This document shows, one piece after another, positions 1 to 64,000 of a stretch of DNA of 64,000 nt. Position 1 is the first letter of the stretch, and every line of letters begins with the position of its first letter. The stretch spans positions 1,685,778-1,749,777 of the forward strand of contig OY782877.1 of the NCBI GenBank assembly GCA_963678445.1, in the 5' to 3' direction. The stretch comes from Candidatus Hydrogenedentota bacterium. GTDB taxonomy: Bacteria; Hydrogenedentota; Hydrogenedentia; Hydrogenedentales; G963678445. The position numbers were made by a program, and so were the translations under genes. The notes under the pieces are model-generated. The model was given only the letters and a program-made list of their open reading frames with translations. It did not search any database and was not told where the DNA came from.

Positions 1-53
1 ATAAATATACGAATATTTACGTGAAACTCAATCAAAAATCAGGAAATAATGCG

Positions 54-887
54 ATGAAAACAGGACTCCCCAGCGAAAAAGAACTCAGCAATGTAGTCTC
101 AACCTATTTGGAACGTTGGGATAGCCAGGACTACACAAGCGATGTGGCTCTATTTTTGATGGATTTTGCGCCAATTCTGCGCATGTATGCATGTCTGGAT
201 GAAAAAAACGACTTTTTCTATTTGATATACGAAGACTTTGTCGCGGGCGTGGATTCCTATCCAAAAAAAGAAGTGCTGAACTATTTACCCTGTCAGTTTC
301 AGTTCCCATTCGATTTGATACAGGAGCGCCAGAAGGATAAGCAAAAGCACCTTGAGCTGTGCGCACATTGGGAAAGGCTACATGACAAAGCTGCTGGAAT
401 GCGTGCATTAAACAAACCGGAAAACCAACAAGCCGAAGGGGACGCTATGAACGCCTTTCTCGATGGCGACACCCTGGATCGAACTACGTTTTGTCACCAT
501 TTCCGGTGGCTGATGGAATGCTATAAACCGGAGGCGTGGAACGGGTTCATCGAAGGTACGCTGAACAACAATTCATTCCGAACAGGTTGGGACGACGCTG
601 AACGGGTGGTGCAGGCAGGCGCAAGTCAGCTTAGCTATAACGGATTCAACCTTTTCGTGAAACGATTTTTCCTGTGGTGGAATCTGCTTGGCTATGATAA
701 CTCGCTCTTCTCCTGGAAAGAAATAGAAAACACCTATCCCGCGCTATCTAAAATGAGCGAAGTTGGTCTGGCTAGCCTCCTTTTTGAACTAGAACGACGT
801 GTGCTTCAATTAGATGTAAGACAGTTGATCCAGGCAGGCGTTATCGAAGAAATCCCCAATGACGATTTTGATACCCCCTCATTCTAG
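54..887 (+). CDS. hypothetical cytoplasmic protein (about 277 aa); no recognisable family
   Basis: ORF 21..887 with no in-frame stop back to the window start; internal ATG at 54 is preceded by AGGAAA about 8 nt upstream; the first ~60 nt are AT-rich; no motifs recognised. Confidence 0.45.
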   Translation: MKTGLPSEKELSNVVSTYLERWDSQDYTSDVALFLMDFAPILRMYACLDEKNDFFYLIYEDFVAGVDSYPKKEVLNYLPCQFQFPFDLIQERQKDKQKHLELCAHWERLHDKAAGMRALNKPENQQAEGDAMNAFLDGDTLDRTTFCHHFRWLMECYKPEAWNGFIEGTLNNNSFRTGWDDAERVVQAGASQLSYNGFNLFVKRFFLWWNLLGYDNSLFSWKEIENTYPALSKMSEVGLASLLFELERRVLQLDVRQLIQAGVIEEIPNDDFDTPSF

Positions 888-1020
888 AGACAATTCGTAC
901 GAAATTTTATTTTTAGATGAATAAAGCATTCCTGATGGAGTATTATTTACGAGCGGTTTGCGTAGTAACTGTTTTTTGCCACCATAAGAATGCAGGAACT
1001 TTATTAGACTGCAATCTGAA

Positions 1021-1105
1021 AAGCTGTCATAAAAAATGAGAAAGGTACTGTGCCCAGGAATAGGTATTGCCTGTAGCACTGGCCACCGCTGGACCTCTTT
1101 AGGAT
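1021..1105 (+). promoter_or_regulatory. Copy A of the repeated promoter/leader element (aagctgtcataaaaaa...ctggccacc-gctggacctctttaggat); lacks the 8-nt 'ttgtggtc' segment of copies B/C
   Basis: Direct sequence similarity to 18907..19010 and to the reverse complement of 15782..15886; ends 8 nt before the ATG at 1114; the ORF-table start at 1036 lies inside this element. Confidence 0.6.
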
Positions 1106-1113
1106 GTAATTTA

Positions 1114-2799
1114 ATGCGAACGTATTTTTATCACGCCTTTTCCTTCTTTGTTGTCGTATTGCTATGCACAGGATGCGATGCACTGAAACGCGATATTGAG
1201 ATAACGGTGACCGCCGTGGACGCTAACACGGATCTGCGTCTGAAGCATTTTTACTATGCGGTGGATTACAGCTCTTCTTTCGATGATGGGGAAGTCTTTG
1301 AGCTTCCGGAATCAGAGCTAAAAGCGGTCAAAGCAGCCGGATTCTCACCTAAAAAAAGTAAACCTCTCCCCAGAAAAAACGAAAAACCTCCTATTTTTCC
1401 TTATAGTCAACGCTTTGACAGCAATGAACCACCCAGAACAACGCGTATCCCCTCGGATAGCACCTCGGTTATGGTCTATGTGTATAGGGAGGGCTACTCG
1501 ATGGAATGCATCGAGGTGCCGTCTGGGAAAAAACGCGTTACCATTACGGCAAAGCTTCATCCCAGCAAAGGGGTGCAGGGTACGGTGTTGGATAATTCAG
1601 GGAAGCCGGTGGTAGGTGTGCCGATATTTGTGGGAAGGGATCGACCGCTAATCACAGAATTATCTACAAAATATGCTCCGTCTTCGTTTACTGAATCGTG
1701 GCTCGAAGGCGCATTCTGGATCCCTGCGTCCTGTCGGGAAATAGATGGCGTAGTCGCCTGGAGACCGTCGCAACCACCGATTTGGACCCCTGTCGCCCCG
1801 GAAGATAAGACCGTATCTGTTACCCTGCCTCCCAAACAGGAGCTTCCCATCACGGTAGTCACTGACGTAGAACCCTTGCCCAAGGCATCCATTTTAATAG
1901 AATACCTTGCGGAGGATGACCGCGCTTATTGGCATGCGGAAGCGCACTGCGATACACAAGGAAAAACGACCGCGCTGGCCTTCCCAGACGCACGCCTGAA
2001 TCTTGAACTGTCGCTTCTTACCAAGAAAGGCAAATGGACCATCAGGGAATCTTCCGATTTCTCTTCACCCTATGTCCGCGATGAAAACGAAAGCTCGGAA
2101 ACAGACGCTGTAGCGAAAATGCGCCTGTTTCGCGAAAAACGTGTGCACGTAACTGTTCCTAAGGCGACCGTTGATCCCGTGGTGGTGAATCTTGCCAAAG
2201 CAACGAGCGAGGTGACGGTTTCCATCCCGAATGCAGAGAAGTTTAAGCCTTGTTTCCTCTTCATGAACATGGTCCTGCTTACGGATGATGGAGAAATCAT
2301 TTATGGCGGAACCCGTTCCCCTTGGAACGAAACCTTTCACTTTGCGCCTCTTCCCGCAGGACGCCTGTTTCTGGCGGCGTCTACACTCGGACAAAAGGGG
2401 GAAGGTTGCGCCGGTCTAATGCGGCGGATTGACGATGGAGAATCGCTGAGCATTCCATTACCGCTGACCGAGGGGACCGCGCATATAACAGGAAAAGTCA
2501 ACGGCAAAAACAGCAGCCTACGCTACAATTATGCTCTTTGCCCTGCCGGGTTAACGCTCGAAGACGTCAAGACCATTGCACAGTGGCGGAGTGGGTCTTG
2601 TATGCCTGCAATTTGTTATGCAGACCCCAAAAAATCGAAAACAGATGACTTCACTTTTTCAGCAGTGCCCAAAGGCGAGTATTCATTTTTTGTGGAAAGC
2701 TGGTCGCATCAAGATGGAAGAAAAATAATAACACTCCAGCCAGTTTCCGTTGCGGAGAACGCCCAGCTGACACTTGAGGTTGATTTATCCACCCTCTAA
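1114..2799 (+). CDS. Lipoprotein with a carboxypeptidase-regulatory-like beta-sandwich segment (GTVLDNSGKPVVGVPIFVG); function unknown
   Basis: Signal peptide plus lipobox (FFVVVLLCTGC) right after the internal ATG at 1114; the longer ORF start at 1036 falls in the leader element. Confidence 0.5.
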   Translation: MRTYFYHAFSFFVVVLLCTGCDALKRDIEITVTAVDANTDLRLKHFYYAVDYSSSFDDGEVFELPESELKAVKAAGFSPKKSKPLPRKNEKPPIFPYSQRFDSNEPPRTTRIPSDSTSVMVYVYREGYSMECIEVPSGKKRVTITAKLHPSKGVQGTVLDNSGKPVVGVPIFVGRDRPLITELSTKYAPSSFTESWLEGAFWIPASCREIDGVVAWRPSQPPIWTPVAPEDKTVSVTLPPKQELPITVVTDVEPLPKASILIEYLAEDDRAYWHAEAHCDTQGKTTALAFPDARLNLELSLLTKKGKWTIRESSDFSSPYVRDENESSETDAVAKMRLFREKRVHVTVPKATVDPVVVNLAKATSEVTVSIPNAEKFKPCFLFMNMVLLTDDGEIIYGGTRSPWNETFHFAPLPAGRLFLAASTLGQKGEGCAGLMRRIDDGESLSIPLPLTEGTAHITGKVNGKNSSLRYNYALCPAGLTLEDVKTIAQWRSGSCMPAICYADPKKSKTDDFTFSAVPKGEYSFFVESWSHQDGRKIITLQPVSVAENAQLTLEVDLSTL

Positions 2800-2852
2800 C
2801 GCTCTTTGTAAACCTATGTTTTTCGTCCCTCTTTTTTTAAAAACGGGGGGCG

Positions 2853-3266
2853 TTATTTTTTCGCAAGAAGTTGGGCAAGGAGCGTTTCAATGGTCTTCCG
2901 GTGGTCGCCTTGAATCTCGATGGTGTCGTCGCGTAAAACACCGCCCGCGCCGCATCGTTTTTTAAGTTGGGCAAGCAACGGTTCCAGGTCGCCGGAAAGA
3001 TTACGGATGACGGTAACCATTTTCCCTTTGGCGCGTTTTTCGAGGAAGAGTGGCCAGTTGCCCGCCCGTGTTTTCTGGATGTGAAAAGCGGGCGCATTGG
3101 AGGTCGTCTCCGTCTTTGAAGCAGACGACGATTCTTCTGCGGGTAAATCGGCCGCCTTGTCGGATGTCGGCTGAAGGGATTGCAATGCGGCAAAGGGATT
3201 GTCGGTAAGCGGCTGACTTGAAGTGGAGATATCGACCCGAGTAGTTTTTCGACGTGATTGTTTCAT
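2853..3266 (-). CDS. yciH: Translation initiation factor SUI1/eIF1 family (YciH-like) with an S/T/P-rich N-terminal extension
   Basis: C-terminal MVTVIRNLSGDLEPLLAQLKKRCGAGGVLRDDTIEIQGDHRKTIETLLAQ matches the SUI1 fold signature; start trimmed to MKQSRRK. Confidence 0.65.
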   Translation of the reverse strand: MKQSRRKTTRVDISTSSQPLTDNPFAALQSLQPTSDKAADLPAEESSSASKTETTSNAPAFHIQKTRAGNWPLFLEKRAKGKMVTVIRNLSGDLEPLLAQLKKRCGAGGVLRDDTIEIQGDHRKTIETLLAQLLAKK

Positions 3267-3377
3267 GGTACACTTTCCTTTTCCGGGATTGTAGGAAATC
3301 CGGACAGCCGGATGCAATACGAAATATCGTTGGACATAACCATGCATGTTGCACACTGTTCACGATAACAGGAAATC

Positions 3378-4421
3378 GTGGTGACGAAAATCATTTCAAC
3401 ATCGGTAGTAAAGCCGCGGGTATATTATTTGGATTTTGCGCGGGGCCTGGCTGTTTTTTTCATGATTATGCAACACACCATACTCATGCATGAGTATGAC
3501 GCTGGAGAAGGAGATGGGTTGCTTGGCAATGTTTTTCTGCTGCTGGGCACTGCGCCCGCCGCCCCAGTTTTTATGTTAATTATGGGGGTTTTTATTGCGC
3601 GTGCGAAAGGCGGCGCCTTGGCGTTGCTCTGGCGTGGCGTAAAGCTCTTTGCGCTTGGCTATGTATTGAACCTGTTGCGTTTTACGCTTCCACTGCTTTT
3701 GGTGCAGACCAGCGGCGTTTCTCTCCCCCCTACGGAATCGCCAGGATATTTGTTTTGGATGGTTGATATTTTACAGTTGGCGGGACTTTCGTTTATCTTT
3801 GCAGCCCCCCTCAAAACGCTTTCAGGAAGACGTTGGGTTTTTCCGGCGATTATTACTGCAGTACTATTTGTTTCGCCGTTACTATGGGGAAGTTGTCCGA
3901 ACTTCCCCCTCTTTGCGCCACTTTGGGGCACTGCACCAATTATAGAGTTCCCGTTTTTCCCCTGGGTGATTTACCCTCTGCTTGGCATGTGGCTCAGCCC
4001 CGTCCTGTTCAGCCTTCCGGAAGAACCAAAGCAAAGACGACAAATACTGCTCACCGGTGTTTTATTGATGACTGTCGGCGCACTGAGTTACGAACATCTT
4101 GTGCCGGGCGATTACCATCGTAGCGGGGCTGGAGTGCATTTTGCCATAATCGGCTTTGTCTGCGTCTGGCTGGTAGCGTGTAATTCTGTAACACAACGAG
4201 TTGATTGTACACACACCTTTTTCAAGACCATCTTTTTCTGGAGTCGGCAGGTAACAGGAATATACTTTATTCAGTGGATCTTGTTTGGCTGGAGCATGCT
4301 TGTGTGGAATCCCAATAGCATGAGTGGCTACGGTGCAACCGTAGTTGGATTGGGAGTGCTGGTGATAACGCATTGGATAATGCGACAAAAGCGCTGTCAA
4401 AAGCTATTTGCCTGGATATAA
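3378..4421 (+). CDS. Polytopic membrane protein, acyltransferase-3 / DUF1624 (HGSNAT-like) type
   Basis: About 9-10 TM helices; N-terminal YYLDFARGLAVFFMIMQH resembles the start of acyltransferase-3/DUF1624 proteins; GTG start. Confidence 0.35.
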   Translation: MVTKIISTSVVKPRVYYLDFARGLAVFFMIMQHTILMHEYDAGEGDGLLGNVFLLLGTAPAAPVFMLIMGVFIARAKGGALALLWRGVKLFALGYVLNLLRFTLPLLLVQTSGVSLPPTESPGYLFWMVDILQLAGLSFIFAAPLKTLSGRRWVFPAIITAVLFVSPLLWGSCPNFPLFAPLWGTAPIIEFPFFPWVIYPLLGMWLSPVLFSLPEEPKQRRQILLTGVLLMTVGALSYEHLVPGDYHRSGAGVHFAIIGFVCVWLVACNSVTQRVDCTHTFFKTIFFWSRQVTGIYFIQWILFGWSMLVWNPNSMSGYGATVVGLGVLVITHWIMRQKRCQKLFAWI

Positions 4422-4515
4422 GTGGTCCAAGGACCACAATCGAGGGGTATGGCCCTTGCCATCGCTAATCACAGCAATGGTTGTTATACCCCATTGAGAA
4501 ACCTTGTAAATGTAC

Positions 4516-4540
4516 GGTAGCGGCGCTAAGCCGCTACCGG
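4516..4540. terminator. Perfect hairpin gtagcggc-gctaa-gccgctac between convergent genes (bidirectional terminator candidate)
   Basis: Inverted repeat read directly; lies between the stop of the 3378..4421 (+) gene and the stop of the 4542..4688 (-) gene. Confidence 0.5.
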
Positions 4541-4541
4541 C

Positions 4542-4688
4542 TTACATCTTAAAAGCGGCAATAATCGCGATGATAAATCCCAGCAGGGTTAAAAATAGGT
4601 CGGCTACGCGAAAGGTTGCGCCGCCAATTTCTACATCGCCGTAAAGAAAATCAAGGTAGGTTTGTGTGTTTGGACTTTCTTCTTCCAT
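4542..4688 (-). CDS. Small (48 aa) single-TM membrane protein, acidic N-terminus (MEEESPNTQTYLDFLYGDVEIGGATFRVADLFLTLLGFIIAIIAAFKM)
   Basis: Internal ATG preceded by AAGGAG with a 9-nt spacer; C-terminal hydrophobic helix; same strand as and downstream of the DUF151 gene. Confidence 0.35.
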   Translation of the reverse strand: MEEESPNTQTYLDFLYGDVEIGGATFRVADLFLTLLGFIIAIIAAFKM

Positions 4689-4889
4689 GGCTTGTTTCTC
4701 CTTTGCGGTAGTTGTGTTGTTTTTACTATAGCATCCCGCTGGGGGACGGGTACAGTGCTTATGAGGTGGCAATATGGTTCAAATTCCACCTCAGTGCATA
4801 CGAGAGCATGCCGTTATAATACCGTGGGGAACAAAAAAGTTGCCTCTTTCTGTTCCATAGCGGCACAAGTTGTGCTGCATTGAGGTGGC

Positions 4890-5375
4890 TCAGGTTTCGA
4901 AAATCTCATCGTCATCGTCGTCATCATCGTTGTCATTCTCGCCGCGAATGGCCGGCCCCAGGATGGAGGCGTCTTGTGCGGCCATATCCATGACTTCTTC
5001 GGCGGCGTAGATCGGGCACTTTTGTCGCACTGCCAAGGCAATACCGTCGCTGGGACGTGTGTCGACGCGCAGCACTTTTTCAACATGTCCTTGCGCATCG
5101 CGTTGCTCGATGGTCAGGTGAGCGTAGAATGTGTCGCTTTGAAGACGGTAAATGGTCACGGCTTTCAGTTCACCGTGCAGGCCGGCCAGTATGTTTCCAA
5201 TGAGGTCATGGGTCATGGGGCGGGCAGTTTTTTCGCGCATGAGTCCAATTTGGATAGCGCTGGCTTCGGGGACACCGACCAGTATGGGTAGTACTCGATT
5301 TTCATGCCGCAATAGTACCAGCGGGTACTGGTGTTCGTCGGCTTGGCTGACGCCGAGTATTTCGAGTTCGACCAT
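4890..5375 (-). CDS. Bifunctional nuclease domain protein (DUF151/BFN family) with a poly-Asp C-terminal tail
   Basis: MVELEILGV...LPILVGVPEASAIQ...RPMTHDLIGNILAGL...IYRLQSDTFYAHL...VDTRPSDGIALAVR match DUF151; GGAGG RBS 5 nt upstream of ATG at 5375; tail ENDNDDDDDDDEIFET. Confidence 0.65.
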   Translation of the reverse strand: MVELEILGVSQADEHQYPLVLLRHENRVLPILVGVPEASAIQIGLMREKTARPMTHDLIGNILAGLHGELKAVTIYRLQSDTFYAHLTIEQRDAQGHVEKVLRVDTRPSDGIALAVRQKCPIYAAEEVMDMAAQDASILGPAIRGENDNDDDDDDDEIFET

Positions 5376-5453
5376 GACAACCTCCTTGTTGGCTCTGTAT
5401 CGATTATACGCTCTTGAGGGGGAAATGCTCAATGGTCGCGGAGGGGAAAACTA

Positions 5454-6203
5454 TCAGGAGCCTTCCTTGGAAGAGGGTATGGTGGAATGGTGCTGGGGGA
5501 GGTAGGCGCCTCCGGAAACAATGAGTTTCATGGCATCTTCAATGGAAATGTTGAGCGGGGTTAGCTCGTTGCTGGGGACATAGAGCAGGAAGCCCGAGGT
5601 TGGATTGGGGGTGGTCGGGACGAAGACCGCCGTCAGGTCACGTCCGCAGGCTTTTTGCACCACGCCGTGTTCGCGCGCAGTGATAAAGCCTACGACGAGA
5701 AGACCGGGACGGGGGTATTCGACGAGTACGACGGCCTGGAAAACTGCGCCTTCGCGTGTCATGAAGACGTCGCGAATCTGTTGCACGGCGAGGTAAAGAC
5801 GGCTGATAAGAGGAATTTTGCCAAGTATGCGTTCGCCGTATCCGATGATCTTTCGTGCGACCAGGTAACGGGTGAGGAAACCGGTGGTAAGGAAGAGGAG
5901 GGTCGCCATGAGGAAACCGACCCATGGGTCGTATTCGAAGGCCAGTTTTTCGTGTATTGCGGGCACGCGGGCTGCAACGGCGTTGATGTAGTAAACCAAG
6001 CCTTTGAAAAAGGTGTTGATGCCGCCGCCTACTTTGGTGAATACCCACCAGGCAACCCACAGTGTGACGAAGAAGGGGATCCATACGAGAAGGCCGGTGG
6101 TCATATATTGACGCAGGTTGCGTAGGTATGCGCGCAAAAATGAGATAGGGCCGTGGTAGCGGCGTTTTTTCTTGCGGCGTAATGTAAACGGGGGTCTACT
6201 CAT
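5454..6203 (-). CDS. DUF502 family membrane protein
   Basis: N-terminal TM pair followed by the conserved DUF502-like block (KIPLISRLYLAVQQIRDVF...VFVPTTPNPTSGFLLYVP). Confidence 0.6.
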   Translation of the reverse strand: MSRPPFTLRRKKKRRYHGPISFLRAYLRNLRQYMTTGLLVWIPFFVTLWVAWWVFTKVGGGINTFFKGLVYYINAVAARVPAIHEKLAFEYDPWVGFLMATLLFLTTGFLTRYLVARKIIGYGERILGKIPLISRLYLAVQQIRDVFMTREGAVFQAVVLVEYPRPGLLVVGFITAREHGVVQKACGRDLTAVFVPTTPNPTSGFLLYVPSNELTPLNISIEDAMKLIVSGGAYLPQHHSTIPSSKEGS

Positions 6204-7464
6204 GGAAAACGGTCTCTCTGTCGGAAGATGCTGAAAGGGGTTTTTCCATGCGCACGCGCACTACGTGAGTAGGGGTCGCGTCGAGCACGGTGATCCGAAA
6301 AAGGGGCGCTTCGATAACATCGCCTTTTTTCGGGATACGTTTTTTGGTGTGCATGATCCAGCCCCCGAGTGTTTCTACTTCGTCGTCTTCGATGGGAATA
6401 TCAAGGGTTTCGGATAATTCTTCTATCGGAATACGGGTATCCACGATGTACGCATTTTCACCTACTTTCCGGATGGGGTTTTCTTCTTCATCGTATTCGT
6501 CGCAGATGTCGCCGAATATCTCTTCGAGGATATCTTCGATGGTGATCAGGCCATCGGTGCCGCCGTATTCGTCGGTGACGATGGCCATGGATTGTTTTGC
6601 ATCGCGCATGGCGCGCAGCACGTCGTCGAGCTTCATGGTGTCGTGTACGTGCATGGCTTCGCGCACCAATCGGGAGATATCCTCGTTTTCCGGGGTGGTG
6701 TCGCGCAGTACGGTGAAGGCGTTGACGATACCAGTAATCTCGTCGATGGTCTCGTGATAGATGGGAATGCGTGTACGTCCGCTTTCCTGAAAGAGAGTGA
6801 TAAGCTCGGTCCGTGTGGCCGTGTCGGGCAGGGCTTGAATGTCGATACGCGGCACCATAATTTCTTTGGCGAGACTGGTTTGAAGATCCATGACGGCATG
6901 GATCATTTCTTTTTCTTCTTTGTCGATAGCGCCTTTATCGGCACTTTCGTCGACAAGGATGCGGACGTCTTCGGGGGAACGCATGAGTAGGGGCATGGAG
7001 TTGGCTTCTTGTCCATATATACCCCGGAGCAGGTGGCGAGTAATCCATAGCGTGGGGGCGCTTAAAGGGGCAAAAATACTAAGAAAAAAGCGCATTGGGG
7101 GCAACAGAAGTAGCGAAAGACGGGTTGGATGGATGCGAAACATGCTTTTGGGAAGGAGTTCGCCAAAGACAAGTACAAGGGGGGTGGCGATAATCGGTGT
7201 CCATACGTCACCAAATTGTCGGGTGAGTGCTATTGTTCCCAGTAGTAGTGAAATGTTAGTACCGATGAGCACACCGGTGAGCATATAGTTAGGATGCTCC
7301 AGGGCATGCAAGAGCTGACGTGCGTTCCAGTTCTTCTTTTCTTCGGCAAGATGGCGTACCCGAAGAGGATTACAAGAGACAAAACCCGTCTCATATCCGG
7401 CGAAAAAACCGTTGAGAAGTACGCCGATAATGAATATAACAATGAGGCCTACTGCTGCACTCAT
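6196..7464 (-). CDS. corC: CNNM/CorC-HlyC family protein (DUF21 TM domain, CBS pair, CorC_HlyC)
   Basis: Domain order visible in translation; overlaps the downstream gene by 8 nt and the upstream paralog by 4 nt. Confidence 0.8.
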   Translation of the reverse strand: MSAAVGLIVIFIIGVLLNGFFAGYETGFVSCNPLRVRHLAEEKKNWNARQLLHALEHPNYMLTGVLIGTNISLLLGTIALTRQFGDVWTPIIATPLVLVFGELLPKSMFRIHPTRLSLLLLPPMRFFLSIFAPLSAPTLWITRHLLRGIYGQEANSMPLLMRSPEDVRILVDESADKGAIDKEEKEMIHAVMDLQTSLAKEIMVPRIDIQALPDTATRTELITLFQESGRTRIPIYHETIDEITGIVNAFTVLRDTTPENEDISRLVREAMHVHDTMKLDDVLRAMRDAKQSMAIVTDEYGGTDGLITIEDILEEIFGDICDEYDEEENPIRKVGENAYIVDTRIPIEELSETLDIPIEDDEVETLGGWIMHTKKRIPKKGDVIEAPLFRITVLDATPTHVVRVRMEKPLSASSDRETVFHE

Positions 7465-8945
7465 GAGTAATCGTCCTCTTTTTGTCTTGGGGGCACTTGC
7501 AGGCGTAGTTGCGCCACACGTTTTCCTTCGACCGCTTCGATGACGTAGTATACGCCATCATATTCGACCTCGTCTCCTACTTCGGGGATTTTATCTGTTC
7601 GGTCCATGATGAATCCCGCCACGGTGGTGTGTTCTTCATCTTCCACTGCGGTTCCGGTTAATTCTTCCAACTCGTCTAACGGCAGGCTGCCGTCTACACG
7701 AAATACACCGTCGTCTAGCTGGGTGTACAATGGCTCCTCTTCGTCGTCTTCTTCGCCAATATCGCCGACAACTTCGCGCAATGCGTCTTGCAGGGTCACC
7801 AGACCTTCTGTGCCGCCATACTCGTCGACAACGATGGAGAGGTGGGTTCGTACGCGTTGGGCCATTCTGAGGAAGTCGGACACTTCCATTGTTTCAGGCA
7901 CAAAATGGGGCTTGCGCAATAGGGGTGTAATGGGGGCGTCCAATTCGCCGCTGCAGGCGGCTGGCAACAAATCTTTGGCGAATAGCAGGCCGGTAATGTG
8001 GTCCAGGTCGTCTTCATAGACAGGGATTCGTGCATATTCATGTTCGCGCACCACAGCAAGTGCGTCGCCAATGGTGGTTTCTTTGGAAAGCACGATCATG
8101 TCTGGACGGGGGGTAAGGATCTCGCGCACGCGTACTTCGCGCACGTCGAGAATACCTTGGATCATCTGGCGTTCCTCTTCTTCGATGACGCCGGTGGCCT
8201 CGCCTTCGGTCAGCAGTGATTTAAACTCATCTTCTGTCATAAACGGAGCAGGCGGCACTTCGCTGAATCGGGTAAGCCGAAAGAGCAGACCAATGAGCCA
8301 GATGAGAATTTCCCGCACGGGGGCGAGTAGCTGATTGAGCAGAAAGATGGGGATGGCAGCCCACCGCGCGAATCGTTCGCCTTGTTGCACGGCAACAAGC
8401 TTCGGCGTGATTTCGCCGAAGAACACGAGCATTGCGGTGCATAGAAAGACCGCCAGCGGGTAGGAAAGCGCAGGGGGCAATGTGAGGTGCCTGTCGAATA
8501 CAATTTCCACGCGTGCGGCAAAAATAACGCCGAGCAAAATGTTGACGATACAGTTGCCCATCAGGATAGAGGTAAGCAAACCGTTGGGATTGCTCATCAG
8601 TTGCGCCACGAGACGATCCAGAAAGTGTTTGCTCTGGCGCATGCTGAGAAGGCGCACTGTGTGCAGGGAGTAGAAGGCAACCTCGCTGGCGGAAAAGAAG
8701 GCGGAGCAACTGAGCAAGACCAAAGCGGCTAGCCATACTTTGGGGGTAAGCACCTGGGTCCACTGCTGGGCTACGGTTGTTGTTTCTTCGAAAAGGCTGT
8801 TTGCCGCTATGGGGCGCATAAGCGCAATGAGGATGGCGAATACCGCCGCCCATACTGGTAGAACCCATAGGGGGGTCTGTCTGAATATCTGGGGCCGAAA
8901 ACGCTTTTCTGTGCGTTTCGTTCGCCCTCCGCTATCGTCGTCCAA
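7461..8945 (-). CDS. Second CNNM/CorC-HlyC family protein (paralog; extra N-terminal TM/extension)
   Basis: DUF21 + CBS pair + CorC_HlyC architecture; 4-nt ATGA-type overlap with the downstream paralog; start uncertain. Confidence 0.75.
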   Translation of the reverse strand: MDDDSGGRTKRTEKRFRPQIFRQTPLWVLPVWAAVFAILIALMRPIAANSLFEETTTVAQQWTQVLTPKVWLAALVLLSCSAFFSASEVAFYSLHTVRLLSMRQSKHFLDRLVAQLMSNPNGLLTSILMGNCIVNILLGVIFAARVEIVFDRHLTLPPALSYPLAVFLCTAMLVFFGEITPKLVAVQQGERFARWAAIPIFLLNQLLAPVREILIWLIGLLFRLTRFSEVPPAPFMTEDEFKSLLTEGEATGVIEEEERQMIQGILDVREVRVREILTPRPDMIVLSKETTIGDALAVVREHEYARIPVYEDDLDHITGLLFAKDLLPAACSGELDAPITPLLRKPHFVPETMEVSDFLRMAQRVRTHLSIVVDEYGGTEGLVTLQDALREVVGDIGEEDDEEEPLYTQLDDGVFRVDGSLPLDELEELTGTAVEDEEHTTVAGFIMDRTDKIPEVGDEVEYDGVYYVIEAVEGKRVAQLRLQVPPRQKEDDYS

Positions 8946-8984
8946 GGACTATCTCACTCCACCTCGTGCACTTGGGGCGTATTC

Positions 8985-9464
8985 CTACGCACGCAAACGC
9001 CACGCGGCCTCTTTACTGGTATTCAGGTATTGTGCCTGTTTTTCGGTCATAATTTCACGCTCGACATCTGAAGCGTGTGTATATCCTAATAAATGGAGCA
9101 GGCCATGGCAAAAAAGAAGCCGGACCTCGTCGCGCATGGCTTGGGAATCTCCTTTGCAATAACGTTCAACGGTCTCCAAAGAGATGACAATATCGCCAAG
9201 AACACGTTCCCCATGTAGAAGTGTATCCTCTTGAGCAAAGGAAAGCACATCGGTAGGAACCGGTTTTTTGCGATACTCTTCGTTCAGGGTCGTGATAAAA
9301 GGATCGTCGCAGAAAAGCACACTCAATTCCAAGCCTGAATAGCGGGTATCATCGCATGCGCCTTCTTCGCGGCAAACGCGCTCGGCTAATCGCTGGAGAT
9401 TATCGCGGCGGTAAAAGCGTTTGCGTCTGGATTCGTTTCGTATGTCGATATGCACCATAATCAT
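8985..9464 (-). CDS. ybeY: Endoribonuclease YbeY (16S rRNA 3'-end maturation)
   Basis: HGLLHLLGYTH metal-binding motif and size about 159 aa; conserved position downstream of phoH/pgpH. Confidence 0.85.
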   Translation of the reverse strand: MIMVHIDIRNESRRKRFYRRDNLQRLAERVCREEGACDDTRYSGLELSVLFCDDPFITTLNEEYRKKPVPTDVLSFAQEDTLLHGERVLGDIVISLETVERYCKGDSQAMRDEVRLLFCHGLLHLLGYTHASDVEREIMTEKQAQYLNTSKEAAWRLRA

Positions 9465-11968
9465 GCTCCTCCCGATAAGGGGATCACGTTTTTATTTTTA
9501 CCCGAGTCCTTGTCAGCGTCGGGGTACGATACCCGGGTGTGCAGCATCGTAATGATGCGTCGGCTAACTACTTCTTTAATAGTATCAAGTTGCTTCAAAG
9601 TCAAGTTACTGTCGTCGAATTGGCGTCCTTCGGAGCGCGCGGCTACGATTTTTTCGACGAATTCGCGAATGCGTTCCTCGTTGGGGTTTTTAATGGACCG
9701 CACACCGGATTCAACGGCGTCGCAGATCATTAATATCGCCGTTTCGGGACTTTGGGGTTTGGGGCCGGGATAACGAAAGTCTTCTTCGCGCACGTCGTCA
9801 TGCTTGTTTTGTTCGAGTGCTTGCTGGTAGAAGAAGCCGATCAGACATGTGCCGTGGTGTTCCAAAATGCCGTCTACAATCGGCTTGGGAAGGTGGTAGT
9901 TGCGGGCCATCTCAACGCCTTTGAGTACGTGGGAGGCAATGGCGCGCGCACTCAGGCGCGGTGCAAGTTCGTCGTGAATGTTGTAGCCCTGCTGGTTTTC
10001 GGAGAAGTACTCTGAGCGCCACATTTTGCCGATGTCGTGGTAGTAGGCGCAGACTCGTGCCAACAGGCCGTTGGCGCCAACGGCGTCTGCAGCAGCTTCG
10101 GCCAACTGCCCCAGCATCAAACTGTGTGCGTAGGTGGCCGGGGCTTTGATGGCAAGCTGGCTCATTACTTCATTGTTCAGATCGGAGTATTCGAGTAATT
10201 GGATATCGGTGGTAATGCCGAAGAGACGTTCGAAGGGGGACAGCAGGCCGGGCACGGTTAGCAGGCAGACGCCTCCGTTGAGAGCGATGAGCAGCAGGCG
10301 GCGGCCTCCGGTTGCTGCGACAAGCGAGTTGGTGGCGAGCAGGATTGCGGCCATGGCAAACAGACCCACTAATGTGGCTTTGATCGATGCGGCGGCCATG
10401 TCGCTACGACGACGCACTTTGTAGATACTGAAAACGCCCGCAAGGGACATGGCGCCAAGTACGAAAAAAAGACGCCAATCGTATCCATACTGTGCGGAGA
10501 CTAGCAGGGCAATCAAAATGCTGAGCATCGCAGCCAGACGCACGCTGACCAATACGGCGTACAGTATGCCTACTGCCGCTACGGGCAGCAGGTATCCGGT
10601 GGGTTGGAAGTAGAGTGCAATTCGTCCAACGATCAGGGTAATACACATCAACAGTAGCGCCAGGTTTACGTGGGCGAGGGAGTAGGTTTCTGTATTTTCC
10701 CCCCGTAGTAGTCCCATACTTCGAAAAAGACCCGTAAGCACCATGGCGGCCAGTATCATGTGTGAAAGCAGTATGTTAATAATACGCTGTTGTGGCTTTT
10801 GCTCGTTTTCGAGAATAGACAGGTAGGTATTTACGTCGGAACGACTCTGCGCCGTCCAGCGTTTACCCCGGTCCTGGATGATTTCGCCGGGCTCGATGCT
10901 TTTCATGACCGGCGCAATGGATTCTGAAGCACGTTCGAGCGCACCCGCCATAAAAACCTTGTCATAGCGGATCGTGTCCACAAGTGCGGGCTGCACCATC
11001 GGCAATCCGGCATCGTGCAGCTTGGCCCATTCCACCTGTAGCTCAAGGGCAACGGATTTTGCGGTTTCCTGCAGGCGCTGACTCAACACTTCTGCAGCCT
11101 CTTCCACATCGGGCACTTGCTCCATGGCAAGCTGGCTGGAGACGTGCTGATCGTCCTGTAACATGTCACGCAGGATCACGATTTCCTTGTCGCCCCCCAT
11201 AGCAGCGGTACGCACGCCTTGGTGGAGTACGTAGCGGAGGCTTTCAAGCGCAAGCGTTTCCAGATGCTCCGCCAGCGAGAAGAAAAAAGGGGGAACCTCT
11301 TCTGGTTGGAGTGCAATCACAGGCCGGGGAAGCTCTTGGGGGGGTATGGCTTCGCCTTCCGTCTCCACTTCTGCGGGCGGGGTCTCGGCAGGGGGGGCAA
11401 ACTGACGTTTGGGCAAGCTGTCTTTGTCTGGGGTCAACCACAAGTTAAGCGCTGCTGCTTCCGGCAAATCTGCCCATTCAGGCGTTTCTTTGAGTGCCGC
11501 GACATGCGTTGCAACCACGGTCTGAACAATGTCTTCAGCGCGTTGTGTGGAATCCGACTGACGCAGGGTCTCAAGGATGGCATTTTGTATTGCTGGACGC
11601 TGCTCGCGGATGCGCGTGATTCGATTGCGCACGATGGAAAGCTGACGGTTAACCAGATCTTGATCGATTCGATAATGGGGGGGCACCTTTTCCCGTGCCT
11701 CCTCGCGTGCTTGTTGGGTCGCTTTGAGGTTGGGCGCTTCAAAATAGAAAGCCGTTCGGATTTCTGTCGATGCAATGGGGGCGTCCATATCCGCCACGAG
11801 CATTTTTTCGCTTTCGGGCAGACGCGTGAGTGCGGCAACAATGATGACATAGGCGACCAGCACCACTAGCATCTGCGCAGGACGGCGCAATGGGGTGCGT
11901 TGCTTTGCTTCTGGCACGCGTTGGGCGAAACGACCTACGCGCGGTTTTCGTTGGCCAAAGCCTATCAT
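9461..11968 (-). CDS. pgpH: 7TM-receptor with intracellular HD hydrolase domain (7TMR-HDED, PgpH/YqfF-like)
   Basis: Large N-terminal extracytoplasmic region, seven TM helices, C-terminal HD domain (YHDIGK...); 4-nt overlaps with ybeY and phoH. Confidence 0.75.
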
Positions 11969-12888
11969 TTAGGTGTATTCCCTTGTGCCTCACGCATAGG
12001 AGAATCGCCCTCACTCTCCCCATCGCGTTCATAAGCGTCAACGATACGCTGTACAAGTGGATTACGCACGACATCGGACTTGGTAAGACGCACGATACCG
12101 ATTCCGGGAATATTCTGCAATACGCGGCGTGCGTCGACAATGCCCGAGGTAACGTTCTTGGGCAGATCGACTTGGGTGATATCTCCAGTCACCACGGCAC
12201 GCGATCCCATGCCAAGCCGTGTGAGAAACATCAGCATCTGGTCGCTGGTCGTATTCTGTGCTTCATCCAGGATCACAAAGGCCTGATCCAGGGTGCGACC
12301 GCGCATGAAGGCAAGCGGCGCCACTTCGATACGCTGTTCGTCAATAAGACGGCGCGCACGCGACATGTCTACCATTGAATAGAGTGCATCGTATAAGGGG
12401 CGCAGATATGGATTGACCTTTTGCTCCAGATCGCCAGGAAGAAAGCCGAGGCTTTCACCTGCTTCTACTGCCGGCCGGGTAAGGATGATGCGTTTCACCT
12501 GGCGGTTGAGCATGGCGGAAACGGCCGCCGCCATGGCAAGGTAGGTTTTACCTGTACCGGCAGGGCCGATGACCAGGGTCATTTCATGTTCACGAATCGC
12601 ATCCAGATAGCGTTTTTGTCCACGTGTGCGTGCACGGATACGAATATCATCGCGCAGCACGGTATGGCGTTCTGCAAAGGTATCGTCATCTGCTTCCGGC
12701 TCATTTTGATTGCAAAAAGCGATGTCGATATCAGCCAATGTTGGTGCATGGCCATCGCGCACGGCACGCAACATGCCCAGGAGCATTTTTTCTACCCGTG
12801 CAGCGGCTTCCGGTTCGCCTATGATGACGATCTTGGCGCCGCGGTCCACAATCCGTACCCGCGTTACTTCTTGGATACGACGTCGCAA
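11965..12888 (-). CDS. phoH: PhoH-like ATPase (PhoH/YbeZ family)
   Basis: Walker [15 protein letters not shown] and PhoH-type C-terminal region; TTG start as listed, true start may differ. Confidence 0.85.
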
Positions 12889-12997
12889 TTCGCCATTTTG
12901 GCCCAGGAGCTGTATTGCCTCATCCTGGCTCTGTAATAGGATCTCGTGACTCAGTTTTTTAATGCCTCAATGCTTGAACGTAAACTACAGCAGGGTT

Positions 12998-13303
12998 TTA
13001 TTCGGTCGTCGATTTTGGTTGAATACGATAAATGGTTTCCCCCTCACGCACAAGGCGTTTAATGTGACGGATAGCCGCTTCGAGCTCCAACGGATCTGCA
13101 TCGAGATCTTTGACGCGCTGTTGCGCGCGGCTTACTTGCTCTTCGAACGCATCCACCTGGCGTTGCATGCTGCGCACTTGCTCTTCGCGTTGCTGATATT
13201 GGGCGTAGCGTCCCAGCAGGTCGCGCTGCACGGCATAGGCCGCCGAAAGCGACGCCACGGCAATGAATGTCACGATGTACCATTTATAGCTTTTTGTTTT
13301 CAT
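12998..13303 (-). CDS. ftsB: Septum formation initiator (FtsB/DivIC-like) small bitopic coiled-coil protein
   Basis: N-terminal TM (WYIVTFIAVASLSAAYAV) followed by a heptad-rich coiled coil; position just downstream of eno is typical. Confidence 0.55.
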   Translation of the reverse strand: MKTKSYKWYIVTFIAVASLSAAYAVQRDLLGRYAQYQQREEQVRSMQRQVDAFEEQVSRAQQRVKDLDADPLELEAAIRHIKRLVREGETIYRIQPKSTTE

Positions 13304-13348
13304 CAACTGCGCGGGGAGGCGCAACGCCTCCCCGCACCCTCCAACAGG

Positions 13349-14671
<1,323 letters not shown>

Positions 14672-14957
14672 CTACCGCAGCCCAACGCAGGGAGCAAGTA
14701 GAAACCTTCACCGGCCCAGATAGCGTTTCCCTTCCGAATCAGGGAGCGACACGAGTATTCATGCCCACTCTGATGGTCCTCATCTCCGGAGAATGTCGAC
14801 TATCCTTACATTATATAATATCTACACCGCTCCTGGGGAACGGTCTTCTTTTTTTGTGAAGCACGCAGCACTGTCTATCGGCTAAGCGACTGCGTATGCA
14901 CTGCATTATAATGCAGATGCCCCCTGTATTGCAGCAATGACGCCTGCATGTCGTCGA

Positions 14958-15758
14958 TTATCCCTTCCAGGGGAAAAGATAATCGCGCAGCCCCCGGTTC
15001 AAATAGTCATCCTGCTCATCGTATTCAACAGGCAAACGCCTGTTGGGCGCTGCAACGCCTTGCGCTATTTGCGTTTCGATATATGCATACTTGCGCGAAA
15101 GCATTTCATACGCGCTGCACCGTAACACGACATAGGCGGGCAGGGCGAAAAACAGGGCAAATGGTGGAAATAGCGACAGAACAAGCAGTATCAGGAGTAC
15201 TATCGCTAATTTCATACAAAAAAAGGGGTTATCCAGCAGTAGAAGTATGGAAAGCCGAAAAATAGCCCACGGCCGTTCCTCTTTAAATACTAATGCGGGA
15301 CCGCCCAAAAATGCGGCCAAGACCGCACCTATGACACCCCAAAAGGCCACGCTGCTAAGCGCATATCCCAACCAGAGAAGGGATTGTGGGACACGCATCG
15401 CGTAGAACCACACGCTTAGACTCAGACAAAACAGCACAGCCATGTATTCGTAGGACAGAAGCACGGCCTGTGTGGCATGGCGGCGCATACCGCTAAAAAA
15501 GGTGCGTAGCGTGCTATCCTGTAGTTCGATGCATTCCTTCACCATCGCCGCCATGCCCACGTTAAGGATCGGCAAGACTCCGAGGAAAAGCAGAAGCACG
15601 AGCATTCCGGCAAAAGCCCAGGCGCCACTTGCGCATGCCGCATAGAGTAGCATCAATATCGGCACCAGCATGAGCATACAGAACATATTGGCTAGCAGCA
15701 GCTTCCCCAAGTGGTCGTAGTAGACCCCAAAGGCGATTTTCAACGTGCGCGTTACCAT
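14958..15758 (-). CDS. Polytopic membrane protein (DUF624/YesL-like)
   Basis: 6-7 TM helices; start set at MVTRTLKIAFG because the longer TTG-start ORF runs through the repeated leader element. Confidence 0.4.
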   Translation of the reverse strand: MVTRTLKIAFGVYYDHLGKLLLANMFCMLMLVPILMLLYAACASGAWAFAGMLVLLLFLGVLPILNVGMAAMVKECIELQDSTLRTFFSGMRRHATQAVLLSYEYMAVLFCLSLSVWFYAMRVPQSLLWLGYALSSVAFWGVIGAVLAAFLGGPALVFKEERPWAIFRLSILLLLDNPFFCMKLAIVLLILLVLSLFPPFALFFALPAYVVLRCSAYEMLSRKYAYIETQIAQGVAAPNRRLPVEYDEQDDYLNRGLRDYLFPWKG

Positions 15759-15781
15759 ACCGAAACCAAAACCGTGTGTCG

Positions 15782-15886
15782 TCCTAAAGCGGTCCAGCGA
15801 CCACAAGGTGCTCAAAGGCACACCCAAGAAATATGGTCCTTACCGTCGCTGACCGCAGCAAAAAGTTCTTTTTTTTATGACAGCTC
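15782..15886 (-). promoter_or_regulatory. Copy B of the repeated promoter/leader element (minus strand), 23 nt upstream of the ATG at 15758
   Basis: The reverse complement reads agctgtcataaaaaaaagaactttttgctgcggtcagcgacggtaaggaccatatttcttgggtgtgcctttgagcaccttgtggtcgctggaccgctttagga; about 90% identical to copy C over about 60 nt. Confidence 0.65.
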
Positions 15887-15914
15887 TTCAGATGCCTGGC
15901 ACCAACAAAAGGGA

Positions 15915-16901
15915 CTACAGGAACACCCGAACCCGGCTTCGTTTGCGTAGTTCCCCCATCCACTTTTGGTAGCGCTCATCGGCGTATTGAGCACGCAATA
16001 ACGGCTCTATTTCCGTACGCACTTCTTCGTAAGACGCTACACCTGCAGCTTCTTTCTTTTGTGCTTTAAGTACGTGAAATCCCCATTCGGTCTCGACGAC
16101 CTCGCTTATTTCGCCTTGTTCAAGGGAAAAGACGACTTTTTCCAAGGTTTCCACCAAGTCGCCCCGCATCACCCAGCCAACCAGCCCGCCAGTCTCCGCA
16201 TCGGGACCTTCTGAATATTTTTTGGCTATCGCCTCAAAATCAGCGCCGGAAACTAGCTCCTGGCGTAGTGCCTGTAATTGGGCTTTGGTTTTGGCGCGTG
16301 ATGCGGTCTCTTTTTCTGCAGTAAGAAAAATCCTGTATAGCTGGACTCGTTCCGGACGTGAATAATCGGCTACGTGGTCCTGATAATATTGCGCCATTTC
16401 GCTTTCCGATATGACCGCCTCTTTTTCCAGGTCGTGCCGTTTACGCATTCCCATGGAAATCGCCATGATCTGTTTGCGCATGCGCTCCCGAAAATCGCGC
16501 ATGGTCTCTCCAGCCTCCTCCAGCACCTTCAAAAAGGCCTCTTCGGAATCGTATTGCTTCTTGATCTTCTGTAATCGTTCTTCCACATCTTCATCCGCCA
16601 CCTCCAGGCCTGCCAATTGCGCCTCACGGTACAAAATCTTGCGTTCAATCGCTGTATCCAGCGCCTCACGAAGCGCCTTGTCAACTTCACGGTGATAGGC
16701 TTCCTGGGAAGTCGCTTGCGCCTGGATCGTGGACAGTAAGGGGCCTATCTCTTCCATTAGGTCACTTTGCAAAATGGGCTCATCGGAAACGGTGGCCACC
16801 ACACCATCTATGATTTCCGCATGCACATGCGGCAGCATCAGGCCTGCCCACAATACTGTCGCCAGTATCCCTATGCCATTCCCTACTACCACTCGTTTCA
16901 T
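15915..16901 (-). CDS. surA: SurA-like periplasmic chaperone / parvulin-type peptidyl-prolyl isomerase
   Basis: Signal peptide at internal start MKRVVVGNGIGILATVLWAGLMLPHVHA; SurA-N-like helical region; C-terminal PpiC rotamase block (FSLEQGEISEVVETEWGFHVLK). Confidence 0.65.
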   Translation of the reverse strand: MKRVVVGNGIGILATVLWAGLMLPHVHAEIIDGVVATVSDEPILQSDLMEEIGPLLSTIQAQATSQEAYHREVDKALREALDTAIERKILYREAQLAGLEVADEDVEERLQKIKKQYDSEEAFLKVLEEAGETMRDFRERMRKQIMAISMGMRKRHDLEKEAVISESEMAQYYQDHVADYSRPERVQLYRIFLTAEKETASRAKTKAQLQALRQELVSGADFEAIAKKYSEGPDAETGGLVGWVMRGDLVETLEKVVFSLEQGEISEVVETEWGFHVLKAQKKEAAGVASYEEVRTEIEPLLRAQYADERYQKWMGELRKRSRVRVFL

Positions 16902-17131
16902 ATGCAGTATTCCTTCACTTGTACTACCCAAGTTTGTGTTATCCGGAATTAGATCTTGTTCGGTACGTAATTGAGGTACTGCGGAAGGATAGCACAGGTC
17001 AGTATTTGCGCACAAAACCGCGGCGGCGCACGTAATGCCGTAAAGATGCAAACAAGGCCTGAAACATGGTGCTTGAGGGAATGCGAACGCAGCGGGAAAC
17101 GCAGCCGCAGGTGGTGTCGCTGGCGGAACGG

Positions 17132-18439
17132 TCAGTCTTTTAGCGCAACCGTATACCCCAGGGCGCACACCGTCTGCACCAGGGCTTCGTATGATACGTT
17201 TTCCCCGGTAACCGTGGCTTCGCCCGTAGCCAAATCGACGTGTGCGGTTTCCACGCCTTCTATTTCACGTAATGCGCGGGTCACGGTGGCTACACAGTGT
17301 GAACATCGCATGCCGTCGATCTGGAATGCGTGTGTTTGTGTGGCGCTGTCGAGCGTCTTTTCATTATCTTCCTGCGCTTCGGCAGATGAATGTGGATGGG
17401 CGAACCAACGGCTTCCCAGCAAGACGCCTAATAGAAGCAACGCGGCAATGTGGTTCCACCAGGGCGAAGCTGCGGCATGGGCAGCATGCGTCTGTAGTAT
17501 GGCGCCGTGTGGGGGGAAAGCATTAAAAATCGCATCAAGGCAAAGACCGGAAAGCAATGCGCCTAGCGCAACGGTAATGATGTAAATGATCGCTGTACGG
17601 CGTCCAAGTACCTTCCAAATAACCGATATGGCGGCGGCGTTGGTGGCGGGACCGGTGATGAGAAAGACAAGCGCCGCCCCTGGCGAGGCGCCCATGTGCA
17701 TAAAACCGACCGCAATGGGAATGGATGCAGTGGAGCAGACGTAGATGGGGATGCCTACCAGCATCATGAGCAGCATGGCGACGAGTCCGCCACCCAGATA
17801 GGCCGCAAATGCATTTTGCGGTAATAGCGCCGAAATCAATGCGGCCAGAATAACGCCAAATAGCAGTGCGCGGGAAATATCGCCGGGAAGCGTGATGAAA
17901 CCATAGCGCAGGGCGCGCATCCATGCAGGATGTTTTTCTTTATCCGCGCAACACGCCGCAGTGCATGCCGCAGACACTTCCGAAGTCTTCGCCTCATCTA
18001 TCTTCTGCCGTTCGCTATCCCCCCATGCTACGGCCATGCCGCCAACCACGCCCATAATTAAGGCGGCAAGTGGTCGAAAAATGGCAAAGACCGGCCCCAG
18101 GAGGGCGTAGGTAGCCAGAATGGAATCTACACCGGTTTGTGGAGTAGACAGTAGAAAGCCGGTTGTCGCCCCTCGTCCCGCCCCATGGTTGCGGATGGAG
18201 GTGGCTACGGGGAGAACGCCGCAGGAACACAGGGGTAATGGCACGCCGAAAAGGGCGCTTTTAAATACGGGAAGAAAGCCGCGTCCTCCCAGATGACGTT
18301 CTACCCATTGTGGGGACAACGCCACGGAAAGACAACCGGCAATGAAAAAACCAAAGAGCAAATACGGGGCCATTTGTCCTAATACTTGCCAGGCTTCTAT
18401 GGCCGTTGTTGTAATGAAATCCGTCAGCATATCTAACAA
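17132..18439 (-). CDS. ArsP/DUF318-type permease fused to a C-terminal heavy-metal-associated (HMA) domain
   Basis: TM core with PLCSCGVLP (ArsP-like CSC motif), Cys cluster CTAACCADK, C-terminal GMRCSHC...ATGEATV ferredoxin-like HMA fold. Confidence 0.6.
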   Translation of the reverse strand: MLDMLTDFITTTAIEAWQVLGQMAPYLLFGFFIAGCLSVALSPQWVERHLGGRGFLPVFKSALFGVPLPLCSCGVLPVATSIRNHGAGRGATTGFLLSTPQTGVDSILATYALLGPVFAIFRPLAALIMGVVGGMAVAWGDSERQKIDEAKTSEVSAACTAACCADKEKHPAWMRALRYGFITLPGDISRALLFGVILAALISALLPQNAFAAYLGGGLVAMLLMMLVGIPIYVCSTASIPIAVGFMHMGASPGAALVFLITGPATNAAAISVIWKVLGRRTAIIYIITVALGALLSGLCLDAIFNAFPPHGAILQTHAAHAAASPWWNHIAALLLLGVLLGSRWFAHPHSSAEAQEDNEKTLDSATQTHAFQIDGMRCSHCVATVTRALREIEGVETAHVDLATGEATVTGENVSYEALVQTVCALGYTVALKD

Positions 18440-18906
18440 GTCTCCTGCGCGGCCTTACTATTCTATAGCAACATCTACGGCTAACCCGATATTCCAATAG
18501 TGAAACCCAGCCTTGCCCCTACGCAGTCAGAAAGGAAAAAAGGAGTAGTAAGCGTAGTGATTTCCAGGCCTTCGCCCTGATGGCAGGTTCGTTGTCGTCT
18601 CTGAGTGAACCCGTTTTGTTGCTTTTGTCGCTGTTTTTTTAATCTTTGGCCTTATCCCTCATGATTTTATGCATATTTGCCTTCATGGTACAATGCAACA
18701 GTGCAAAAAACCATAAAATACACATCGAACTTTGAAACGGTTAGCGACCGCAGCGAAAATTTCTTGATTACGGACAGGCTTTAGGCTTTAAGGCATTCCA
18801 GAGACCACAATAAAGTGGCCGGCGCCAGTCACAACCGCATGACACTTACGTATCTCTGGCAACGTGGGTTTCATTTTATACCATAATTTTGTGACTGACA
18901 CTTCAA

Positions 18907-19010
18907 AAGCTATCATAAAAAACGAAATTTTACTGCGGTCAGGGAAGGTAAGAATCATATTTCTTGGGTGTGGCCCTGGCCACCTTGTGGTCGCTGGACC
19001 GCTTTAGGAT
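18907..19010 (+). promoter_or_regulatory. Copy C of the repeated promoter/leader element; ends 24 nt before the ATG at 19035
   Basis: aagctatcataaaaaacgaaattttactgcggtcagggaaggtaagaatcatatttcttgggtgtggccctggccaccttgtggtcgctggaccgctttaggat; upstream gtgact N17 cataaa looks promoter-like. Confidence 0.65.
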
Positions 19011-19034
19011 TTTACTCATTAAGGCAGTACGTAG

Positions 19035-19790
19035 ATGTGCGCATCTGAATCGACAAATGAACTTAAACCTTTGCGTTTGGGGGAACCTTCGCCACGCGTG
19101 TTACGTTTTATTCGTAGCGCGGCGCACCTTTCCCTGATAAGCATGCTGGCGTTGTGGGTGCTGATGTTTTTGATCGAGGGGAAACCCTATGATCAGGTAT
19201 GGCAGGTGGTACTGGCGCAGTGCATGGGAGGGCGTGCCGGCGGGGTTGGCTTGGGCCTCCAAAAGGGTTTTAGTCCCTACTATCTTTTTTTTCACAGCAC
19301 AATGTATGATTTTATTATTATGTTGTACGTCTATCCCCTTTTTGTGTCGGGCTACCAATACATCTCTAACTGGCCGTTTATAGGAAAATTCTTCAAAAAA
19401 ACGCATGCGCTGGCCTTGCAGCATAAAAAGCATATTGCTCCTTATGGCGCTATTGGCCTTATGCTTTTTGTCGTTTTTCCTTTTTGGAGCACCGGACCGT
19501 TGGTAGGGGTTATCGTAGGCTACCTGATCGGGCTGCGCACCTGGGTTACTTTCAGCGCCGTCATCATTGGTAATATGAGCGCGGTGGCGGCATGGATTTG
19601 GGCCTATGATCGTTTGCAGTCCTGGAGCCCAAAACTCGCGTTGATTTTGCTCATTATCATCTTTGTACTCGCCATGGGCGGCACCTTCTTTGCCCGTTTC
19701 CGTCGTGCTCATCGCCATAAAGACGCTGTAGCCCACGAGGAGGAGGTAGCGGAAAAAACGACGGTGGACTCTGAAGAATCCAAGGGCTAA
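19035..19790 (+). CDS. Membrane protein (about 6 TM), possibly COG2426/small-multidrug-export-like; function unknown
   Basis: Hydrophobic profile; weak resemblance only; charged C-terminal tail. Confidence 0.45.
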   Translation: MCASESTNELKPLRLGEPSPRVLRFIRSAAHLSLISMLALWVLMFLIEGKPYDQVWQVVLAQCMGGRAGGVGLGLQKGFSPYYLFFHSTMYDFIIMLYVYPLFVSGYQYISNWPFIGKFFKKTHALALQHKKHIAPYGAIGLMLFVVFPFWSTGPLVGVIVGYLIGLRTWVTFSAVIIGNMSAVAAWIWAYDRLQSWSPKLALILLIIIFVLAMGGTFFARFRRAHRHKDAVAHEEEVAEKTTVDSEESKG

Positions 19791-20007
19791 AACGTCGCTT
19801 TCGCAAGCATGCCGGCACCTTTCCTTGGATACTGCAGGGCTAGATGGAATCTATGTTGTTTCTGTGCAGCCCAGCTGCTTTGGCGGCATGCACTATACCA
19901 GCACAGCAATGCCGAAATTCCAGCACGCGCAAGCAACCATTCTTTTACACCAGCAGACGAATATTCATTGATTTCAGTCTTTAAAAGCCCGTATTCTATG
20001 CTCATTG

Positions 20008-20037
20008 TGCTGTGACGTGATTAAAACTGCTGTGACG
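20008..20037 (+). promoter_or_regulatory. Two direct 10-mer repeats (tgctgtgacg) spaced 20 bp apart, ending 8 nt before the regulator's start codon; candidate operator
   Basis: Direct repeats read in sequence at 20008-20017 and 20028-20037. Confidence 0.25.
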
Positions 20038-20044
20038 GGAAAGT

Positions 20045-21091
20045 ATGCCTAAAGAAAGCGATACATTTATACCGGTATATAAGCGGCTTTTCCGCCGTCT
20101 TGAGGAAGATATCCTGGCGTTCCGTCTGAAACCTGGGGAGCGTATCGATTCTATTACCCAATTGCAGCAACGGTATCGGATAGGGCGTGAAACGGCTAAA
20201 CGGGTGCTGAAATTGTTGGAGGAGGCGGGATACATTGTGCAACAGCAGGGCAAGGGCTCGTTTGTGCGTGATCGGGGGCCGCTGCAAAAAATCTGGGGGC
20301 TTGTTTTCCCGTTTTACTCGTTGCAGTACGAGGATTTACTGCTGGAAATATCGGCCCGTGCGGCAAAACAGAAGCGTGACTTCCGCCACTTCTGCAATTA
20401 CAACAGCTATGAGGAAGAGTTGCGTCTGGTTGGGCGCATGTTGCAGGAACGCTATGAGGCCATCATCGTTATCCCTACGCTGGATGAGTCACGCACATGG
20501 CAAAAATTCTATTCGCGCCTGCCAAAAACGGATTCGCGTATTATCCTGCTGGACCACACGATGACCAGTAATGAATTTCGTTTTGTTGTTCAAAGCTATG
20601 ATTTGGGTGTGACGCGCGCGCTGCTTTATTTGCTGGAACAAGGCAAGGGCGGGGTGGCTTTCGTTGAAAATGAGGTCTGGGCGGGTCGAAATATGGTGCT
20701 TGAGTTGATGCGCGGCACATATCTTAACCTGATGCGTCAGCATCGACCGGATTTTGAACCCTATATTTTGCCGCGGGCCAGCATGGTGGACGCGGAAACG
20801 GTGCGACGGCGTAATATCGACGGTGTTTTATGCTGCGATGATGTGAGCGCCATCCATGTATTGGGGCGATTGAAGGAACAGGAGATGCAGACCCCGGATG
20901 AGGTGCATGTGGTGGGATATGGCAATACGCACATTAGCCGTTTCTTTACTCCACCGCTTACGTCGGTCGATCCGTGTAATGCTGAGATGGCTGATGTACT
21001 CGCTTCTTTTTTGCTCCCCGACAGCGTTGAAAAGAATACGTTACACCAACAATACGTTGCGCAGCCTCGCCTCATTGTCCGTGGCACGTAA
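20045..21091 (+). CDS. araR: AraR-like transcriptional regulator (GntR-type winged HTH plus LacI/periplasmic-binding-protein-like sugar-binding domain)
   Basis: N-terminal GntR HTH (IDSITQLQQRYRIGRETAKRVLKLLEEAGYIVQQQGKGSFV) followed by a Peripla_BP-like alpha/beta domain; this architecture matches B. subtilis AraR. Confidence 0.65.
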   Translation: MPKESDTFIPVYKRLFRRLEEDILAFRLKPGERIDSITQLQQRYRIGRETAKRVLKLLEEAGYIVQQQGKGSFVRDRGPLQKIWGLVFPFYSLQYEDLLLEISARAAKQKRDFRHFCNYNSYEEELRLVGRMLQERYEAIIVIPTLDESRTWQKFYSRLPKTDSRIILLDHTMTSNEFRFVVQSYDLGVTRALLYLLEQGKGGVAFVENEVWAGRNMVLELMRGTYLNLMRQHRPDFEPYILPRASMVDAETVRRRNIDGVLCCDDVSAIHVLGRLKEQEMQTPDEVHVVGYGNTHISRFFTPPLTSVDPCNAEMADVLASFLLPDSVEKNTLHQQYVAQPRLIVRGT

Positions 21092-21116
21092 CTTCCTCGC
21101 AGATTTTTCCTTTAAA

Positions 21117-21145
21117 AAACAGGACGCATGCAAATCTATGCATGC
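21117..21145. terminator. Hairpin cgcatgc-aaatctat-gcatgcg between convergent genes, T-rich on both flanks (bidirectional terminator candidate)
   Basis: Inverted repeat read directly between the regulator stop (21091) and the adhesin stop (21168). Confidence 0.45.
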
Positions 21146-21167
21146 GCCCTGTGTGTAGTGTTTCTGC

Positions 21168-24100
21168 TTAGCGACGGCGACGCCGCAGGGATAGAGCGCC
21201 GACAGCGGCGCAAAGTCCGGCCAATACTCCCAGGCCCGCCATACCCGCAGCAGGAATGGCCGGAAGTACGGTCAAGTTTGCCTCGAGCATTAGCACATCG
21301 CCGTTGCTGTCGGAGACGATTAGTTGATAGACACCTGCATTCTCTTCATAGACGGCAGGTATGAAGAAACTCAGTAAATCATTGGTCTTTGCAGGCGATT
21401 CCACAGGACGGCCTTCGTATTGCCATTCCAGGGAAAACGGAGGATAGCCTCCATGCGTAATCACAAAGAATGTGTGTGAATTCCCTGCAGTCACCTCAGC
21501 GTCCATGGGTGGTTCAACCACTTGTAAATGAGGTGCCAGCTCAAGTTGAGCGCGTGGCGTACTGTATGTTACGCCGGAATAGGTGGCCTCACACCAGTAG
21601 GAACCGGCATGTGCAAAACCAAGCGGTTCGAGGATGAACTCAGGCGCATCTTCGCCCACGTCATGTATGGCTTTGCTCATCGTGTCGGCCCATTTCCATT
21701 GATAGTGCACACTGCCCACGCCACAGGCGGGCGCAACGGAGAAGGTTTGGCGATCCCCTACGTAAGCGCGGGTATCTTCAGGTTGTTTTGCAAAGCCGCA
21801 CCAGTTTTCGATGGTGTATTGGGCGGTGTCTCCACCTGCGTAATACAAACCGGTCAAATCCTGCACGTCGGCCCCCAACAGGATACCTATCGTCCCCTCT
21901 GCATCGGGTTCCAGCAACTCAACTTGCACGGTATAAACGGGGTCATCATAAAGCAGCATAAAGGAGGCCGCGCTTGCCAGCGTCCCGATGAGAGTAACAT
22001 CGGCTTCGGTAAACGTAGGCGCGACAGGGTCGTCGAATGTTACGACAAAATCTACCTGGGTGTGGGAAGTCGGGTTTTCGGTTGCAAGCACAATCTCGGC
22101 CCGGGGCGGTTGCGTGTCCACAATCAGTTCGTCTACGGTCGCATCGAAGCCCGTACTTCCGCCACTGGTCGCAGCGACTACGACATCGTAGACTCCTTCG
22201 GCAAGCGGCGGCTGGATGGTGTCATCGGGCAGTACCCACTGGCCATTACCAAGATTTTGTGCTGCATAGGTTGTACCGCCCACAGCAACAGAGAGGGTTG
22301 CGTCCAGCTTGTTTACCGTACCCGTCAGCGGCGGGGTAGGATCGGTAGTAAAAAGCTCATTTATTGTCACCACGGGCACGTTCAAATCGATGAGAAGCTC
22401 GTCGGTTGTTTTATCCCGTCCCACGTTGCCTGCCGCATCTGTTGCTGAAACACCTACATTATAGGTCGTGGGAAAGAGTTCTGTCAGCACACCGCTTTCA
22501 AGACGCCATGTGCCATCGCCCAGATTGAGGGCGTCGCAGATCTGACCGCCAACGGTGACAACAATGGTGGCGGTAGGGTCGTCAACGGTCCCTGTCAATG
22601 CTGGGCTTGCACTGCCTGTGATTAAGGTATCCACACTAACTATAGGCTTGAGCACGTCCACCACAATCTCGTCTAACGTGAGATCCTGTGTTTCGTTACC
22701 CACGGAATCGCTCGCCGTCGCTACGACGTCATAGACGCCAGGTAATAAAAGAATGGAGGAGGCGGGCAAAACCCATGTGCCGTCGCCCTGGTTCACGGCA
22801 AAAACGGTGTATAACCAAACTTGCACTAAAACCGTTGCGGTGGGGTCGTTCACAACACCGGAAATTGCCGCCATGCCATCATTGGTGATGAGTGAATCCA
22901 CCCCTACTGTAGGCGCAATTGTATCGACAACAAGTTCGCCGGTCGTTGTATCGTGCAGGGTGTTTCCGATGGTGTCTGTCACGGTGACAGCAACATCGTA
23001 AATACCGTCTGGCAGGGTAGTCACCTGGTTGTCGGCGATACTCCAATGTCCATCGCCATCATTGACCGCCGTCAATGTTTGTCCGGCTACCGTTACACTG
23101 ACTGCTGCGGTGGGGTCGGCCACATCTCCTTGCAAGGGAGGGGTGCGATCGGTGGTCCCCAGATAATCTACGGTGGGAAGGGCTGCATAGAGATGGATGG
23201 TGTCACTTAAAACGGAGGATTCGCCGTATGCATTTTTAATTTTTACGAAAAGCCTCTTTTCTCCATCGCCTTCGCTGAGCTGCACCTGCGGTTGTGACGT
23301 CAGAGGAACCCAGGATGCGCCATCCATGGAAGGGGTTTCACTAGCCATGAAATGGGTCGCACCATTCATGTGGGTCATATCAAGTTGGACTGTGGAATTG
23401 ATGGAGGTTTCCGCATCTTGATTGATCACAAAATCAAAGAGGGTTGGGGGTACATGAAAGGTAATCTGCTGCTTAGGGTCGGTGAAGTATTCTTCTTCAA
23501 GGAGACCATCGAATGGAACCGGAATGGCAGGAATGTTGATGTTGAAATTCACGTCGGTCAGGTTGGCGATGTTTAGCCGAATGGCGACTGTGGGTTGAAG
23601 GGTCACATCGGGCTCAAGTTGAACCGCGGTGGCGATATTGGCAACGGTGACGTCGGCATCGGCGGCTGTGATGTTGCGATGCTCACCGTCGGAGGTAAAA
23701 TTTCCTCGATCGGTTTCCAAGCGTTTAAAGGTGGCCTTGACTTGATCTCCTGCGGTCAGACTGACTCCGATTTTACCGGTGACTACACCGCTGATATCGA
23801 TTGGAATGTCGAAAAGGTCGATATCATTCAATGCCGCTGCCAGCATGACCGTTTCGCCAAGATTATATGCGGTGATCGTTTTTTCATCTTGCAGGCGCAA
23901 CGTTTCGGAGGGAACAATAGGGAAATCGTCTTCCAGCGTGTATTCCTGTCCGAAGGCTTCGAAATGAATCCGGTATTGGCCACCCAGCGAAATACCGATG
24001 TTTTGCTGTACGGTGCTTGGCGCGCCTATAAAATGCAAATCGCCTAAATCCATCCCGATCGGACAGTCTAGCTGGGCTGCGCCATTGAGGGTGCCGGCAA

Positions 24101-24326
24101 AGAGGATGCCGTCGACGCCACCGGTAAAACGCACATCCGCACGCCCTATACCAAAATCGAAGCCTCGCCATCCGGTATCAAAATGCCAATCGGGGAAGCC
24201 TTCTTCCATTTCCAGGGGGGCATGCTCTTCTTCATACGATGCTGCAAAACCCGCCATGGGAAAAATAGCAAGGAGCCCCACAAGCAATCCTCGCGTCACG
24301 CGTTTCTTTCCTTCTTGAGCTGTCAT
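21168..24326 (-). CDS. Large secreted Ig-like-repeat surface protein (1052 aa): signal peptide, beta-rich N-domain, about 5 bacterial Ig-like repeats, 2 Ig I-set-like domains, C-terminal tripartite sorting tag
   Basis: Signal peptide [15 protein letters not shown]; about 95-aa repeats ([12 protein letters not shown] / [11 protein letters not shown] / [11 protein letters not shown]); C-terminus [33 protein letters not shown]. Confidence 0.7.
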   Translation of the reverse strand: [1052 protein letters not shown]

Positions 24327-24347
24327 AACCTCACATCCCTTTATCGC

Positions 24348-27300
24348 TTAGCGCCGCAGACCACGTCGCGTCATTACACCCAATACTGCCAACACTGCAA
24401 CCAGTGTGATCAGACTCCACACACTGCTTGCCGGCACGCCTGTTCCCACCACAACCAAGTGTTTCTGGGTAACCATCTTGATTTCTTCGTAATTTGTCAC
24501 GGTCAGCGACACGGTATATGCGCCATCGTGTTTATAAACATGCACTGGATTCTGTTCCGTGCTCGTGCCGCCATCGCCAAAGTACCAGTACCATTCTGCC
24601 ACCGGCTTGACCGTGGTCAGCGTCCGGTCATAGAACTGTACGGAAAGCGGTGCACGACCTGTAGGTGGAAATGCTTCGAAATCGGCCTCCATGGACGACT
24701 TGGTGTATTTACCGATGAATTGAATCGTGTCACCCACTTCGAGAAGACGCGATACGGTTGCTGGTGTCGGCGCCCCATACCCTTCTAATGGCTTCCAGGT
24801 CAGGCTGAGGGGGCCGCTGGGGATCTGGTTCAGGGTGACTGTTCCCATGCCTTCGTAGATTCCACCGTCACTGTCGGTAAGGGTCCACTCTGCCGCAGCA
24901 GCAGTTACTTTGATTTCCACCGTACCGGTTTCGCGTGTATAGGTGAAGGGGTAATTGTTGGTAATGTTGCGCAACACCATCACCGAGGTGTCTTCGGGGG
25001 CAATCCATCCGGGTATGGGCTTGAACTTGACCATCCGTTCACCATCCGTACTGGCTAGCATCGCGCCACTGTCACGCCATTCGCCACCGGTAACGCGCCA
25101 TTGTGCACCCGCATTGCGGACGGCTTCTGGTAGCAGCGTTACGGATAGAATCCCTTCGCCCTCACCCAGAATGGGGATATAAGAACCCACCAATGTCAGG
25201 GTTTCGCCTGCACCCAGGGTCGCTGTTGCAGGGTTCGGTTCTGGCATCAGGTAGGTGTTCACATAGCCCCAAATCACCTTCAGCTCACCTGTAGGAATGT
25301 CGGTCAATGTCGTATCGCCCAAACCGGTATGGGGAGCACCATCGCCATCGATTAATGCCCACGGCGCCCCTTCCGGATCTACGTTGATGATTACCGTGCC
25401 CAGTTCACGCACATATTCGTAGGTAAGATCGTAGGGCGTGTTGCGCACAATGGTCATTGAGGCCGTCTCTGGTGCAATCCAGCCGGTCATGGGGGTAAAG
25501 GAAAGGGTAGCTTCCCCATCCGGCACTTCGAGTGTTGCACCAGTATTCTGCCAGGCTCCACCGTTAAAACGCCATTGCGCACCCGCGTCGCATACGCGGG
25601 CTGGGGTCAGATTCACGGTAAGATCGACGCGTCCTTCTCCGATGATAGGGGGGTAGTTTCCGGTGAAGGCAACCGATGCACCGGGAAACAGAACCAAATT
25701 CTGGGTGCTGGGCGTGGGGAGCATATAGGTTGCGAGCGGTTGCCAGGTAAGCGCAATTTCGCCTGTAGGCACATTTTCCACGATCGCACTTCCTTCACCG
25801 GTGTGACTTTCCCCGTCGCCATCGATGAATGACCATGGCGCATCCATGGGTGAGGCATAGATTTCTACGGTACCCGTCTGACGTGTCCAGGTTTCTGTCA
25901 GCTCCAACAAGTAGTCTTTGTTGATCGTGACTGTTTTTTTCTCCGGCGCTGCCCAGCCTTGTACGAGGTTGTAGGTAATGGTGTGTTCGCCCACTGGGGT
26001 AGCAACAAAGCTTCCGCTCTCCTGCCATTCTCCATCGTCCAGACGCCAGCGTGGGGTCTGAGCCAATACGCCATCGGGGGCAAAGTCAACTCGCACTGCA
26101 CCTTCATCAGGAATTTCTCCCATGCATGCAGGATAGTTAACAAAAACACTCTTTTGATAGTTCTCGTGCGTGCCCAAGCCTTCTGACAGTCCAATCAGAC
26201 CACCATAAAGATCCAGCTCCAGCCAGGTGATCACGATACGGCCGTCGAAGAACATCTCGATCTGAAAGTTAACCTGATTTTCCGTGATGATATTGCTCAG
26301 GAAAACCTTGTCGAAGGTAACAACGACGCGATTCGTATACTGTTTCCAGTAAACCGTGCCGCCTTGATCGGGTTTCAGGTCGGTAAAGATGCCGGAAATG
26401 CGTGGCAGGTCAAAATGCGCATCCACACTCGGATCATTTTCTGTATCAGGTGCGGTAAAGGTGATGTAGCCATTACTGCCAATGAAAAATGAGCTGTATT
26501 TTTCACCATACAGCGCTACCTGTTTCCCGTCGCTCAGCGTAATTTCAACAGCATCATTGTCTCCCAATGTCACCGGGGTGCCGTCGTAGGGACTGGTACG
26601 ATAATTACTCGTATCATCGACGCAGGCGACGTAGTAATTGTTGGAAAGATTGGGCGTGAAGAGTACGCGTTTATAGCTTACGTTGTTGTTGCCCATGGTG
26701 AAATGCTGTGTAAACCAATCGGTTGGCTCACCAGGACTGGGCTGACCGGTAAAATTAAGTTCTGATTTTGTAAAGGGGAAATCGCGCAACTTAATCGGCG
26801 TCCACTCCAGACGTGTAAGGAAGTTATCCGCATTCTCGCCCGGCCATTCCCAACGCCAGCCCAAGATTCCGAAGAAAACAACTGGGTAGACTTTTGCTCC
26901 CAGATTTAGCTCCGAATCGTTTTGGTAGGTCAGCTCGGTGCGATACCCTGCGGGGGGAATCACGATATCACGCGTTTCGTGTTCCGTTGTATACTGGTTC
27001 CCATCACTCAAATCGATGCTGTCGCATCGCAAGTAGCCATTGGCTACTGCGGCAATGTCCAGCGCAACGCCTGCTTTGGGAAGAGGCACCCAGTCGGGCA
27101 AGGTAATAAGCCCTCGGGTAATAAGTAGGGAAATAAGGTCTAAATTTACCACTTGCGTGCGTCCGGCTTCATCGCGCAATTCTGATGTTTCGTCCAGCAG
27201 GTAGGTATTGAATTCATCACGATCAGAAGCCACCATGTGAAAATCAGGCACGTAGGGGATATCGACAATAAAGGGATCTATCCAGGAGATGGGGATATCA

Positions 27301-30300
27301 AAGGCGAGCTTGAGGAAGAATTCTGCGCCGAAATAGAATCCCCAGTTGCCTGATGCGGCTCCCGCACTCAGCTGATTTTCATTAGCCAAGGTGAAATTAC
27401 CGCTGACGTTGGCGTCGTAGTTGAAGCCGGCCCCGGCGTTAAGACGCACCTGGATCACAAAACCACCGGGTTCGTCGCCACTGCCACCGGGAATCCAGCC
27501 TGAATCGAAACCGAGGTTTTCCATCCCTTGCGGCGGCACCGTAAATTGCACCATGCGCGTGATTGGATCATCGGCTTTTTCATCTGTCGCTTTAAGAGGA
27601 GAGAGGGGCGATTCGTCTGCCGGTTTAGTCCAAGTCTTCGCTTCGCCCGCCAATTCTTCGATTGGAAAATTTGGTTTTTCGTACTGATATACGAAAATTT
27701 GCATAATAGATCCGCCGGGTTCGTCGAGGCGGATGGAAAGGGGACGAATGCGACCATCTTTGAGTTTTTCTTCTGTGCGGCGCTCTGAAATCATTCGCTG
27801 CCCGTTGCTGTAGACAACCACTTCGAAGGGCTGCGCTCCTGCACTTTTCGGCAAGCGGTAGACTATTTCGTAATTTCCTGCTTGCACCGCGACCTTTTCG
27901 CGACCATCGCGCTGGATTGCACTTTTGGCGCCAGTAGCCTGTTGCGCCGCCAACAGTTCGCGGTGTTGCGATGAAAAGCCTGGGTTGCCGACACCTTGCG
28001 CACCCACACGCACGACACGACGCTCTGTTAATCCGTCGTCGCCGTAGTAGGCCACTTCAACGGAGCCATTTGTCTTCGCCAGTGCTGTCAATGCTTCGTC
28101 GGAGATTTGTGGATTGTTGGTATGCGCGGAATAAATCACCGCGTATTCGCCATAGGCGCTCATTCCCATGCCCAAAATAGCCACAAACAATACTATACGC
28201 ATGTATTTTGCATACGTGGATTTATGTCTCAATATAAATGCGCCTCCCAAAGCACAGCATAAGGCAAGCAGTGCAAGCGCAAATCCGTTCATTGTCGGTA
28301 CCATATACTCTACCTCGACTTCGATTTCACCCGTCTCACAGCTTTCCAACTCATCCGCCACCATACACATGTATACGCCGGCGTCGTCCATTTCGGCCGT
28401 ACCAAGGCTCAATACGGGACCTTGGAGCATGCCGGTATCTTCTATTTCGCCTTTCCCTTCGAGCTTGGTCCAATCATAGGTAACTTGGCCGAAAGCGCCG
28501 GTCACCGTGACTTCAAGGGAAAACAGATCGCCTTCTACGACTTTTTGCTGATTCCCGCCATCCACAGAGATGGTCAGCGCGTTTGGATTTAAGGCAATCC
28601 GATCGGTGATGGATTCTTCGGAGAGGTTGCCTGCGCGATCGCGCAGGGATAAAAATATGTCTTTGTAACCTTGACCGGGAGAAAGCTCCCAGGACAACAT
28701 TTCGCTGAAGGGCTGCCATGCGCCCCAATTCTCCCCGTCGTCACTCAAGCGCATCTCGATTACACCGCTACCACTCGCACCTTCGTCGGCTGTCAGCTTT
28801 AATTGCACGTCCGTTACGCGGGTGAAGGGGGCATTTTCGTCGATGACTATCGTACCTGCCGGCGGTGTCATGTCAATCGCAAGCAATCCAGCGCTTTCGC
28901 TGCTGCCAATCTGTCCGAGTACGTCGGTGGCCGTGATGCTTAAGCTGGCAGGACCGTCTACGTCGATAGAAGGGGTAACGGTATAGGTGTATTCATAGCT
29001 GCTGCCTTCATGGGCCGCATAGCTTGCCGCGTGGCCATTGACGGTAACTTCGGGCAATCCGGGTAGGCCGTTGTCATCATTTACGGTGAATGCAATCGTA
29101 ACTACATCGTTGGCCTTGGCGAATTCGGGATAGACGTTGACCGCACTGATGGTGGGTATCGTGCTGTCAATCAGCAACGCTGTTGTATTGGTAAGTGTGT
29201 CGGCATTCCCGACGCTGTCGACAACGGAAATAAGCACTGTGGCGGGGCCGTCGGGATTAATTTCGCCATCGACTGTATATCGGTAGGTATAGGCATCATC
29301 GGTTTGCGTTTCAAAATCCGCTGCATTTCCGTTTATCAGCACGGTGGGATAGGGCTGTACAGCGGTTGCGGCATCGATTGCTGAAAAGGTCAGACGGACC
29401 AGATCGCCATCTTTGGCAACGTTGGGATTTGCCTGCAGGGAGCTAATCTCGGGCGCTTGTGTATCCACGGTCAGCACATCATTGAAGACGGGGGCGGCGA
29501 TGTTGTTTACCATGTCGACCGCGTTTATCTGAATGGCTGCAGCTCCATTGGGGGAATCCGTTACTATGGAATAGGTGAATGTGTATTCGCTACCTGAGTG
29601 ACTGGTAGGCGCGCCAAGGTCTATTCCATCAACGGTGACGGTGGGGATACCTACTAATGGGCTGTAGCTATCCTGAAGTGTGAAGTGGATCTCAACCGTA
29701 TCACCGGCCTTGGCCATAGCGGGCGTTGCGGTGAGTCCGGTTATATCGGGAGGGGACAGGTCAATGGTAAACGCTGTTTCCGAGCGAAGTTCGCCCGCAT
29801 TACCGGCTACGTCTACTGCTGAGAAAACCACCGTTGCAAAACCTTGCGGGGCGCTAGCCGGTACCGCGTAGTCATAGGTATATGCGTTGCCGACAACCAT
29901 GGAGGGTGCGCCTACTACAACGCCTGCTACCGTGAGCATTGGTGCTGCGGAAAGTGCACTCACGTCCTCTACGCGGATGGAGAAGGTAACTGTGTCATAC
30001 GCACCTGCCAGGTAGGGTGTGATGGCGAGATCGTGGAAAGCAGGCGCCGTATTATCGATGAACAATATCGTGGTTTCTGTCGTCTCGGAACTGTTTCCCG
30101 CGGCGTCTGTTACCTGCACTTGCACAGTCGCCGCACCTTCTGGTGCATTCGATGGCAGGGTGTACATGTACGTGTATTCATCACCCGATGCAGATGATGG
30201 CGCGCCTACATTAGCTCCATTCACTTGCATGAGCGGGGCCGAAGGAAGGCCATTTGCATCCGTTGCTTCTACTTTCAGTGTTACGCGATCGCCTGCCCGG

Positions 30301-31967
30301 GCTGGTGAATTCAGGCAGGATACCTGCTGAATCACAGGCGCGGTTCCGTCGACAAAAAGCGTATTTGTGGATGTCTCCTGGCGGGTGTTTCCCGCACGAT
30401 CGACCGCATTCACGACGAGGGAAATGGGACCATCGGACGTAGCGGTCGGCACGGTGTACGCATATGTATATACATTGCCCGACGTAGCGGTCGGCGCACC
30501 CAGATCGACGCCGTTTGCGCGCATGGTCGGTGTGTCGGCAAGGCCATATACATCGCTCACGGTTACCCGCAATGTCGATGCTGTTCCGGGTTGTACATAA
30601 GCGGGATCTGCCTGAAAATTCGTGATGGTCGGCGGGGTGTCATCGATGGTCAACAACGCATTGGACGATTTGCCCTGGCTATTGCCTGCGGTGTCAATCG
30701 CCAATACCTCAATCAATGCCGCGCCTTGTGGAGCGTTAGTGGGCGTGGTGTAGGTATAGGTGTACACATTGCCCGCTGTCGACGTAGGCGCTCCGATAGA
30801 AACCCCGTTTATTGTCATCGTAGGCGCACTTGTTAACGCCACATTATCACTCGCCTCTACGGTGAGGGTTACAACGTCACCGCCTTGCACATATTGGGAC
30901 GAAACCGTCAGTACACCGACAACGGGGCGTGTGGTATCCAGCACCTGAATGGCGATATCTTCTTCATGGTACCCATTGTATGTTGCCGCATCGGTCACCC
31001 GCACGCGGATGGTATGACTGCCTGCGCTTCCCCGATCAATTAAGGTGGCATCGGCAATAGCGACTTCGACAGTGGTGGCGGTGGAAGCATTCAACGCAAA
31101 ACGTCCCCCTGCTGAATCCACCAATGTCCAGGTGTATGGCTCCACTCCATCCGCATCTGTTGCCTGTAACGTCCCCAGCAACGTTCCGTTAGCGTCCGAA
31201 TCCTGCACCGTCAATGCATTGGGCGCAATATCCGTCGGCGGCGCACTGTCCACCTTCAACACAATCGCCCCCATCGTTCCTTTGTCTGGCAGGTTCCACC
31301 CCGTCGTCAACGCTGTACCATTCAAGCCCGTCACCACCCCCATTGCACCTCCGTTGCGGTCTCCAAACCAGCCACTCACTTTCGGCCAACGCCGGTAGCC
31401 AAGTGTTTTTGTGCCGCCGCCTTTTATACCGGCTTCGTCCATTTCGTCCTTGGTGCTTACCAAGGTCACCAGCACTGCGCCCGCCTCGGCCTGTTGCGCG
31501 GTAAAGGAGACTTCCGGGTCGTCGCCATACCCACCCTGGGCAGCAATGACCGGTGTATCCAGATCGACTCCTGAAAAGCAATAGAGCCCACTCGTTTCCG
31601 GTTCTGTATCCCCTGAGAAGGCCAGCGCCACTGTTTGTGCGCCCGTGGGGGGATTGATGCAGTAGAATAACTGTGCGCGTTCATCCTCGCCTTCAAAATC
31701 CACCGCCTCGGTCATCGCCATCCCCCCCAAGGTGGCTGAGGCTTTACGGTGATTGCGGTTGGTCACCCCTAATATGGCCACTTTGGTGCCTGCGGGAATC
31801 GATGCGGTCGTCCATGACCAGGAGCTACCGCTGTTGGTGGTTTCCGCGCTGAATCCGGATTGGATATCGGGACCATTGAGCAAGGTAATCGCCCCGTAGC
31901 ATGGCATAATTACACAGGCAATGAGCATGCCTGTCCAGCATCCCGAAAAGACATTCCGAGCTGTCAT
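24348..31967 (-). CDS. Giant 2539-aa ORF: in-frame fusion of two adhesin-like genes. Module a (about aa 1-1248) is signal peptide + cadherin-like domain + about 8 Ig-like repeats + 2 Ig domains + sorting tag. Module b (about aa 1256-2539) is signal peptide + large domain + about 7 Ig-like repeats + PKD domain + sorting tag
   Basis: Junction ...[54 protein letters not shown]... at about 28200-28226; PKD motif [32 protein letters not shown]; C-terminus [30 protein letters not shown]. Confidence 0.7.
   Translation of the reverse strand: [2539 protein letters not shown]
24770..26270 (-). repeat. Alternating coding repeats in adhesin module b (GAQWR.NGGAWQ..GA modules interleaved with G.V.I...P..APW..IDGDG..HTG.G modules)
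   Basis: Protein-level periodicity in the ORF translation; boundaries approximate. Confidence 0.45.
28950..31000 (-). repeat. Tandem array of about 285-bp coding repeats (about 8 copies) encoding about 95-aa Ig-like modules (P..IS.L.A.P..AK.GD.V.L.F...D......PTV.ING......T...AYTY.YTV) inside adhesin module a
   Basis: Periodicity seen at protein level in the ORF translation; boundaries approximate; nucleotide copies are diverged. Confidence 0.5.
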
Positions 31968-32711
31968 AATTCCTTCCCCTCACGTCTGGCGCATCAGGTG
32001 TCTACATCGCACCTGCATCCGCATGACACGTCCGCCCTGCTGGACGGTAAAACTTCGTTGTGGCACAGCCGTCGTTTTTTTATGGTCTGTCATGACACGA
32101 AAAACGCGGCACCTAAAATTTCCCAGTTGTTGAACTATACGATCATTCCTTGGGTATGCACGCGAAAACATCCTGATTCCCTCGCACCCATGCGCCAAAC
32201 ATGGCCAATTCTCCGATTGTGTGTAACAGCCCCTTGACTTACAGGATACAGCCGTTTACACACGCACGAACTAGCAGAAACTTTTCCCGTTACACCGGTT
32301 CACATTGGCACAGACAGCACTACTGTCCATTCCGAGCAACTATCCACACCGGCGTCCCTTCCGCTTCTGCGAACTTGACAGGAATTTTCCCTTCTGCCTC
32401 TGTACGTCTTCACCATTTTCTGCACTGCAGCCAACAGCAGAGCCTGGCTTTGTTTGGAAAACGTTATTCTCGCTTTCTTTTTACATACAACGTACATTAT
32501 TCACGTTCACAGTTCTGCCATTATGCACTATTTCTCCAAAAATATACAGTCACCAGCGCTTTTTTGACTCTTTTCGCACCAGAAAGTTTCATTATTTGCG
32601 ACATTTAGCATTAAAACGGCCACGCCGCCCTGTTTTTAGGATGCAAAACGGGAAGCGCATCACTGCGCTTCCCCTCCAGAAAAACATGGATCACTCTATC
32701 TTGAAATGGGG

Positions 32712-35700
32712 CTACAAGGCTTGCAAAGCGCTAATCAGCTGCGCCAATTCCACACGTGCCTTACTCAACAGGGCAGAATCCTGGGTAAAATGCTCGTTAT
32801 CCACAATAATCGCCTCATCAATCGCCAAGGCAGCTTCCACCTCTTTGCGCAGCGCTTCCGGCACCGCCGCTCCCTTGTTTTGCAGCAAGTTTCGCAACAA
32901 GGCGAAGTACTCGTAATCTTCGATACCGTCGCGGGCAATACTCATGCGAATAGAGGCCCAGGGCACGCCGTTGGGACCGGGATAAATGAGATAGCCACAC
33001 CCATGGTGGCCCGGCTGACTGTTCCAGGGCATCCAGGGGCGTTCAGGCCAGCGCTCTTCACCGCTCACGTTATCCGCCCAATGGGTCGTCCCCCAATAGA
33101 GATAGCCTTGCGCGCCATATTTCCAGCACTGCCAGAAGATAAGGCGGTGATCAATGGCAGGGAAATCAATCATGATGCCGGGGCGATCCCAAACGGTATA
33201 GAACCAAAGATTTTCGCCCGCCTCTTTGCGTAATGCAACCATGTTGGGATCAAATTCGCCAATGACCGGGCACCAGGTATCCACCCCGCCCACCAGCGCC
33301 TGCTCTGGAGCACTGGTCTCAAGGACAGGCCATTGCGGCAGATTTTCCTTCACCCACTGGTTCATTTCAAGCACCTGCGGGATGATGTGGCGCGCCATAA
33401 CCGCGACCTCATCGTGCGCATAATACAGGGCTTTGTCTTCCCAGCCCTTTTCCTTGAGCAACGCCTGGGTCGCAAGCACTTTTTCTTTGTACTCGTCGCG
33501 TCCAGAGCCGTCAAAAAGGTCTGGAATGGGGATAAAGAAACAATTCTGCCCATGCGCCATAAGGTATTCGAAATCTTCCAGCATGTTTCCGCCGCCAAGC
33601 GGGAAGTTTTTGATCGGACTCATGCGGTGCTTGAGGTGCAAATCATAAAAACGTTTGCGCACCTCAAAAGGCGTGCGTCCCTCATACTTGTAGAAACGCT
33701 GCACCTGGCTCTCTTTCATCCAGAACGAAGTCTTCAGCGTAGTTTGCTCAGGCAACGCAAAATCCCATACATCTACTTCAAGAGGAACATTCAGTGTACC
33801 CGCATTCGCCGTCGTCACCTTCAGCACGCCGCTGTATTTACCCGGAGCTGTGTCCGCATCGGTATGCACGGTGATATAAAACGGCTGCGCTTCTTGCGTG
33901 AAAGGCACGTCGAGCTGCGCGTTTGGTTCCAGTACATCCGGATAGAAGCCCACTTTTTCGATTGGAAAATTGTATTCTGGCTCGCCAATCTTCACATAGC
34001 CCACGCCATAGATTTCGATCTGATCGGCGCGCAAAACGGTATCGCCATCTTCCTGCTTAAGATCAACGGCCTGCACTGCAAGCTGATTGAGATCCTGCCA
34101 AAGCGGCACCACCACCAGTTGTGCAGATTCGTATTCGTTGCGTGCCAGCTGAATCTGGACCGGTTTAGGAGCTCGTTTTGTGGAAAGCAGTGCTTCATCC
34201 CGGAAAACCTTGCGCAAAGTCGTTTCCGGCACCGCGGCAAAAGCACCCGCTGTAGCAGGCGTGGCCGCCGCTGCATAAAGGCGCGCTACTTCACGGCGCA
34301 ACAGATCCAGCGCTCCTTGCACCTGCGCAATCATCGCCGCACCACCTTCTTGCGGCATGGCTTTCATCAAGGCGTCACTGGCAGCGTTCACCTGCTTTTC
34401 CAGGGAGCTATGGGCGGCAGCACGCACCGCTTCATCGGCCAGTTTTTCCATAGCGGCATAGCCATCCTGCGTCAGTGTTTGCAAGACTTTGTTTTCCGCC
34501 TCAAATGCATTAAACGTGGCCTCTTCCTCGACCACGCCCAGCAATTGGGCGCCACCCGTATCTACCAAACGCATCGCAAGCTGGTATTTGCCACCCGTAG
34601 CCGCGAACAAATCGAATGCCGCCTCTTTTGCTTCTCCCGGCGCACAGGTTTCGCTGACAACCTGGCTTACGACGCTACCATCCGGACGTGTAATCTCAGC
34701 AATGGTGTCCAAGCGACGCGGACGGATGCTCTGGTTGGCAAACTTAAAGCGTATACGGTTTTTACCTATCTTCAACGGCGCAAACTGCACCAGAGAAAGC
34801 GGCGCGTCGATTGCATCTACCGCCACCGCTGGTGCAGGGGTAAAGGCTGCACCGTGAACATTGCCCGACAACTGCGCATCGTGCGCCAGCATGGGCCAGG
34901 GCAGCTTTTCAGGGACATATTTCCCGCCTAAACTCAAACTGCGGACCGTGCGATCTTTACCGGTAAAAATAATCTCAACTTCACCATCCCCATCCACATC
35001 GCCCAAAGCAGGTGTCGTCAACGGCTGGGCCGTGGTTTTGAAATCCCACTCTTCTTCCCCCTGTGCAGAGAAACAAACCAAACGACTGGAGCGTGCGCAC
35101 ACGAGGATTTCGAGCTCGCCATCGCCATCTACATCGCCCACCGAAGGGCCTTGTACAATGCCGCCCAAACGCGCAGCACCGGCATCGGCCGCCCATAGCA
35201 ATTCTCCATTGCGAATACGATAAACGTGGCCGGATTTGTCGCCCGCAAGCACATCCAACATCCCTTTGCCCTCAAAATCAACCAGCGCAAATGAACAGGC
35301 GTTATCAATACTCCCCTTACCCTTGAACCGCCATTGTTCCTCCCCATTTTCCGCATCATAGGCAATCACCTGGAAATCTTCCGTCGCCGAAACCACCTCC
35401 AGACGCCCATTTCCATTCAAATCGCCCACCGCAACGTTACTACGGCGCTCTTTGCGGGGCTGTCCATCCATCTGTGACCAGACCAGATTGCCATCATGGT
35501 CAAAACAGGCCATCAACCCGCCGCCAAAGGTAATATAAACTCGCATTACCGGACTGTCACCCAGTTGTGCAACGGCAGGAATGCCACGGATCGCGCCGTC
35601 GGCCTGATAATGCCACAGGGCTTGTCCTGTATCATCAAGACAGTACAGTGTACCGCTTTCCGAACCAAAAAGAATCTCAATACGTCCATCCGCGTTGATG

Positions 35701-36137
35701 TCAGCAACCACAGGACCGGTATAATCCATCTCATCGCCCATGGAAACACGCCAGACAAGACGCCCCTGGTAATCCAGGCAACCCGCCGAACCATCACGGG
35801 TAAGGAAAAAGACTTCCTTTTTCCCATCACCGTCATAATCCACTACGGACGGTGTCGCATGAAAACCATCCAACACCTCTTCTTTCAGATGAAAATCCCA
35901 GCGTAAATTGCCTTGGCCATCAAAGCAAAGCATGCGACGCGCCCGTGAGGCAGCCACAATGATTTCCGTCGCCCCATCTCCGTCAATATCAGCAAGAACA
36001 GGCGAGGCGTAAATCTTGCCCCCCGTTTCATAGCTCCACTCCACCTCCGGCGCAACCGTTGCGGCTACGCCTGGCAGTGAAAAAAGGGGGGAAACACATA
36101 CCACTACGCAACACACATTTCGAAAAAATAGGTTCAT
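32712..36137 (-). CDS. Secreted FG-GAP/beta-propeller repeat protein with a C-terminal glycoside-hydrolase-like domain (1142 aa)
   Basis: Signal peptide at internal start MNLFFRNVCCVVVCVSPLFSLPGVAA (AGGAG RBS); about 8 DxDGDGxxE(I/V) FG-GAP/VCBS blades; C-terminal region is TIM-barrel-like (DUF4091-like, uncertain). Confidence 0.65.
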   Translation of the reverse strand: MNLFFRNVCCVVVCVSPLFSLPGVAATVAPEVEWSYETGGKIYASPVLADIDGDGATEIIVAASRARRMLCFDGQGNLRWDFHLKEEVLDGFHATPSVVDYDGDGKKEVFFLTRDGSAGCLDYQGRLVWRVSMGDEMDYTGPVVADINADGRIEILFGSESGTLYCLDDTGQALWHYQADGAIRGIPAVAQLGDSPVMRVYITFGGGLMACFDHDGNLVWSQMDGQPRKERRSNVAVGDLNGNGRLEVVSATEDFQVIAYDAENGEEQWRFKGKGSIDNACSFALVDFEGKGMLDVLAGDKSGHVYRIRNGELLWAADAGAARLGGIVQGPSVGDVDGDGELEILVCARSSRLVCFSAQGEEEWDFKTTAQPLTTPALGDVDGDGEVEIIFTGKDRTVRSLSLGGKYVPEKLPWPMLAHDAQLSGNVHGAAFTPAPAVAVDAIDAPLSLVQFAPLKIGKNRIRFKFANQSIRPRRLDTIAEITRPDGSVVSQVVSETCAPGEAKEAAFDLFAATGGKYQLAMRLVDTGGAQLLGVVEEEATFNAFEAENKVLQTLTQDGYAAMEKLADEAVRAAAHSSLEKQVNAASDALMKAMPQEGGAAMIAQVQGALDLLRREVARLYAAAATPATAGAFAAVPETTLRKVFRDEALLSTKRAPKPVQIQLARNEYESAQLVVVPLWQDLNQLAVQAVDLKQEDGDTVLRADQIEIYGVGYVKIGEPEYNFPIEKVGFYPDVLEPNAQLDVPFTQEAQPFYITVHTDADTAPGKYSGVLKVTTANAGTLNVPLEVDVWDFALPEQTTLKTSFWMKESQVQRFYKYEGRTPFEVRKRFYDLHLKHRMSPIKNFPLGGGNMLEDFEYLMAHGQNCFFIPIPDLFDGSGRDEYKEKVLATQALLKEKGWEDKALYYAHDEVAVMARHIIPQVLEMNQWVKENLPQWPVLETSAPEQALVGGVDTWCPVIGEFDPNMVALRKEAGENLWFYTVWDRPGIMIDFPAIDHRLIFWQCWKYGAQGYLYWGTTHWADNVSGEERWPERPWMPWNSQPGHHGCGYLIYPGPNGVPWASIRMSIARDGIEDYEYFALLRNLLQNKGAAVPEALRKEVEAALAIDEAIIVDNEHFTQDSALLSKARVELAQLISALQAL

Positions 36138-36368
36138 CTCTTTCTCCTGTTTATAGCAAGATCCAACCGTCCAAAATCTGTCGTATTGCAATTTCGCATT
36201 GTGACACGAATGTGTTTCAATATACAAAAAGCATGCCCGCGACCTTGACGGAGATGTAACCGACTTTATTTCAAGTACTTAACTTGCTCCCAACACTGTC
36301 TTTAAACCCGTTCAGCAGCTGAACCAACTCACACCCGCAAAGTCGCTAATGCCACCCCAAAAAATTGC

Positions 36369-36397
36369 TTGACTCTCCTACCGCAATGGAGTAAAAT
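36369..36397 (+). promoter_or_regulatory. Near-consensus sigma-70 promoter (TTGACT, 17 bp, TAAAAT) for the tRNA operon
   Basis: -35 ttgact at 36369-36374 and -10 taaaat at 36392-36397 with a 17-nt spacer; tRNA starts at 36411. Confidence 0.55.
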
Positions 36398-36410
36398 TAC
36401 GCCCTGTTCA

Positions 36411-36486
36411 TGCCGGCTAGCCAAATTGGTAAGGCACCAGTTTCTGGTACTGGCGATTCCAGGTTCGAGTCCTGGGCCGGCAGCCA
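36411..36486 (+). tRNA. tRNA-Gln (anticodon CUG)
   Basis: Cloverleaf folded by hand: acceptor tgccggc/gccggca with the U1:A72 pair typical of tRNA-Gln; anticodon stem ccagt/actgg; loop ttCTGgt; T-arm ggttcgagtcc; CCA encoded. Confidence 0.8.
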
Positions 36487-36522
36487 TCCATACCCGGTTT
36501 AAGACCGGTTCACATACGCGGT

Positions 36523-36598
36523 GGCCCCTTCATCTAGTGGTCTAGGATGCAGGATTCTCAGTCCTGTCACAGGGGTTCGAACCCCCTAGGGGCTGCCA
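36523..36598 (+). tRNA. tRNA-Glu (anticodon CUC)
   Basis: Acceptor ggcccct/aggggct; anticodon stem cagga/tcctg with loop ttCTCag; T-arm aggggttcgaacccct; CCA encoded. Confidence 0.8.
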
Positions 36599-36612
36599 TA
36601 TATATTTTTCGA

Positions 36613-36668
36613 AAACGCCGGAACGCTTGGAATTCCAAAGCCTTCCGGCGTTTTCCTTTTTTCCCGCC
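36613..36668 (+). terminator. Strong rho-independent terminator after the tRNA pair (about 40-nt near-perfect palindrome aaaacgccggaa...ttccggcgtttt followed by a T-run)
   Basis: Stem aacgccggaa/ttccggcgtt with an inner ttggaattccaa palindrome, then cctttttt. Confidence 0.7.
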
Positions 36669-36836
36669 TCAATCGCATTCCCCTGTAGACGCGTATCGGC
36701 TCGCCGTCCGCCCCCCCCTTGGGACGTACTGAAGCGATTTGATCCGTAACAAATCTCAAATTATGCTAACAGCGCTCTGTCTCTGATTAAAAAATGAAAG
36801 GAACCGTCCTTTACCCGATAGAGGTTGGTGGAAAGC

Positions 36837-38075
36837 ATGAAAATTCTCCATACATCGGATTGGCATTTGGGGCGCTCGCTTTATGGCAGGAAGCGCTATG
36901 AGGAGTTTGCAGCGTTCCTGGATTGGCTGGCGCAAACTATTGAGGATGAGCGCATTGATGCGCTGCTGGTAGCGGGGGATGTATTCGATACAAGCACACC
37001 GAGCAATCGGGCGCAGGAATTGTATTATCGCTTTCTCTGCCGGGTTTCTGCGTCTTGCTGCCGGCATGTTGTGGTTATTGCGGGGAATCATGATTCTCCG
37101 TCCTTCCTGGATGCACCCCGGGAATTGTTGCGTGTGCTGAATGTGCATGTGGTCGGCGCTATGGAGGCGGCTTTGGAGGATGAGGTCGTCGTTCTTTGGG
37201 ATGGGGAGAAACCGGAGGCGATTGTCTGCGCGGTGCCGTATCTGCGCGATAAGGATATTCGTACTGTTGAGGCGGGGGAGACTATCGACGATAAGAATGC
37301 CAAGCTGGTGGCGGGCTTGCAAAATCATTATGCGAAGGTATGCGCTGTTGCGGAGGAGAAGCGCGTTGCGTTTGAGAAAGCCGGGCACGGAGACATTCCC
37401 ATTGTTGCCATGGGACACCTCTTTACTGCGGGGGGGAAGACGATAGATGGCGACGGTGTCCGCGATCTTTATGTGGGGGCTTTGACGCATATAAACAAGG
37501 ACCTTTTCCCGGATTCAATCGATTATCTCGCGCTGGGACATTTGCATGTGCCGCAATCCGTTGGCGGCGCTGCGCATATCCGTTACAGTGGCGCGCCTAT
37601 ACCCATGGGGTATGGGGAGGCGAATCAGGTAAAGAAGGTAGTCCTGATTGAGTTCAACAGCACCACACCGGATATCCGGGAACTTCCTGTGCCGTGTTTC
37701 CAGGCTCTGGAACGTATCGTTGGCAACCTCAATGATATCCAGAACCGGATTGAGCAATTGAAAGGGAAAGAAAGTCGGGCCTGGCTTGAGATTGAATACA
37801 CGGGGCGCGAGGTCGTAGCTAATTTGCGGGAGGTATTGGATGAGGCCTTGGGGAATTCTGCCATGGAGATACGGCGAATCAAAAATAAACAGGTTGTCGA
37901 TCGCGTGATACATGCTATTGAGGCGCATGAAACGCTTGATGATCTGGCCCCCAGTGATGTCTTTAGCCGTTGCCTGGATGCGTTCGAGGTGCCCAATGCG
38001 GATCGGGAAGCGTTGGCGGTGGCTTATAACGAAATCCTCAAAGACTTGTTGGAGGATGACCGTAATGCTGAATAA
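36837..38075 (+). CDS. sbcD: Exonuclease SbcD (Mre11-family calcineurin-like phosphoesterase)
   Basis: MKILHTSDWHLG, GDVFD, VVIAGNHD, GHLH motifs; sigma-70-like promoter ttgatc N17 tatgct upstream. Confidence 0.9.
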   Translation: MKILHTSDWHLGRSLYGRKRYEEFAAFLDWLAQTIEDERIDALLVAGDVFDTSTPSNRAQELYYRFLCRVSASCCRHVVVIAGNHDSPSFLDAPRELLRVLNVHVVGAMEAALEDEVVVLWDGEKPEAIVCAVPYLRDKDIRTVEAGETIDDKNAKLVAGLQNHYAKVCAVAEEKRVAFEKAGHGDIPIVAMGHLFTAGGKTIDGDGVRDLYVGALTHINKDLFPDSIDYLALGHLHVPQSVGGAAHIRYSGAPIPMGYGEANQVKKVVLIEFNSTTPDIRELPVPCFQALERIVGNLNDIQNRIEQLKGKESRAWLEIEYTGREVVANLREVLDEALGNSAMEIRRIKNKQVVDRVIHAIEAHETLDDLAPSDVFSRCLDAFEVPNADREALAVAYNEILKDLLEDDRNAE

Positions 38076-38104
38076 TCCGCAGATTACACCGATGGACGCC
38101 GATT

Positions 38105-38512
38105 ATGTTTGAGAGAGATAAACAAACGTATGCAATAATCGGGGCCGCGATGACCGTTCATAGCAAACTGGGTTCTGGCTTTCTGGAAGCCGTCTATCAG
38201 GATGCGCTGGAAAGAGAGTTTCAGTTTCTGCAATTACCTTACAAAAGAGAGGTAAAATTACCGGTCTACTATCGGGGCGAACAGCTCGACAGTTATTATC
38301 AGGCAGATTTCATCTGTTTTGATTCTGTGATCGTTGAGTTAAAAGCGTTGCAGCGTTTATCTGGCAAGGAAGAAGCACAAGTTATCAATTACTTGAAAGC
38401 ATCAAATCTCCATCGCGCATTGTTGCTGAACTTTGGAACAACGAGCCTGCAGCATAAACGGCTGGTTTTTAATCTGCGGGAATCTGCGTCATCTGCGGAT
38501 GAAAAATCATGA
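38105..38512 (+). CDS. GxxExxY family protein (PD-(D/E)XK nuclease-like fold), 135 aa, between sbcD and sbcC
   Basis: Signature GFLEAVY plus downstream QADFICFDSVIVELK (D...E.K-like); stop overlaps the sbcC ATG (ATGA). Confidence 0.6.
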   Translation: MFERDKQTYAIIGAAMTVHSKLGSGFLEAVYQDALEREFQFLQLPYKREVKLPVYYRGEQLDSYYQADFICFDSVIVELKALQRLSGKEEAQVINYLKASNLHRALLLNFGTTSLQHKRLVFNLRESASSADEKS

Positions 38513-41500
38513 AAATCCTTGAACTTCGACTCAAAAATCTTAATTCGCTCTATGGGGAATGGTGCATCGACTTTTCGAATCCGGAATATGTTTCGAATGG
38601 TATTTTTGCATTGACTGGACCGACGGGGGCGGGTAAGTCGACTATTCTGGATGCTATTTGTCTGGCCTTGTATGGGGCAACTCCGCGCCTTGGCAGGATT
38701 ACGAAGAGTAGTAATGAACTCATGTCGCGTCAGACGGGTGAGTGCTATGCGGAGGTGGTGTTTAAATCGCAGGCGGGCCGCTTTCGTTGTCACTGGGAGC
38801 AGCGCCGTGCGCGAAAGAAGGCGGAGGGGAAGTTGCAGGATCAGGAGCATCAGATTGCGGATGCTGATACTGGCAAACCTATTGAAACTAAAAAGAGTCT
38901 GGTGCTCAAGGTTATTGAAGAGAAAACGGGAATGGACTTTGACCGTTTTACGCGATCGATTCTCTTGGCGCAAGGGGGCTTTGATACTTTCCTGAAGGCG
39001 GATGTGGAGGAAAAGTCGACTATCCTGGAACAAATCACCGGCACGGAGATTTATTCGGAGATATCCCGGCGTGTGCATGTGCGTCGGCAGGATGAGCGCA
39101 ATAAGCTGGAGCTGCTTCAGGCTGAAATCACGGGTATCGCGATTCTGGAGCCGGAGCAGGAAAGGGAAATCCAGCAGGATCTTGGGGCCAAGTTGGGTGA
39201 GGAAAGGGCGCTTGCGGACAAATGCACGGAAACGGGCAAGTGTATCGCATGGCTTGCTATTGTTGATGGACTCAAAAAGGAAATCCTGGATCTTAGTAAG
39301 GAAGCAGCTGGACTGCAGGAACGTACTGACGCTTTTAAGCCGGAGCAGGAGAAACTTGAACAGGCCATGCAGGCCGCTTCTATGGATGGCGAGTATGCAG
39401 CGCTTACAGCCCTACGCAGGCAGCAGGCGGACGATCAGGAAGCGTTGAAAGGGGGGGAGGCGGCCCTCCCTGAGTTGGAGTCTTCTGCAATTACCCAGGC
39501 GGAAGCGCTCAGAATGGCGGAACAGCACACGCTCAACGCCAAAGAAGCACTACAAGCAGCAGCGCCGCTTATCCGAAAGATTCGATCGCTCGACGAAAAA
39601 CTTGCTGCGGGGAAAAAGGCAATTTTGGAAGGCGACGAGTATTGTGCGCGGGGAGCGGCAAAGATTGATGAGGATAAGCAGGCTTGGCTGAAGGAACAGA
39701 AAAAGCGCACTGAGGCGAAGGAATCGCTTCGGGGGGTTGAGGACTGTCTCGATAAACATGCGCAGGATGAATGGCTGATCGGTGGTCTGGCCGGGGTTGA
39801 GGAACAGTTCGGTAATCTGCTTTCCAAACAGCGGGAAATCGCTCAGAAAGAGAACGCTCTAAGGGATGCCGATATCGCGTTGGTACAGGCGACAGAGAAA
39901 CTCAAAGTCACTACAAAACGGTGCAACATCTGCGAGCAGGAACTCAACGATGCGACGAAAAAGCTCCAGCAGGGTAAGGATGCATTGCTCGAAGTGCTGG
40001 GAGACCGGTTATTGCGAGAATACCGCGCGGAAAAGGAATCACTGCTTCGTGAACGGGCATACATCAGAAAAATTGAAGCGCTTGAGGAACACCGTGCCCA
40101 GCTGGAAGATGGCAAGCCGTGCCCGCTCTGTGGTTCAACCGAGCATCCGTTTGCAGAGGGAAATGTACCGGTGCCTGATGAAATTGAGCAGAAGATTTCT
40201 TCCCTCGACAAACTGATCTCCAAAGCGGAAGAGCTGGAAGCTGTCGTCAAAAAACTGGAACAGGAAGAAACTTCTGCTCGCAACTATCTGAATGACAGCG
40301 AGAAGCTGCAAAGCAATGTCGCTAATGATAAGAAAGTTGCTGAAAAGACCTTGGCGGAATTAGGGGAAGAGCTGGCGAAACTCCGAAGTCATTTTGAGGA
40401 ATTAAAACGGGCAGTATCCGGGAAGCTACAGCCACTTGGCATTGCAAAAATACCGGATGACGATGTTTCTTCTCTGCTTGCGTCACTCAAGGCGCGTCTG
40501 AATGCATGGCAGGAGCAGGTTCGAAAAAAGACGGAAATCGAAAAACAGATTGCAAGCATCGATAGCGAAATCAAACGACTGGATGCGATCATTGAGACGC
40601 AAAGCACCGCCTTGACTGAAAAGCAAGAGGCATTGGATGGGCTCAAAAAAGAACACGCTACAGACCTTGACAAGCGCAGGAATTTGTATGAGGACAAAAA
40701 GCCGGACGAGGAAGAAATCCGTCTGAACAAAGCTATTGCTGATGCTGAAAATGTCGAGAAGACGGCCAGAAGCCGGAACGTTGAATTGCAGCAGAAACTG
40801 ACGTCTTCACGAACGCATGTGGAATCTCTGAGGATGCGTATTGAGCAAAGAGCGCCTGAATTGAGAAAGGAGGAGTGCGATTTTGCAGCAGCACTTGAAC
40901 CGGTTGGCTTTGCTGATGAGGGTCGGTTTCTTGAGGCGCGCCTGACGCATCAGGAACGGGAAGCGTTGTCTGCCCGAGCAAAGGAGCTGGAACATGCGCA
41001 AACAGTGCTCAGGGCCAAACAGCATGATCGGGAAGCGCGTTTATCCGTAGAAATTGCGAAAGAGGTTACGGACAAAACGCTTGAGACGTTGGAGCCGCAA
41101 CTCAGGGAGTATGAGGATTCTCTGAAACAACTGCGAGAGACCATCGCTGCGCTTAAACACCGGCTAGAGGAGAATGCAACGTCAAGGGAGCGAATAAAGG
41201 AGAAGGAGGCCACCATAGAAGCGCAGAGAGAAGAGAGCCGTCGGTGGGACAATCTGCATACGCTGATCGGTTCTGCGGATGGAAAGAAGTATCGCAACTT
41301 TGCACAGGGGTTGACGTTTGATTTAATGGTGTCGCATGCGAACCGTCAGTTGGAAAAAATGAGTGACCGATACCTTCTCATCCGGGACCATGAAAATCCC
41401 CTGGAGTTGAATGTGGTCGACAATTATCAAGCGGGAGAAATCCGCTCGACTAAGAATCTGTCTGGTGGGGAAAGCTTTATTGTCAGCCTCACGCTTGCGC

Positions 41501-41754
41501 TGGGACTTTCCAAGATGGCCAGCCGCAAAGTACGTGTGGATTCGTTGTTTCTGGACGAAGGTTTTGGCACTCTGGATGAGGAAGCGCTGGAAACGGCGTT
41601 GGAAACCTTGTCGGGACTGCAACAGGACGGCAAGCTGATTGGTATTATTTCGCACATCGCTGCGCTGCGGGAACGGATCAGCACACAAATCCGTGTGGAA
41701 CCTGCATCGGAGGGGAAAAGCCTGTTGTCGGGGCCGGGATGTTGTAAGAAGTAG
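38509..41754 (+). CDS. sbcC: Exonuclease SbcC (Rad50/SMC-like ATPase)
   Basis: Walker A GPTGAGKST, long coiled coil, zinc-hook CPLCGS, ABC signature LSGGESFIVSLTLAL, Walker B/D-loop LFLDEGFGTLD. Confidence 0.9.
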   Translation: MKILELRLKNLNSLYGEWCIDFSNPEYVSNGIFALTGPTGAGKSTILDAICLALYGATPRLGRITKSSNELMSRQTGECYAEVVFKSQAGRFRCHWEQRRARKKAEGKLQDQEHQIADADTGKPIETKKSLVLKVIEEKTGMDFDRFTRSILLAQGGFDTFLKADVEEKSTILEQITGTEIYSEISRRVHVRRQDERNKLELLQAEITGIAILEPEQEREIQQDLGAKLGEERALADKCTETGKCIAWLAIVDGLKKEILDLSKEAAGLQERTDAFKPEQEKLEQAMQAASMDGEYAALTALRRQQADDQEALKGGEAALPELESSAITQAEALRMAEQHTLNAKEALQAAAPLIRKIRSLDEKLAAGKKAILEGDEYCARGAAKIDEDKQAWLKEQKKRTEAKESLRGVEDCLDKHAQDEWLIGGLAGVEEQFGNLLSKQREIAQKENALRDADIALVQATEKLKVTTKRCNICEQELNDATKKLQQGKDALLEVLGDRLLREYRAEKESLLRERAYIRKIEALEEHRAQLEDGKPCPLCGSTEHPFAEGNVPVPDEIEQKISSLDKLISKAEELEAVVKKLEQEETSARNYLNDSEKLQSNVANDKKVAEKTLAELGEELAKLRSHFEELKRAVSGKLQPLGIAKIPDDDVSSLLASLKARLNAWQEQVRKKTEIEKQIASIDSEIKRLDAIIETQSTALTEKQEALDGLKKEHATDLDKRRNLYEDKKPDEEEIRLNKAIADAENVEKTARSRNVELQQKLTSSRTHVESLRMRIEQRAPELRKEECDFAAALEPVGFADEGRFLEARLTHQEREALSARAKELEHAQTVLRAKQHDREARLSVEIAKEVTDKTLETLEPQLREYEDSLKQLRETIAALKHRLEENATSRERIKEKEATIEAQREESRRWDNLHTLIGSADGKKYRNFAQGLTFDLMVSHANRQLEKMSDRYLLIRDHENPLELNVVDNYQAGEIRSTKNLSGGESFIVSLTLALGLSKMASRKVRVDSLFLDEGFGTLDEEALETALETLSGLQQDGKLIGIISHIAALRERISTQIRVEPASEGKSLLSGPGCCKK

Positions 41755-41785
41755 CCCTGCAGGGCTTCTGGAGCGGACCGCTGCT

Positions 41786-43954
41786 CTAAAATTCTTCGAG
41801 CAGACTGTCGTCGCTGACGTCCAGATCTTTGTAGTCGTCGTAGAGCCATTTTTCAGGGGGTTTGGTGCCAGCGATATAGGCTTCTTTGTAATCACCGCCC
41901 AAGGTACCCTTAAAACGATGAATGTCGTAGAAATCAACACCGTAGGGCACTTCAAAGTCGCGTACGGGTAAACCTTCGTGTGCAGCTTGCATAAATTCCA
42001 CCCATACGGGTGCGGCCAGGCGGCCCCCGGTGAAATTTCCTCCTTTACCCAGGGGACGGTTGTCGCGGTACCCGATCCACACGATGGTAGTGAATTCACG
42101 GGTAAAGCCACAGAACCACACGTTACGACTGGAGTTGGTGGTGCCGGTTTTGCCGCCGCAGGGACGTTTTAGAACGTGGGTGCGCCAGCCGGTGGGATAG
42201 TAGCCGGTGGGATATTCCGGTGTGCGCATGGTGAAATCTGGTGTGCAGACGCCTTGCAACATGTGTGTGACAACGTAGGCCACTTTGGGATCGAGTGCCT
42301 GCTCTTTGCCCTGGTAGACTTTGTAGTTGTACCGCGGCAAGCCGTCGCGGTTGAAGATGTCCGCTACCATCACGGGGCTGTAGCGCACGCCGCCGTTGGG
42401 AAAACAGGAGTAGGCCACGCAGTGATCGAGGACGGTGACCTCTTGTGTGCCCAAAGCGATGGTAAGGCCTGTTACATCGGCTGGCAACCCGCATCGTTCG
42501 AAGTAGGAACGCACCAGGGGCGGTCCTAACATCTCGGCCAGTTTGATGGCGACAATGTTGACGGATTTTTCCAGTGCGTGGCGAATGGTCATGGGGCCAT
42601 GAAATTTACCATCGAAATTTTTGGGACGCCATGGCTGGCCGTTGGGAGCGATGCGCTCAAAGGGCTCATCGAAGATTACGGTCGATGGGGTCAGGCCGTT
42701 GTCCACTGCCGCCGTCCATACGAATGGCTTCACACTGGAACCGGGTTGGCGTTTGGCCTGGGTCGCTGTATTATATTTTTCATTTTGAAAATCACGTCCA
42801 CCTACCAAGGCGCGCACAAATCCTTTATACGGATCACGGTTGTCTATACAGACCAAGGCGCCGGATACTGGAATAAATTCATCTTCACGATGATTGCGTT
42901 CCAGATACGCCTTTTTTTTCTCGTCAAATTCGTCCAGGGCTTTTAACAGGGCCTGTTCTGCGTAGGTTTGTAATTGCAAATCCAGGGTTGTTCGGATTTC
43001 CAGGCCGTTTTCAAAGACTTCGCTCTTCCCATATTGTTGCATCAGGAATTGGCGAATCTCCTCGACGAAATAGGGGGCTTTGAACGCACGCAGATCTTCG
43101 GGGGCTTTTCCTTCTTCGCGCAAGGCCTGACGTTCTTCAGGGGTAACTACTGCCGCATCCAAGTCTTCTTGCAGCGCCGCTTCGTATTCCGCCTCGGTGA
43201 TGAAGCGGTTCTCCAGCATCTGCTGCAACACGATGTTGCGACGCGTCAGTGCGTTTTTCATGTAGTGGAAGGGTTCCTGGCGATTGGGGCGGCGTGTTAG
43301 TCCGGCCAGCATCGCAGCTTCGCCCAGGGTTACATCGCGGCAACTTTTTGCGAAGTATTGCTGTGCTGCTGCTTCTACGCCATGCGCGCTAATTCCCAGG
43401 AAAATCTGGTTGAGGTATAACTCGAGGATTTCGTCTTTGGTGAATTCGCGCTCTACCTGGAAGGCAACAAATGCCTCGCGGATTTTACGTTGTATCGTGC
43501 GTTCCTGGCCTACCTGCAGGGGTTCGATGTTGCGCACCACCTGCTGTGTAATGCCGCTTCCACCGCGTGTATGTCCCGTTCGCAGGGCATCCAGCGCTGC
43601 TTTGACGATCGCGTCAACACGCACCCCTTTGTGTTCAAAAAATTTATCGTCTTCCGTGGCAACAAAGGCTTTTTGCAGGTGTAATGGCATCTCGTTTAAC
43701 CGCACCAGCCGTCGTTGCTCGATGGTAAACTCGCCCAAAAGCTCGCCGTCCCAAGAGAAAACTTTGCTGCCCACTTTCGGACGGAAGTCTTCCAGCGCTT
43801 CAATGGTCGTTTTGGCGTCGTCCAGAATCCAGACGAAAACCCCCAAACCTGCGCCCCATAGGGAACCGATGATTAGGAATAAAAAGAAAAAAATACCGGC
43901 ACAGCCTCGCCGACGCGGTTTGGGCCGATCATATGGGTGTTGTACTTCTGTCAT
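41786..43954 (-). CDS. mrcA: Class A penicillin-binding protein (PBP1A; glycosyltransferase GT51 + transpeptidase)
   Basis: N-terminal TM, GT51 motifs (EDxxFxxHxG-like, RGGSGITQQ), transpeptidase SxxK (SSVKP), SxN and KTG (GKTGTT). Confidence 0.85.
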   Translation of the reverse strand: MTEVQHPYDRPKPRRRGCAGIFFFLFLIIGSLWGAGLGVFVWILDDAKTTIEALEDFRPKVGSKVFSWDGELLGEFTIEQRRLVRLNEMPLHLQKAFVATEDDKFFEHKGVRVDAIVKAALDALRTGHTRGGSGITQQVVRNIEPLQVGQERTIQRKIREAFVAFQVEREFTKDEILELYLNQIFLGISAHGVEAAAQQYFAKSCRDVTLGEAAMLAGLTRRPNRQEPFHYMKNALTRRNIVLQQMLENRFITEAEYEAALQEDLDAAVVTPEERQALREEGKAPEDLRAFKAPYFVEEIRQFLMQQYGKSEVFENGLEIRTTLDLQLQTYAEQALLKALDEFDEKKKAYLERNHREDEFIPVSGALVCIDNRDPYKGFVRALVGGRDFQNEKYNTATQAKRQPGSSVKPFVWTAAVDNGLTPSTVIFDEPFERIAPNGQPWRPKNFDGKFHGPMTIRHALEKSVNIVAIKLAEMLGPPLVRSYFERCGLPADVTGLTIALGTQEVTVLDHCVAYSCFPNGGVRYSPVMVADIFNRDGLPRYNYKVYQGKEQALDPKVAYVVTHMLQGVCTPDFTMRTPEYPTGYYPTGWRTHVLKRPCGGKTGTTNSSRNVWFCGFTREFTTIVWIGYRDNRPLGKGGNFTGGRLAAPVWVEFMQAAHEGLPVRDFEVPYGVDFYDIHRFKGTLGGDYKEAYIAGTKPPEKWLYDDYKDLDVSDDSLLEEF

Positions 43955-44100
43955 GGTGCAAGCTTATCACGCAACGGAATTCCGCCGCAATGCGGTTAGG
44001 GGCTTTCTTCGCCCTGTTTTTGGGCAACCCGCTGCTGGGTTGGTTCTTTTTGGCGAATGTTGGTGGAAGGAAACAAGTCTTTTTGGTTTTCTAGTGGAAT

Positions 44101-44514
44101 CTATTCCTCGGCGCAGGGCAAAGTTTCCTGTTTGAGCCCCGTAGCGCTTCGCAGGGGCATCTTCCATAGGGCATGGCATAGGAATATTTGGGTCAGTAGG
44201 GCGCCAGCGCTGTTGGCGATAATGTCGAAAAAATCGAAGGAACGCCAGGGTAGGAATAACTGATAGAACTCTTCGGCGATGCCGTAGCCAATACTGAAGC
44301 AGAGGGGAATATAGAATAGTTTGCGCGCATCCACTGTGTTGTTGGAACGACGCATCCCTACGCAGACTACACCGGCAAGCGCCGCGTACATGCTCATGTG
44401 CACCAGCTTGTCGATGGGAATGACGGGTTTGGGGCGCGGGGTTACCTGAAGCGAGGATAACCAGAAGATAACACCGCAGCAAAGTATGGTAAGGAGGTAA
44501 TACCGTAATTTCAC
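44101..44514 (-). CDS. VanZ-like family membrane protein
   Basis: About 4 TM helices; DKLVHMSMYAALAG and RSFDFFDIIANSAGALL resemble VanZ blocks; GTG start chosen downstream of the leader-like element; start uncertain (ORF table gives 44577). Confidence 0.45.
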   Translation of the reverse strand: MKLRYYLLTILCCGVIFWLSSLQVTPRPKPVIPIDKLVHMSMYAALAGVVCVGMRRSNNTVDARKLFYIPLCFSIGYGIAEEFYQLFLPWRSFDFFDIIANSAGALLTQIFLCHALWKMPLRSATGLKQETLPCAEE

Positions 44515-44582
44515 AGAGCATGTTCCTTTTAAAAGCTGTTTTAACAATTTTAGTACGGCACAGTTGCATCGGCACATATTGC

Positions 44583-44640
44583 CGGTACATTGGTCGTAGC
44601 AAAACTCCGTTTTTTTATAATAGCTTTTGAAGCGTCAGTC
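44583..44640 (-). promoter_or_regulatory. Copy D (5' promoter half only) of the repeated element, upstream of the VanZ-like gene
   Basis: The reverse complement reads gtgactgacgcttcaaaagctattataaaaaaacggagttttgctacgacc; compare copy C gtgactgacacttcaaaagctatcataaaaaacgaaattttactgcggtc. Confidence 0.5.
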
Positions 44641-45999
44641 ACTACTGTAGTTCACCACCTCGCCAAATGAATTGCGTTCTACACGCCAGGTGTGACCGGC
44701 AAGGGTAATGCCGCGCAGGGGTGCACCCTGATTTTCTGCTGCTGTGTCGCGCACAAGGCTGGCTCGCTGCACACGTACAAGCCCATTGTTGGCTATCGAC
44801 AAAACCGGCGTGGTTACGTCGCCGTCAGAAAGCATATCGGCCAGTAGCAGCAACGTATCGAGTACAGCGCCGCCTTGCGTGGAAAAGCGTTGCGCCCCGA
44901 CCTCGAAGGCTTTTGGCGTGTTGAGCGCCCAGAGTACGCCGGTCAGGGGTAGCAGGGAATCGGGCTGTTGAAGGTAATGGCTTGGCGGCACGAAGGGACG
45001 TGCATAGCAGCCCGGATTTTCGCCTGCAGCTTGCAAGATGGCGTTGCGTTGCGCTGCCAGCTGTGGCCGTTTGGTAAATTGGGTTTGCTGCACTTCATAT
45101 AATAACGCCTCGACTGCGTGCAAGGTGAATGAGGGCGCGCTTTGCGGGCCGACACTTGGGAAAAAGGCCTCTGGATCTGACATGAGGGACATCGGTTCGA
45201 TGGGTAAATGCAGCACCGCACCCGGATGACGCAGACCCAGTTCGTCGTTCTCGGCCCCTACGCTTTCGGGAAACAGGACCAGTCGCACGTCGTGCAGTCC
45301 TGCAGGAAGCGCTTGGAAAAGGCTGCGCAAACTGGCCCAATGGGTGCTTGTTAACGCGCCATTATCGAAGGCAAATACGTAGGTCTCGGAAAAAAAACGG
45401 TATACTTCGTTAGGCATCTGAAGCCATCCGTTTAGTTTTTCCGCTGGGATAAAACGCGCGAGGGTGAGGCAGGTCTGCATGGCGGCACGGGCCTCTGGCA
45501 ACATGGGTTCCTGATCGGGTGGTGCAGATAGCCATCGTGTCAACGGAAGCGGTTCTTTCGCAAGAGTGGCCAGGCCTTCCCGAAGGGCGGTATCTGCCGA
45601 GGCAAACCCGGAGCGTTGTTGTTCCAGCCACGCAAGCAGCATGTCCACCGAGGGAATATGCGGTGTCTCTTGCATGAATGCTGCCTGCAAACCTGCGGCT
45701 ACATAGGCTGCGGTGGCGCGCCATACTGGTTGTGCGTCGTCCCCTGCCGTTTGAGCCTGGGTGGCGAGAAAACGCAGTATTCCTTCACTGGGGGGCTCGT
45801 TTTCAAACAACACAGCAAAGCAGTCCCGCCAATCCACGGCAGTATGCGAGGCGTCTTTTAGCTGGCGCGTTAAAAATGCCATTGACGCGGCGTCTTGCTT
45901 CTGAAACGCCTCCAGCACCCGTCCTTGATCGTAGGTGCTCCACGATGCAGCAGCAACGCTACACCCTATCAGTGCTATCGCACACAGCCCGTACCGCAT
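44635..45999 (-). CDS. Hypothetical secreted protein (454 aa); no recognisable family
   Basis: Signal peptide MRYGLCAIALIGCSVAAASW; same strand as and upstream of the VanZ-like and PBP1A genes. Confidence 0.45.
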   Translation of the reverse strand: MRYGLCAIALIGCSVAAASWSTYDQGRVLEAFQKQDAASMAFLTRQLKDASHTAVDWRDCFAVLFENEPPSEGILRFLATQAQTAGDDAQPVWRATAAYVAAGLQAAFMQETPHIPSVDMLLAWLEQQRSGFASADTALREGLATLAKEPLPLTRWLSAPPDQEPMLPEARAAMQTCLTLARFIPAEKLNGWLQMPNEVYRFFSETYVFAFDNGALTSTHWASLRSLFQALPAGLHDVRLVLFPESVGAENDELGLRHPGAVLHLPIEPMSLMSDPEAFFPSVGPQSAPSFTLHAVEALLYEVQQTQFTKRPQLAAQRNAILQAAGENPGCYARPFVPPSHYLQQPDSLLPLTGVLWALNTPKAFEVGAQRFSTQGGAVLDTLLLLADMLSDGDVTTPVLSIANNGLVRVQRASLVRDTAAENQGAPLRGITLAGHTWRVERNSFGEVVNYSSD

Positions 46000-46195
46000 A
46001 GATTCCCCTTTTCCGTTGCAATGTCTAGTGTTGTATATACGAACAGCGTTTATTATACCTCCCTTCTAAGGTCAACGCCATACGGTCGGAACGGTAGTCT
46101 ATAACGCTGGTCGCTAGAACGGCGTCTGACATTTTCTTGCCTTTGAAAGGGGAAGGCAATACAATGATAGTGCTGCGAAAAGATAAGGGGGACTC

Positions 46196-46588
46196 ATGAC
46201 AAAACTTTCCTTTTCCGTCCGATTGCTACTCTATGAGGGTGTAGGCTTTTTCTTGCTCATCCTGTTTATCTGGATGGATGAATTACTGGATTTACCGCAG
46301 TATTTTTTTGGTGCGCCTAATACGCCTATCAATTTTTTGGAGAGCGCTATTGAAACGACTGTAGCCCTCTTGCTGGCGACCTTGGTACTGGTACTGACCT
46401 GGCGGCTTTGTCACAAAATACGGTATTTGGAGGGTTTCCTGCATGTATGCAGTTTCTGCAAGCGTATTCGGGTCGATGACAAATGGATCCCGCTGGAAAC
46501 CTATCTACATCAAAATTCTGCCGCTGAAATGTCGCATGGGATCTGCCCTGATTGTGCTCAACAGCATTATGGCGACCTCTTAAAATAA
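46196..46588 (+). CDS. Two-TM membrane protein with a C-terminal Cys4 zinc-ribbon-like domain (CSFCKRIRVDDKWIPLE...SHGICPDC)
   Basis: Two N-terminal hydrophobic helices; CxxC...HG-CPxC spacing read from translation; this module resembles an uncharacterised C-terminal domain I recall appended to some bacterial signalling proteins (recollection, not verified). Confidence 0.5.
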   Translation: MTKLSFSVRLLLYEGVGFFLLILFIWMDELLDLPQYFFGAPNTPINFLESAIETTVALLLATLVLVLTWRLCHKIRYLEGFLHVCSFCKRIRVDDKWIPLETYLHQNSAAEMSHGICPDCAQQHYGDLLK

Positions 46589-46742
46589 TTGGCGTCATAC
46601 TGAAACGAATAGCACAGCTTTATCTTGTAATGCCAACCTACTGCCACGTATGCTGTTTCCTGTGAAAAACGTGTTTATATGACGATAAATGCGGTGTAAT
46701 CGCAAAAAACCGTATTGTGGTGCGCCAAACAGGAGAAGAGGT

Positions 46743-47735
46743 ATGAAACGATCTATTTCAATGCTGATGTGCACATTTTTTGTGCTTTGCTGCATTGCAA
46801 CCACCGAAACAGCAAAAAACGTCGAGGAAAACACTCCTTCCGCTCCCAATTATGCTGCGGACGTCAGTTGGGTCGTCAAAGCAACGGCCCTGGACAAGAC
46901 TGTCGATGTTTTCTACGTATACCCTACCATTTACTCTGCCGAAAGCCCTAGAAATATGAACATACATGAGAAGGCGCTTCGGGCAAGCACCCAGCATCTC
47001 ATGGTGACCCAAGCAGGAGCATACAGCGAAACGGCCAATCTTTTCGCGCCTTTTTATCGCCAGATGACAATAGCTGAGCTAGATCCTGAAACCGACATGT
47101 TCCAGAATCCATACTTCAAAATAGGTGCAGAAGACGTAGAGCGCGCTTTTGATTACTATCTGGAAAAGCTTAATCCGGATCGCCCCTTTATCCTGGCCGG
47201 ACATAGCCAAGGCGCAATGGTGTTAATCCATCTTATGCGTAAGCACTTCAATGACCCTGCATTGCAAAAACGCTTGATAGCCGCCTATTTAATCGGCTAC
47301 TCCGTAACGCATGACGACTTGGAAAAATATCCCTGGATAAAATTGGCGCAAGGCGCCGACGACACGGGCGTGGTGATCACCTATAACACACAAAGCCCCG
47401 AAGCAACAGGCTCTCCTGTGCTCACACCGGGCGCCGTATGTATCAATCCTTTGAGTTGGACCACCACCGAGGAAGCTGCGGACAAATCCCTAAACTTGGG
47501 CGCTGTCTTTTTTAATGAAAAAACCAGCGCTATTGAACGAGAAATCCCGCAGTATATCGGCGCACAAATCGATCTGAAAAAAGGGGCATTGATTGTGACC
47601 CCACCCGAAGCTCTGGAATTGGGTCATTTCCCCGAAGGGGTCTATCACCGATTCGACTACTCGTTTTTCTATCGCAATTTGCAGCAAAACGCTGCGCAAC
47701 GCGTAAAAGCCTACCTGGAAAAAGCGGGTAAATAA
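46743..47735 (+). CDS. Secreted alpha/beta hydrolase (DUF3089-like), GHSQG nucleophile elbow
   Basis: Signal peptide MKRSISMLMCTFFVLCCIA; AGGAGAAGAGG RBS; ILAGHSQGAMV serine-hydrolase motif. Confidence 0.6.
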   Translation: MKRSISMLMCTFFVLCCIATTETAKNVEENTPSAPNYAADVSWVVKATALDKTVDVFYVYPTIYSAESPRNMNIHEKALRASTQHLMVTQAGAYSETANLFAPFYRQMTIAELDPETDMFQNPYFKIGAEDVERAFDYYLEKLNPDRPFILAGHSQGAMVLIHLMRKHFNDPALQKRLIAAYLIGYSVTHDDLEKYPWIKLAQGADDTGVVITYNTQSPEATGSPVLTPGAVCINPLSWTTTEEAADKSLNLGAVFFNEKTSAIEREIPQYIGAQIDLKKGALIVTPPEALELGHFPEGVYHRFDYSFFYRNLQQNAAQRVKAYLEKAGK

Positions 47736-47800
47736 CAACACATTGCAAAACACGTATGGGAAACTTTTTTTTACCGACAACAGGAAGGAAAGAATTAAAA

Positions 47801-49117
47801 ATGATCACCCTCTTACTGACCAGCAGTTTGCTGTGTGCACCTAACACGCCCTATGCCCCTACTTGGGAATCACTGGACTCGCGTCCAAATCCGGGGTGGT
47901 TTGAGGATGCCAAATTCGGTATTTTCATCCACTGGGGCGTCTATTCTGTTCCGGCTTGGTCCCCTAAGGACACCTATTCCGAATGGTATTGGGAACACAT
48001 GCAGAATAAACGAAAAGCGACCTGGAAGTTTCATAAAAAAACGTATGGCGCCGATTTTGAATATCAGGATTTTGCGCCTGACTTCAAAGCAGAGCTTTTT
48101 GACCCTGATCAATGGGCGGATATTTTTAAGCGCTCTGGTGCGAAGTATATCGTATTAACTTCCAAACATCATGAGGGCTATTGCCTGTGGCCCAGTCAGG
48201 AAAGTTGGAACTGGAACAGTGTTGATGTCGGACCGCATCGCGACTTGGCAGGGGATCTCACTAAATCGGTACGCGACGCAGGCCTGCGCATGGGATTCTA
48301 TTATTCGCTTTACGAATGGTTCCATCCCTGGTACAAGAATGATGTTGAACGCTACGTGACACAGCACATGATCCCGCAGATGAAGGATCTTGTGCAGCGC
48401 TATCAGCCCGATATCATCTGGCCCGACGGGGAATGGGAGCACGGGAGTGATGTGTGGCATAGCACCGAGTTCCTTGCGTGGCTCTTCAATGAATCGAAAG
48501 CGCCTAAAGACATTGTTGTCAATGATCGTTGGGGCAAGGAATGTCGTAATGTGCATGGTGGCTTTGCCACGCCGGAATATGGTCATCTGCCTAAGGGACG
48601 CCTGACGGATGCAGGGCTTTTTGAGGAATGTCAGGGCATGGGACGTTCTTTCGGTTATAACCGTAACGAGGATGTGGACTGCTACCGAAGCAGCACCGAG
48701 TTGCTGCACTTGCTTATCGACAATGTGAGTCGTGGCGGCAATCTTCTTCTCGACATTGGCCCTACCGCAGACGGACGTATCCCGGTCATCATGCAGCAAC
48801 GTCTCATCGATATGGGCGCCTGGCTTGAGGTAAACGGTGAAGCGATTTACGAGGCCGATGCCTGGCCAGAAGCGCCGAAGATGGATGCGGTGCGTTTCAC
48901 CCAGAAAGACGGCGCGGTATATGCCATCGCGCTGCAATGGCCGGGGGAAATGTTCAGTTTGAAGCTGCCCGAAACGTTCCAAAAGGCTACTCTTCTTGGT
49001 CAGGATGGCCCGCTTGAGCTTGAACAGAAAGGGGGGGAACTGCAGATACGCATGCCCTCTATTTCACCGGACAACACCAGCTGTCGTCACGCGTATGTTG
49101 TTAAGTTAGAGAAATAA
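47801..49117 (+). CDS. Alpha-L-fucosidase, glycoside hydrolase family 29
   Basis: FGIFIHWGVYSVPAW and the GH29 catalytic region (HHEGYCLWPS); signal peptide; AGGAAGGA RBS. Confidence 0.85.
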   Translation: MITLLLTSSLLCAPNTPYAPTWESLDSRPNPGWFEDAKFGIFIHWGVYSVPAWSPKDTYSEWYWEHMQNKRKATWKFHKKTYGADFEYQDFAPDFKAELFDPDQWADIFKRSGAKYIVLTSKHHEGYCLWPSQESWNWNSVDVGPHRDLAGDLTKSVRDAGLRMGFYYSLYEWFHPWYKNDVERYVTQHMIPQMKDLVQRYQPDIIWPDGEWEHGSDVWHSTEFLAWLFNESKAPKDIVVNDRWGKECRNVHGGFATPEYGHLPKGRLTDAGLFEECQGMGRSFGYNRNEDVDCYRSSTELLHLLIDNVSRGGNLLLDIGPTADGRIPVIMQQRLIDMGAWLEVNGEAIYEADAWPEAPKMDAVRFTQKDGAVYAIALQWPGEMFSLKLPETFQKATLLGQDGPLELEQKGGELQIRMPSISPDNTSCRHAYVVKLEK

Positions 49118-49130
49118 TCATCGATTGTAT

Positions 49131-49166
49131 GTGAGCGGTCGGGCGCATATGGCCCGACCGCTCCTT
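49131..49166 (+). terminator. Rho-independent terminator after the fucosidase gene (gagcggtcgggc-gcatat-ggcccgaccgctc followed by cttttta)
   Basis: Perfect 12-bp inverted repeat followed by a T-run, read directly. Confidence 0.65.
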
Positions 49167-49193
49167 TTTAAAATCATCACGCGGGGAAGCATC

Positions 49194-52100
49194 ATGGCAA
49201 ACACAGCATCCAAAGCAACACGCAAATCGAAAAAACACATCGTTTTCTTTTTGGCCTTTTTGTTCCCTGTTTTACTTTGGCTTTCTTTTGAGATATTGTT
49301 GCGCACGCCGTGGTCTGCACAGCAGGCGGAGGGTCTTCTTAGCGAATTATTGAGGGTTCCGGTCCATATTGATTCCCTCGATTTCGACTTTTTCCCAAAG
49401 CGGAAACTTCAGGTCTATGGCGTTGTGCTCGGAAATGAAAAACTTCGTCTCGATGCCCCTGAGGTTGTTCTGGAGGCGAATTTAAGCGCCTTGCTACAGC
49501 GCAAAATCCACTTGACCGGGATTGAAAGCGTACGCCCGATCACGCTTTTTGTTCCCCAGTCGCCACAGGAAATACGAAATGCCTGGCAGGATTTTCCCAT
49601 TTCCAAACTCAAGGCGGCCACTCCTGATAAAAAGCAAAAATCGTCGCATTGGCAGGCCTCAATAGACACCCTTTCCTTACCTGTCATTACATTGCTGCGT
49701 GATGAAAAACGTTACTTTCGCGGCAAGTTTACCGCTCACGATCTTATTTCCGACACCATCACCTTACAGCTCTTTACGCAGCTTGTTGGTGTCGATGATG
49801 ATGCGCACATGCAGGCGGACCTGACGCTTAACCTTCCTGATGGGCAGCCTCCGCAACTTCAGGGGCGGGTAGTGGCGCAAAATATGGATGTAGAAAAACT
49901 GCTCGCCAAACCCGGCATGCCCCACACCCGCATCGACCTCCACATCGATCTCGACGGTCCCGTTCCCGACAATCTTGCTGCTGACATACACGGTGAAATA
50001 CGCACTGAGGAAAAAGAATTACTCAATGGAACCCTCAGTGCAAAAGCATGGTTTCGCAACGGAGACTTCCTGCTTAACGACCTGAATTTGCAAGGCGCTG
50101 GGCTCAATGCCCAGATAGATCTTTCCCTGCCCACTCAAAGCCCCCCCGTGCTTCACATCCTTGATGCTTCCATACAAGGCCATGCTTTGCAAAGCCTGCT
50201 CGCCGCCCTATCCCAAAAAGACATCCAGGCGACCACGACCCCCCAGGCATGCATCAACATCCGAGATCTACTCTTGGGCACACAAGATAAGAAGCAGCTC
50301 CGTCTCGTTTCCGGCGATATCCAATTCAACGGCATCGATCTTGCCCTAGCCACCACCGCACCAAAACACTTTCCAAACCTACAGGGCCGCATCCACATCG
50401 ATGAAAATACCCTCCACCTCGAAAGCCTCACCAGCCAAGGCATTGAACTTGCTGGTACGATCCAACCCGACTTCATCACGCCCAGTGTTACCCTCGATCT
50501 CCACGGAGCACTCACCCTCCAACCCCAATGGCTTACCCCCTGGATCAGGGAGAACAGTCTTTTTCAACTCGCTGGAGATCTCATCCTTCAACAATGCTTC
50601 CTGACCCTGACCCCAAAACATCCCCTTCCTCAAAACCTCCAGCTCAAAACCCGACTCGACAACGCCACGCTCACCCTCCACCCCAGAAACCTCGACACCC
50701 CCATACAACTACACCCCCTTCGAGCTGAATTCACCCTACAAGACACCACCCTCCACATAGACAACCTCCAAGTCCCCGACCTTAATGCCAGCGGTACACT
50801 TATCTATCTTCCCGAAGAAAAGTACATCGACATTCAAATCCAAGGCAGCACAAACCTGCCCGGTCCTGCCGCCCCCTTCATCAAACGCTACGTCCAGCTC
50901 GAAGACATCCATGGCGCACTTACCCTGGAAAATCTCCAGACCCGCTACATCCTGGGAACCGGTTGGGCGAAAGAAGTTGTACTACAGTCCACACTCAAAA
51001 ACGCCTCGACAAAAAGTATTCATCCCGCCTACACGGATCAAATCAACGATATCAACGCCCAGCTTCGCCAAGACGAAAAGAACCTCCAACTCTCCGCAAG
51101 CGCAAACGCCGTCCGTCTCGGCCCCCTACGCCTTGACGCCACATATAGCCTCGACAACGACAGCATCAACGCCACCCTCAACACCGATCTGAGTCAATCC
51201 ATCCCCACCCTACTTCCCGACGGCCCTCCAAGCCAATACAGCGCCGCCTTGCTCCAAAACTACGGGCCCTCCACTCTCGATATCAGCGCCCAACTTCCCC
51301 AAGATTTCCAATCTCCCCTCACCCTCACCCTCATCCGCCAAGGCGCACCCGTACTGCACCTGCAAACCGAAATCGAAATTCTCCCCAACGCAGCCCCACG
51401 CCTTCGCACCCTACAAGCCCAGGCCAGCACCCCACTCGATCCCCTAAACACGCTTTTCCCCCAACATATCAACACCCAAGGCGACGCCCAGTGGATCATC
51501 CGAGGTCCCGAAGCAAACGGCGATCTCATTATTAACATCGGCCTTTCCACCACCACTCTCCAGGCCGGGCAATACTTCAAAAAACGCCCCGGCGACGCCG
51601 CCAGCATCCAACTCGCCCTCCAGACCAGCCCTAACATCACCCCCCGCCACATTACCGCTCAAATCCTCGGTGAAACCATCACCGCCACCCTGAAAGACAA
51701 CACCATCCAAATCCCCAACCTCAACCTCAACCTGACCTCCCTCTCCCGCCTACTCCCCGACAACGGAAACGCCTCCGGAAACCTCACCGGAAACCTAAAC
51801 CTCACCCCCCTCAACTTAAACCTCCAGTTTGACCACACCGCCCTCGCCCTCAGCCCCGAGCTCGCCCTCGACGAAATAAACGGCGTCCTCCACTACAACA
51901 ATGGCTACTGGCGTTGCGATAAACTCTACCTGCACGGCGCCGACAGTGACTGCACCATCACCGCCCACCAAGACAACGACACATGGCAGGGCACACTCCA
52001 AGGGGAAAAACTCAACCTAAACGCCCTTACCGCCCTGTACGAAGCTACCCAAGCCTTTAAATTCGATACCGCTACCCCTCAAGAGACAAGGATCGTTCCC

Positions 52101-52964
52101 AGCACTTTTTCTTTTCCCAAGTTTAATGGCGGCTTCACTTGCGATCTAGGAGAACTTTATTATAACGAGGGCCTCTGGCGCAATCTGCATGCCAAGACTA
52201 CATTTACTCCGACGGCCATTGACATTACCGATGTTGGACTTTCTATTGGCGAGGGGAAACTGACCGGTGATGTGCACATCACATCACCCGATGAAGCAAA
52301 CGCGTCGCAGGTAAGCATCAACGCTTTCGCTAAACGTGTCGATATCAAGGCGCTCGATGCTTTTCTCTCGGCGTCCCCCAAAAAAATCTATGGCATCGCC
52401 GATGCTCAAAGCCAACTGCACTTCGCACTTCGTCCTGAGACCCCTTGGCAAAATACGCTGACCGGTACTTTCACCTTCTCGGCCCAAGATGGTTCGTATG
52501 GCAAAATGGGCTTCATCACCAAACTGCTGTCGGTGCTTAAAACTACGGAAATCATACGCCTGCGTTTGCCTGCTTTGCATGATACAGGGCTCAGCTATGA
52601 CGCCTCTTACGCTAATCTCATCCTCGACGAGGGAGAAATCACTGCCGAAAACTTCGGTCTGGATAGTAAGGCCTACGCCATGAGCGGAAAGGGTAGTGTA
52701 AGTCTTCCTGCGGACACTCTCGACCTGCAAATCAACGCCAATTTACTCCAATCTGTCACCGGAATTGTTGGTGGTGTGCCCGTCGTCGGGAAGACGGTAG
52801 ATCTGCTTGCCAAACCTGCCAATCTCGTCATCACGCTTAAAGGGGCGACGGAAGATCCTGACATTGAGGTTCGTACCGGCGCTGCTCCCGCCAAGGAAAT
52901 CCGCAAGGGGGTCGAAGAAACGCGCAAGGGGTTTCGTGAAATCCGAAAGCGCCTCGGGTTATGA
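49194..52964 (+). CDS. AsmA/TamB-like giant envelope protein (N-terminal TM anchor, long beta-rich repetitive region, AsmA-like C-terminus)
   Basis: Single N-terminal TM (IVFFLAFLFPVLLWLSF); 1257 aa of LTL/LQL-rich repeats; C-terminal block resembling the AsmA_2/DUF3971 region. Confidence 0.55.
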   Translation: MANTASKATRKSKKHIVFFLAFLFPVLLWLSFEILLRTPWSAQQAEGLLSELLRVPVHIDSLDFDFFPKRKLQVYGVVLGNEKLRLDAPEVVLEANLSALLQRKIHLTGIESVRPITLFVPQSPQEIRNAWQDFPISKLKAATPDKKQKSSHWQASIDTLSLPVITLLRDEKRYFRGKFTAHDLISDTITLQLFTQLVGVDDDAHMQADLTLNLPDGQPPQLQGRVVAQNMDVEKLLAKPGMPHTRIDLHIDLDGPVPDNLAADIHGEIRTEEKELLNGTLSAKAWFRNGDFLLNDLNLQGAGLNAQIDLSLPTQSPPVLHILDASIQGHALQSLLAALSQKDIQATTTPQACINIRDLLLGTQDKKQLRLVSGDIQFNGIDLALATTAPKHFPNLQGRIHIDENTLHLESLTSQGIELAGTIQPDFITPSVTLDLHGALTLQPQWLTPWIRENSLFQLAGDLILQQCFLTLTPKHPLPQNLQLKTRLDNATLTLHPRNLDTPIQLHPLRAEFTLQDTTLHIDNLQVPDLNASGTLIYLPEEKYIDIQIQGSTNLPGPAAPFIKRYVQLEDIHGALTLENLQTRYILGTGWAKEVVLQSTLKNASTKSIHPAYTDQINDINAQLRQDEKNLQLSASANAVRLGPLRLDATYSLDNDSINATLNTDLSQSIPTLLPDGPPSQYSAALLQNYGPSTLDISAQLPQDFQSPLTLTLIRQGAPVLHLQTEIEILPNAAPRLRTLQAQASTPLDPLNTLFPQHINTQGDAQWIIRGPEANGDLIINIGLSTTTLQAGQYFKKRPGDAASIQLALQTSPNITPRHITAQILGETITATLKDNTIQIPNLNLNLTSLSRLLPDNGNASGNLTGNLNLTPLNLNLQFDHTALALSPELALDEINGVLHYNNGYWRCDKLYLHGADSDCTITAHQDNDTWQGTLQGEKLNLNALTALYEATQAFKFDTATPQETRIVPSTFSFPKFNGGFTCDLGELYYNEGLWRNLHAKTTFTPTAIDITDVGLSIGEGKLTGDVHITSPDEANASQVSINAFAKRVDIKALDAFLSASPKKIYGIADAQSQLHFALRPETPWQNTLTGTFTFSAQDGSYGKMGFITKLLSVLKTTEIIRLRLPALHDTGLSYDASYANLILDEGEITAENFGLDSKAYAMSGKGSVSLPADTLDLQINANLLQSVTGIVGGVPVVGKTVDLLAKPANLVITLKGATEDPDIEVRTGAAPAKEIRKGVEETRKGFREIRKRLGL

Positions 52965-53140
52965 CCAAAACGCACCTTCTTCCTTGTCCGTAATACTCTC
53001 TCTGGCAATGAGGGCAATAGAATGCCACCCCTATACAAAATTACCGCCACCCGGAATCGCTGTAGGGCGCGCTTTATAAAAAATACGCCCGATGCGAACA
53101 TCGGGCGCGTATGTGAAAACCGTATTGAGTACGGGCTACC

Positions 53141-54202
53141 TTAGTAGGCCGTGCATTTGCTGCATTTGCAGTACGGTGTTTCTACTTTCGGCGAAGTAAG
53201 TTTCAACTCTACGCGGCGATTTTTGGCTTTTCCTTCTTTGGTGGCATTGTCCGCTATGGGTTTTTTCTTGCCATACCAGGCGCATACCAGCTGTTCTTCC
53301 TGCGCACCGTTGCTAATCAAGCAGGCCTTCACCGCTTCTGCGCGCGCATGGGCGAGCTCCAGATTGAATTCGTCGGTGTGCACGTCATCGGTATGCCCGT
53401 CGACATGGAGCTTTGCTTCACTGTAGCCATCGACCAGCATGTGGGCCAGGCCGCGCAAATAGCCTTTGGCATCTTGGGAAAGGGTTGTTTTTCCGGTCTC
53501 AAAGTGCACCATACTCAGGACTGGATAGGGCTGTGGCTCCGGGATTCCGTCGTTGTCTTCGTAGCCGTCTTTATCCTCCGGAATCCATGGATCGCCGTCT
53601 TTCAGATCGACAATTCCGTCCTTATCCACATCCTGTGACCAGATGGTGTCGATATCGGCCTCAACGGTGGAGAGATAGCGAAAGGCTTGTGGATATTGGC
53701 GTGCCTCGACCAACTCATGTTCCGCATGACTCAATGCGGTCTCAATGTGCACATACAGGATCGGCGAAACCAGGCGTCCTTTCGTAGGGCATATTTCGTT
53801 AAATCGTGCACGAAGACGATCATATTCCGCCTGGCAGTGTTCTTTGTCCTCCGGTAATAGCATCTCGCCTTTGTCAACTATACCCGAACCTTTGGCGATA
53901 GCTTCGGTGGCCATGTTTTTGGCCAGAATTGAATAATCACGCATCCCGCGCCGATCGCCTTCCGCTTTCTCCTCGCAGGCCATCTTCAAATAGCATTTGG
54001 CCGAAAAGTACTCGTATGGCGCATAATGCTGCGCACCGACCCTGTGCGCTTCTTTCACCAATTCCTGCGCCTCTTTCCATTGTTGTTTTTCCAGCGCTTT
54101 GTAATCGCGCGAGGTGGGGACTTCATGTATTCCCCTGGTTTGGCATCCCACAAGGACTGTGAGCACCAGCAACACGCCACAACACACAATAATCAGTCTC
54201 AT
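53141..54202 (-). CDS. OmpA-family lipoprotein with thrombospondin-type-3 Ca-binding repeats and a Cys-rich tail
   Basis: Lipobox LTVLVGCQ at internal start; TSP3 repeats DKDGIVDLKDGDPWIPEDKDGYEDNDGIPEP; OmpA_C (GHTDDVHTDEFNLELAHARAEAV...NRRVEL); tail YCKCSKCTAY. Confidence 0.7.
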   Translation of the reverse strand: MRLIIVCCGVLLVLTVLVGCQTRGIHEVPTSRDYKALEKQQWKEAQELVKEAHRVGAQHYAPYEYFSAKCYLKMACEEKAEGDRRGMRDYSILAKNMATEAIAKGSGIVDKGEMLLPEDKEHCQAEYDRLRARFNEICPTKGRLVSPILYVHIETALSHAEHELVEARQYPQAFRYLSTVEADIDTIWSQDVDKDGIVDLKDGDPWIPEDKDGYEDNDGIPEPQPYPVLSMVHFETGKTTLSQDAKGYLRGLAHMLVDGYSEAKLHVDGHTDDVHTDEFNLELAHARAEAVKACLISNGAQEEQLVCAWYGKKKPIADNATKEGKAKNRRVELKLTSPKVETPYCKCSKCTAY

Positions 54203-54442
54203 TTCGGCATCCCCCTTTTCGGTCGCTCCGACTCGAACTACTACTCCTGCTGTTGGTTTCGGTTGCACACCCCAGTGGCGTGAACCCCCTAAAAACACCT
54301 CAGCATCCAGTATGTGCAGAATGCGTTTTACTGTCAACCTCAAAATGCAGCTCTTTAGGCATACTCTTGCAGCCCTTTTAAAATAACAGAAGCGGGAGGG
54401 CTTTCCTCCCGCTTTGTAGTGTCGTGTGTATTAATATTTGGC

Positions 54443-55291
54443 TTAGGAAGCGGTCACTTCTTCTACGATTTTCATCAGACGACGACCATATTCCGTATAG
54501 CTTTCATAGAGTTGCGTGCTGTTGTCCGCTTTTTGTCCTGTATGAATGACGGCGGCCAAATGCGGTTCTATGGAGATGCCTCCATCGTAGCCTTTGGAAA
54601 GCAGATCGCGCAGGGTGTCTTTCACGCGACCGTCGCCTTCGCCGCAGAAGGTATAAACGTCTTCGCCGTTGACCTTTTTGGCGTCTTTGATGTGCACATA
54701 GATGATGCTATCGTAGATCTTTTGGTAGTATTCCCAAGGATCTTGTCCATAGGTCACCGGGTTGCCGGTATCGTACACTACTTTCAGAGCGGGGCTGTCT
54801 ACCTCGTTGAGCAGGATATTGCTGTTGTCTGCGGAAAGACCGCCCCAACCACTGCAATTTTCATGCGCCAGAATGATCCCGGCATCTTCCGCCATTTTCG
54901 CCAGGACTTTCATCCGTTTAATGGCTTCCTTGCGCCAGGTGGGTTCGTCTACTGGATTGTCTTTATCGTTGGGATAGCTCATTACACGGATGAATTTTGT
55001 GCCAAAGCGATGCATCCGGGGGATGGCTTGTTCTAGATCGTCGATATCGATTTGCGGGTCGCCGGTAATGGGACGCGCCCAGTTGGCAATGGCGCTGCTG
55101 AAGCAGGAAACCTTCATGCCGGCCTCTGTCAGTTTTCCGTAGACTTCATCAAATTGCGCATCGGGAAGCTGTGTCAGGTTTACGCCTTCCACCGCACGCA
55201 ATTCCATGTGGTCCCATCCCAATTCCTTGTGCGCCTTGATTTGCATCTCGATGGGTTGGCCGGCTTCGTCACTAATACCTGAGAAAAACAT
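54443..55291 (-). CDS. Sugar phosphate isomerase/epimerase (xylose-isomerase-like TIM barrel)
   Basis: GGAGG RBS before MFFSGISDEAG; TIM-barrel family blocks (HMELRAVEG..., ENCSGWGG..., GEGDGRV). Confidence 0.65.
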   Translation of the reverse strand: MFFSGISDEAGQPIEMQIKAHKELGWDHMELRAVEGVNLTQLPDAQFDEVYGKLTEAGMKVSCFSSAIANWARPITGDPQIDIDDLEQAIPRMHRFGTKFIRVMSYPNDKDNPVDEPTWRKEAIKRMKVLAKMAEDAGIILAHENCSGWGGLSADNSNILLNEVDSPALKVVYDTGNPVTYGQDPWEYYQKIYDSIIYVHIKDAKKVNGEDVYTFCGEGDGRVKDTLRDLLSKGYDGGISIEPHLAAVIHTGQKADNSTQLYESYTEYGRRLMKIVEEVTAS

Positions 55292-55454
55292 GGTGTCCTC
55301 CTTATTGATTGTCTCCAGCGTGTTGGAACACGTCTGTTTCTTATCGTTAATAACGAAAGGGTACCACACCTGTCCCTGCTGAATAAATGGGAACGCCGCC
55401 TCGTGTTAAAAAGGAGGCGGCGTGTAAGAATCGATTTTATCGGGTCGTTTATAA

Positions 55455-56702
55455 CTACCCAATATGCAGCACTTCGGCGCCCCGTCCTTGCGCAATCAGG
55501 GAGGTGTAGGTTTTTAGTTCTTCCTGCACCTTCGGATCGGTCAGGTCAAGCGCTACGCCGCGTTCTGCGGCCATGTAAGCTGCCTGGCAGAGCATAGTAA
55601 CTTTTTTGCCGTATTCGAAATTGAGGTAGCCGTCTTTGCCTTCTTTGAAACAGGCCACTGCGTCTTCAATTTCATCGACGTAGCCATAAAGGTCCGCTTC
55701 GTTGGTTTCTACGGTGAGCAAGCCACGGGTCGCAGTCGATTTCTCCAGGGCCAATTCGGCATTGGCGGCGGCTTCCGCCGCTTCATCGCCGATAAAGATT
55801 TCCAGCGGCGACTGCAGGGAGTTCAGCTCGAAGGCGTAGCCAGGCGCTAATCCGTCCATAGTCAGACGCAGCCCCTGTTTGTCGTACATCCAGGAGTTGG
55901 TGAACTGTGCCTGCACCAGTTGGCCTGTTTCTGGATTGCGGAAGGTAACCATGCCGGTGGCGAAGTCTTCGGCGGGTGTTTTGCTGTAGTCTACGCCCAT
56001 CTTTTCCAGTAGTTGTGCGCGGTATTTGGGCAGGCCCCATTTTAACAGCGAGGTAACTGCTGTAACGGAAACGGGCTCCAGGAAGTCAACGGGTTTGCCC
56101 AGGGGAGTCAGTACGAACCAACCGCAGGCGATACTGTGGCAGCCCATGTCGGACAGTACGCCGCCGCCTTGACGGGTCGGGTCCCAGAACCAACCTTCGT
56201 GCGGTCCTGCGTGTTCCTCGGAACTGCGCGCCAGGGCCAATGGCCCCATGCTTTGTTGTTGGGGGGCAAGTTGTTCGCGTTGTGCGCGAATGCCTTTCAT
56301 GTGGATTTGGTTTTCGAAATAGGCGGTGGGAAGGCCGGCTTCCTTGGCGAGATCTACCAACTGCTGCGCCTCGGCGACGGTGCGTCCCAGTGGTTTCTCG
56401 CAGATAATGCCTTTCATTGCTGCGCCGTCTTTCACCGCTGCCACAATTTCTTGCATAATCTGGACGCGGGCAAAGTTGGGCGCAAAAATGGCCACTGCGT
56501 CTACGTTCTTGCACAGATCGGCGATGCTGGGATAGGCCTGGCAAGGTCCAAGGCCATTTGCATTGGCGTAGGCGGCCAGCTCGTCGGCGCCTTTAAGCGC
56601 ACATACGCCCGCCAAATCTACCCCGCGGATCTGTTTCATCGCCGTTGCCTGAAACTTGGCGATAAAGCCAGCACCGATAAATCCAAGTTTAAAATTTCCC
56701 AT
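55455..56702 (-). CDS. Gfo/Idh/MocA family NAD(P)-dependent oxidoreductase
   Basis: Rossmann N-terminus MGNFKLGFIGAGFIAKFQ, EKP motif, C-terminal alpha/beta domain. Confidence 0.8.
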   Translation of the reverse strand: MGNFKLGFIGAGFIAKFQATAMKQIRGVDLAGVCALKGADELAAYANANGLGPCQAYPSIADLCKNVDAVAIFAPNFARVQIMQEIVAAVKDGAAMKGIICEKPLGRTVAEAQQLVDLAKEAGLPTAYFENQIHMKGIRAQREQLAPQQQSMGPLALARSSEEHAGPHEGWFWDPTRQGGGVLSDMGCHSIACGWFVLTPLGKPVDFLEPVSVTAVTSLLKWGLPKYRAQLLEKMGVDYSKTPAEDFATGMVTFRNPETGQLVQAQFTNSWMYDKQGLRLTMDGLAPGYAFELNSLQSPLEIFIGDEAAEAAANAELALEKSTATRGLLTVETNEADLYGYVDEIEDAVACFKEGKDGYLNFEYGKKVTMLCQAAYMAAERGVALDLTDPKVQEELKTYTSLIAQGRGAEVLHIG

Positions 56703-56874
56703 ATAACCCTCTCCTTCCGTGATATCGCGGCATACGCCACAGAAAAATATTCATCCCAACGATGTACGCATTATAGAGACGTCGCAAATTTGGCTCAAGC
56801 ATAAGAACGCCTAGTTTACGTTGCGCTGCTGAATACAGTAGACTAGACAAGAAATAAAACTATGAGGTTTCGGC

Positions 56875-57936
56875 ATGTCGATTGGAAAAAGTGAATCCCG
56901 GATTCAAACCATTTGCCTGATGTTGCTCTGCACTATTGGCGTCGCGGGTGCACTGTACTGGTTGCAAGGCATTATCGTTCCTTTTATCCTGGCTATTTTT
57001 GTCAGCCTGATTCTTACGCCCGTCGTTAATTTTCAGGTGCGAAAACTTCGCTTCCCGCGCATCCTTGCCATTTTGGGCACGTTGTTGCTCTGTTTCTTCA
57101 TTATGCTTATCTTGGGCGGAATCGTGTCGGCATCAGTGGCGCAACTGGCAAACAACGCGAATGTCTATCAAAATCGTGTCGAAATCCTGTTTAATAAGGC
57201 CATCACGGAGCTGCCACTCGACAAACTGGGGATTGAGGACCCGGCGGATCTGGATATTGCCTCGATCATCCCTATCAGCACGACGCGCACGGTGCTGGTC
57301 AAGCTGACCGGCTCCATTATCAGTATCCTCTCGCAGGGATTGATCGTCATGATGTTTGTCATCTTTCTCTTGCTCGGCAGCACTACACCCACCAAGCCCA
57401 AAGAGGGGGTTGTCGGCGAAATTGACCGCCAAGTGAAGCAGTATCTTGTCGTTAAAGTGCTCCTTTCAGGTGTGACCGGCTTTGCCGTATTCGCCATCCT
57501 GCATTTTTTGGGTGTAGACTACGCTATCTCTTTTGGCGCATTCGCCTTTTTCCTCAATTTCATCCCCAACATCGGCTCTTTGATTGCTACCATTATTCCG
57601 TTACCCGTTGTCCTCTTGATGCCTGATCCGTCTGTAGGCAAAATCTTGCTGGCATTGCTATTACCCGGTCTCGTGCAGTTTGGTGTGGGCAACTTGCTGG
57701 AACCGCGGTTGATGGGTAGCTCGTTGGGGTTACACCCGGTTACGGTGCTGTTATCCCTTATGTTCTGGGGCACCCTCTGGGGCATCATTGGCATGTTGCT
57801 GGCCGTTCCCATGACGTCCATCATGAAGATTTGTCTGGATCGCCTCGAACTGACCCATCCGATTGCTGCATTGCTGGCTGGTCGCCTGGAGTTGTCTGAA
57901 GAGACCAAGGCGGCACCGGAAAAACAAGGCGCGTAG
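56875..57936 (+). CDS. AI-2E family transporter (PerM/UPF0118)
   Basis: 8-TM topology and conserved C-terminal block (LFWGTLWGIIGMLLAVPMT). Confidence 0.7.
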   Translation: MSIGKSESRIQTICLMLLCTIGVAGALYWLQGIIVPFILAIFVSLILTPVVNFQVRKLRFPRILAILGTLLLCFFIMLILGGIVSASVAQLANNANVYQNRVEILFNKAITELPLDKLGIEDPADLDIASIIPISTTRTVLVKLTGSIISILSQGLIVMMFVIFLLLGSTTPTKPKEGVVGEIDRQVKQYLVVKVLLSGVTGFAVFAILHFLGVDYAISFGAFAFFLNFIPNIGSLIATIIPLPVVLLMPDPSVGKILLALLLPGLVQFGVGNLLEPRLMGSSLGLHPVTVLLSLMFWGTLWGIIGMLLAVPMTSIMKICLDRLELTHPIAALLAGRLELSEETKAAPEKQGA

Positions 57937-57948
57937 GGACAAACTGCG

Positions 57949-58878
57949 ATGGACGCAATTCGTACAGAGGGTTTGGGGAAAACCTATAAGGAAGTGGGAC
58001 GCGCCGCGGTCCGTTCTCTGCATGAACTTGATCTTGTGGTGGAAGAAAACGAGGTCTTTGGCTTTCTGGGACGTAATGGCGCAGGCAAGACAACTACTAT
58101 CAAAATTTTGTGTAGTCTGCTTAAAGCCAGTGCGGGGGAAGCTTTCATTTTTGGTGAACGGGCGCGTAGTCGCTCCGCACGTCGCATGATTGGCTACTTG
58201 CCGGAGCAACCGTATTTTTACGAATACCTGACCCCGCGTGAGACGATCGAGTTTTATGCCCGGTTACAGGGTTTATCCGCACAAGAACGACGCGAGGAAT
58301 GGAAAAAACTCGCGGACATGCTGGATCTGGGACCTATTGCGGACCAGCGTATCAAGGGATTCTCCAAGGGCATGCGACAACGCATTGGTTTCGCCGTTGC
58401 ATTGGTGGGAAATCCGCCGTTGCTGATCCTTGATGAACCTATGAGCGGTCTGGACCCGTTGGGACGGCGCATGATTCGCGAACTCATCCTGCAACAGCGT
58501 GACCAGAAGAAAACTATTTTTTTCAGTTCACATGTGTTGGGCGATGTGGAACAAATCTGCGATCGGGTCGGCATGTTGGTCAAAGGCCAACTCACTCAAA
58601 CAGCACGTATCGATGCATTGCTGGCAAACGCACAGCTCAAACAGGTCGAGGTAATCCTCGCCAAGCTGTCGCAAGAAAGCGCGGCAGCCTTGGCGCAGCA
58701 GGCGCAGCACCACCGATGCGTTGAAACCGATCACATCTTCCTGACCGACGGCATGGATGCAGCCAATGATCTGGCACAACAGGCTCTGGCGCAGGGAGCA
58801 ACGCTGATCGCCTTCAATCCCATTCGCGAATCGCTGGAAGACTATTTCATGCGTAAGCAGGAAGGAACTTTCGCATGA
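57949..58878 (+). CDS. ABC transporter ATP-binding protein (ABC-2 type)
   Basis: Walker A GRNGAGKTT, signature FSKGMRQR, Walker B LLILDEPMSGLD. Confidence 0.85.
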   Translation: MDAIRTEGLGKTYKEVGRAAVRSLHELDLVVEENEVFGFLGRNGAGKTTTIKILCSLLKASAGEAFIFGERARSRSARRMIGYLPEQPYFYEYLTPRETIEFYARLQGLSAQERREEWKKLADMLDLGPIADQRIKGFSKGMRQRIGFAVALVGNPPLLILDEPMSGLDPLGRRMIRELILQQRDQKKTIFFSSHVLGDVEQICDRVGMLVKGQLTQTARIDALLANAQLKQVEVILAKLSQESAAALAQQAQHHRCVETDHIFLTDGMDAANDLAQQALAQGATLIAFNPIRESLEDYFMRKQEGTFA

Positions 58879-59636
58879 GAATATGGGTCGTTGCACAAAA
58901 TACTTTTCGGGAAGCGGTGCGTGACAAGGTGTTGTATGTGTTGTTGTTTCTGGCCGCAGTCACCATTTTTGGCTCCAAGGCGTTGGGCTGGATCAGCATC
59001 GGCCAGGACATCAAAATCGTCAAGGATATCTCGCTTGCCGCTACCGACATCTTTGGCGTACTCATCGCCATCTTTGTCGGGGCCAGTCTGATTTACAAGG
59101 AAATCGACAAGCGCACACTTTACACCATCCTTTCGCAACCTATGCACCGCTACGAATTCGTGCTTGGAAAATATTTCGGCCTTGCCGCACTGCTCGGCGT
59201 CGTCACGGTAATCATGGCAGCGGTCACCGCCGTTTATGTACTCCTGCTGGGTGGGGCTCTTGATGCCGTCTATTTCCTCAGCGCTTTACTCATCTACTGG
59301 AAACTGTTACTTGTCACGGCATTCTCGATCCTGCTCTCCACGCTTTCCTCGCCCATCATGAGTGCAGTTATATTGTTCTCACTTTATGTGTTCGGGCACG
59401 CGACGGCTGTTTTTCTGCATCTTCCACCCCAGTTCGACGGCACCGTCGCCAAAAAAATCCTGGAAGTCGCCTATTACCTCTTGCCCAATCTCAACAATTT
59501 CAATATTCGTGCTGAGGCGGCCAATGCGGTGCCTGTTCGTATGACCTTTGTTTTCTTTTCGTTACTCTATGGCTTGGCCTATAGCGCATTTGTCCTGCTT
59601 ATAGCTACGCTGATCTTTGAGGAAAAGGATGTATGA
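58875..59636 (+). CDS. ABC-2 family transporter permease
   Basis: 6-TM permease; 4-nt overlaps on both sides. Confidence 0.6.
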   Translation: MRIWVVAQNTFREAVRDKVLYVLLFLAAVTIFGSKALGWISIGQDIKIVKDISLAATDIFGVLIAIFVGASLIYKEIDKRTLYTILSQPMHRYEFVLGKYFGLAALLGVVTVIMAAVTAVYVLLLGGALDAVYFLSALLIYWKLLLVTAFSILLSTLSSPIMSAVILFSLYVFGHATAVFLHLPPQFDGTVAKKILEVAYYLLPNLNNFNIRAEAANAVPVRMTFVFFSLLYGLAYSAFVLLIATLIFEEKDV

Positions 59637-60658
59637 GGCGGCATACCCGCTATATCCTGCTGCTATGCGCGGGCATCCTTTTCGGAGGAACGGTACTTTT
59701 CCAATTGGGCGTCGATCGCACAAGGACTGACATAGAAACGGATACGTTGCTCTATCTGCCCAATGCACAACTGCTGGAACATTTCACGGGCGGCATGAGT
59801 AGTGTAGTCGCCGACATGTTGTGGCTGCGCTGTGTGCAGTATGTGGCTACGGAATCGAAGGGAGATCGCAATTTTACGTGGCTCAATAATATGTTGAGCA
59901 CGGTGGTGCAGTTGGACCCGTACTTTACAGACGCCTACCGCTATGGCGGTATGTTTCTCGCTGCACTCAAGGCGGATAGTGACGCCGGGCTGCGCCTGCT
60001 GGAACAGGGGGTGGTGCAGCAGCCGCTTTCGTGGGAATTGCCGTATGAAGCTGCGATGATTTTTTTGCTAAACCGGCGTGATGAGCCGGATGCAAAACGG
60101 CGCGCCGCCTATTACCTGGCCATGAGTAGCGCCACGGGGAATGCACCGGAATTAATCCTGGAGCTTTCGGAAAAACTGCAGGGCGAATATGATCTGGTGC
60201 ATATTGAGCGTCGCATGTGGACGAATCTGCTGGAGAGCGACGACACACTGTTGCGGGATCTGGCAAAGCGAAAATTGCAGGAGGTGCAACTGCGGGAAGC
60301 ATGTCAGGTTCTTCAGGAACGCGTGCAGATTTTTGCACAAACGCAACCAAAACCGGCAACGAACTTGCAGGAATTATGCGATGTGGGATTGATTCGTAGC
60401 TTGCCACCCGATCCTTTTGGTGGACATTTCTTTATCGATGCACAGGGGAAAGTGCAAAACAGTACTTTGCTGGATGAAAAAGAGGAAAGACATCGTACAA
60501 TCATCCAGGAGGCGATAAAGCACTTTGCGGAATCGCATCAGCGCAATCCGAAAAACTTGGAAGAACTGGTGGAAAAACAAGTGCTCACACAAATCCCGCC
60601 GCATCCCTATGCAGACAAACCCTGGCGCTACAACCCTGAAACAGGCATAGTGCAATAA
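59633..60658 (+). CDS. Hypothetical N-terminally anchored helical (TPR-like?) protein co-transcribed with the ABC-2 transporter
   Basis: One N-terminal TM; alpha-helical composition; 4-nt overlap with the permease. Confidence 0.45.
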   Translation: MRRHTRYILLLCAGILFGGTVLFQLGVDRTRTDIETDTLLYLPNAQLLEHFTGGMSSVVADMLWLRCVQYVATESKGDRNFTWLNNMLSTVVQLDPYFTDAYRYGGMFLAALKADSDAGLRLLEQGVVQQPLSWELPYEAAMIFLLNRRDEPDAKRRAAYYLAMSSATGNAPELILELSEKLQGEYDLVHIERRMWTNLLESDDTLLRDLAKRKLQEVQLREACQVLQERVQIFAQTQPKPATNLQELCDVGLIRSLPPDPFGGHFFIDAQGKVQNSTLLDEKEERHRTIIQEAIKHFAESHQRNPKNLEELVEKQVLTQIPPHPYADKPWRYNPETGIVQ

Positions 60659-60664
60659 ACAAAA

Positions 60665-62119
60665 TTATCTCTCAAGCAGCTTCCTGGCTTCGGTGCGCAA
60701 TGTTTTCCGTGATACTTTTATGCCGACGGGCAATGAGGTGGGCCAAGGGTAAAAGTAGCGAGGTATTTTGTATTTGGGAAGTATCTTTTCCAGCGTGGCG
60801 CGTAGTTTTGTGGTATCGCTGCACACCATCTCGTCGCCCTGTAGAAAGGCAACGGGCAGGCTACCATACTCTTCGTCATCTATCGACACCACCATCGCTA
60901 CTGCAACACCATCTATCGAACATAAAGACACCTCCACTTCTTCGGGTTGCACATTTTCGCCGCCCACCACAAACATATTGTCGCGCCGCCCTGTTACCCG
61001 TAGCGCACCCGTTGCATCCCAACTGCCCAAATCGCCTGTAGCAAACCAGCCGTCTGGCGTTAAAGGGCGTTGCAGCGCATCTTCTTCTACATAACCCAAA
61101 AATAGCGTTTCGCCACGCACCTGAATCTCTCCACTTTCGTGAATACGTATACTGTCGGCATTTAAGGGATAACCGGATGTTTGCAGTGATTCCAGGGAAG
61201 CTCCTGGCGGGGTTGTTGTCACCTGGGTGCACATTTCGGTAAGACCGTAGGTGGTATGGACGGGGATGGCGAGTTCGTGCGCACGCCGTATGAGAGATGC
61301 AGATACCGCACCGCCTCCCAGCAGGATGGCTTTGAGACGCTGTAACGCCGCGATACCTTCCTGAGATTGCAGCAGGCGAAATAGTTGGGTGGGCACGAGG
61401 GAAAGATGGGTAATCGCGTATTTTTCAATCGCCTGGGGGATGCTTTCGTTGGCGGCGCTAAAAACTACTGCTGCGTTTGCAAGCAGGCAGCGAAACAAGA
61501 CGCCGAGTCCCGCCACATGAAACATGGGTAAGGACATCAACCATCGATCGGTTGATGTTAATGGCATATTTGCATTGGCACGCAATGCATTGTGGTAATG
61601 GTTTCCATAGCTATGCAACGCCGCCTTGGGTGCGCCAACGCTTCCAGAGGTGAGCACAAGGGTTGCCGGACGACTGACAGGAATGAGCGGCGGGGCTGAG
61701 GGTGCTGGCATGGGGGTTTCCACCAAATCATGCGGCGCGAGGGCGTACAGATGGCCCTGGACGGTTGTCGTGGATACGCCGTAGGGCACTACCATGTTGC
61801 GACAACGTACCCGTTGTACCACTTCAAGCAGGTATTGCGCGGGGAAACGAGTGTTCACGGGTAAAGCGATCGCCCCCATCTGGAATATCCCCATGAGCAG
61901 TATAGGGTAGGGCGTCCCCGGTGGCAGGGCCAATGCTACCAGATGTCCTTCGGCCAGCCCTGCTTTGCGCAGGTTGTATGCAACCCCGTTCACATGGGCA
62001 TAGTACTCGGCATAGGTGTAGCTCCGATGCGGTGCAATGATGGCCAGCGCATCGGGATGTGTCTGCGCTGCCTTCCCCAGGGGGCATTCCAGATATTGTT
62101 CTGTGTTCGCGCTCCTCAT
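60665..62119 (-). CDS. menE: o-Succinylbenzoate-CoA ligase (AMP-binding enzyme family)
   Basis: AMP-binding motifs (LTSGSVGAPK, YGLTE, GWFATGDLG..., GRRDNMFVVGGENV); operon with menC/menA; alternative start at 62170. Confidence 0.7.
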   Translation of the reverse strand: MRSANTEQYLECPLGKAAQTHPDALAIIAPHRSYTYAEYYAHVNGVAYNLRKAGLAEGHLVALALPPGTPYPILLMGIFQMGAIALPVNTRFPAQYLLEVVQRVRCRNMVVPYGVSTTTVQGHLYALAPHDLVETPMPAPSAPPLIPVSRPATLVLTSGSVGAPKAALHSYGNHYHNALRANANMPLTSTDRWLMSLPMFHVAGLGVLFRCLLANAAVVFSAANESIPQAIEKYAITHLSLVPTQLFRLLQSQEGIAALQRLKAILLGGGAVSASLIRRAHELAIPVHTTYGLTEMCTQVTTTPPGASLESLQTSGYPLNADSIRIHESGEIQVRGETLFLGYVEEDALQRPLTPDGWFATGDLGSWDATGALRVTGRRDNMFVVGGENVQPEEVEVSLCSIDGVAVAMVVSIDDEEYGSLPVAFLQGDEMVCSDTTKLRATLEKILPKYKIPRYFYPWPTSLPVGIKVSRKTLRTEARKLLER

Positions 62120-62129
62120 TCGATATCGA

Positions 62130-63266
62130 TCAGCCTTCCCATACGCTTTCCAGACGGTCTTCCGCCACACGTCTGGACCGTTGACTTAGGGTAGCCACCT
62201 GCGCCGTTCCGGTATCCAGTGCAAGGGGTTGCTCCAGTACATCTTCGGCCAACCAGCCGTATGTATCCAATCCTACCGGGGTGTTGGGACAACACACGGC
62301 AGCATAGTTTGCCAGCATTGCCAGCCCCACGCCGGATTCAAAGGTGCTGCTAACGATGATGCGTTTGGGCAGCAGCGGATGTTGCGCCAAAACCGCACCT
62401 ATATTGGGAAAATGCATCAGCATCGGTTTCCAAATGCAGGCAGCGGCATGGTTCAGCAGATCCAGCATACGAAGCTCTTCTGCAGAAACCTCTTCCTGGG
62501 TAGAAAAGGGTTCCGCCACGCGCTCAAGCGTCATCAGGGTCTCATCTAATGCATATGGAATCCCGGTGCTCTCTGTAAAAAAACGCAGATGCGCCGGGTC
62601 TTCTAAAGGCTCTTCAATGTATTCAACACCACATACCGCCACCTGTTTGCCAAAGGCCACTGCTGTGTCCAAATCCCATGCGCGGTTTGCATCAAGCCGT
62701 AGCGCGATCCTTTCGCCCACGGCTGCACGCACAGCATGTACTAAAGCGATCTCTTCTTCAATCGAAGTGCGCCCTACTTTGAGTTTAACTGCACGGTAGC
62801 CCTTTTCGGTTGCCTCGCATGCACGCAACAAGACCTCTTCCCGGCTTCCTGTCAGTAGTGCGTTCAGAGGAATCTCGTCGGGACTGTCGGACGCCAGGTA
62901 GCGGTGTACCGATGGGGTTTCCGATTGTGCGGCACGCAATTGAAGTGCGGCGCTTTCGAGTGCAAATGATACGGAACGCACTCTCAGTAGGGGCATCAGA
63001 CCCAAGCCCTCAAAGGCTGTGCGTGTTTCTGGAAAAACCTTTCCTTGCAGCAGGCGTGCACACCGCAGGATTGCATTCCATGCCTCTTGCAATGATTCGC
63101 GACTGAAGCCTGGCAGTGGCGCAGCTTCGCCCCAGCCTACCGTACCGTTCCTCCCGGTCAGTTTCAGCAGAAAGCCGGTCCGCTTGTGCACGGTACCCGT
63201 CGATAGCACCAATGGGGTGCGCAAGGGCAGTATGTACCGATAAACTTGCGCCCGTGTGATTTTCAT
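62130..63266 (-). CDS. menC: o-Succinylbenzoate synthase (enolase superfamily)
   Basis: KLKVG, RLDANRAW, EEPL enolase-superfamily catalytic blocks; start ATG overlaps the menA stop (ATGA). Confidence 0.65.
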   Translation of the reverse strand: MKITRAQVYRYILPLRTPLVLSTGTVHKRTGFLLKLTGRNGTVGWGEAAPLPGFSRESLQEAWNAILRCARLLQGKVFPETRTAFEGLGLMPLLRVRSVSFALESAALQLRAAQSETPSVHRYLASDSPDEIPLNALLTGSREEVLLRACEATEKGYRAVKLKVGRTSIEEEIALVHAVRAAVGERIALRLDANRAWDLDTAVAFGKQVAVCGVEYIEEPLEDPAHLRFFTESTGIPYALDETLMTLERVAEPFSTQEEVSAEELRMLDLLNHAAACIWKPMLMHFPNIGAVLAQHPLLPKRIIVSSTFESGVGLAMLANYAAVCCPNTPVGLDTYGWLAEDVLEQPLALDTGTAQVATLSQRSRRVAEDRLESVWEG

Positions 63267-64000
63267 AGCAACCACCCCACCGAATACAGCACGCTGAAAA
63301 ATAGCTGTAGCTTGCCGGTTGCCGCTAAAACGGTATTTAACTCGGGTCCGCCCCCCAAATGAAAAACTTTTTGAATGGAAACAAGCGCTAACAAGGCTGC
63401 GTGGCATGCCAGTAGCGCCCAGCCGTGTCCTGGATAGAACGTGTGTATGCACAGTGGCGTCAGTAATGTCGCGCTTAGTAATGCAAGGGTGTACTCCCCT
63501 TGGGCGAAACGTTTTCCAAAGCGCACGGCCAAGGTCTTTTTACCGCTTTGCTGATCCTCTTCACGATCCCGCAGGTTGTTTACGGTCAACAATGCCAGGG
63601 AAAAGAAACCCGGGGCCATGCCTACCCATACGGGCAGCGCATCCCATTGCAGCACTTGCACGTAGTACGTACCCGCTACCGCCACGGGGCCAAAAAAGAC
63701 GAACGCGAATACATCCGCCAAACCAATGTAGCCCAGAGGATAGGGGCCACCGGTGTACAACACGCCACAGGCGATGGAAATCAGGCCAATGAGCAAAATG
63801 GGCCAGCCACCCCGGTACACCAGGTACAGCCCCACCAGAAAGGCCAGGGCAAAGACCAGTATGGTCGCCCTGCGCATCTGTATCGGCGTCACCCAGCCCG
63901 ACTGTGTTGCGCGCTGTGGCCCCAAGCGCGCCTCTGTATCTGCCCCTTTTATAAAATCAAAGTAATCGTTGGCAAAGTTGGCCCCGATCTGGATAAGCAT
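63263..64000 (-). CDS. menA: 1,4-dihydroxy-2-naphthoate polyprenyltransferase (UbiA family), N-terminus beyond the window
   Basis: UbiA-family TM pattern with NDYFDFxKGxD motif (LIQIGANFANDYFDFIKGADTE). Confidence 0.8.
   Translation of the reverse strand: MLIQIGANFANDYFDFIKGADTEARLGPQRATQSGWVTPIQMRRATILVFALAFLVGLYLVYRGGWPILLIGLISIACGVLYTGGPYPLGYIGLADVFAFVFFGPVAVAGTYYVQVLQWDALPVWVGMAPGFFSLALLTVNNLRDREEDQQSGKKTLAVRFGKRFAQGEYTLALLSATLLTPLCIHTFYPGHGWALLACHAALLALVSIQKVFHLGGGPELNTVLAATGKLQLFFSVLYSVGWLL

What the first reader, a model, noticed from the sequence alone, without database searches (positions are those of the whole stretch)
46196..46588. Stand-alone membrane-anchored Cys4 zinc-ribbon module
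A 130-aa protein with two N-terminal TM helices and a C-terminal CSFCKRIRVDDKWIPLETYLHQNSAAEMSHGICPDC segment (CxxC...HGxCPxC). This cysteine pattern resembles an uncharacterised C-terminal domain I recall seeing appended to some bacterial signalling or regulatory proteins. That is memory only. Here it is fused to a membrane anchor alone, which is an unusual minimal architecture. Its upstream region (about 46093-46115, ctggtcgctagaacgg) weakly resembles the core of the repeated leader element.
Basis: inference. Interest (0 to 1): 0.5.

Follow-up and report, generated by a model that had tools for sequence, protein, structure and literature searches.

The report
Minimal membrane sensor with Cys4 output
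This 130-residue protein joins a conserved two-helix membrane sensor domain to a small four-cysteine metal-binding module that ends tens of thousands of bacterial signalling proteins, has no curated family or solved structure, and probably acts as their output.

Summary
A profile of the C-terminal 58 residues finds 23,971 cluster representatives. The four Cys and one Trp are about 100% conserved, and the module is nearly always at the extreme C-terminus. It follows PAS, MASE6, REC, HAMP, GAF and Cache domains, and no kinase or cyclase domain or motif was found beside it in the sample examined. The distance from PAS to the module is quantised in heptads, which marks an effector coupled through a coiled coil. 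No Pfam, NCBIfam or PDB entry covers it.

Three parts of the interpretation need correction:
- The N-terminus is not a bare anchor. It is a conserved 2-TM domain with invariant E29, D32 and P34, and elsewhere the same domain is fused to GGDEF or to HisKA-HATPase. It is therefore an input domain.
- The architecture is a recurrent small-protein family across many phyla, not a one-off.
- The predicted fold looks treble-clef-like rather than a zinc ribbon.

The claimed resemblance to the leader element is not supported. The target of the module, the bound metal and the signal are all unknown.

The parts
46137..46165 (+). Sigma-70-like promoter candidate: TTGCCT, 17-nt spacer, TACAAT.
   Evidence: Consensus scan, 9 of 12 matches. 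This is a pattern match only and not evidence of function.
46185..46192 (+). Shine-Dalgarno-like AAGGGGGA, ending 3 nt before the ATG.
   Evidence: Read directly from the sequence.
46196..46588 (+). Coding sequence of the 130-aa protein, stop codon included.
   Evidence: Full-length homologues are 42-55% identical in other phyla.
46196..46426 (+). Conserved N-terminal 2-TM input domain, residues 1-77. TM1 is about 7-25 (46214-46270) and TM2 about 50-68 (46343-46399). The short acidic loop carries the motif W26-x-D-E29-x-x-D32-x-P34...G39...T43-P44-x-N46-x-x-E49-x-x-x-E53.
   Evidence: Hydropathy and AF2 helices. In alignment A6, E29, D32 and P34 are invariant and E49 and E53 are at least 90% conserved. 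The profile finds 110 proteins. The same domain is fused to GGDEF in L093 and to HisKA-HATPase in L094 and L152.
46400..46441 (+). Juxtamembrane helical linker, residues 69-82 (WRLCHKIRYLEGFL). It ends in the family's L-x-G-x-L lead-in motif.
   Evidence: AF2 helix H45-74 continues out of TM2. The distance from E49 to the first Cys is 36 residues in 101 of 101 family members. L78, G80 and L82 are conserved.
46442..46585 (+). C-terminal Cys4 module, residues 83-130. The ligand candidates are C85 (46448-46450), C88 (46457-46459), C117 (46544-46546) and C120 (46553-46555). W97 is invariant; K89, R92, E101 and H114 are at least 90% conserved, and Y103 89%.
   Evidence: Profile hit at E = 3.9e-36. 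There are 23,971 homologous cluster representatives. Column conservation was measured over 411 instances. The module-only AF2 model has pLDDT 89.4, with a hairpin at E17-20/E23-26 and helices H27-34 and H45-56.

Best explanation
The gene encodes a minimal, probably dimeric, membrane-bound signal transducer made of two uncurated but conserved domains.

1. Input domain. Residues 1-77 form a 2-TM domain. Its short loop is rich in conserved acidic residues and is predicted to face the periplasm. The protein is predicted to be N-in and C-in by the positive-inside rule: K3 and R9 precede TM1, R70, K74 and R76 follow TM2, and the loop has no Lys or Arg.

2. Linker. TM2 continues as a short helix of fixed length.

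3. Output module. The linker leads into a cytoplasmic module of about 45 residues that binds a metal, most likely Zn(II), through four Cys. Its predicted fold is treble-clef-like. The module sits where a histidine-kinase or diguanylate-cyclase domain sits in sibling proteins, so it is the output.

How it probably works: a stimulus at the membrane or periplasmic loop shifts TM2 and the linker. This changes the relative arrangement or accessibility of the two Cys4 modules in a dimer. That in turn changes their binding to a conserved cytoplasmic target, more probably a protein than nucleic acid.

Shown here: the two domains, their conservation, their modular swapping with kinase and cyclase domains, the C-terminal position of the module, and the heptad-quantised linkers.

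Inferred: the metal identity, dimerisation, the topology, the nature of the signal (cations, pH or membrane state), and the target.
For: Scale and conservation of the module:
- The module profile finds 23,971 50%-identity cluster representatives at E <= 1e-3 and 18,834 at E <= 1e-10.
- The four Cys are present in 409-410 of 411 instances and the Trp in 409 of 411.
- The spacer between the Cys pairs is 29 residues in 390 instances and 28 in 18.

Position and partners of the module:
- Its end lies a median of 6 residues from the protein C-terminus, and within 25 residues in 135 of 143 representatives.
- Partner domains in the 143 representatives are all input or receiver types: PAS 43, MASE6 20, REC 14, HAMP 6, GAF 4, plus Cache, PocR, 7TMR-DISM and FIST.
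- None of the 143 carries a GGDEF, H-box or EAL motif.

Coupling to the upstream domain:
- The distance from the PAS 'DIT' motif to Cys1 is 21, 28, 35 or 42 residues in 65 of 80 cases, with 47 at 35. From established knowledge, such heptad periodicity is the signature of coiled-coil-coupled PAS effectors.
- The distance from E49 to Cys1 is fixed at 36 residues in 101 of 101 members of the 2-TM family.

The 2-TM domain as an input:
- It is conserved across phyla.
- It is fused to GGDEF in L093 (Pfam E = 1.9e-47) and to HisKA plus HATPase_c in L094 and L152.

Other support:
- The AF2 models are confident: pLDDT 83 for the full length and 89 for the module.
- The module's net charge has a median of -1, and is -1 in this protein. 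This argues weakly against a nucleic-acid-binding finger.
Against: - No target, ligand or phenotype is known for any member.
- No conserved gene neighbour was found in 20 loci of the 2-TM family or in 80 loci of module carriers. There is therefore no genomic hint of a partner.
- Metal binding is inferred only from the Cys pattern and the predicted fold.
- The window protein departs from the family consensus at three well-conserved positions: P83 is H, H107 is N and F112 is M.
- A small module could in principle be a structural cap or a redox or metal sensor rather than an output.
- The 143 proteins scanned for architecture are the top-scoring representatives, not a random sample of the 23,971.
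Confidence: 0.6

Rival explanations
1. The protein is a membrane-tethered nucleic-acid-binding regulator. The Cys4 module would be a DNA- or RNA-binding zinc finger, making this a ToxR/CadC-like membrane-bound transcription factor. The REC-module proteins would then be ordinary DNA-binding response regulators.
For: - The module is the only domain after REC in some proteins, for example the 212-aa REC-linker-module protein in L063. REC is present in 14 of 143 representatives. From general knowledge, most response-regulator outputs bind DNA.
- Conserved basic residues lie next to the first knuckle: K89 at 96% and R92 at 93%.
Against: - The net charge of the module has a median of -1, within a range of -5 to +4.
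- Many carriers are polytopic membrane proteins, such as MASE6 and 7TMR-DISM types.
- There is no significant similarity to any DNA-binding finger in Pfam or PDB.
- No conserved adjacent target genes were found.
Confidence: 0.15
2. The Cys4 module is an input rather than an output. It would be a thiol- or metal-based sensor of oxidants, Zn or Fe, in the manner of RsrA, Hsp33 or PerR sites. Alternatively it is only a structural or dimerisation cap. In either case these proteins would act by sequestering or heterodimerising with other sensors through their PAS or TM domains.
For: - From general knowledge, Cys4 sites are classic redox and metal switches.
- No output activity can be assigned to the module, and no partner gene is linked to it.
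- The H114-x2-C117-x2-C120 pattern is superficially like the ZAS H-x3-C-x2-C motif.
Against: - The module always takes the transmitter position after a heptad-quantised coiled-coil linker.
- After the same 2-TM domain it is interchangeable with GGDEF or HisKA-HATPase.
- Proteins of the 2-TM-module or REC-module type would then have no output at all.
- Many non-ligand residues are 89-100% conserved: W97, E101, Y103, K89, R92 and H114. That is more than a structural cap needs.
- No Pfam zf-HC2 (ZAS) hit was found.
Confidence: 0.15
3. The ORF is a chance reading frame or a decaying remnant with no function.
For: The protein is short, carries no curated family, and has three departures from the family consensus (H83, N107, M112).
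Against: - Full-length homologues at 42-55% identity occur in Spirochaetes, Bacteriovoracaceae, Planctomycetales, Ignavibacteria, Desulfobulbus, Lentisphaerae, Acidobacteriota and Verrucomicrobiota.
- All four Cys and the invariant Trp, Glu and Pro positions are intact.
- A good ribosome-binding site is present.
- A 99%-identical copy lies in the same gene context on a 3.5-Mb contig.
Confidence: 0.02

Closest known systems
Unnamed C-terminal Cys4 module of PAS, REC, HAMP, GAF and MASE6 signalling proteins (annotated only as 'PAS domain S-box protein', 'sensor with HAMP domain protein' or 'hypothetical protein')
   Same: Homologous at E = 3.9e-36 to the profile. It shares the same L-x-G-x-L-P-x-C-x2-C-K-x-I-R...W...E-x-Y...H-x2-C-P-x-C core, the same spacing, and the same C-terminal position after a helical linker.
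   Different: Here the upstream partner is a 2-TM domain rather than a cytoplasmic PAS or REC domain. The spacer is one residue shorter (28 rather than 29). The residues at positions 83, 107 and 112 differ from the consensus (H, N and M rather than P, H and F).
Intramembrane-sensing histidine kinases with a minimal 2-TM input and a short loop (LiaS, BceS and DesK type; general knowledge)
   Same: It works like these. Two TM helices are joined by an extracytoplasmic loop of about 20 residues, and TM2 leads directly into the cytoplasmic transmitter. The same 2-TM domain is in fact found fused to HisKA-HATPase in L094 and L152.
   Different: No kinase domain is present; the transmitter is replaced by the Cys4 module. 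No sequence relation of this 2-TM domain to the LiaS, BceS or DesK inputs was tested or shown.
Treble-clef and related C4 zinc-binding domains such as the ClpX N-terminal zinc-binding domain (PF06689) and the DksA/TraR C4 finger (PF01258)
   Same: All are small Cys4 sites with a CxxC knuckle and a second CxxC at the start of a helix. The local motifs resemble ClpX (CSFC[KG][KR] and IC[PD][DE]C). In the DksA comparison, the finger also follows a coiled coil.
   Different: The sequence match is not significant: zf-C4_ClpX gives E = 0.16 and 12 bits against a cutoff of 27. The spacer is 28-29 residues rather than about 17-18. An extra helix lies between the hairpin and the second pair. No structural hit was found.
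GAR (Gas2-related) zinc-binding domain (PDB 9kbw_A, 5ve9_C, 1v5r_A, 5x57)

Membership tests
Unnamed Cys4 C-terminal signalling module (profile A2/A5) | Four Cys arranged as C-x2-C-x28/29-C-x2-C | tested here: met
   C85, C88, C117 and C120 with a spacer of 28. The family spacer is 29 in 390 instances and 28 in 18. Cys conservation is 409-410 of 411.
Unnamed Cys4 C-terminal signalling module (profile A2/A5) | Invariant or near-invariant non-ligand residues: L-x-G-x-L lead-in, K after the second Cys, I-R, W, E-x-Y, S-H-x-x-C-P | tested here: met
   L78, G80, L82, K89, I91, R92, W97, E101, Y103, S113-H114 and P118 are all present. There are three exceptions: H83 for P, N107 for H and M112 for F.
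Unnamed Cys4 C-terminal signalling module (profile A2/A5) | Location at the extreme C-terminus, after a helical linker from an input or receiver domain | tested here: met
   The module core ends at Y125 and the protein at residue 130. In the family the median tail is 6 aa. The linker helix comes from TM2.
Unnamed Cys4 C-terminal signalling module (profile A2/A5) | Binds one metal ion (Zn) through the four Cys | not testable with these tools
   Inferred from the pattern and the AF2 fold only. This needs ICP-MS or a PAR assay.
Unnamed 2-TM input domain (profile A6) | Two TM helices with the loop motif W-x-[DN]-E-x-x-D-x-P...G...T-P-x-N-x-x-E-x-x-x-E | tested here: met
   The ORF scores E = 3.9e-32 against the profile. 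E29, D32 and P34 are invariant, and E49 and E53 are at least 90% conserved.
Unnamed 2-TM input domain (profile A6) | Modular use as an N-terminal input to different transmitters | tested here: met
   Of 70 metagenome loci, 56 carry the Cys4 module. L093 carries GGDEF; L094, L152 and the truncated L101 carry a histidine kinase. Pfam confirmed GGDEF in L093 and HisKA-HATPase in L094 and L152.
Zinc ribbon (structural class: two zinc knuckles, each on a beta-hairpin) | Both Cys pairs contributed by beta-hairpin knuckles | tested here: not met
   By AF2 DSSP, C117 and C120 sit at the N-terminus of helix 118-129, not on a hairpin. This is a prediction and coordinates were not inspected. No zinc-ribbon Pfam model hits the protein above threshold.
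Treble-clef zinc finger (structural class) | An N-terminal CxxC knuckle, a beta-hairpin, and the last two ligands from the first turn of a helix | tested here: inconclusive
   The order of secondary-structure elements fits, but an extra helix (100-107) and a loop intervene. There is no significant structural match in the PDB.
ZAS anti-sigma domain (zf-HC2, H-x3-C-x2-C) | An H-x3-C-x2-C motif in an N-terminal helical anti-sigma domain | tested here: not met
   Here the motif is H114-x2-C117-x2-C120 and is C-terminal. No Pfam zf-HC2 hit was found in this protein, and zf-HC2 is not among the 25 (of 41) families listed for the 143 relatives.
ClpX zinc-binding domain (PF06689) | A match to the family model at or above the gathering score | tested here: not met
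   12.3 bits against a cutoff of 27, E = 0.16, covering 7 residues only.
Type VI-B CRISPR accessory protein Csx27 (NF040557) | A match at or above the curated cutoff | tested here: not met
   13.4 bits against a cutoff of 65, restricted to the hydrophobic region. This is noise.

The most novel reading that the evidence does not exclude
The Cys4 module is a major class of bacterial signal-output domain that has not been described. It has about 24,000 clusters at 50% identity across at least ten phyla. It receives input from PAS, REC, HAMP, GAF, MASE6 and a new 2-TM sensor domain, and it acts on a universally conserved cytoplasmic target without kinase, cyclase or DNA-binding chemistry. The 130-aa protein in this window would be the smallest natural sensor-output pair of that class, and therefore the simplest handle for working out the mechanism.
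Probability: 0.4. Interest if true: 0.8.

Novelty: new variant of a known kind. Interest (0 to 1): 0.62.

Why it matters
Bacterial signalling is usually described with a short list of outputs: histidine kinases, c-di-GMP enzymes, DNA-binding domains, methyl-accepting proteins and phosphatases. Here a 45-residue Cys4 module occupies the output slot in tens of thousands of sensor proteins. Yet it is covered by no Pfam (copy with models to 2025) or NCBIfam (release 20.0, June 2026) model and no solved structure, and I found no paper on it.

If it is a true output, a whole branch of signalling is currently invisible to annotation. That branch is prominent in Desulfobacterota, Spirochaetota, Nitrospirota, Acidobacteriota, Gemmatimonadota and the Planctomycetes-Verrucomicrobia-Lentisphaerae lineages.

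The protein in this window, and its relatives such as Despr_1274 of the cultured Desulfobulbus propionicus, reduce the problem to 130 residues. It contains one mini-sensor, one linker and one module, which makes metal content, topology, dimer geometry and partner identification directly testable. The 2-TM domain is also a new, uncurated input domain shared with kinases and cyclases.

Tried and rejected
Curated libraries and solved structures:
- Pfam, NCBIfam and PDB sequence searches with the whole protein gave only sub-threshold noise: RIM2a_ZnF, ClpX ZBD, Csx27 and La protein.
- The module profile against PDB sequences gave nothing significant. The best hit, E = 0.03, is a glutamate dehydrogenase hairpin.
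- The afdb50 library was unavailable.

Genomic context:
- No conserved neighbour was found in 20 loci of the 2-TM family or in 80 genome loci of module carriers. Only generic PAS-kinase and REC genes recur.
- The gene in L002 is preceded by an AMMECR1-like ORF (identified by eye from the translation) and followed by an alpha-2-macroglobulin gene. That context is unrelated to the one in this window.

Leader-element claim:
- The 16-mer is unique in the window.
- The real repeated leader of the window does not match the region upstream of this gene.
- A GGAAC-N17-GTC pattern at 46088-46112 (ECF-promoter-like by my own recollection of the consensus) occurs only once in the window and was not pursued.

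Literature:
- Six full-text searches were run, using motif strings, MASE6, output domain with zinc ribbon, and conserved cysteines with PAS. None found a description of the module.

Other:
- A plasmid tblastn search gave a single weak hit with no annotation.
- The source organism could not be named. The closest named full-length relative is a Verrucomicrobiota MAG protein at 48% identity.
- Caveat: the search for homologous proteins appears to list only hits up to about twice the query length. Architectures were therefore taken instead.

Full report
**Observation**

The ORF at 46196-46588 (+) exists as described. It runs from ATG to TAA and encodes 130 aa. AAGGGGGA lies at 46185-46192, ending 3 nt before the start codon. 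A sigma-70-like TTGCCT-17-TACAAT lies at 46137-46165. Kyte-Doolittle hydropathy gives two hydrophobic segments, residues 7-25 and 50-68. AlphaFold2 gives long helices at 3-31 and 45-74 (mean pLDDT 83). The quoted C-terminal string is exact, with Cys at 85, 88, 117 and 120.

The gene is transcribed divergently from a 454-aa ORF (44635-45999, -) that has no Pfam hit. It lies about 150 nt upstream of a DUF3089 gene, which is followed by an alpha-L-fucosidase gene and a YhdP/AsmA-like gene. A 99%-identical copy sits in the same context on a 3.5-Mb metagenome-assembled contig.

**No curated family or solved structure covers it**

- Pfam, NCBIfam and PDB sequence searches with the whole protein gave only sub-threshold noise.
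- A Pfam scan of 143 relatives found no model over the Cys-rich region.
- A profile search of PDB sequences found nothing significant.

**The C-terminal module is a very large family**

A whole-protein search found only four relatives. One of them, P0004, had no TM helices but a PAS-like remnant in front of the same C-terminal segment.

A profile of the last 58 residues (A2) was scored against 1.84 billion cluster representatives. It returned 23,971 proteins at E <= 1e-3 and 18,834 at E <= 1e-10.

Over 411 aligned instances:
- The four Cys are present in 409-410.
- One Trp (W97 here) is present in 409.
- The spacer between the two CxxC pairs is 29 residues in 390 instances and 28 in 18.
- The consensus is L-x-G-L-L-P-I-C-A-S-C-K-K-I-R-D-D-x-G-Y-W-x-Q-I-E-x-Y-I-x-x-H-S-E-A-E-F-S-H-G-I-C-P-D-C-x-K-K-L-Y-P.

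Homologues are abundant, and the Cys spacing is conserved.

**The module sits in the output position of signalling proteins**

- In the 143 best representatives, the module ends a median of 6 residues from the C-terminus, and within 25 residues in 135 of 143.
- Pfam domains in the same proteins are input or receiver types: PAS variants (up to 43 proteins), MASE6 (20), REC (14), HAMP (6), GAF (4), and Cache, PocR, 7TMR-DISM and FIST.
- None of the 143 contains a GGDEF, H-box or EAL motif.
- The distance from the D of the PAS 'DIT' motif to the first Cys is 21, 28, 35 or 42 residues in 65 of 80 cases, with 47 at exactly 35.

From established knowledge of PAS-kinase and PAS-cyclase proteins, such heptad quantisation is the signature of a parallel coiled-coil 'signalling helix' driving a dimeric effector.

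**The N-terminus is a domain, not just an anchor**

A scan of one genome per GTDB species found about 19 genomes with a full-length relative. They come from Spirochaetes, Bacteriovoracaceae, delta-proteobacteria, Planctomycetales, Ignavibacteria, Desulfobulbus, Lentisphaerae and Acidobacteriota.

Their N-terminal 77 residues align without large gaps. E29, D32 and P34 are invariant, and E49 and E53 are at least 90% conserved. The motif W-x-[DN]-E-x-x-D-x-P-H-x-L-F-G-A-x-x-T-P-x-N-x-x-E-S-x-x-E spans the loop between the helices.

A profile of this region alone found 110 clusters at 90% identity, nearly all of 130-140 aa. One is Despr_1274 of the cultured Desulfobulbus propionicus DSM 2032, and all are annotated as hypothetical.

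The metagenome contig collection was then searched with the loop motif, which does not depend on what follows it. This gave 70 loci:
- 56 carry the Cys4 module directly after TM2.
- L093 carries a GGDEF domain (Pfam E = 1.9e-47).
- L094 and L152 carry HisKA plus HATPase_c, and L101 carries a truncated kinase.
- L116 carries an unassigned helical tail.
- L106 adds a cystatin domain after the module.

The distance from E49 to the first Cys is 36 residues in 101 of 101 members.

The 2-TM region therefore behaves as a modular input domain, and the Cys4 module is interchangeable with a kinase or a cyclase behind it. The positive-inside rule predicts an N-in, C-in topology with the acidic loop outside: K3 and R9 precede TM1, the loop has no Lys or Arg, and R70, K74 and R76 follow TM2. 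This topology is inferred and was not tested.

**Fold**

The module-only AF2 model is confident (pLDDT 89.4). It shows a CxxC knuckle, a beta-hairpin (residues 90-93 and 96-99), a helix (100-107) and a loop bearing H114. C117 and C120 then sit at the start of the last helix (118-129).

This arrangement is closer to a treble clef than to a zinc ribbon, in which both Cys pairs sit on hairpins. I could not inspect coordinates, so the classification rests on the secondary-structure string alone.

**Context**

Clustering of neighbouring ORFs found no conserved partner gene, either in 20 loci of the 2-TM family or in 80 loci of module carriers. The gene looks like a stand-alone unit.

**Most likely mechanism**

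The protein is a minimal membrane signal transducer. A short acidic extracytoplasmic loop, or the TM helices themselves, senses a stimulus. By analogy with acidic-patch and intramembrane sensors, candidates are cations, pH or membrane state; this is inference. TM2 and its fixed-length linker pass the change to a cytoplasmic, metal-stabilised Cys4 module. The proteins probably act as dimers.

The module's many non-ligand residues conserved at 89-100% (K89, R92, W97, E101, Y103, H114, P118), together with the absence of a linked partner gene, suggest that it binds a broadly conserved cytoplasmic target.

Its near-neutral to slightly acidic charge (median -1) and its frequent attachment to polytopic membrane proteins favour a protein target over DNA, but only weakly.

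Rivals considered:
- A membrane-tethered nucleic-acid-binding finger.
- A redox or metal-sensing or purely structural cap.
- A spurious ORF, which the conservation excludes.

**The leader-element remark**

The 16-mer lies at 46107-46122, about 14 nt from the stated coordinates. It is unique in the window at up to 3 mismatches.

The window does hold a repeated leader. Its core, CTGCGGTCAG[CG]GA[CA]GGTAAG, lies at 15839-15858 (-) and 18933-18952 (+). A shared 3' part lies just before the starts at 1036 and 15827. The region upstream of this gene matches neither part.

**Novelty and limits**

Six full-text literature searches found no description of the module. InterPro, CDD and COG could not be consulted, so a prior description cannot be excluded.

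The protein belongs to a known general kind, the modular bacterial sensor proteins. Both of its domains, however, are uncurated, and its output chemistry is unknown. I rate it a new variant of a known kind, with a substantial chance that the module is an unrecognised major output class.

The metal, the topology, the dimer, the signal and the target are all inferred. The architecture counts come from the top-scoring representatives and not from a random sample.

Noticed in passing
window 15839-15858 (-), 18933-18952 (+), 1014-1035 (+), 15872-15893: There is a real repeated upstream element. The core CTGCGGTCAG[CG]GA[CA]GGTAAG occurs twice, against 0.02 expected by chance. A second shared block, ATCTGAA[AG]AGCTGTCATAAAAA, lies immediately before the ORF starts at 1036 (+) and 15827 (-). 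No Rfam family covers it at gathering score.
   Followed up: partly
window 44635-45999 (-): The divergently transcribed 454-aa ORF has no Pfam hit. Its N-terminus, MRYGLCAIALIGCSVAAASW, looks like a lipoprotein signal peptide with an L-I-G-C lipobox. The same gene sits beside the Cys4 gene in the 3.5-Mb contig.
   Followed up: no
P0125; P0131, P0134-P0141 and similar: Many of the top-scoring relatives are internal duplications. The type of about 530 aa reads (about 6 TM + Cys4 module) x2, and P0125 reads (2 TM + module) x2. MASE6 was hit in 20 of the 143 proteins, probably these (not mapped per protein). In these, one module sits mid-protein between two membrane domains. In the sample, 42 of 143 proteins have two copies.
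   Followed up: partly
L106 (metagenome contig Ga0190293_1023852), ORF from about 461: One relative carries the 2-TM domain, the Cys4 module and an extra C-terminal cystatin domain (Pfam PF00031, E = 1.1e-08). This is an odd fusion for a cytoplasmic module.
   Followed up: no
module residues 91-108; PDB 1hwy_A and other glutamate dehydrogenases: The hairpin motif I-R-D-D-x-G-x-W-x-x-I-E-x-Y-x-x-H-S resembles the N-terminal hairpin [20 protein letters not shown] of vertebrate glutamate dehydrogenase. The profile E-value is 0.03, which is sub-threshold. It is probably a coincidence.
   Followed up: no
window 46088-46112: A GGAAC-N17-GTC pattern (ECF-sigma-promoter-like by recollection of the consensus) lies about 85 nt upstream of the ATG. 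It is the only such pattern in the window. Its significance is unknown.
   Followed up: no
window 36411-36483 and 36523-36595 (+): Two tRNA genes lie 40 nt apart (Rfam RF00005, 60 and 52 bits). They are followed by sbcD, a PDDEXK-family gene and an sbcC-like gene.
   Followed up: no
window 21168-36227 (-): Three very large ORFs lie on the minus strand, of 1052, 2539 and 1171 aa. They contain internal short repeats (families D1, D5 and D9). They were not examined.
   Followed up: no
tool behaviour: the search for homologous proteins returned only hits up to about twice the query length: a maximum of 116 aa for a 58-aa query and 140 aa for a 77-aa query. Domain architectures cannot be read from its lists when the query is a single short domain.
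   Followed up: yes
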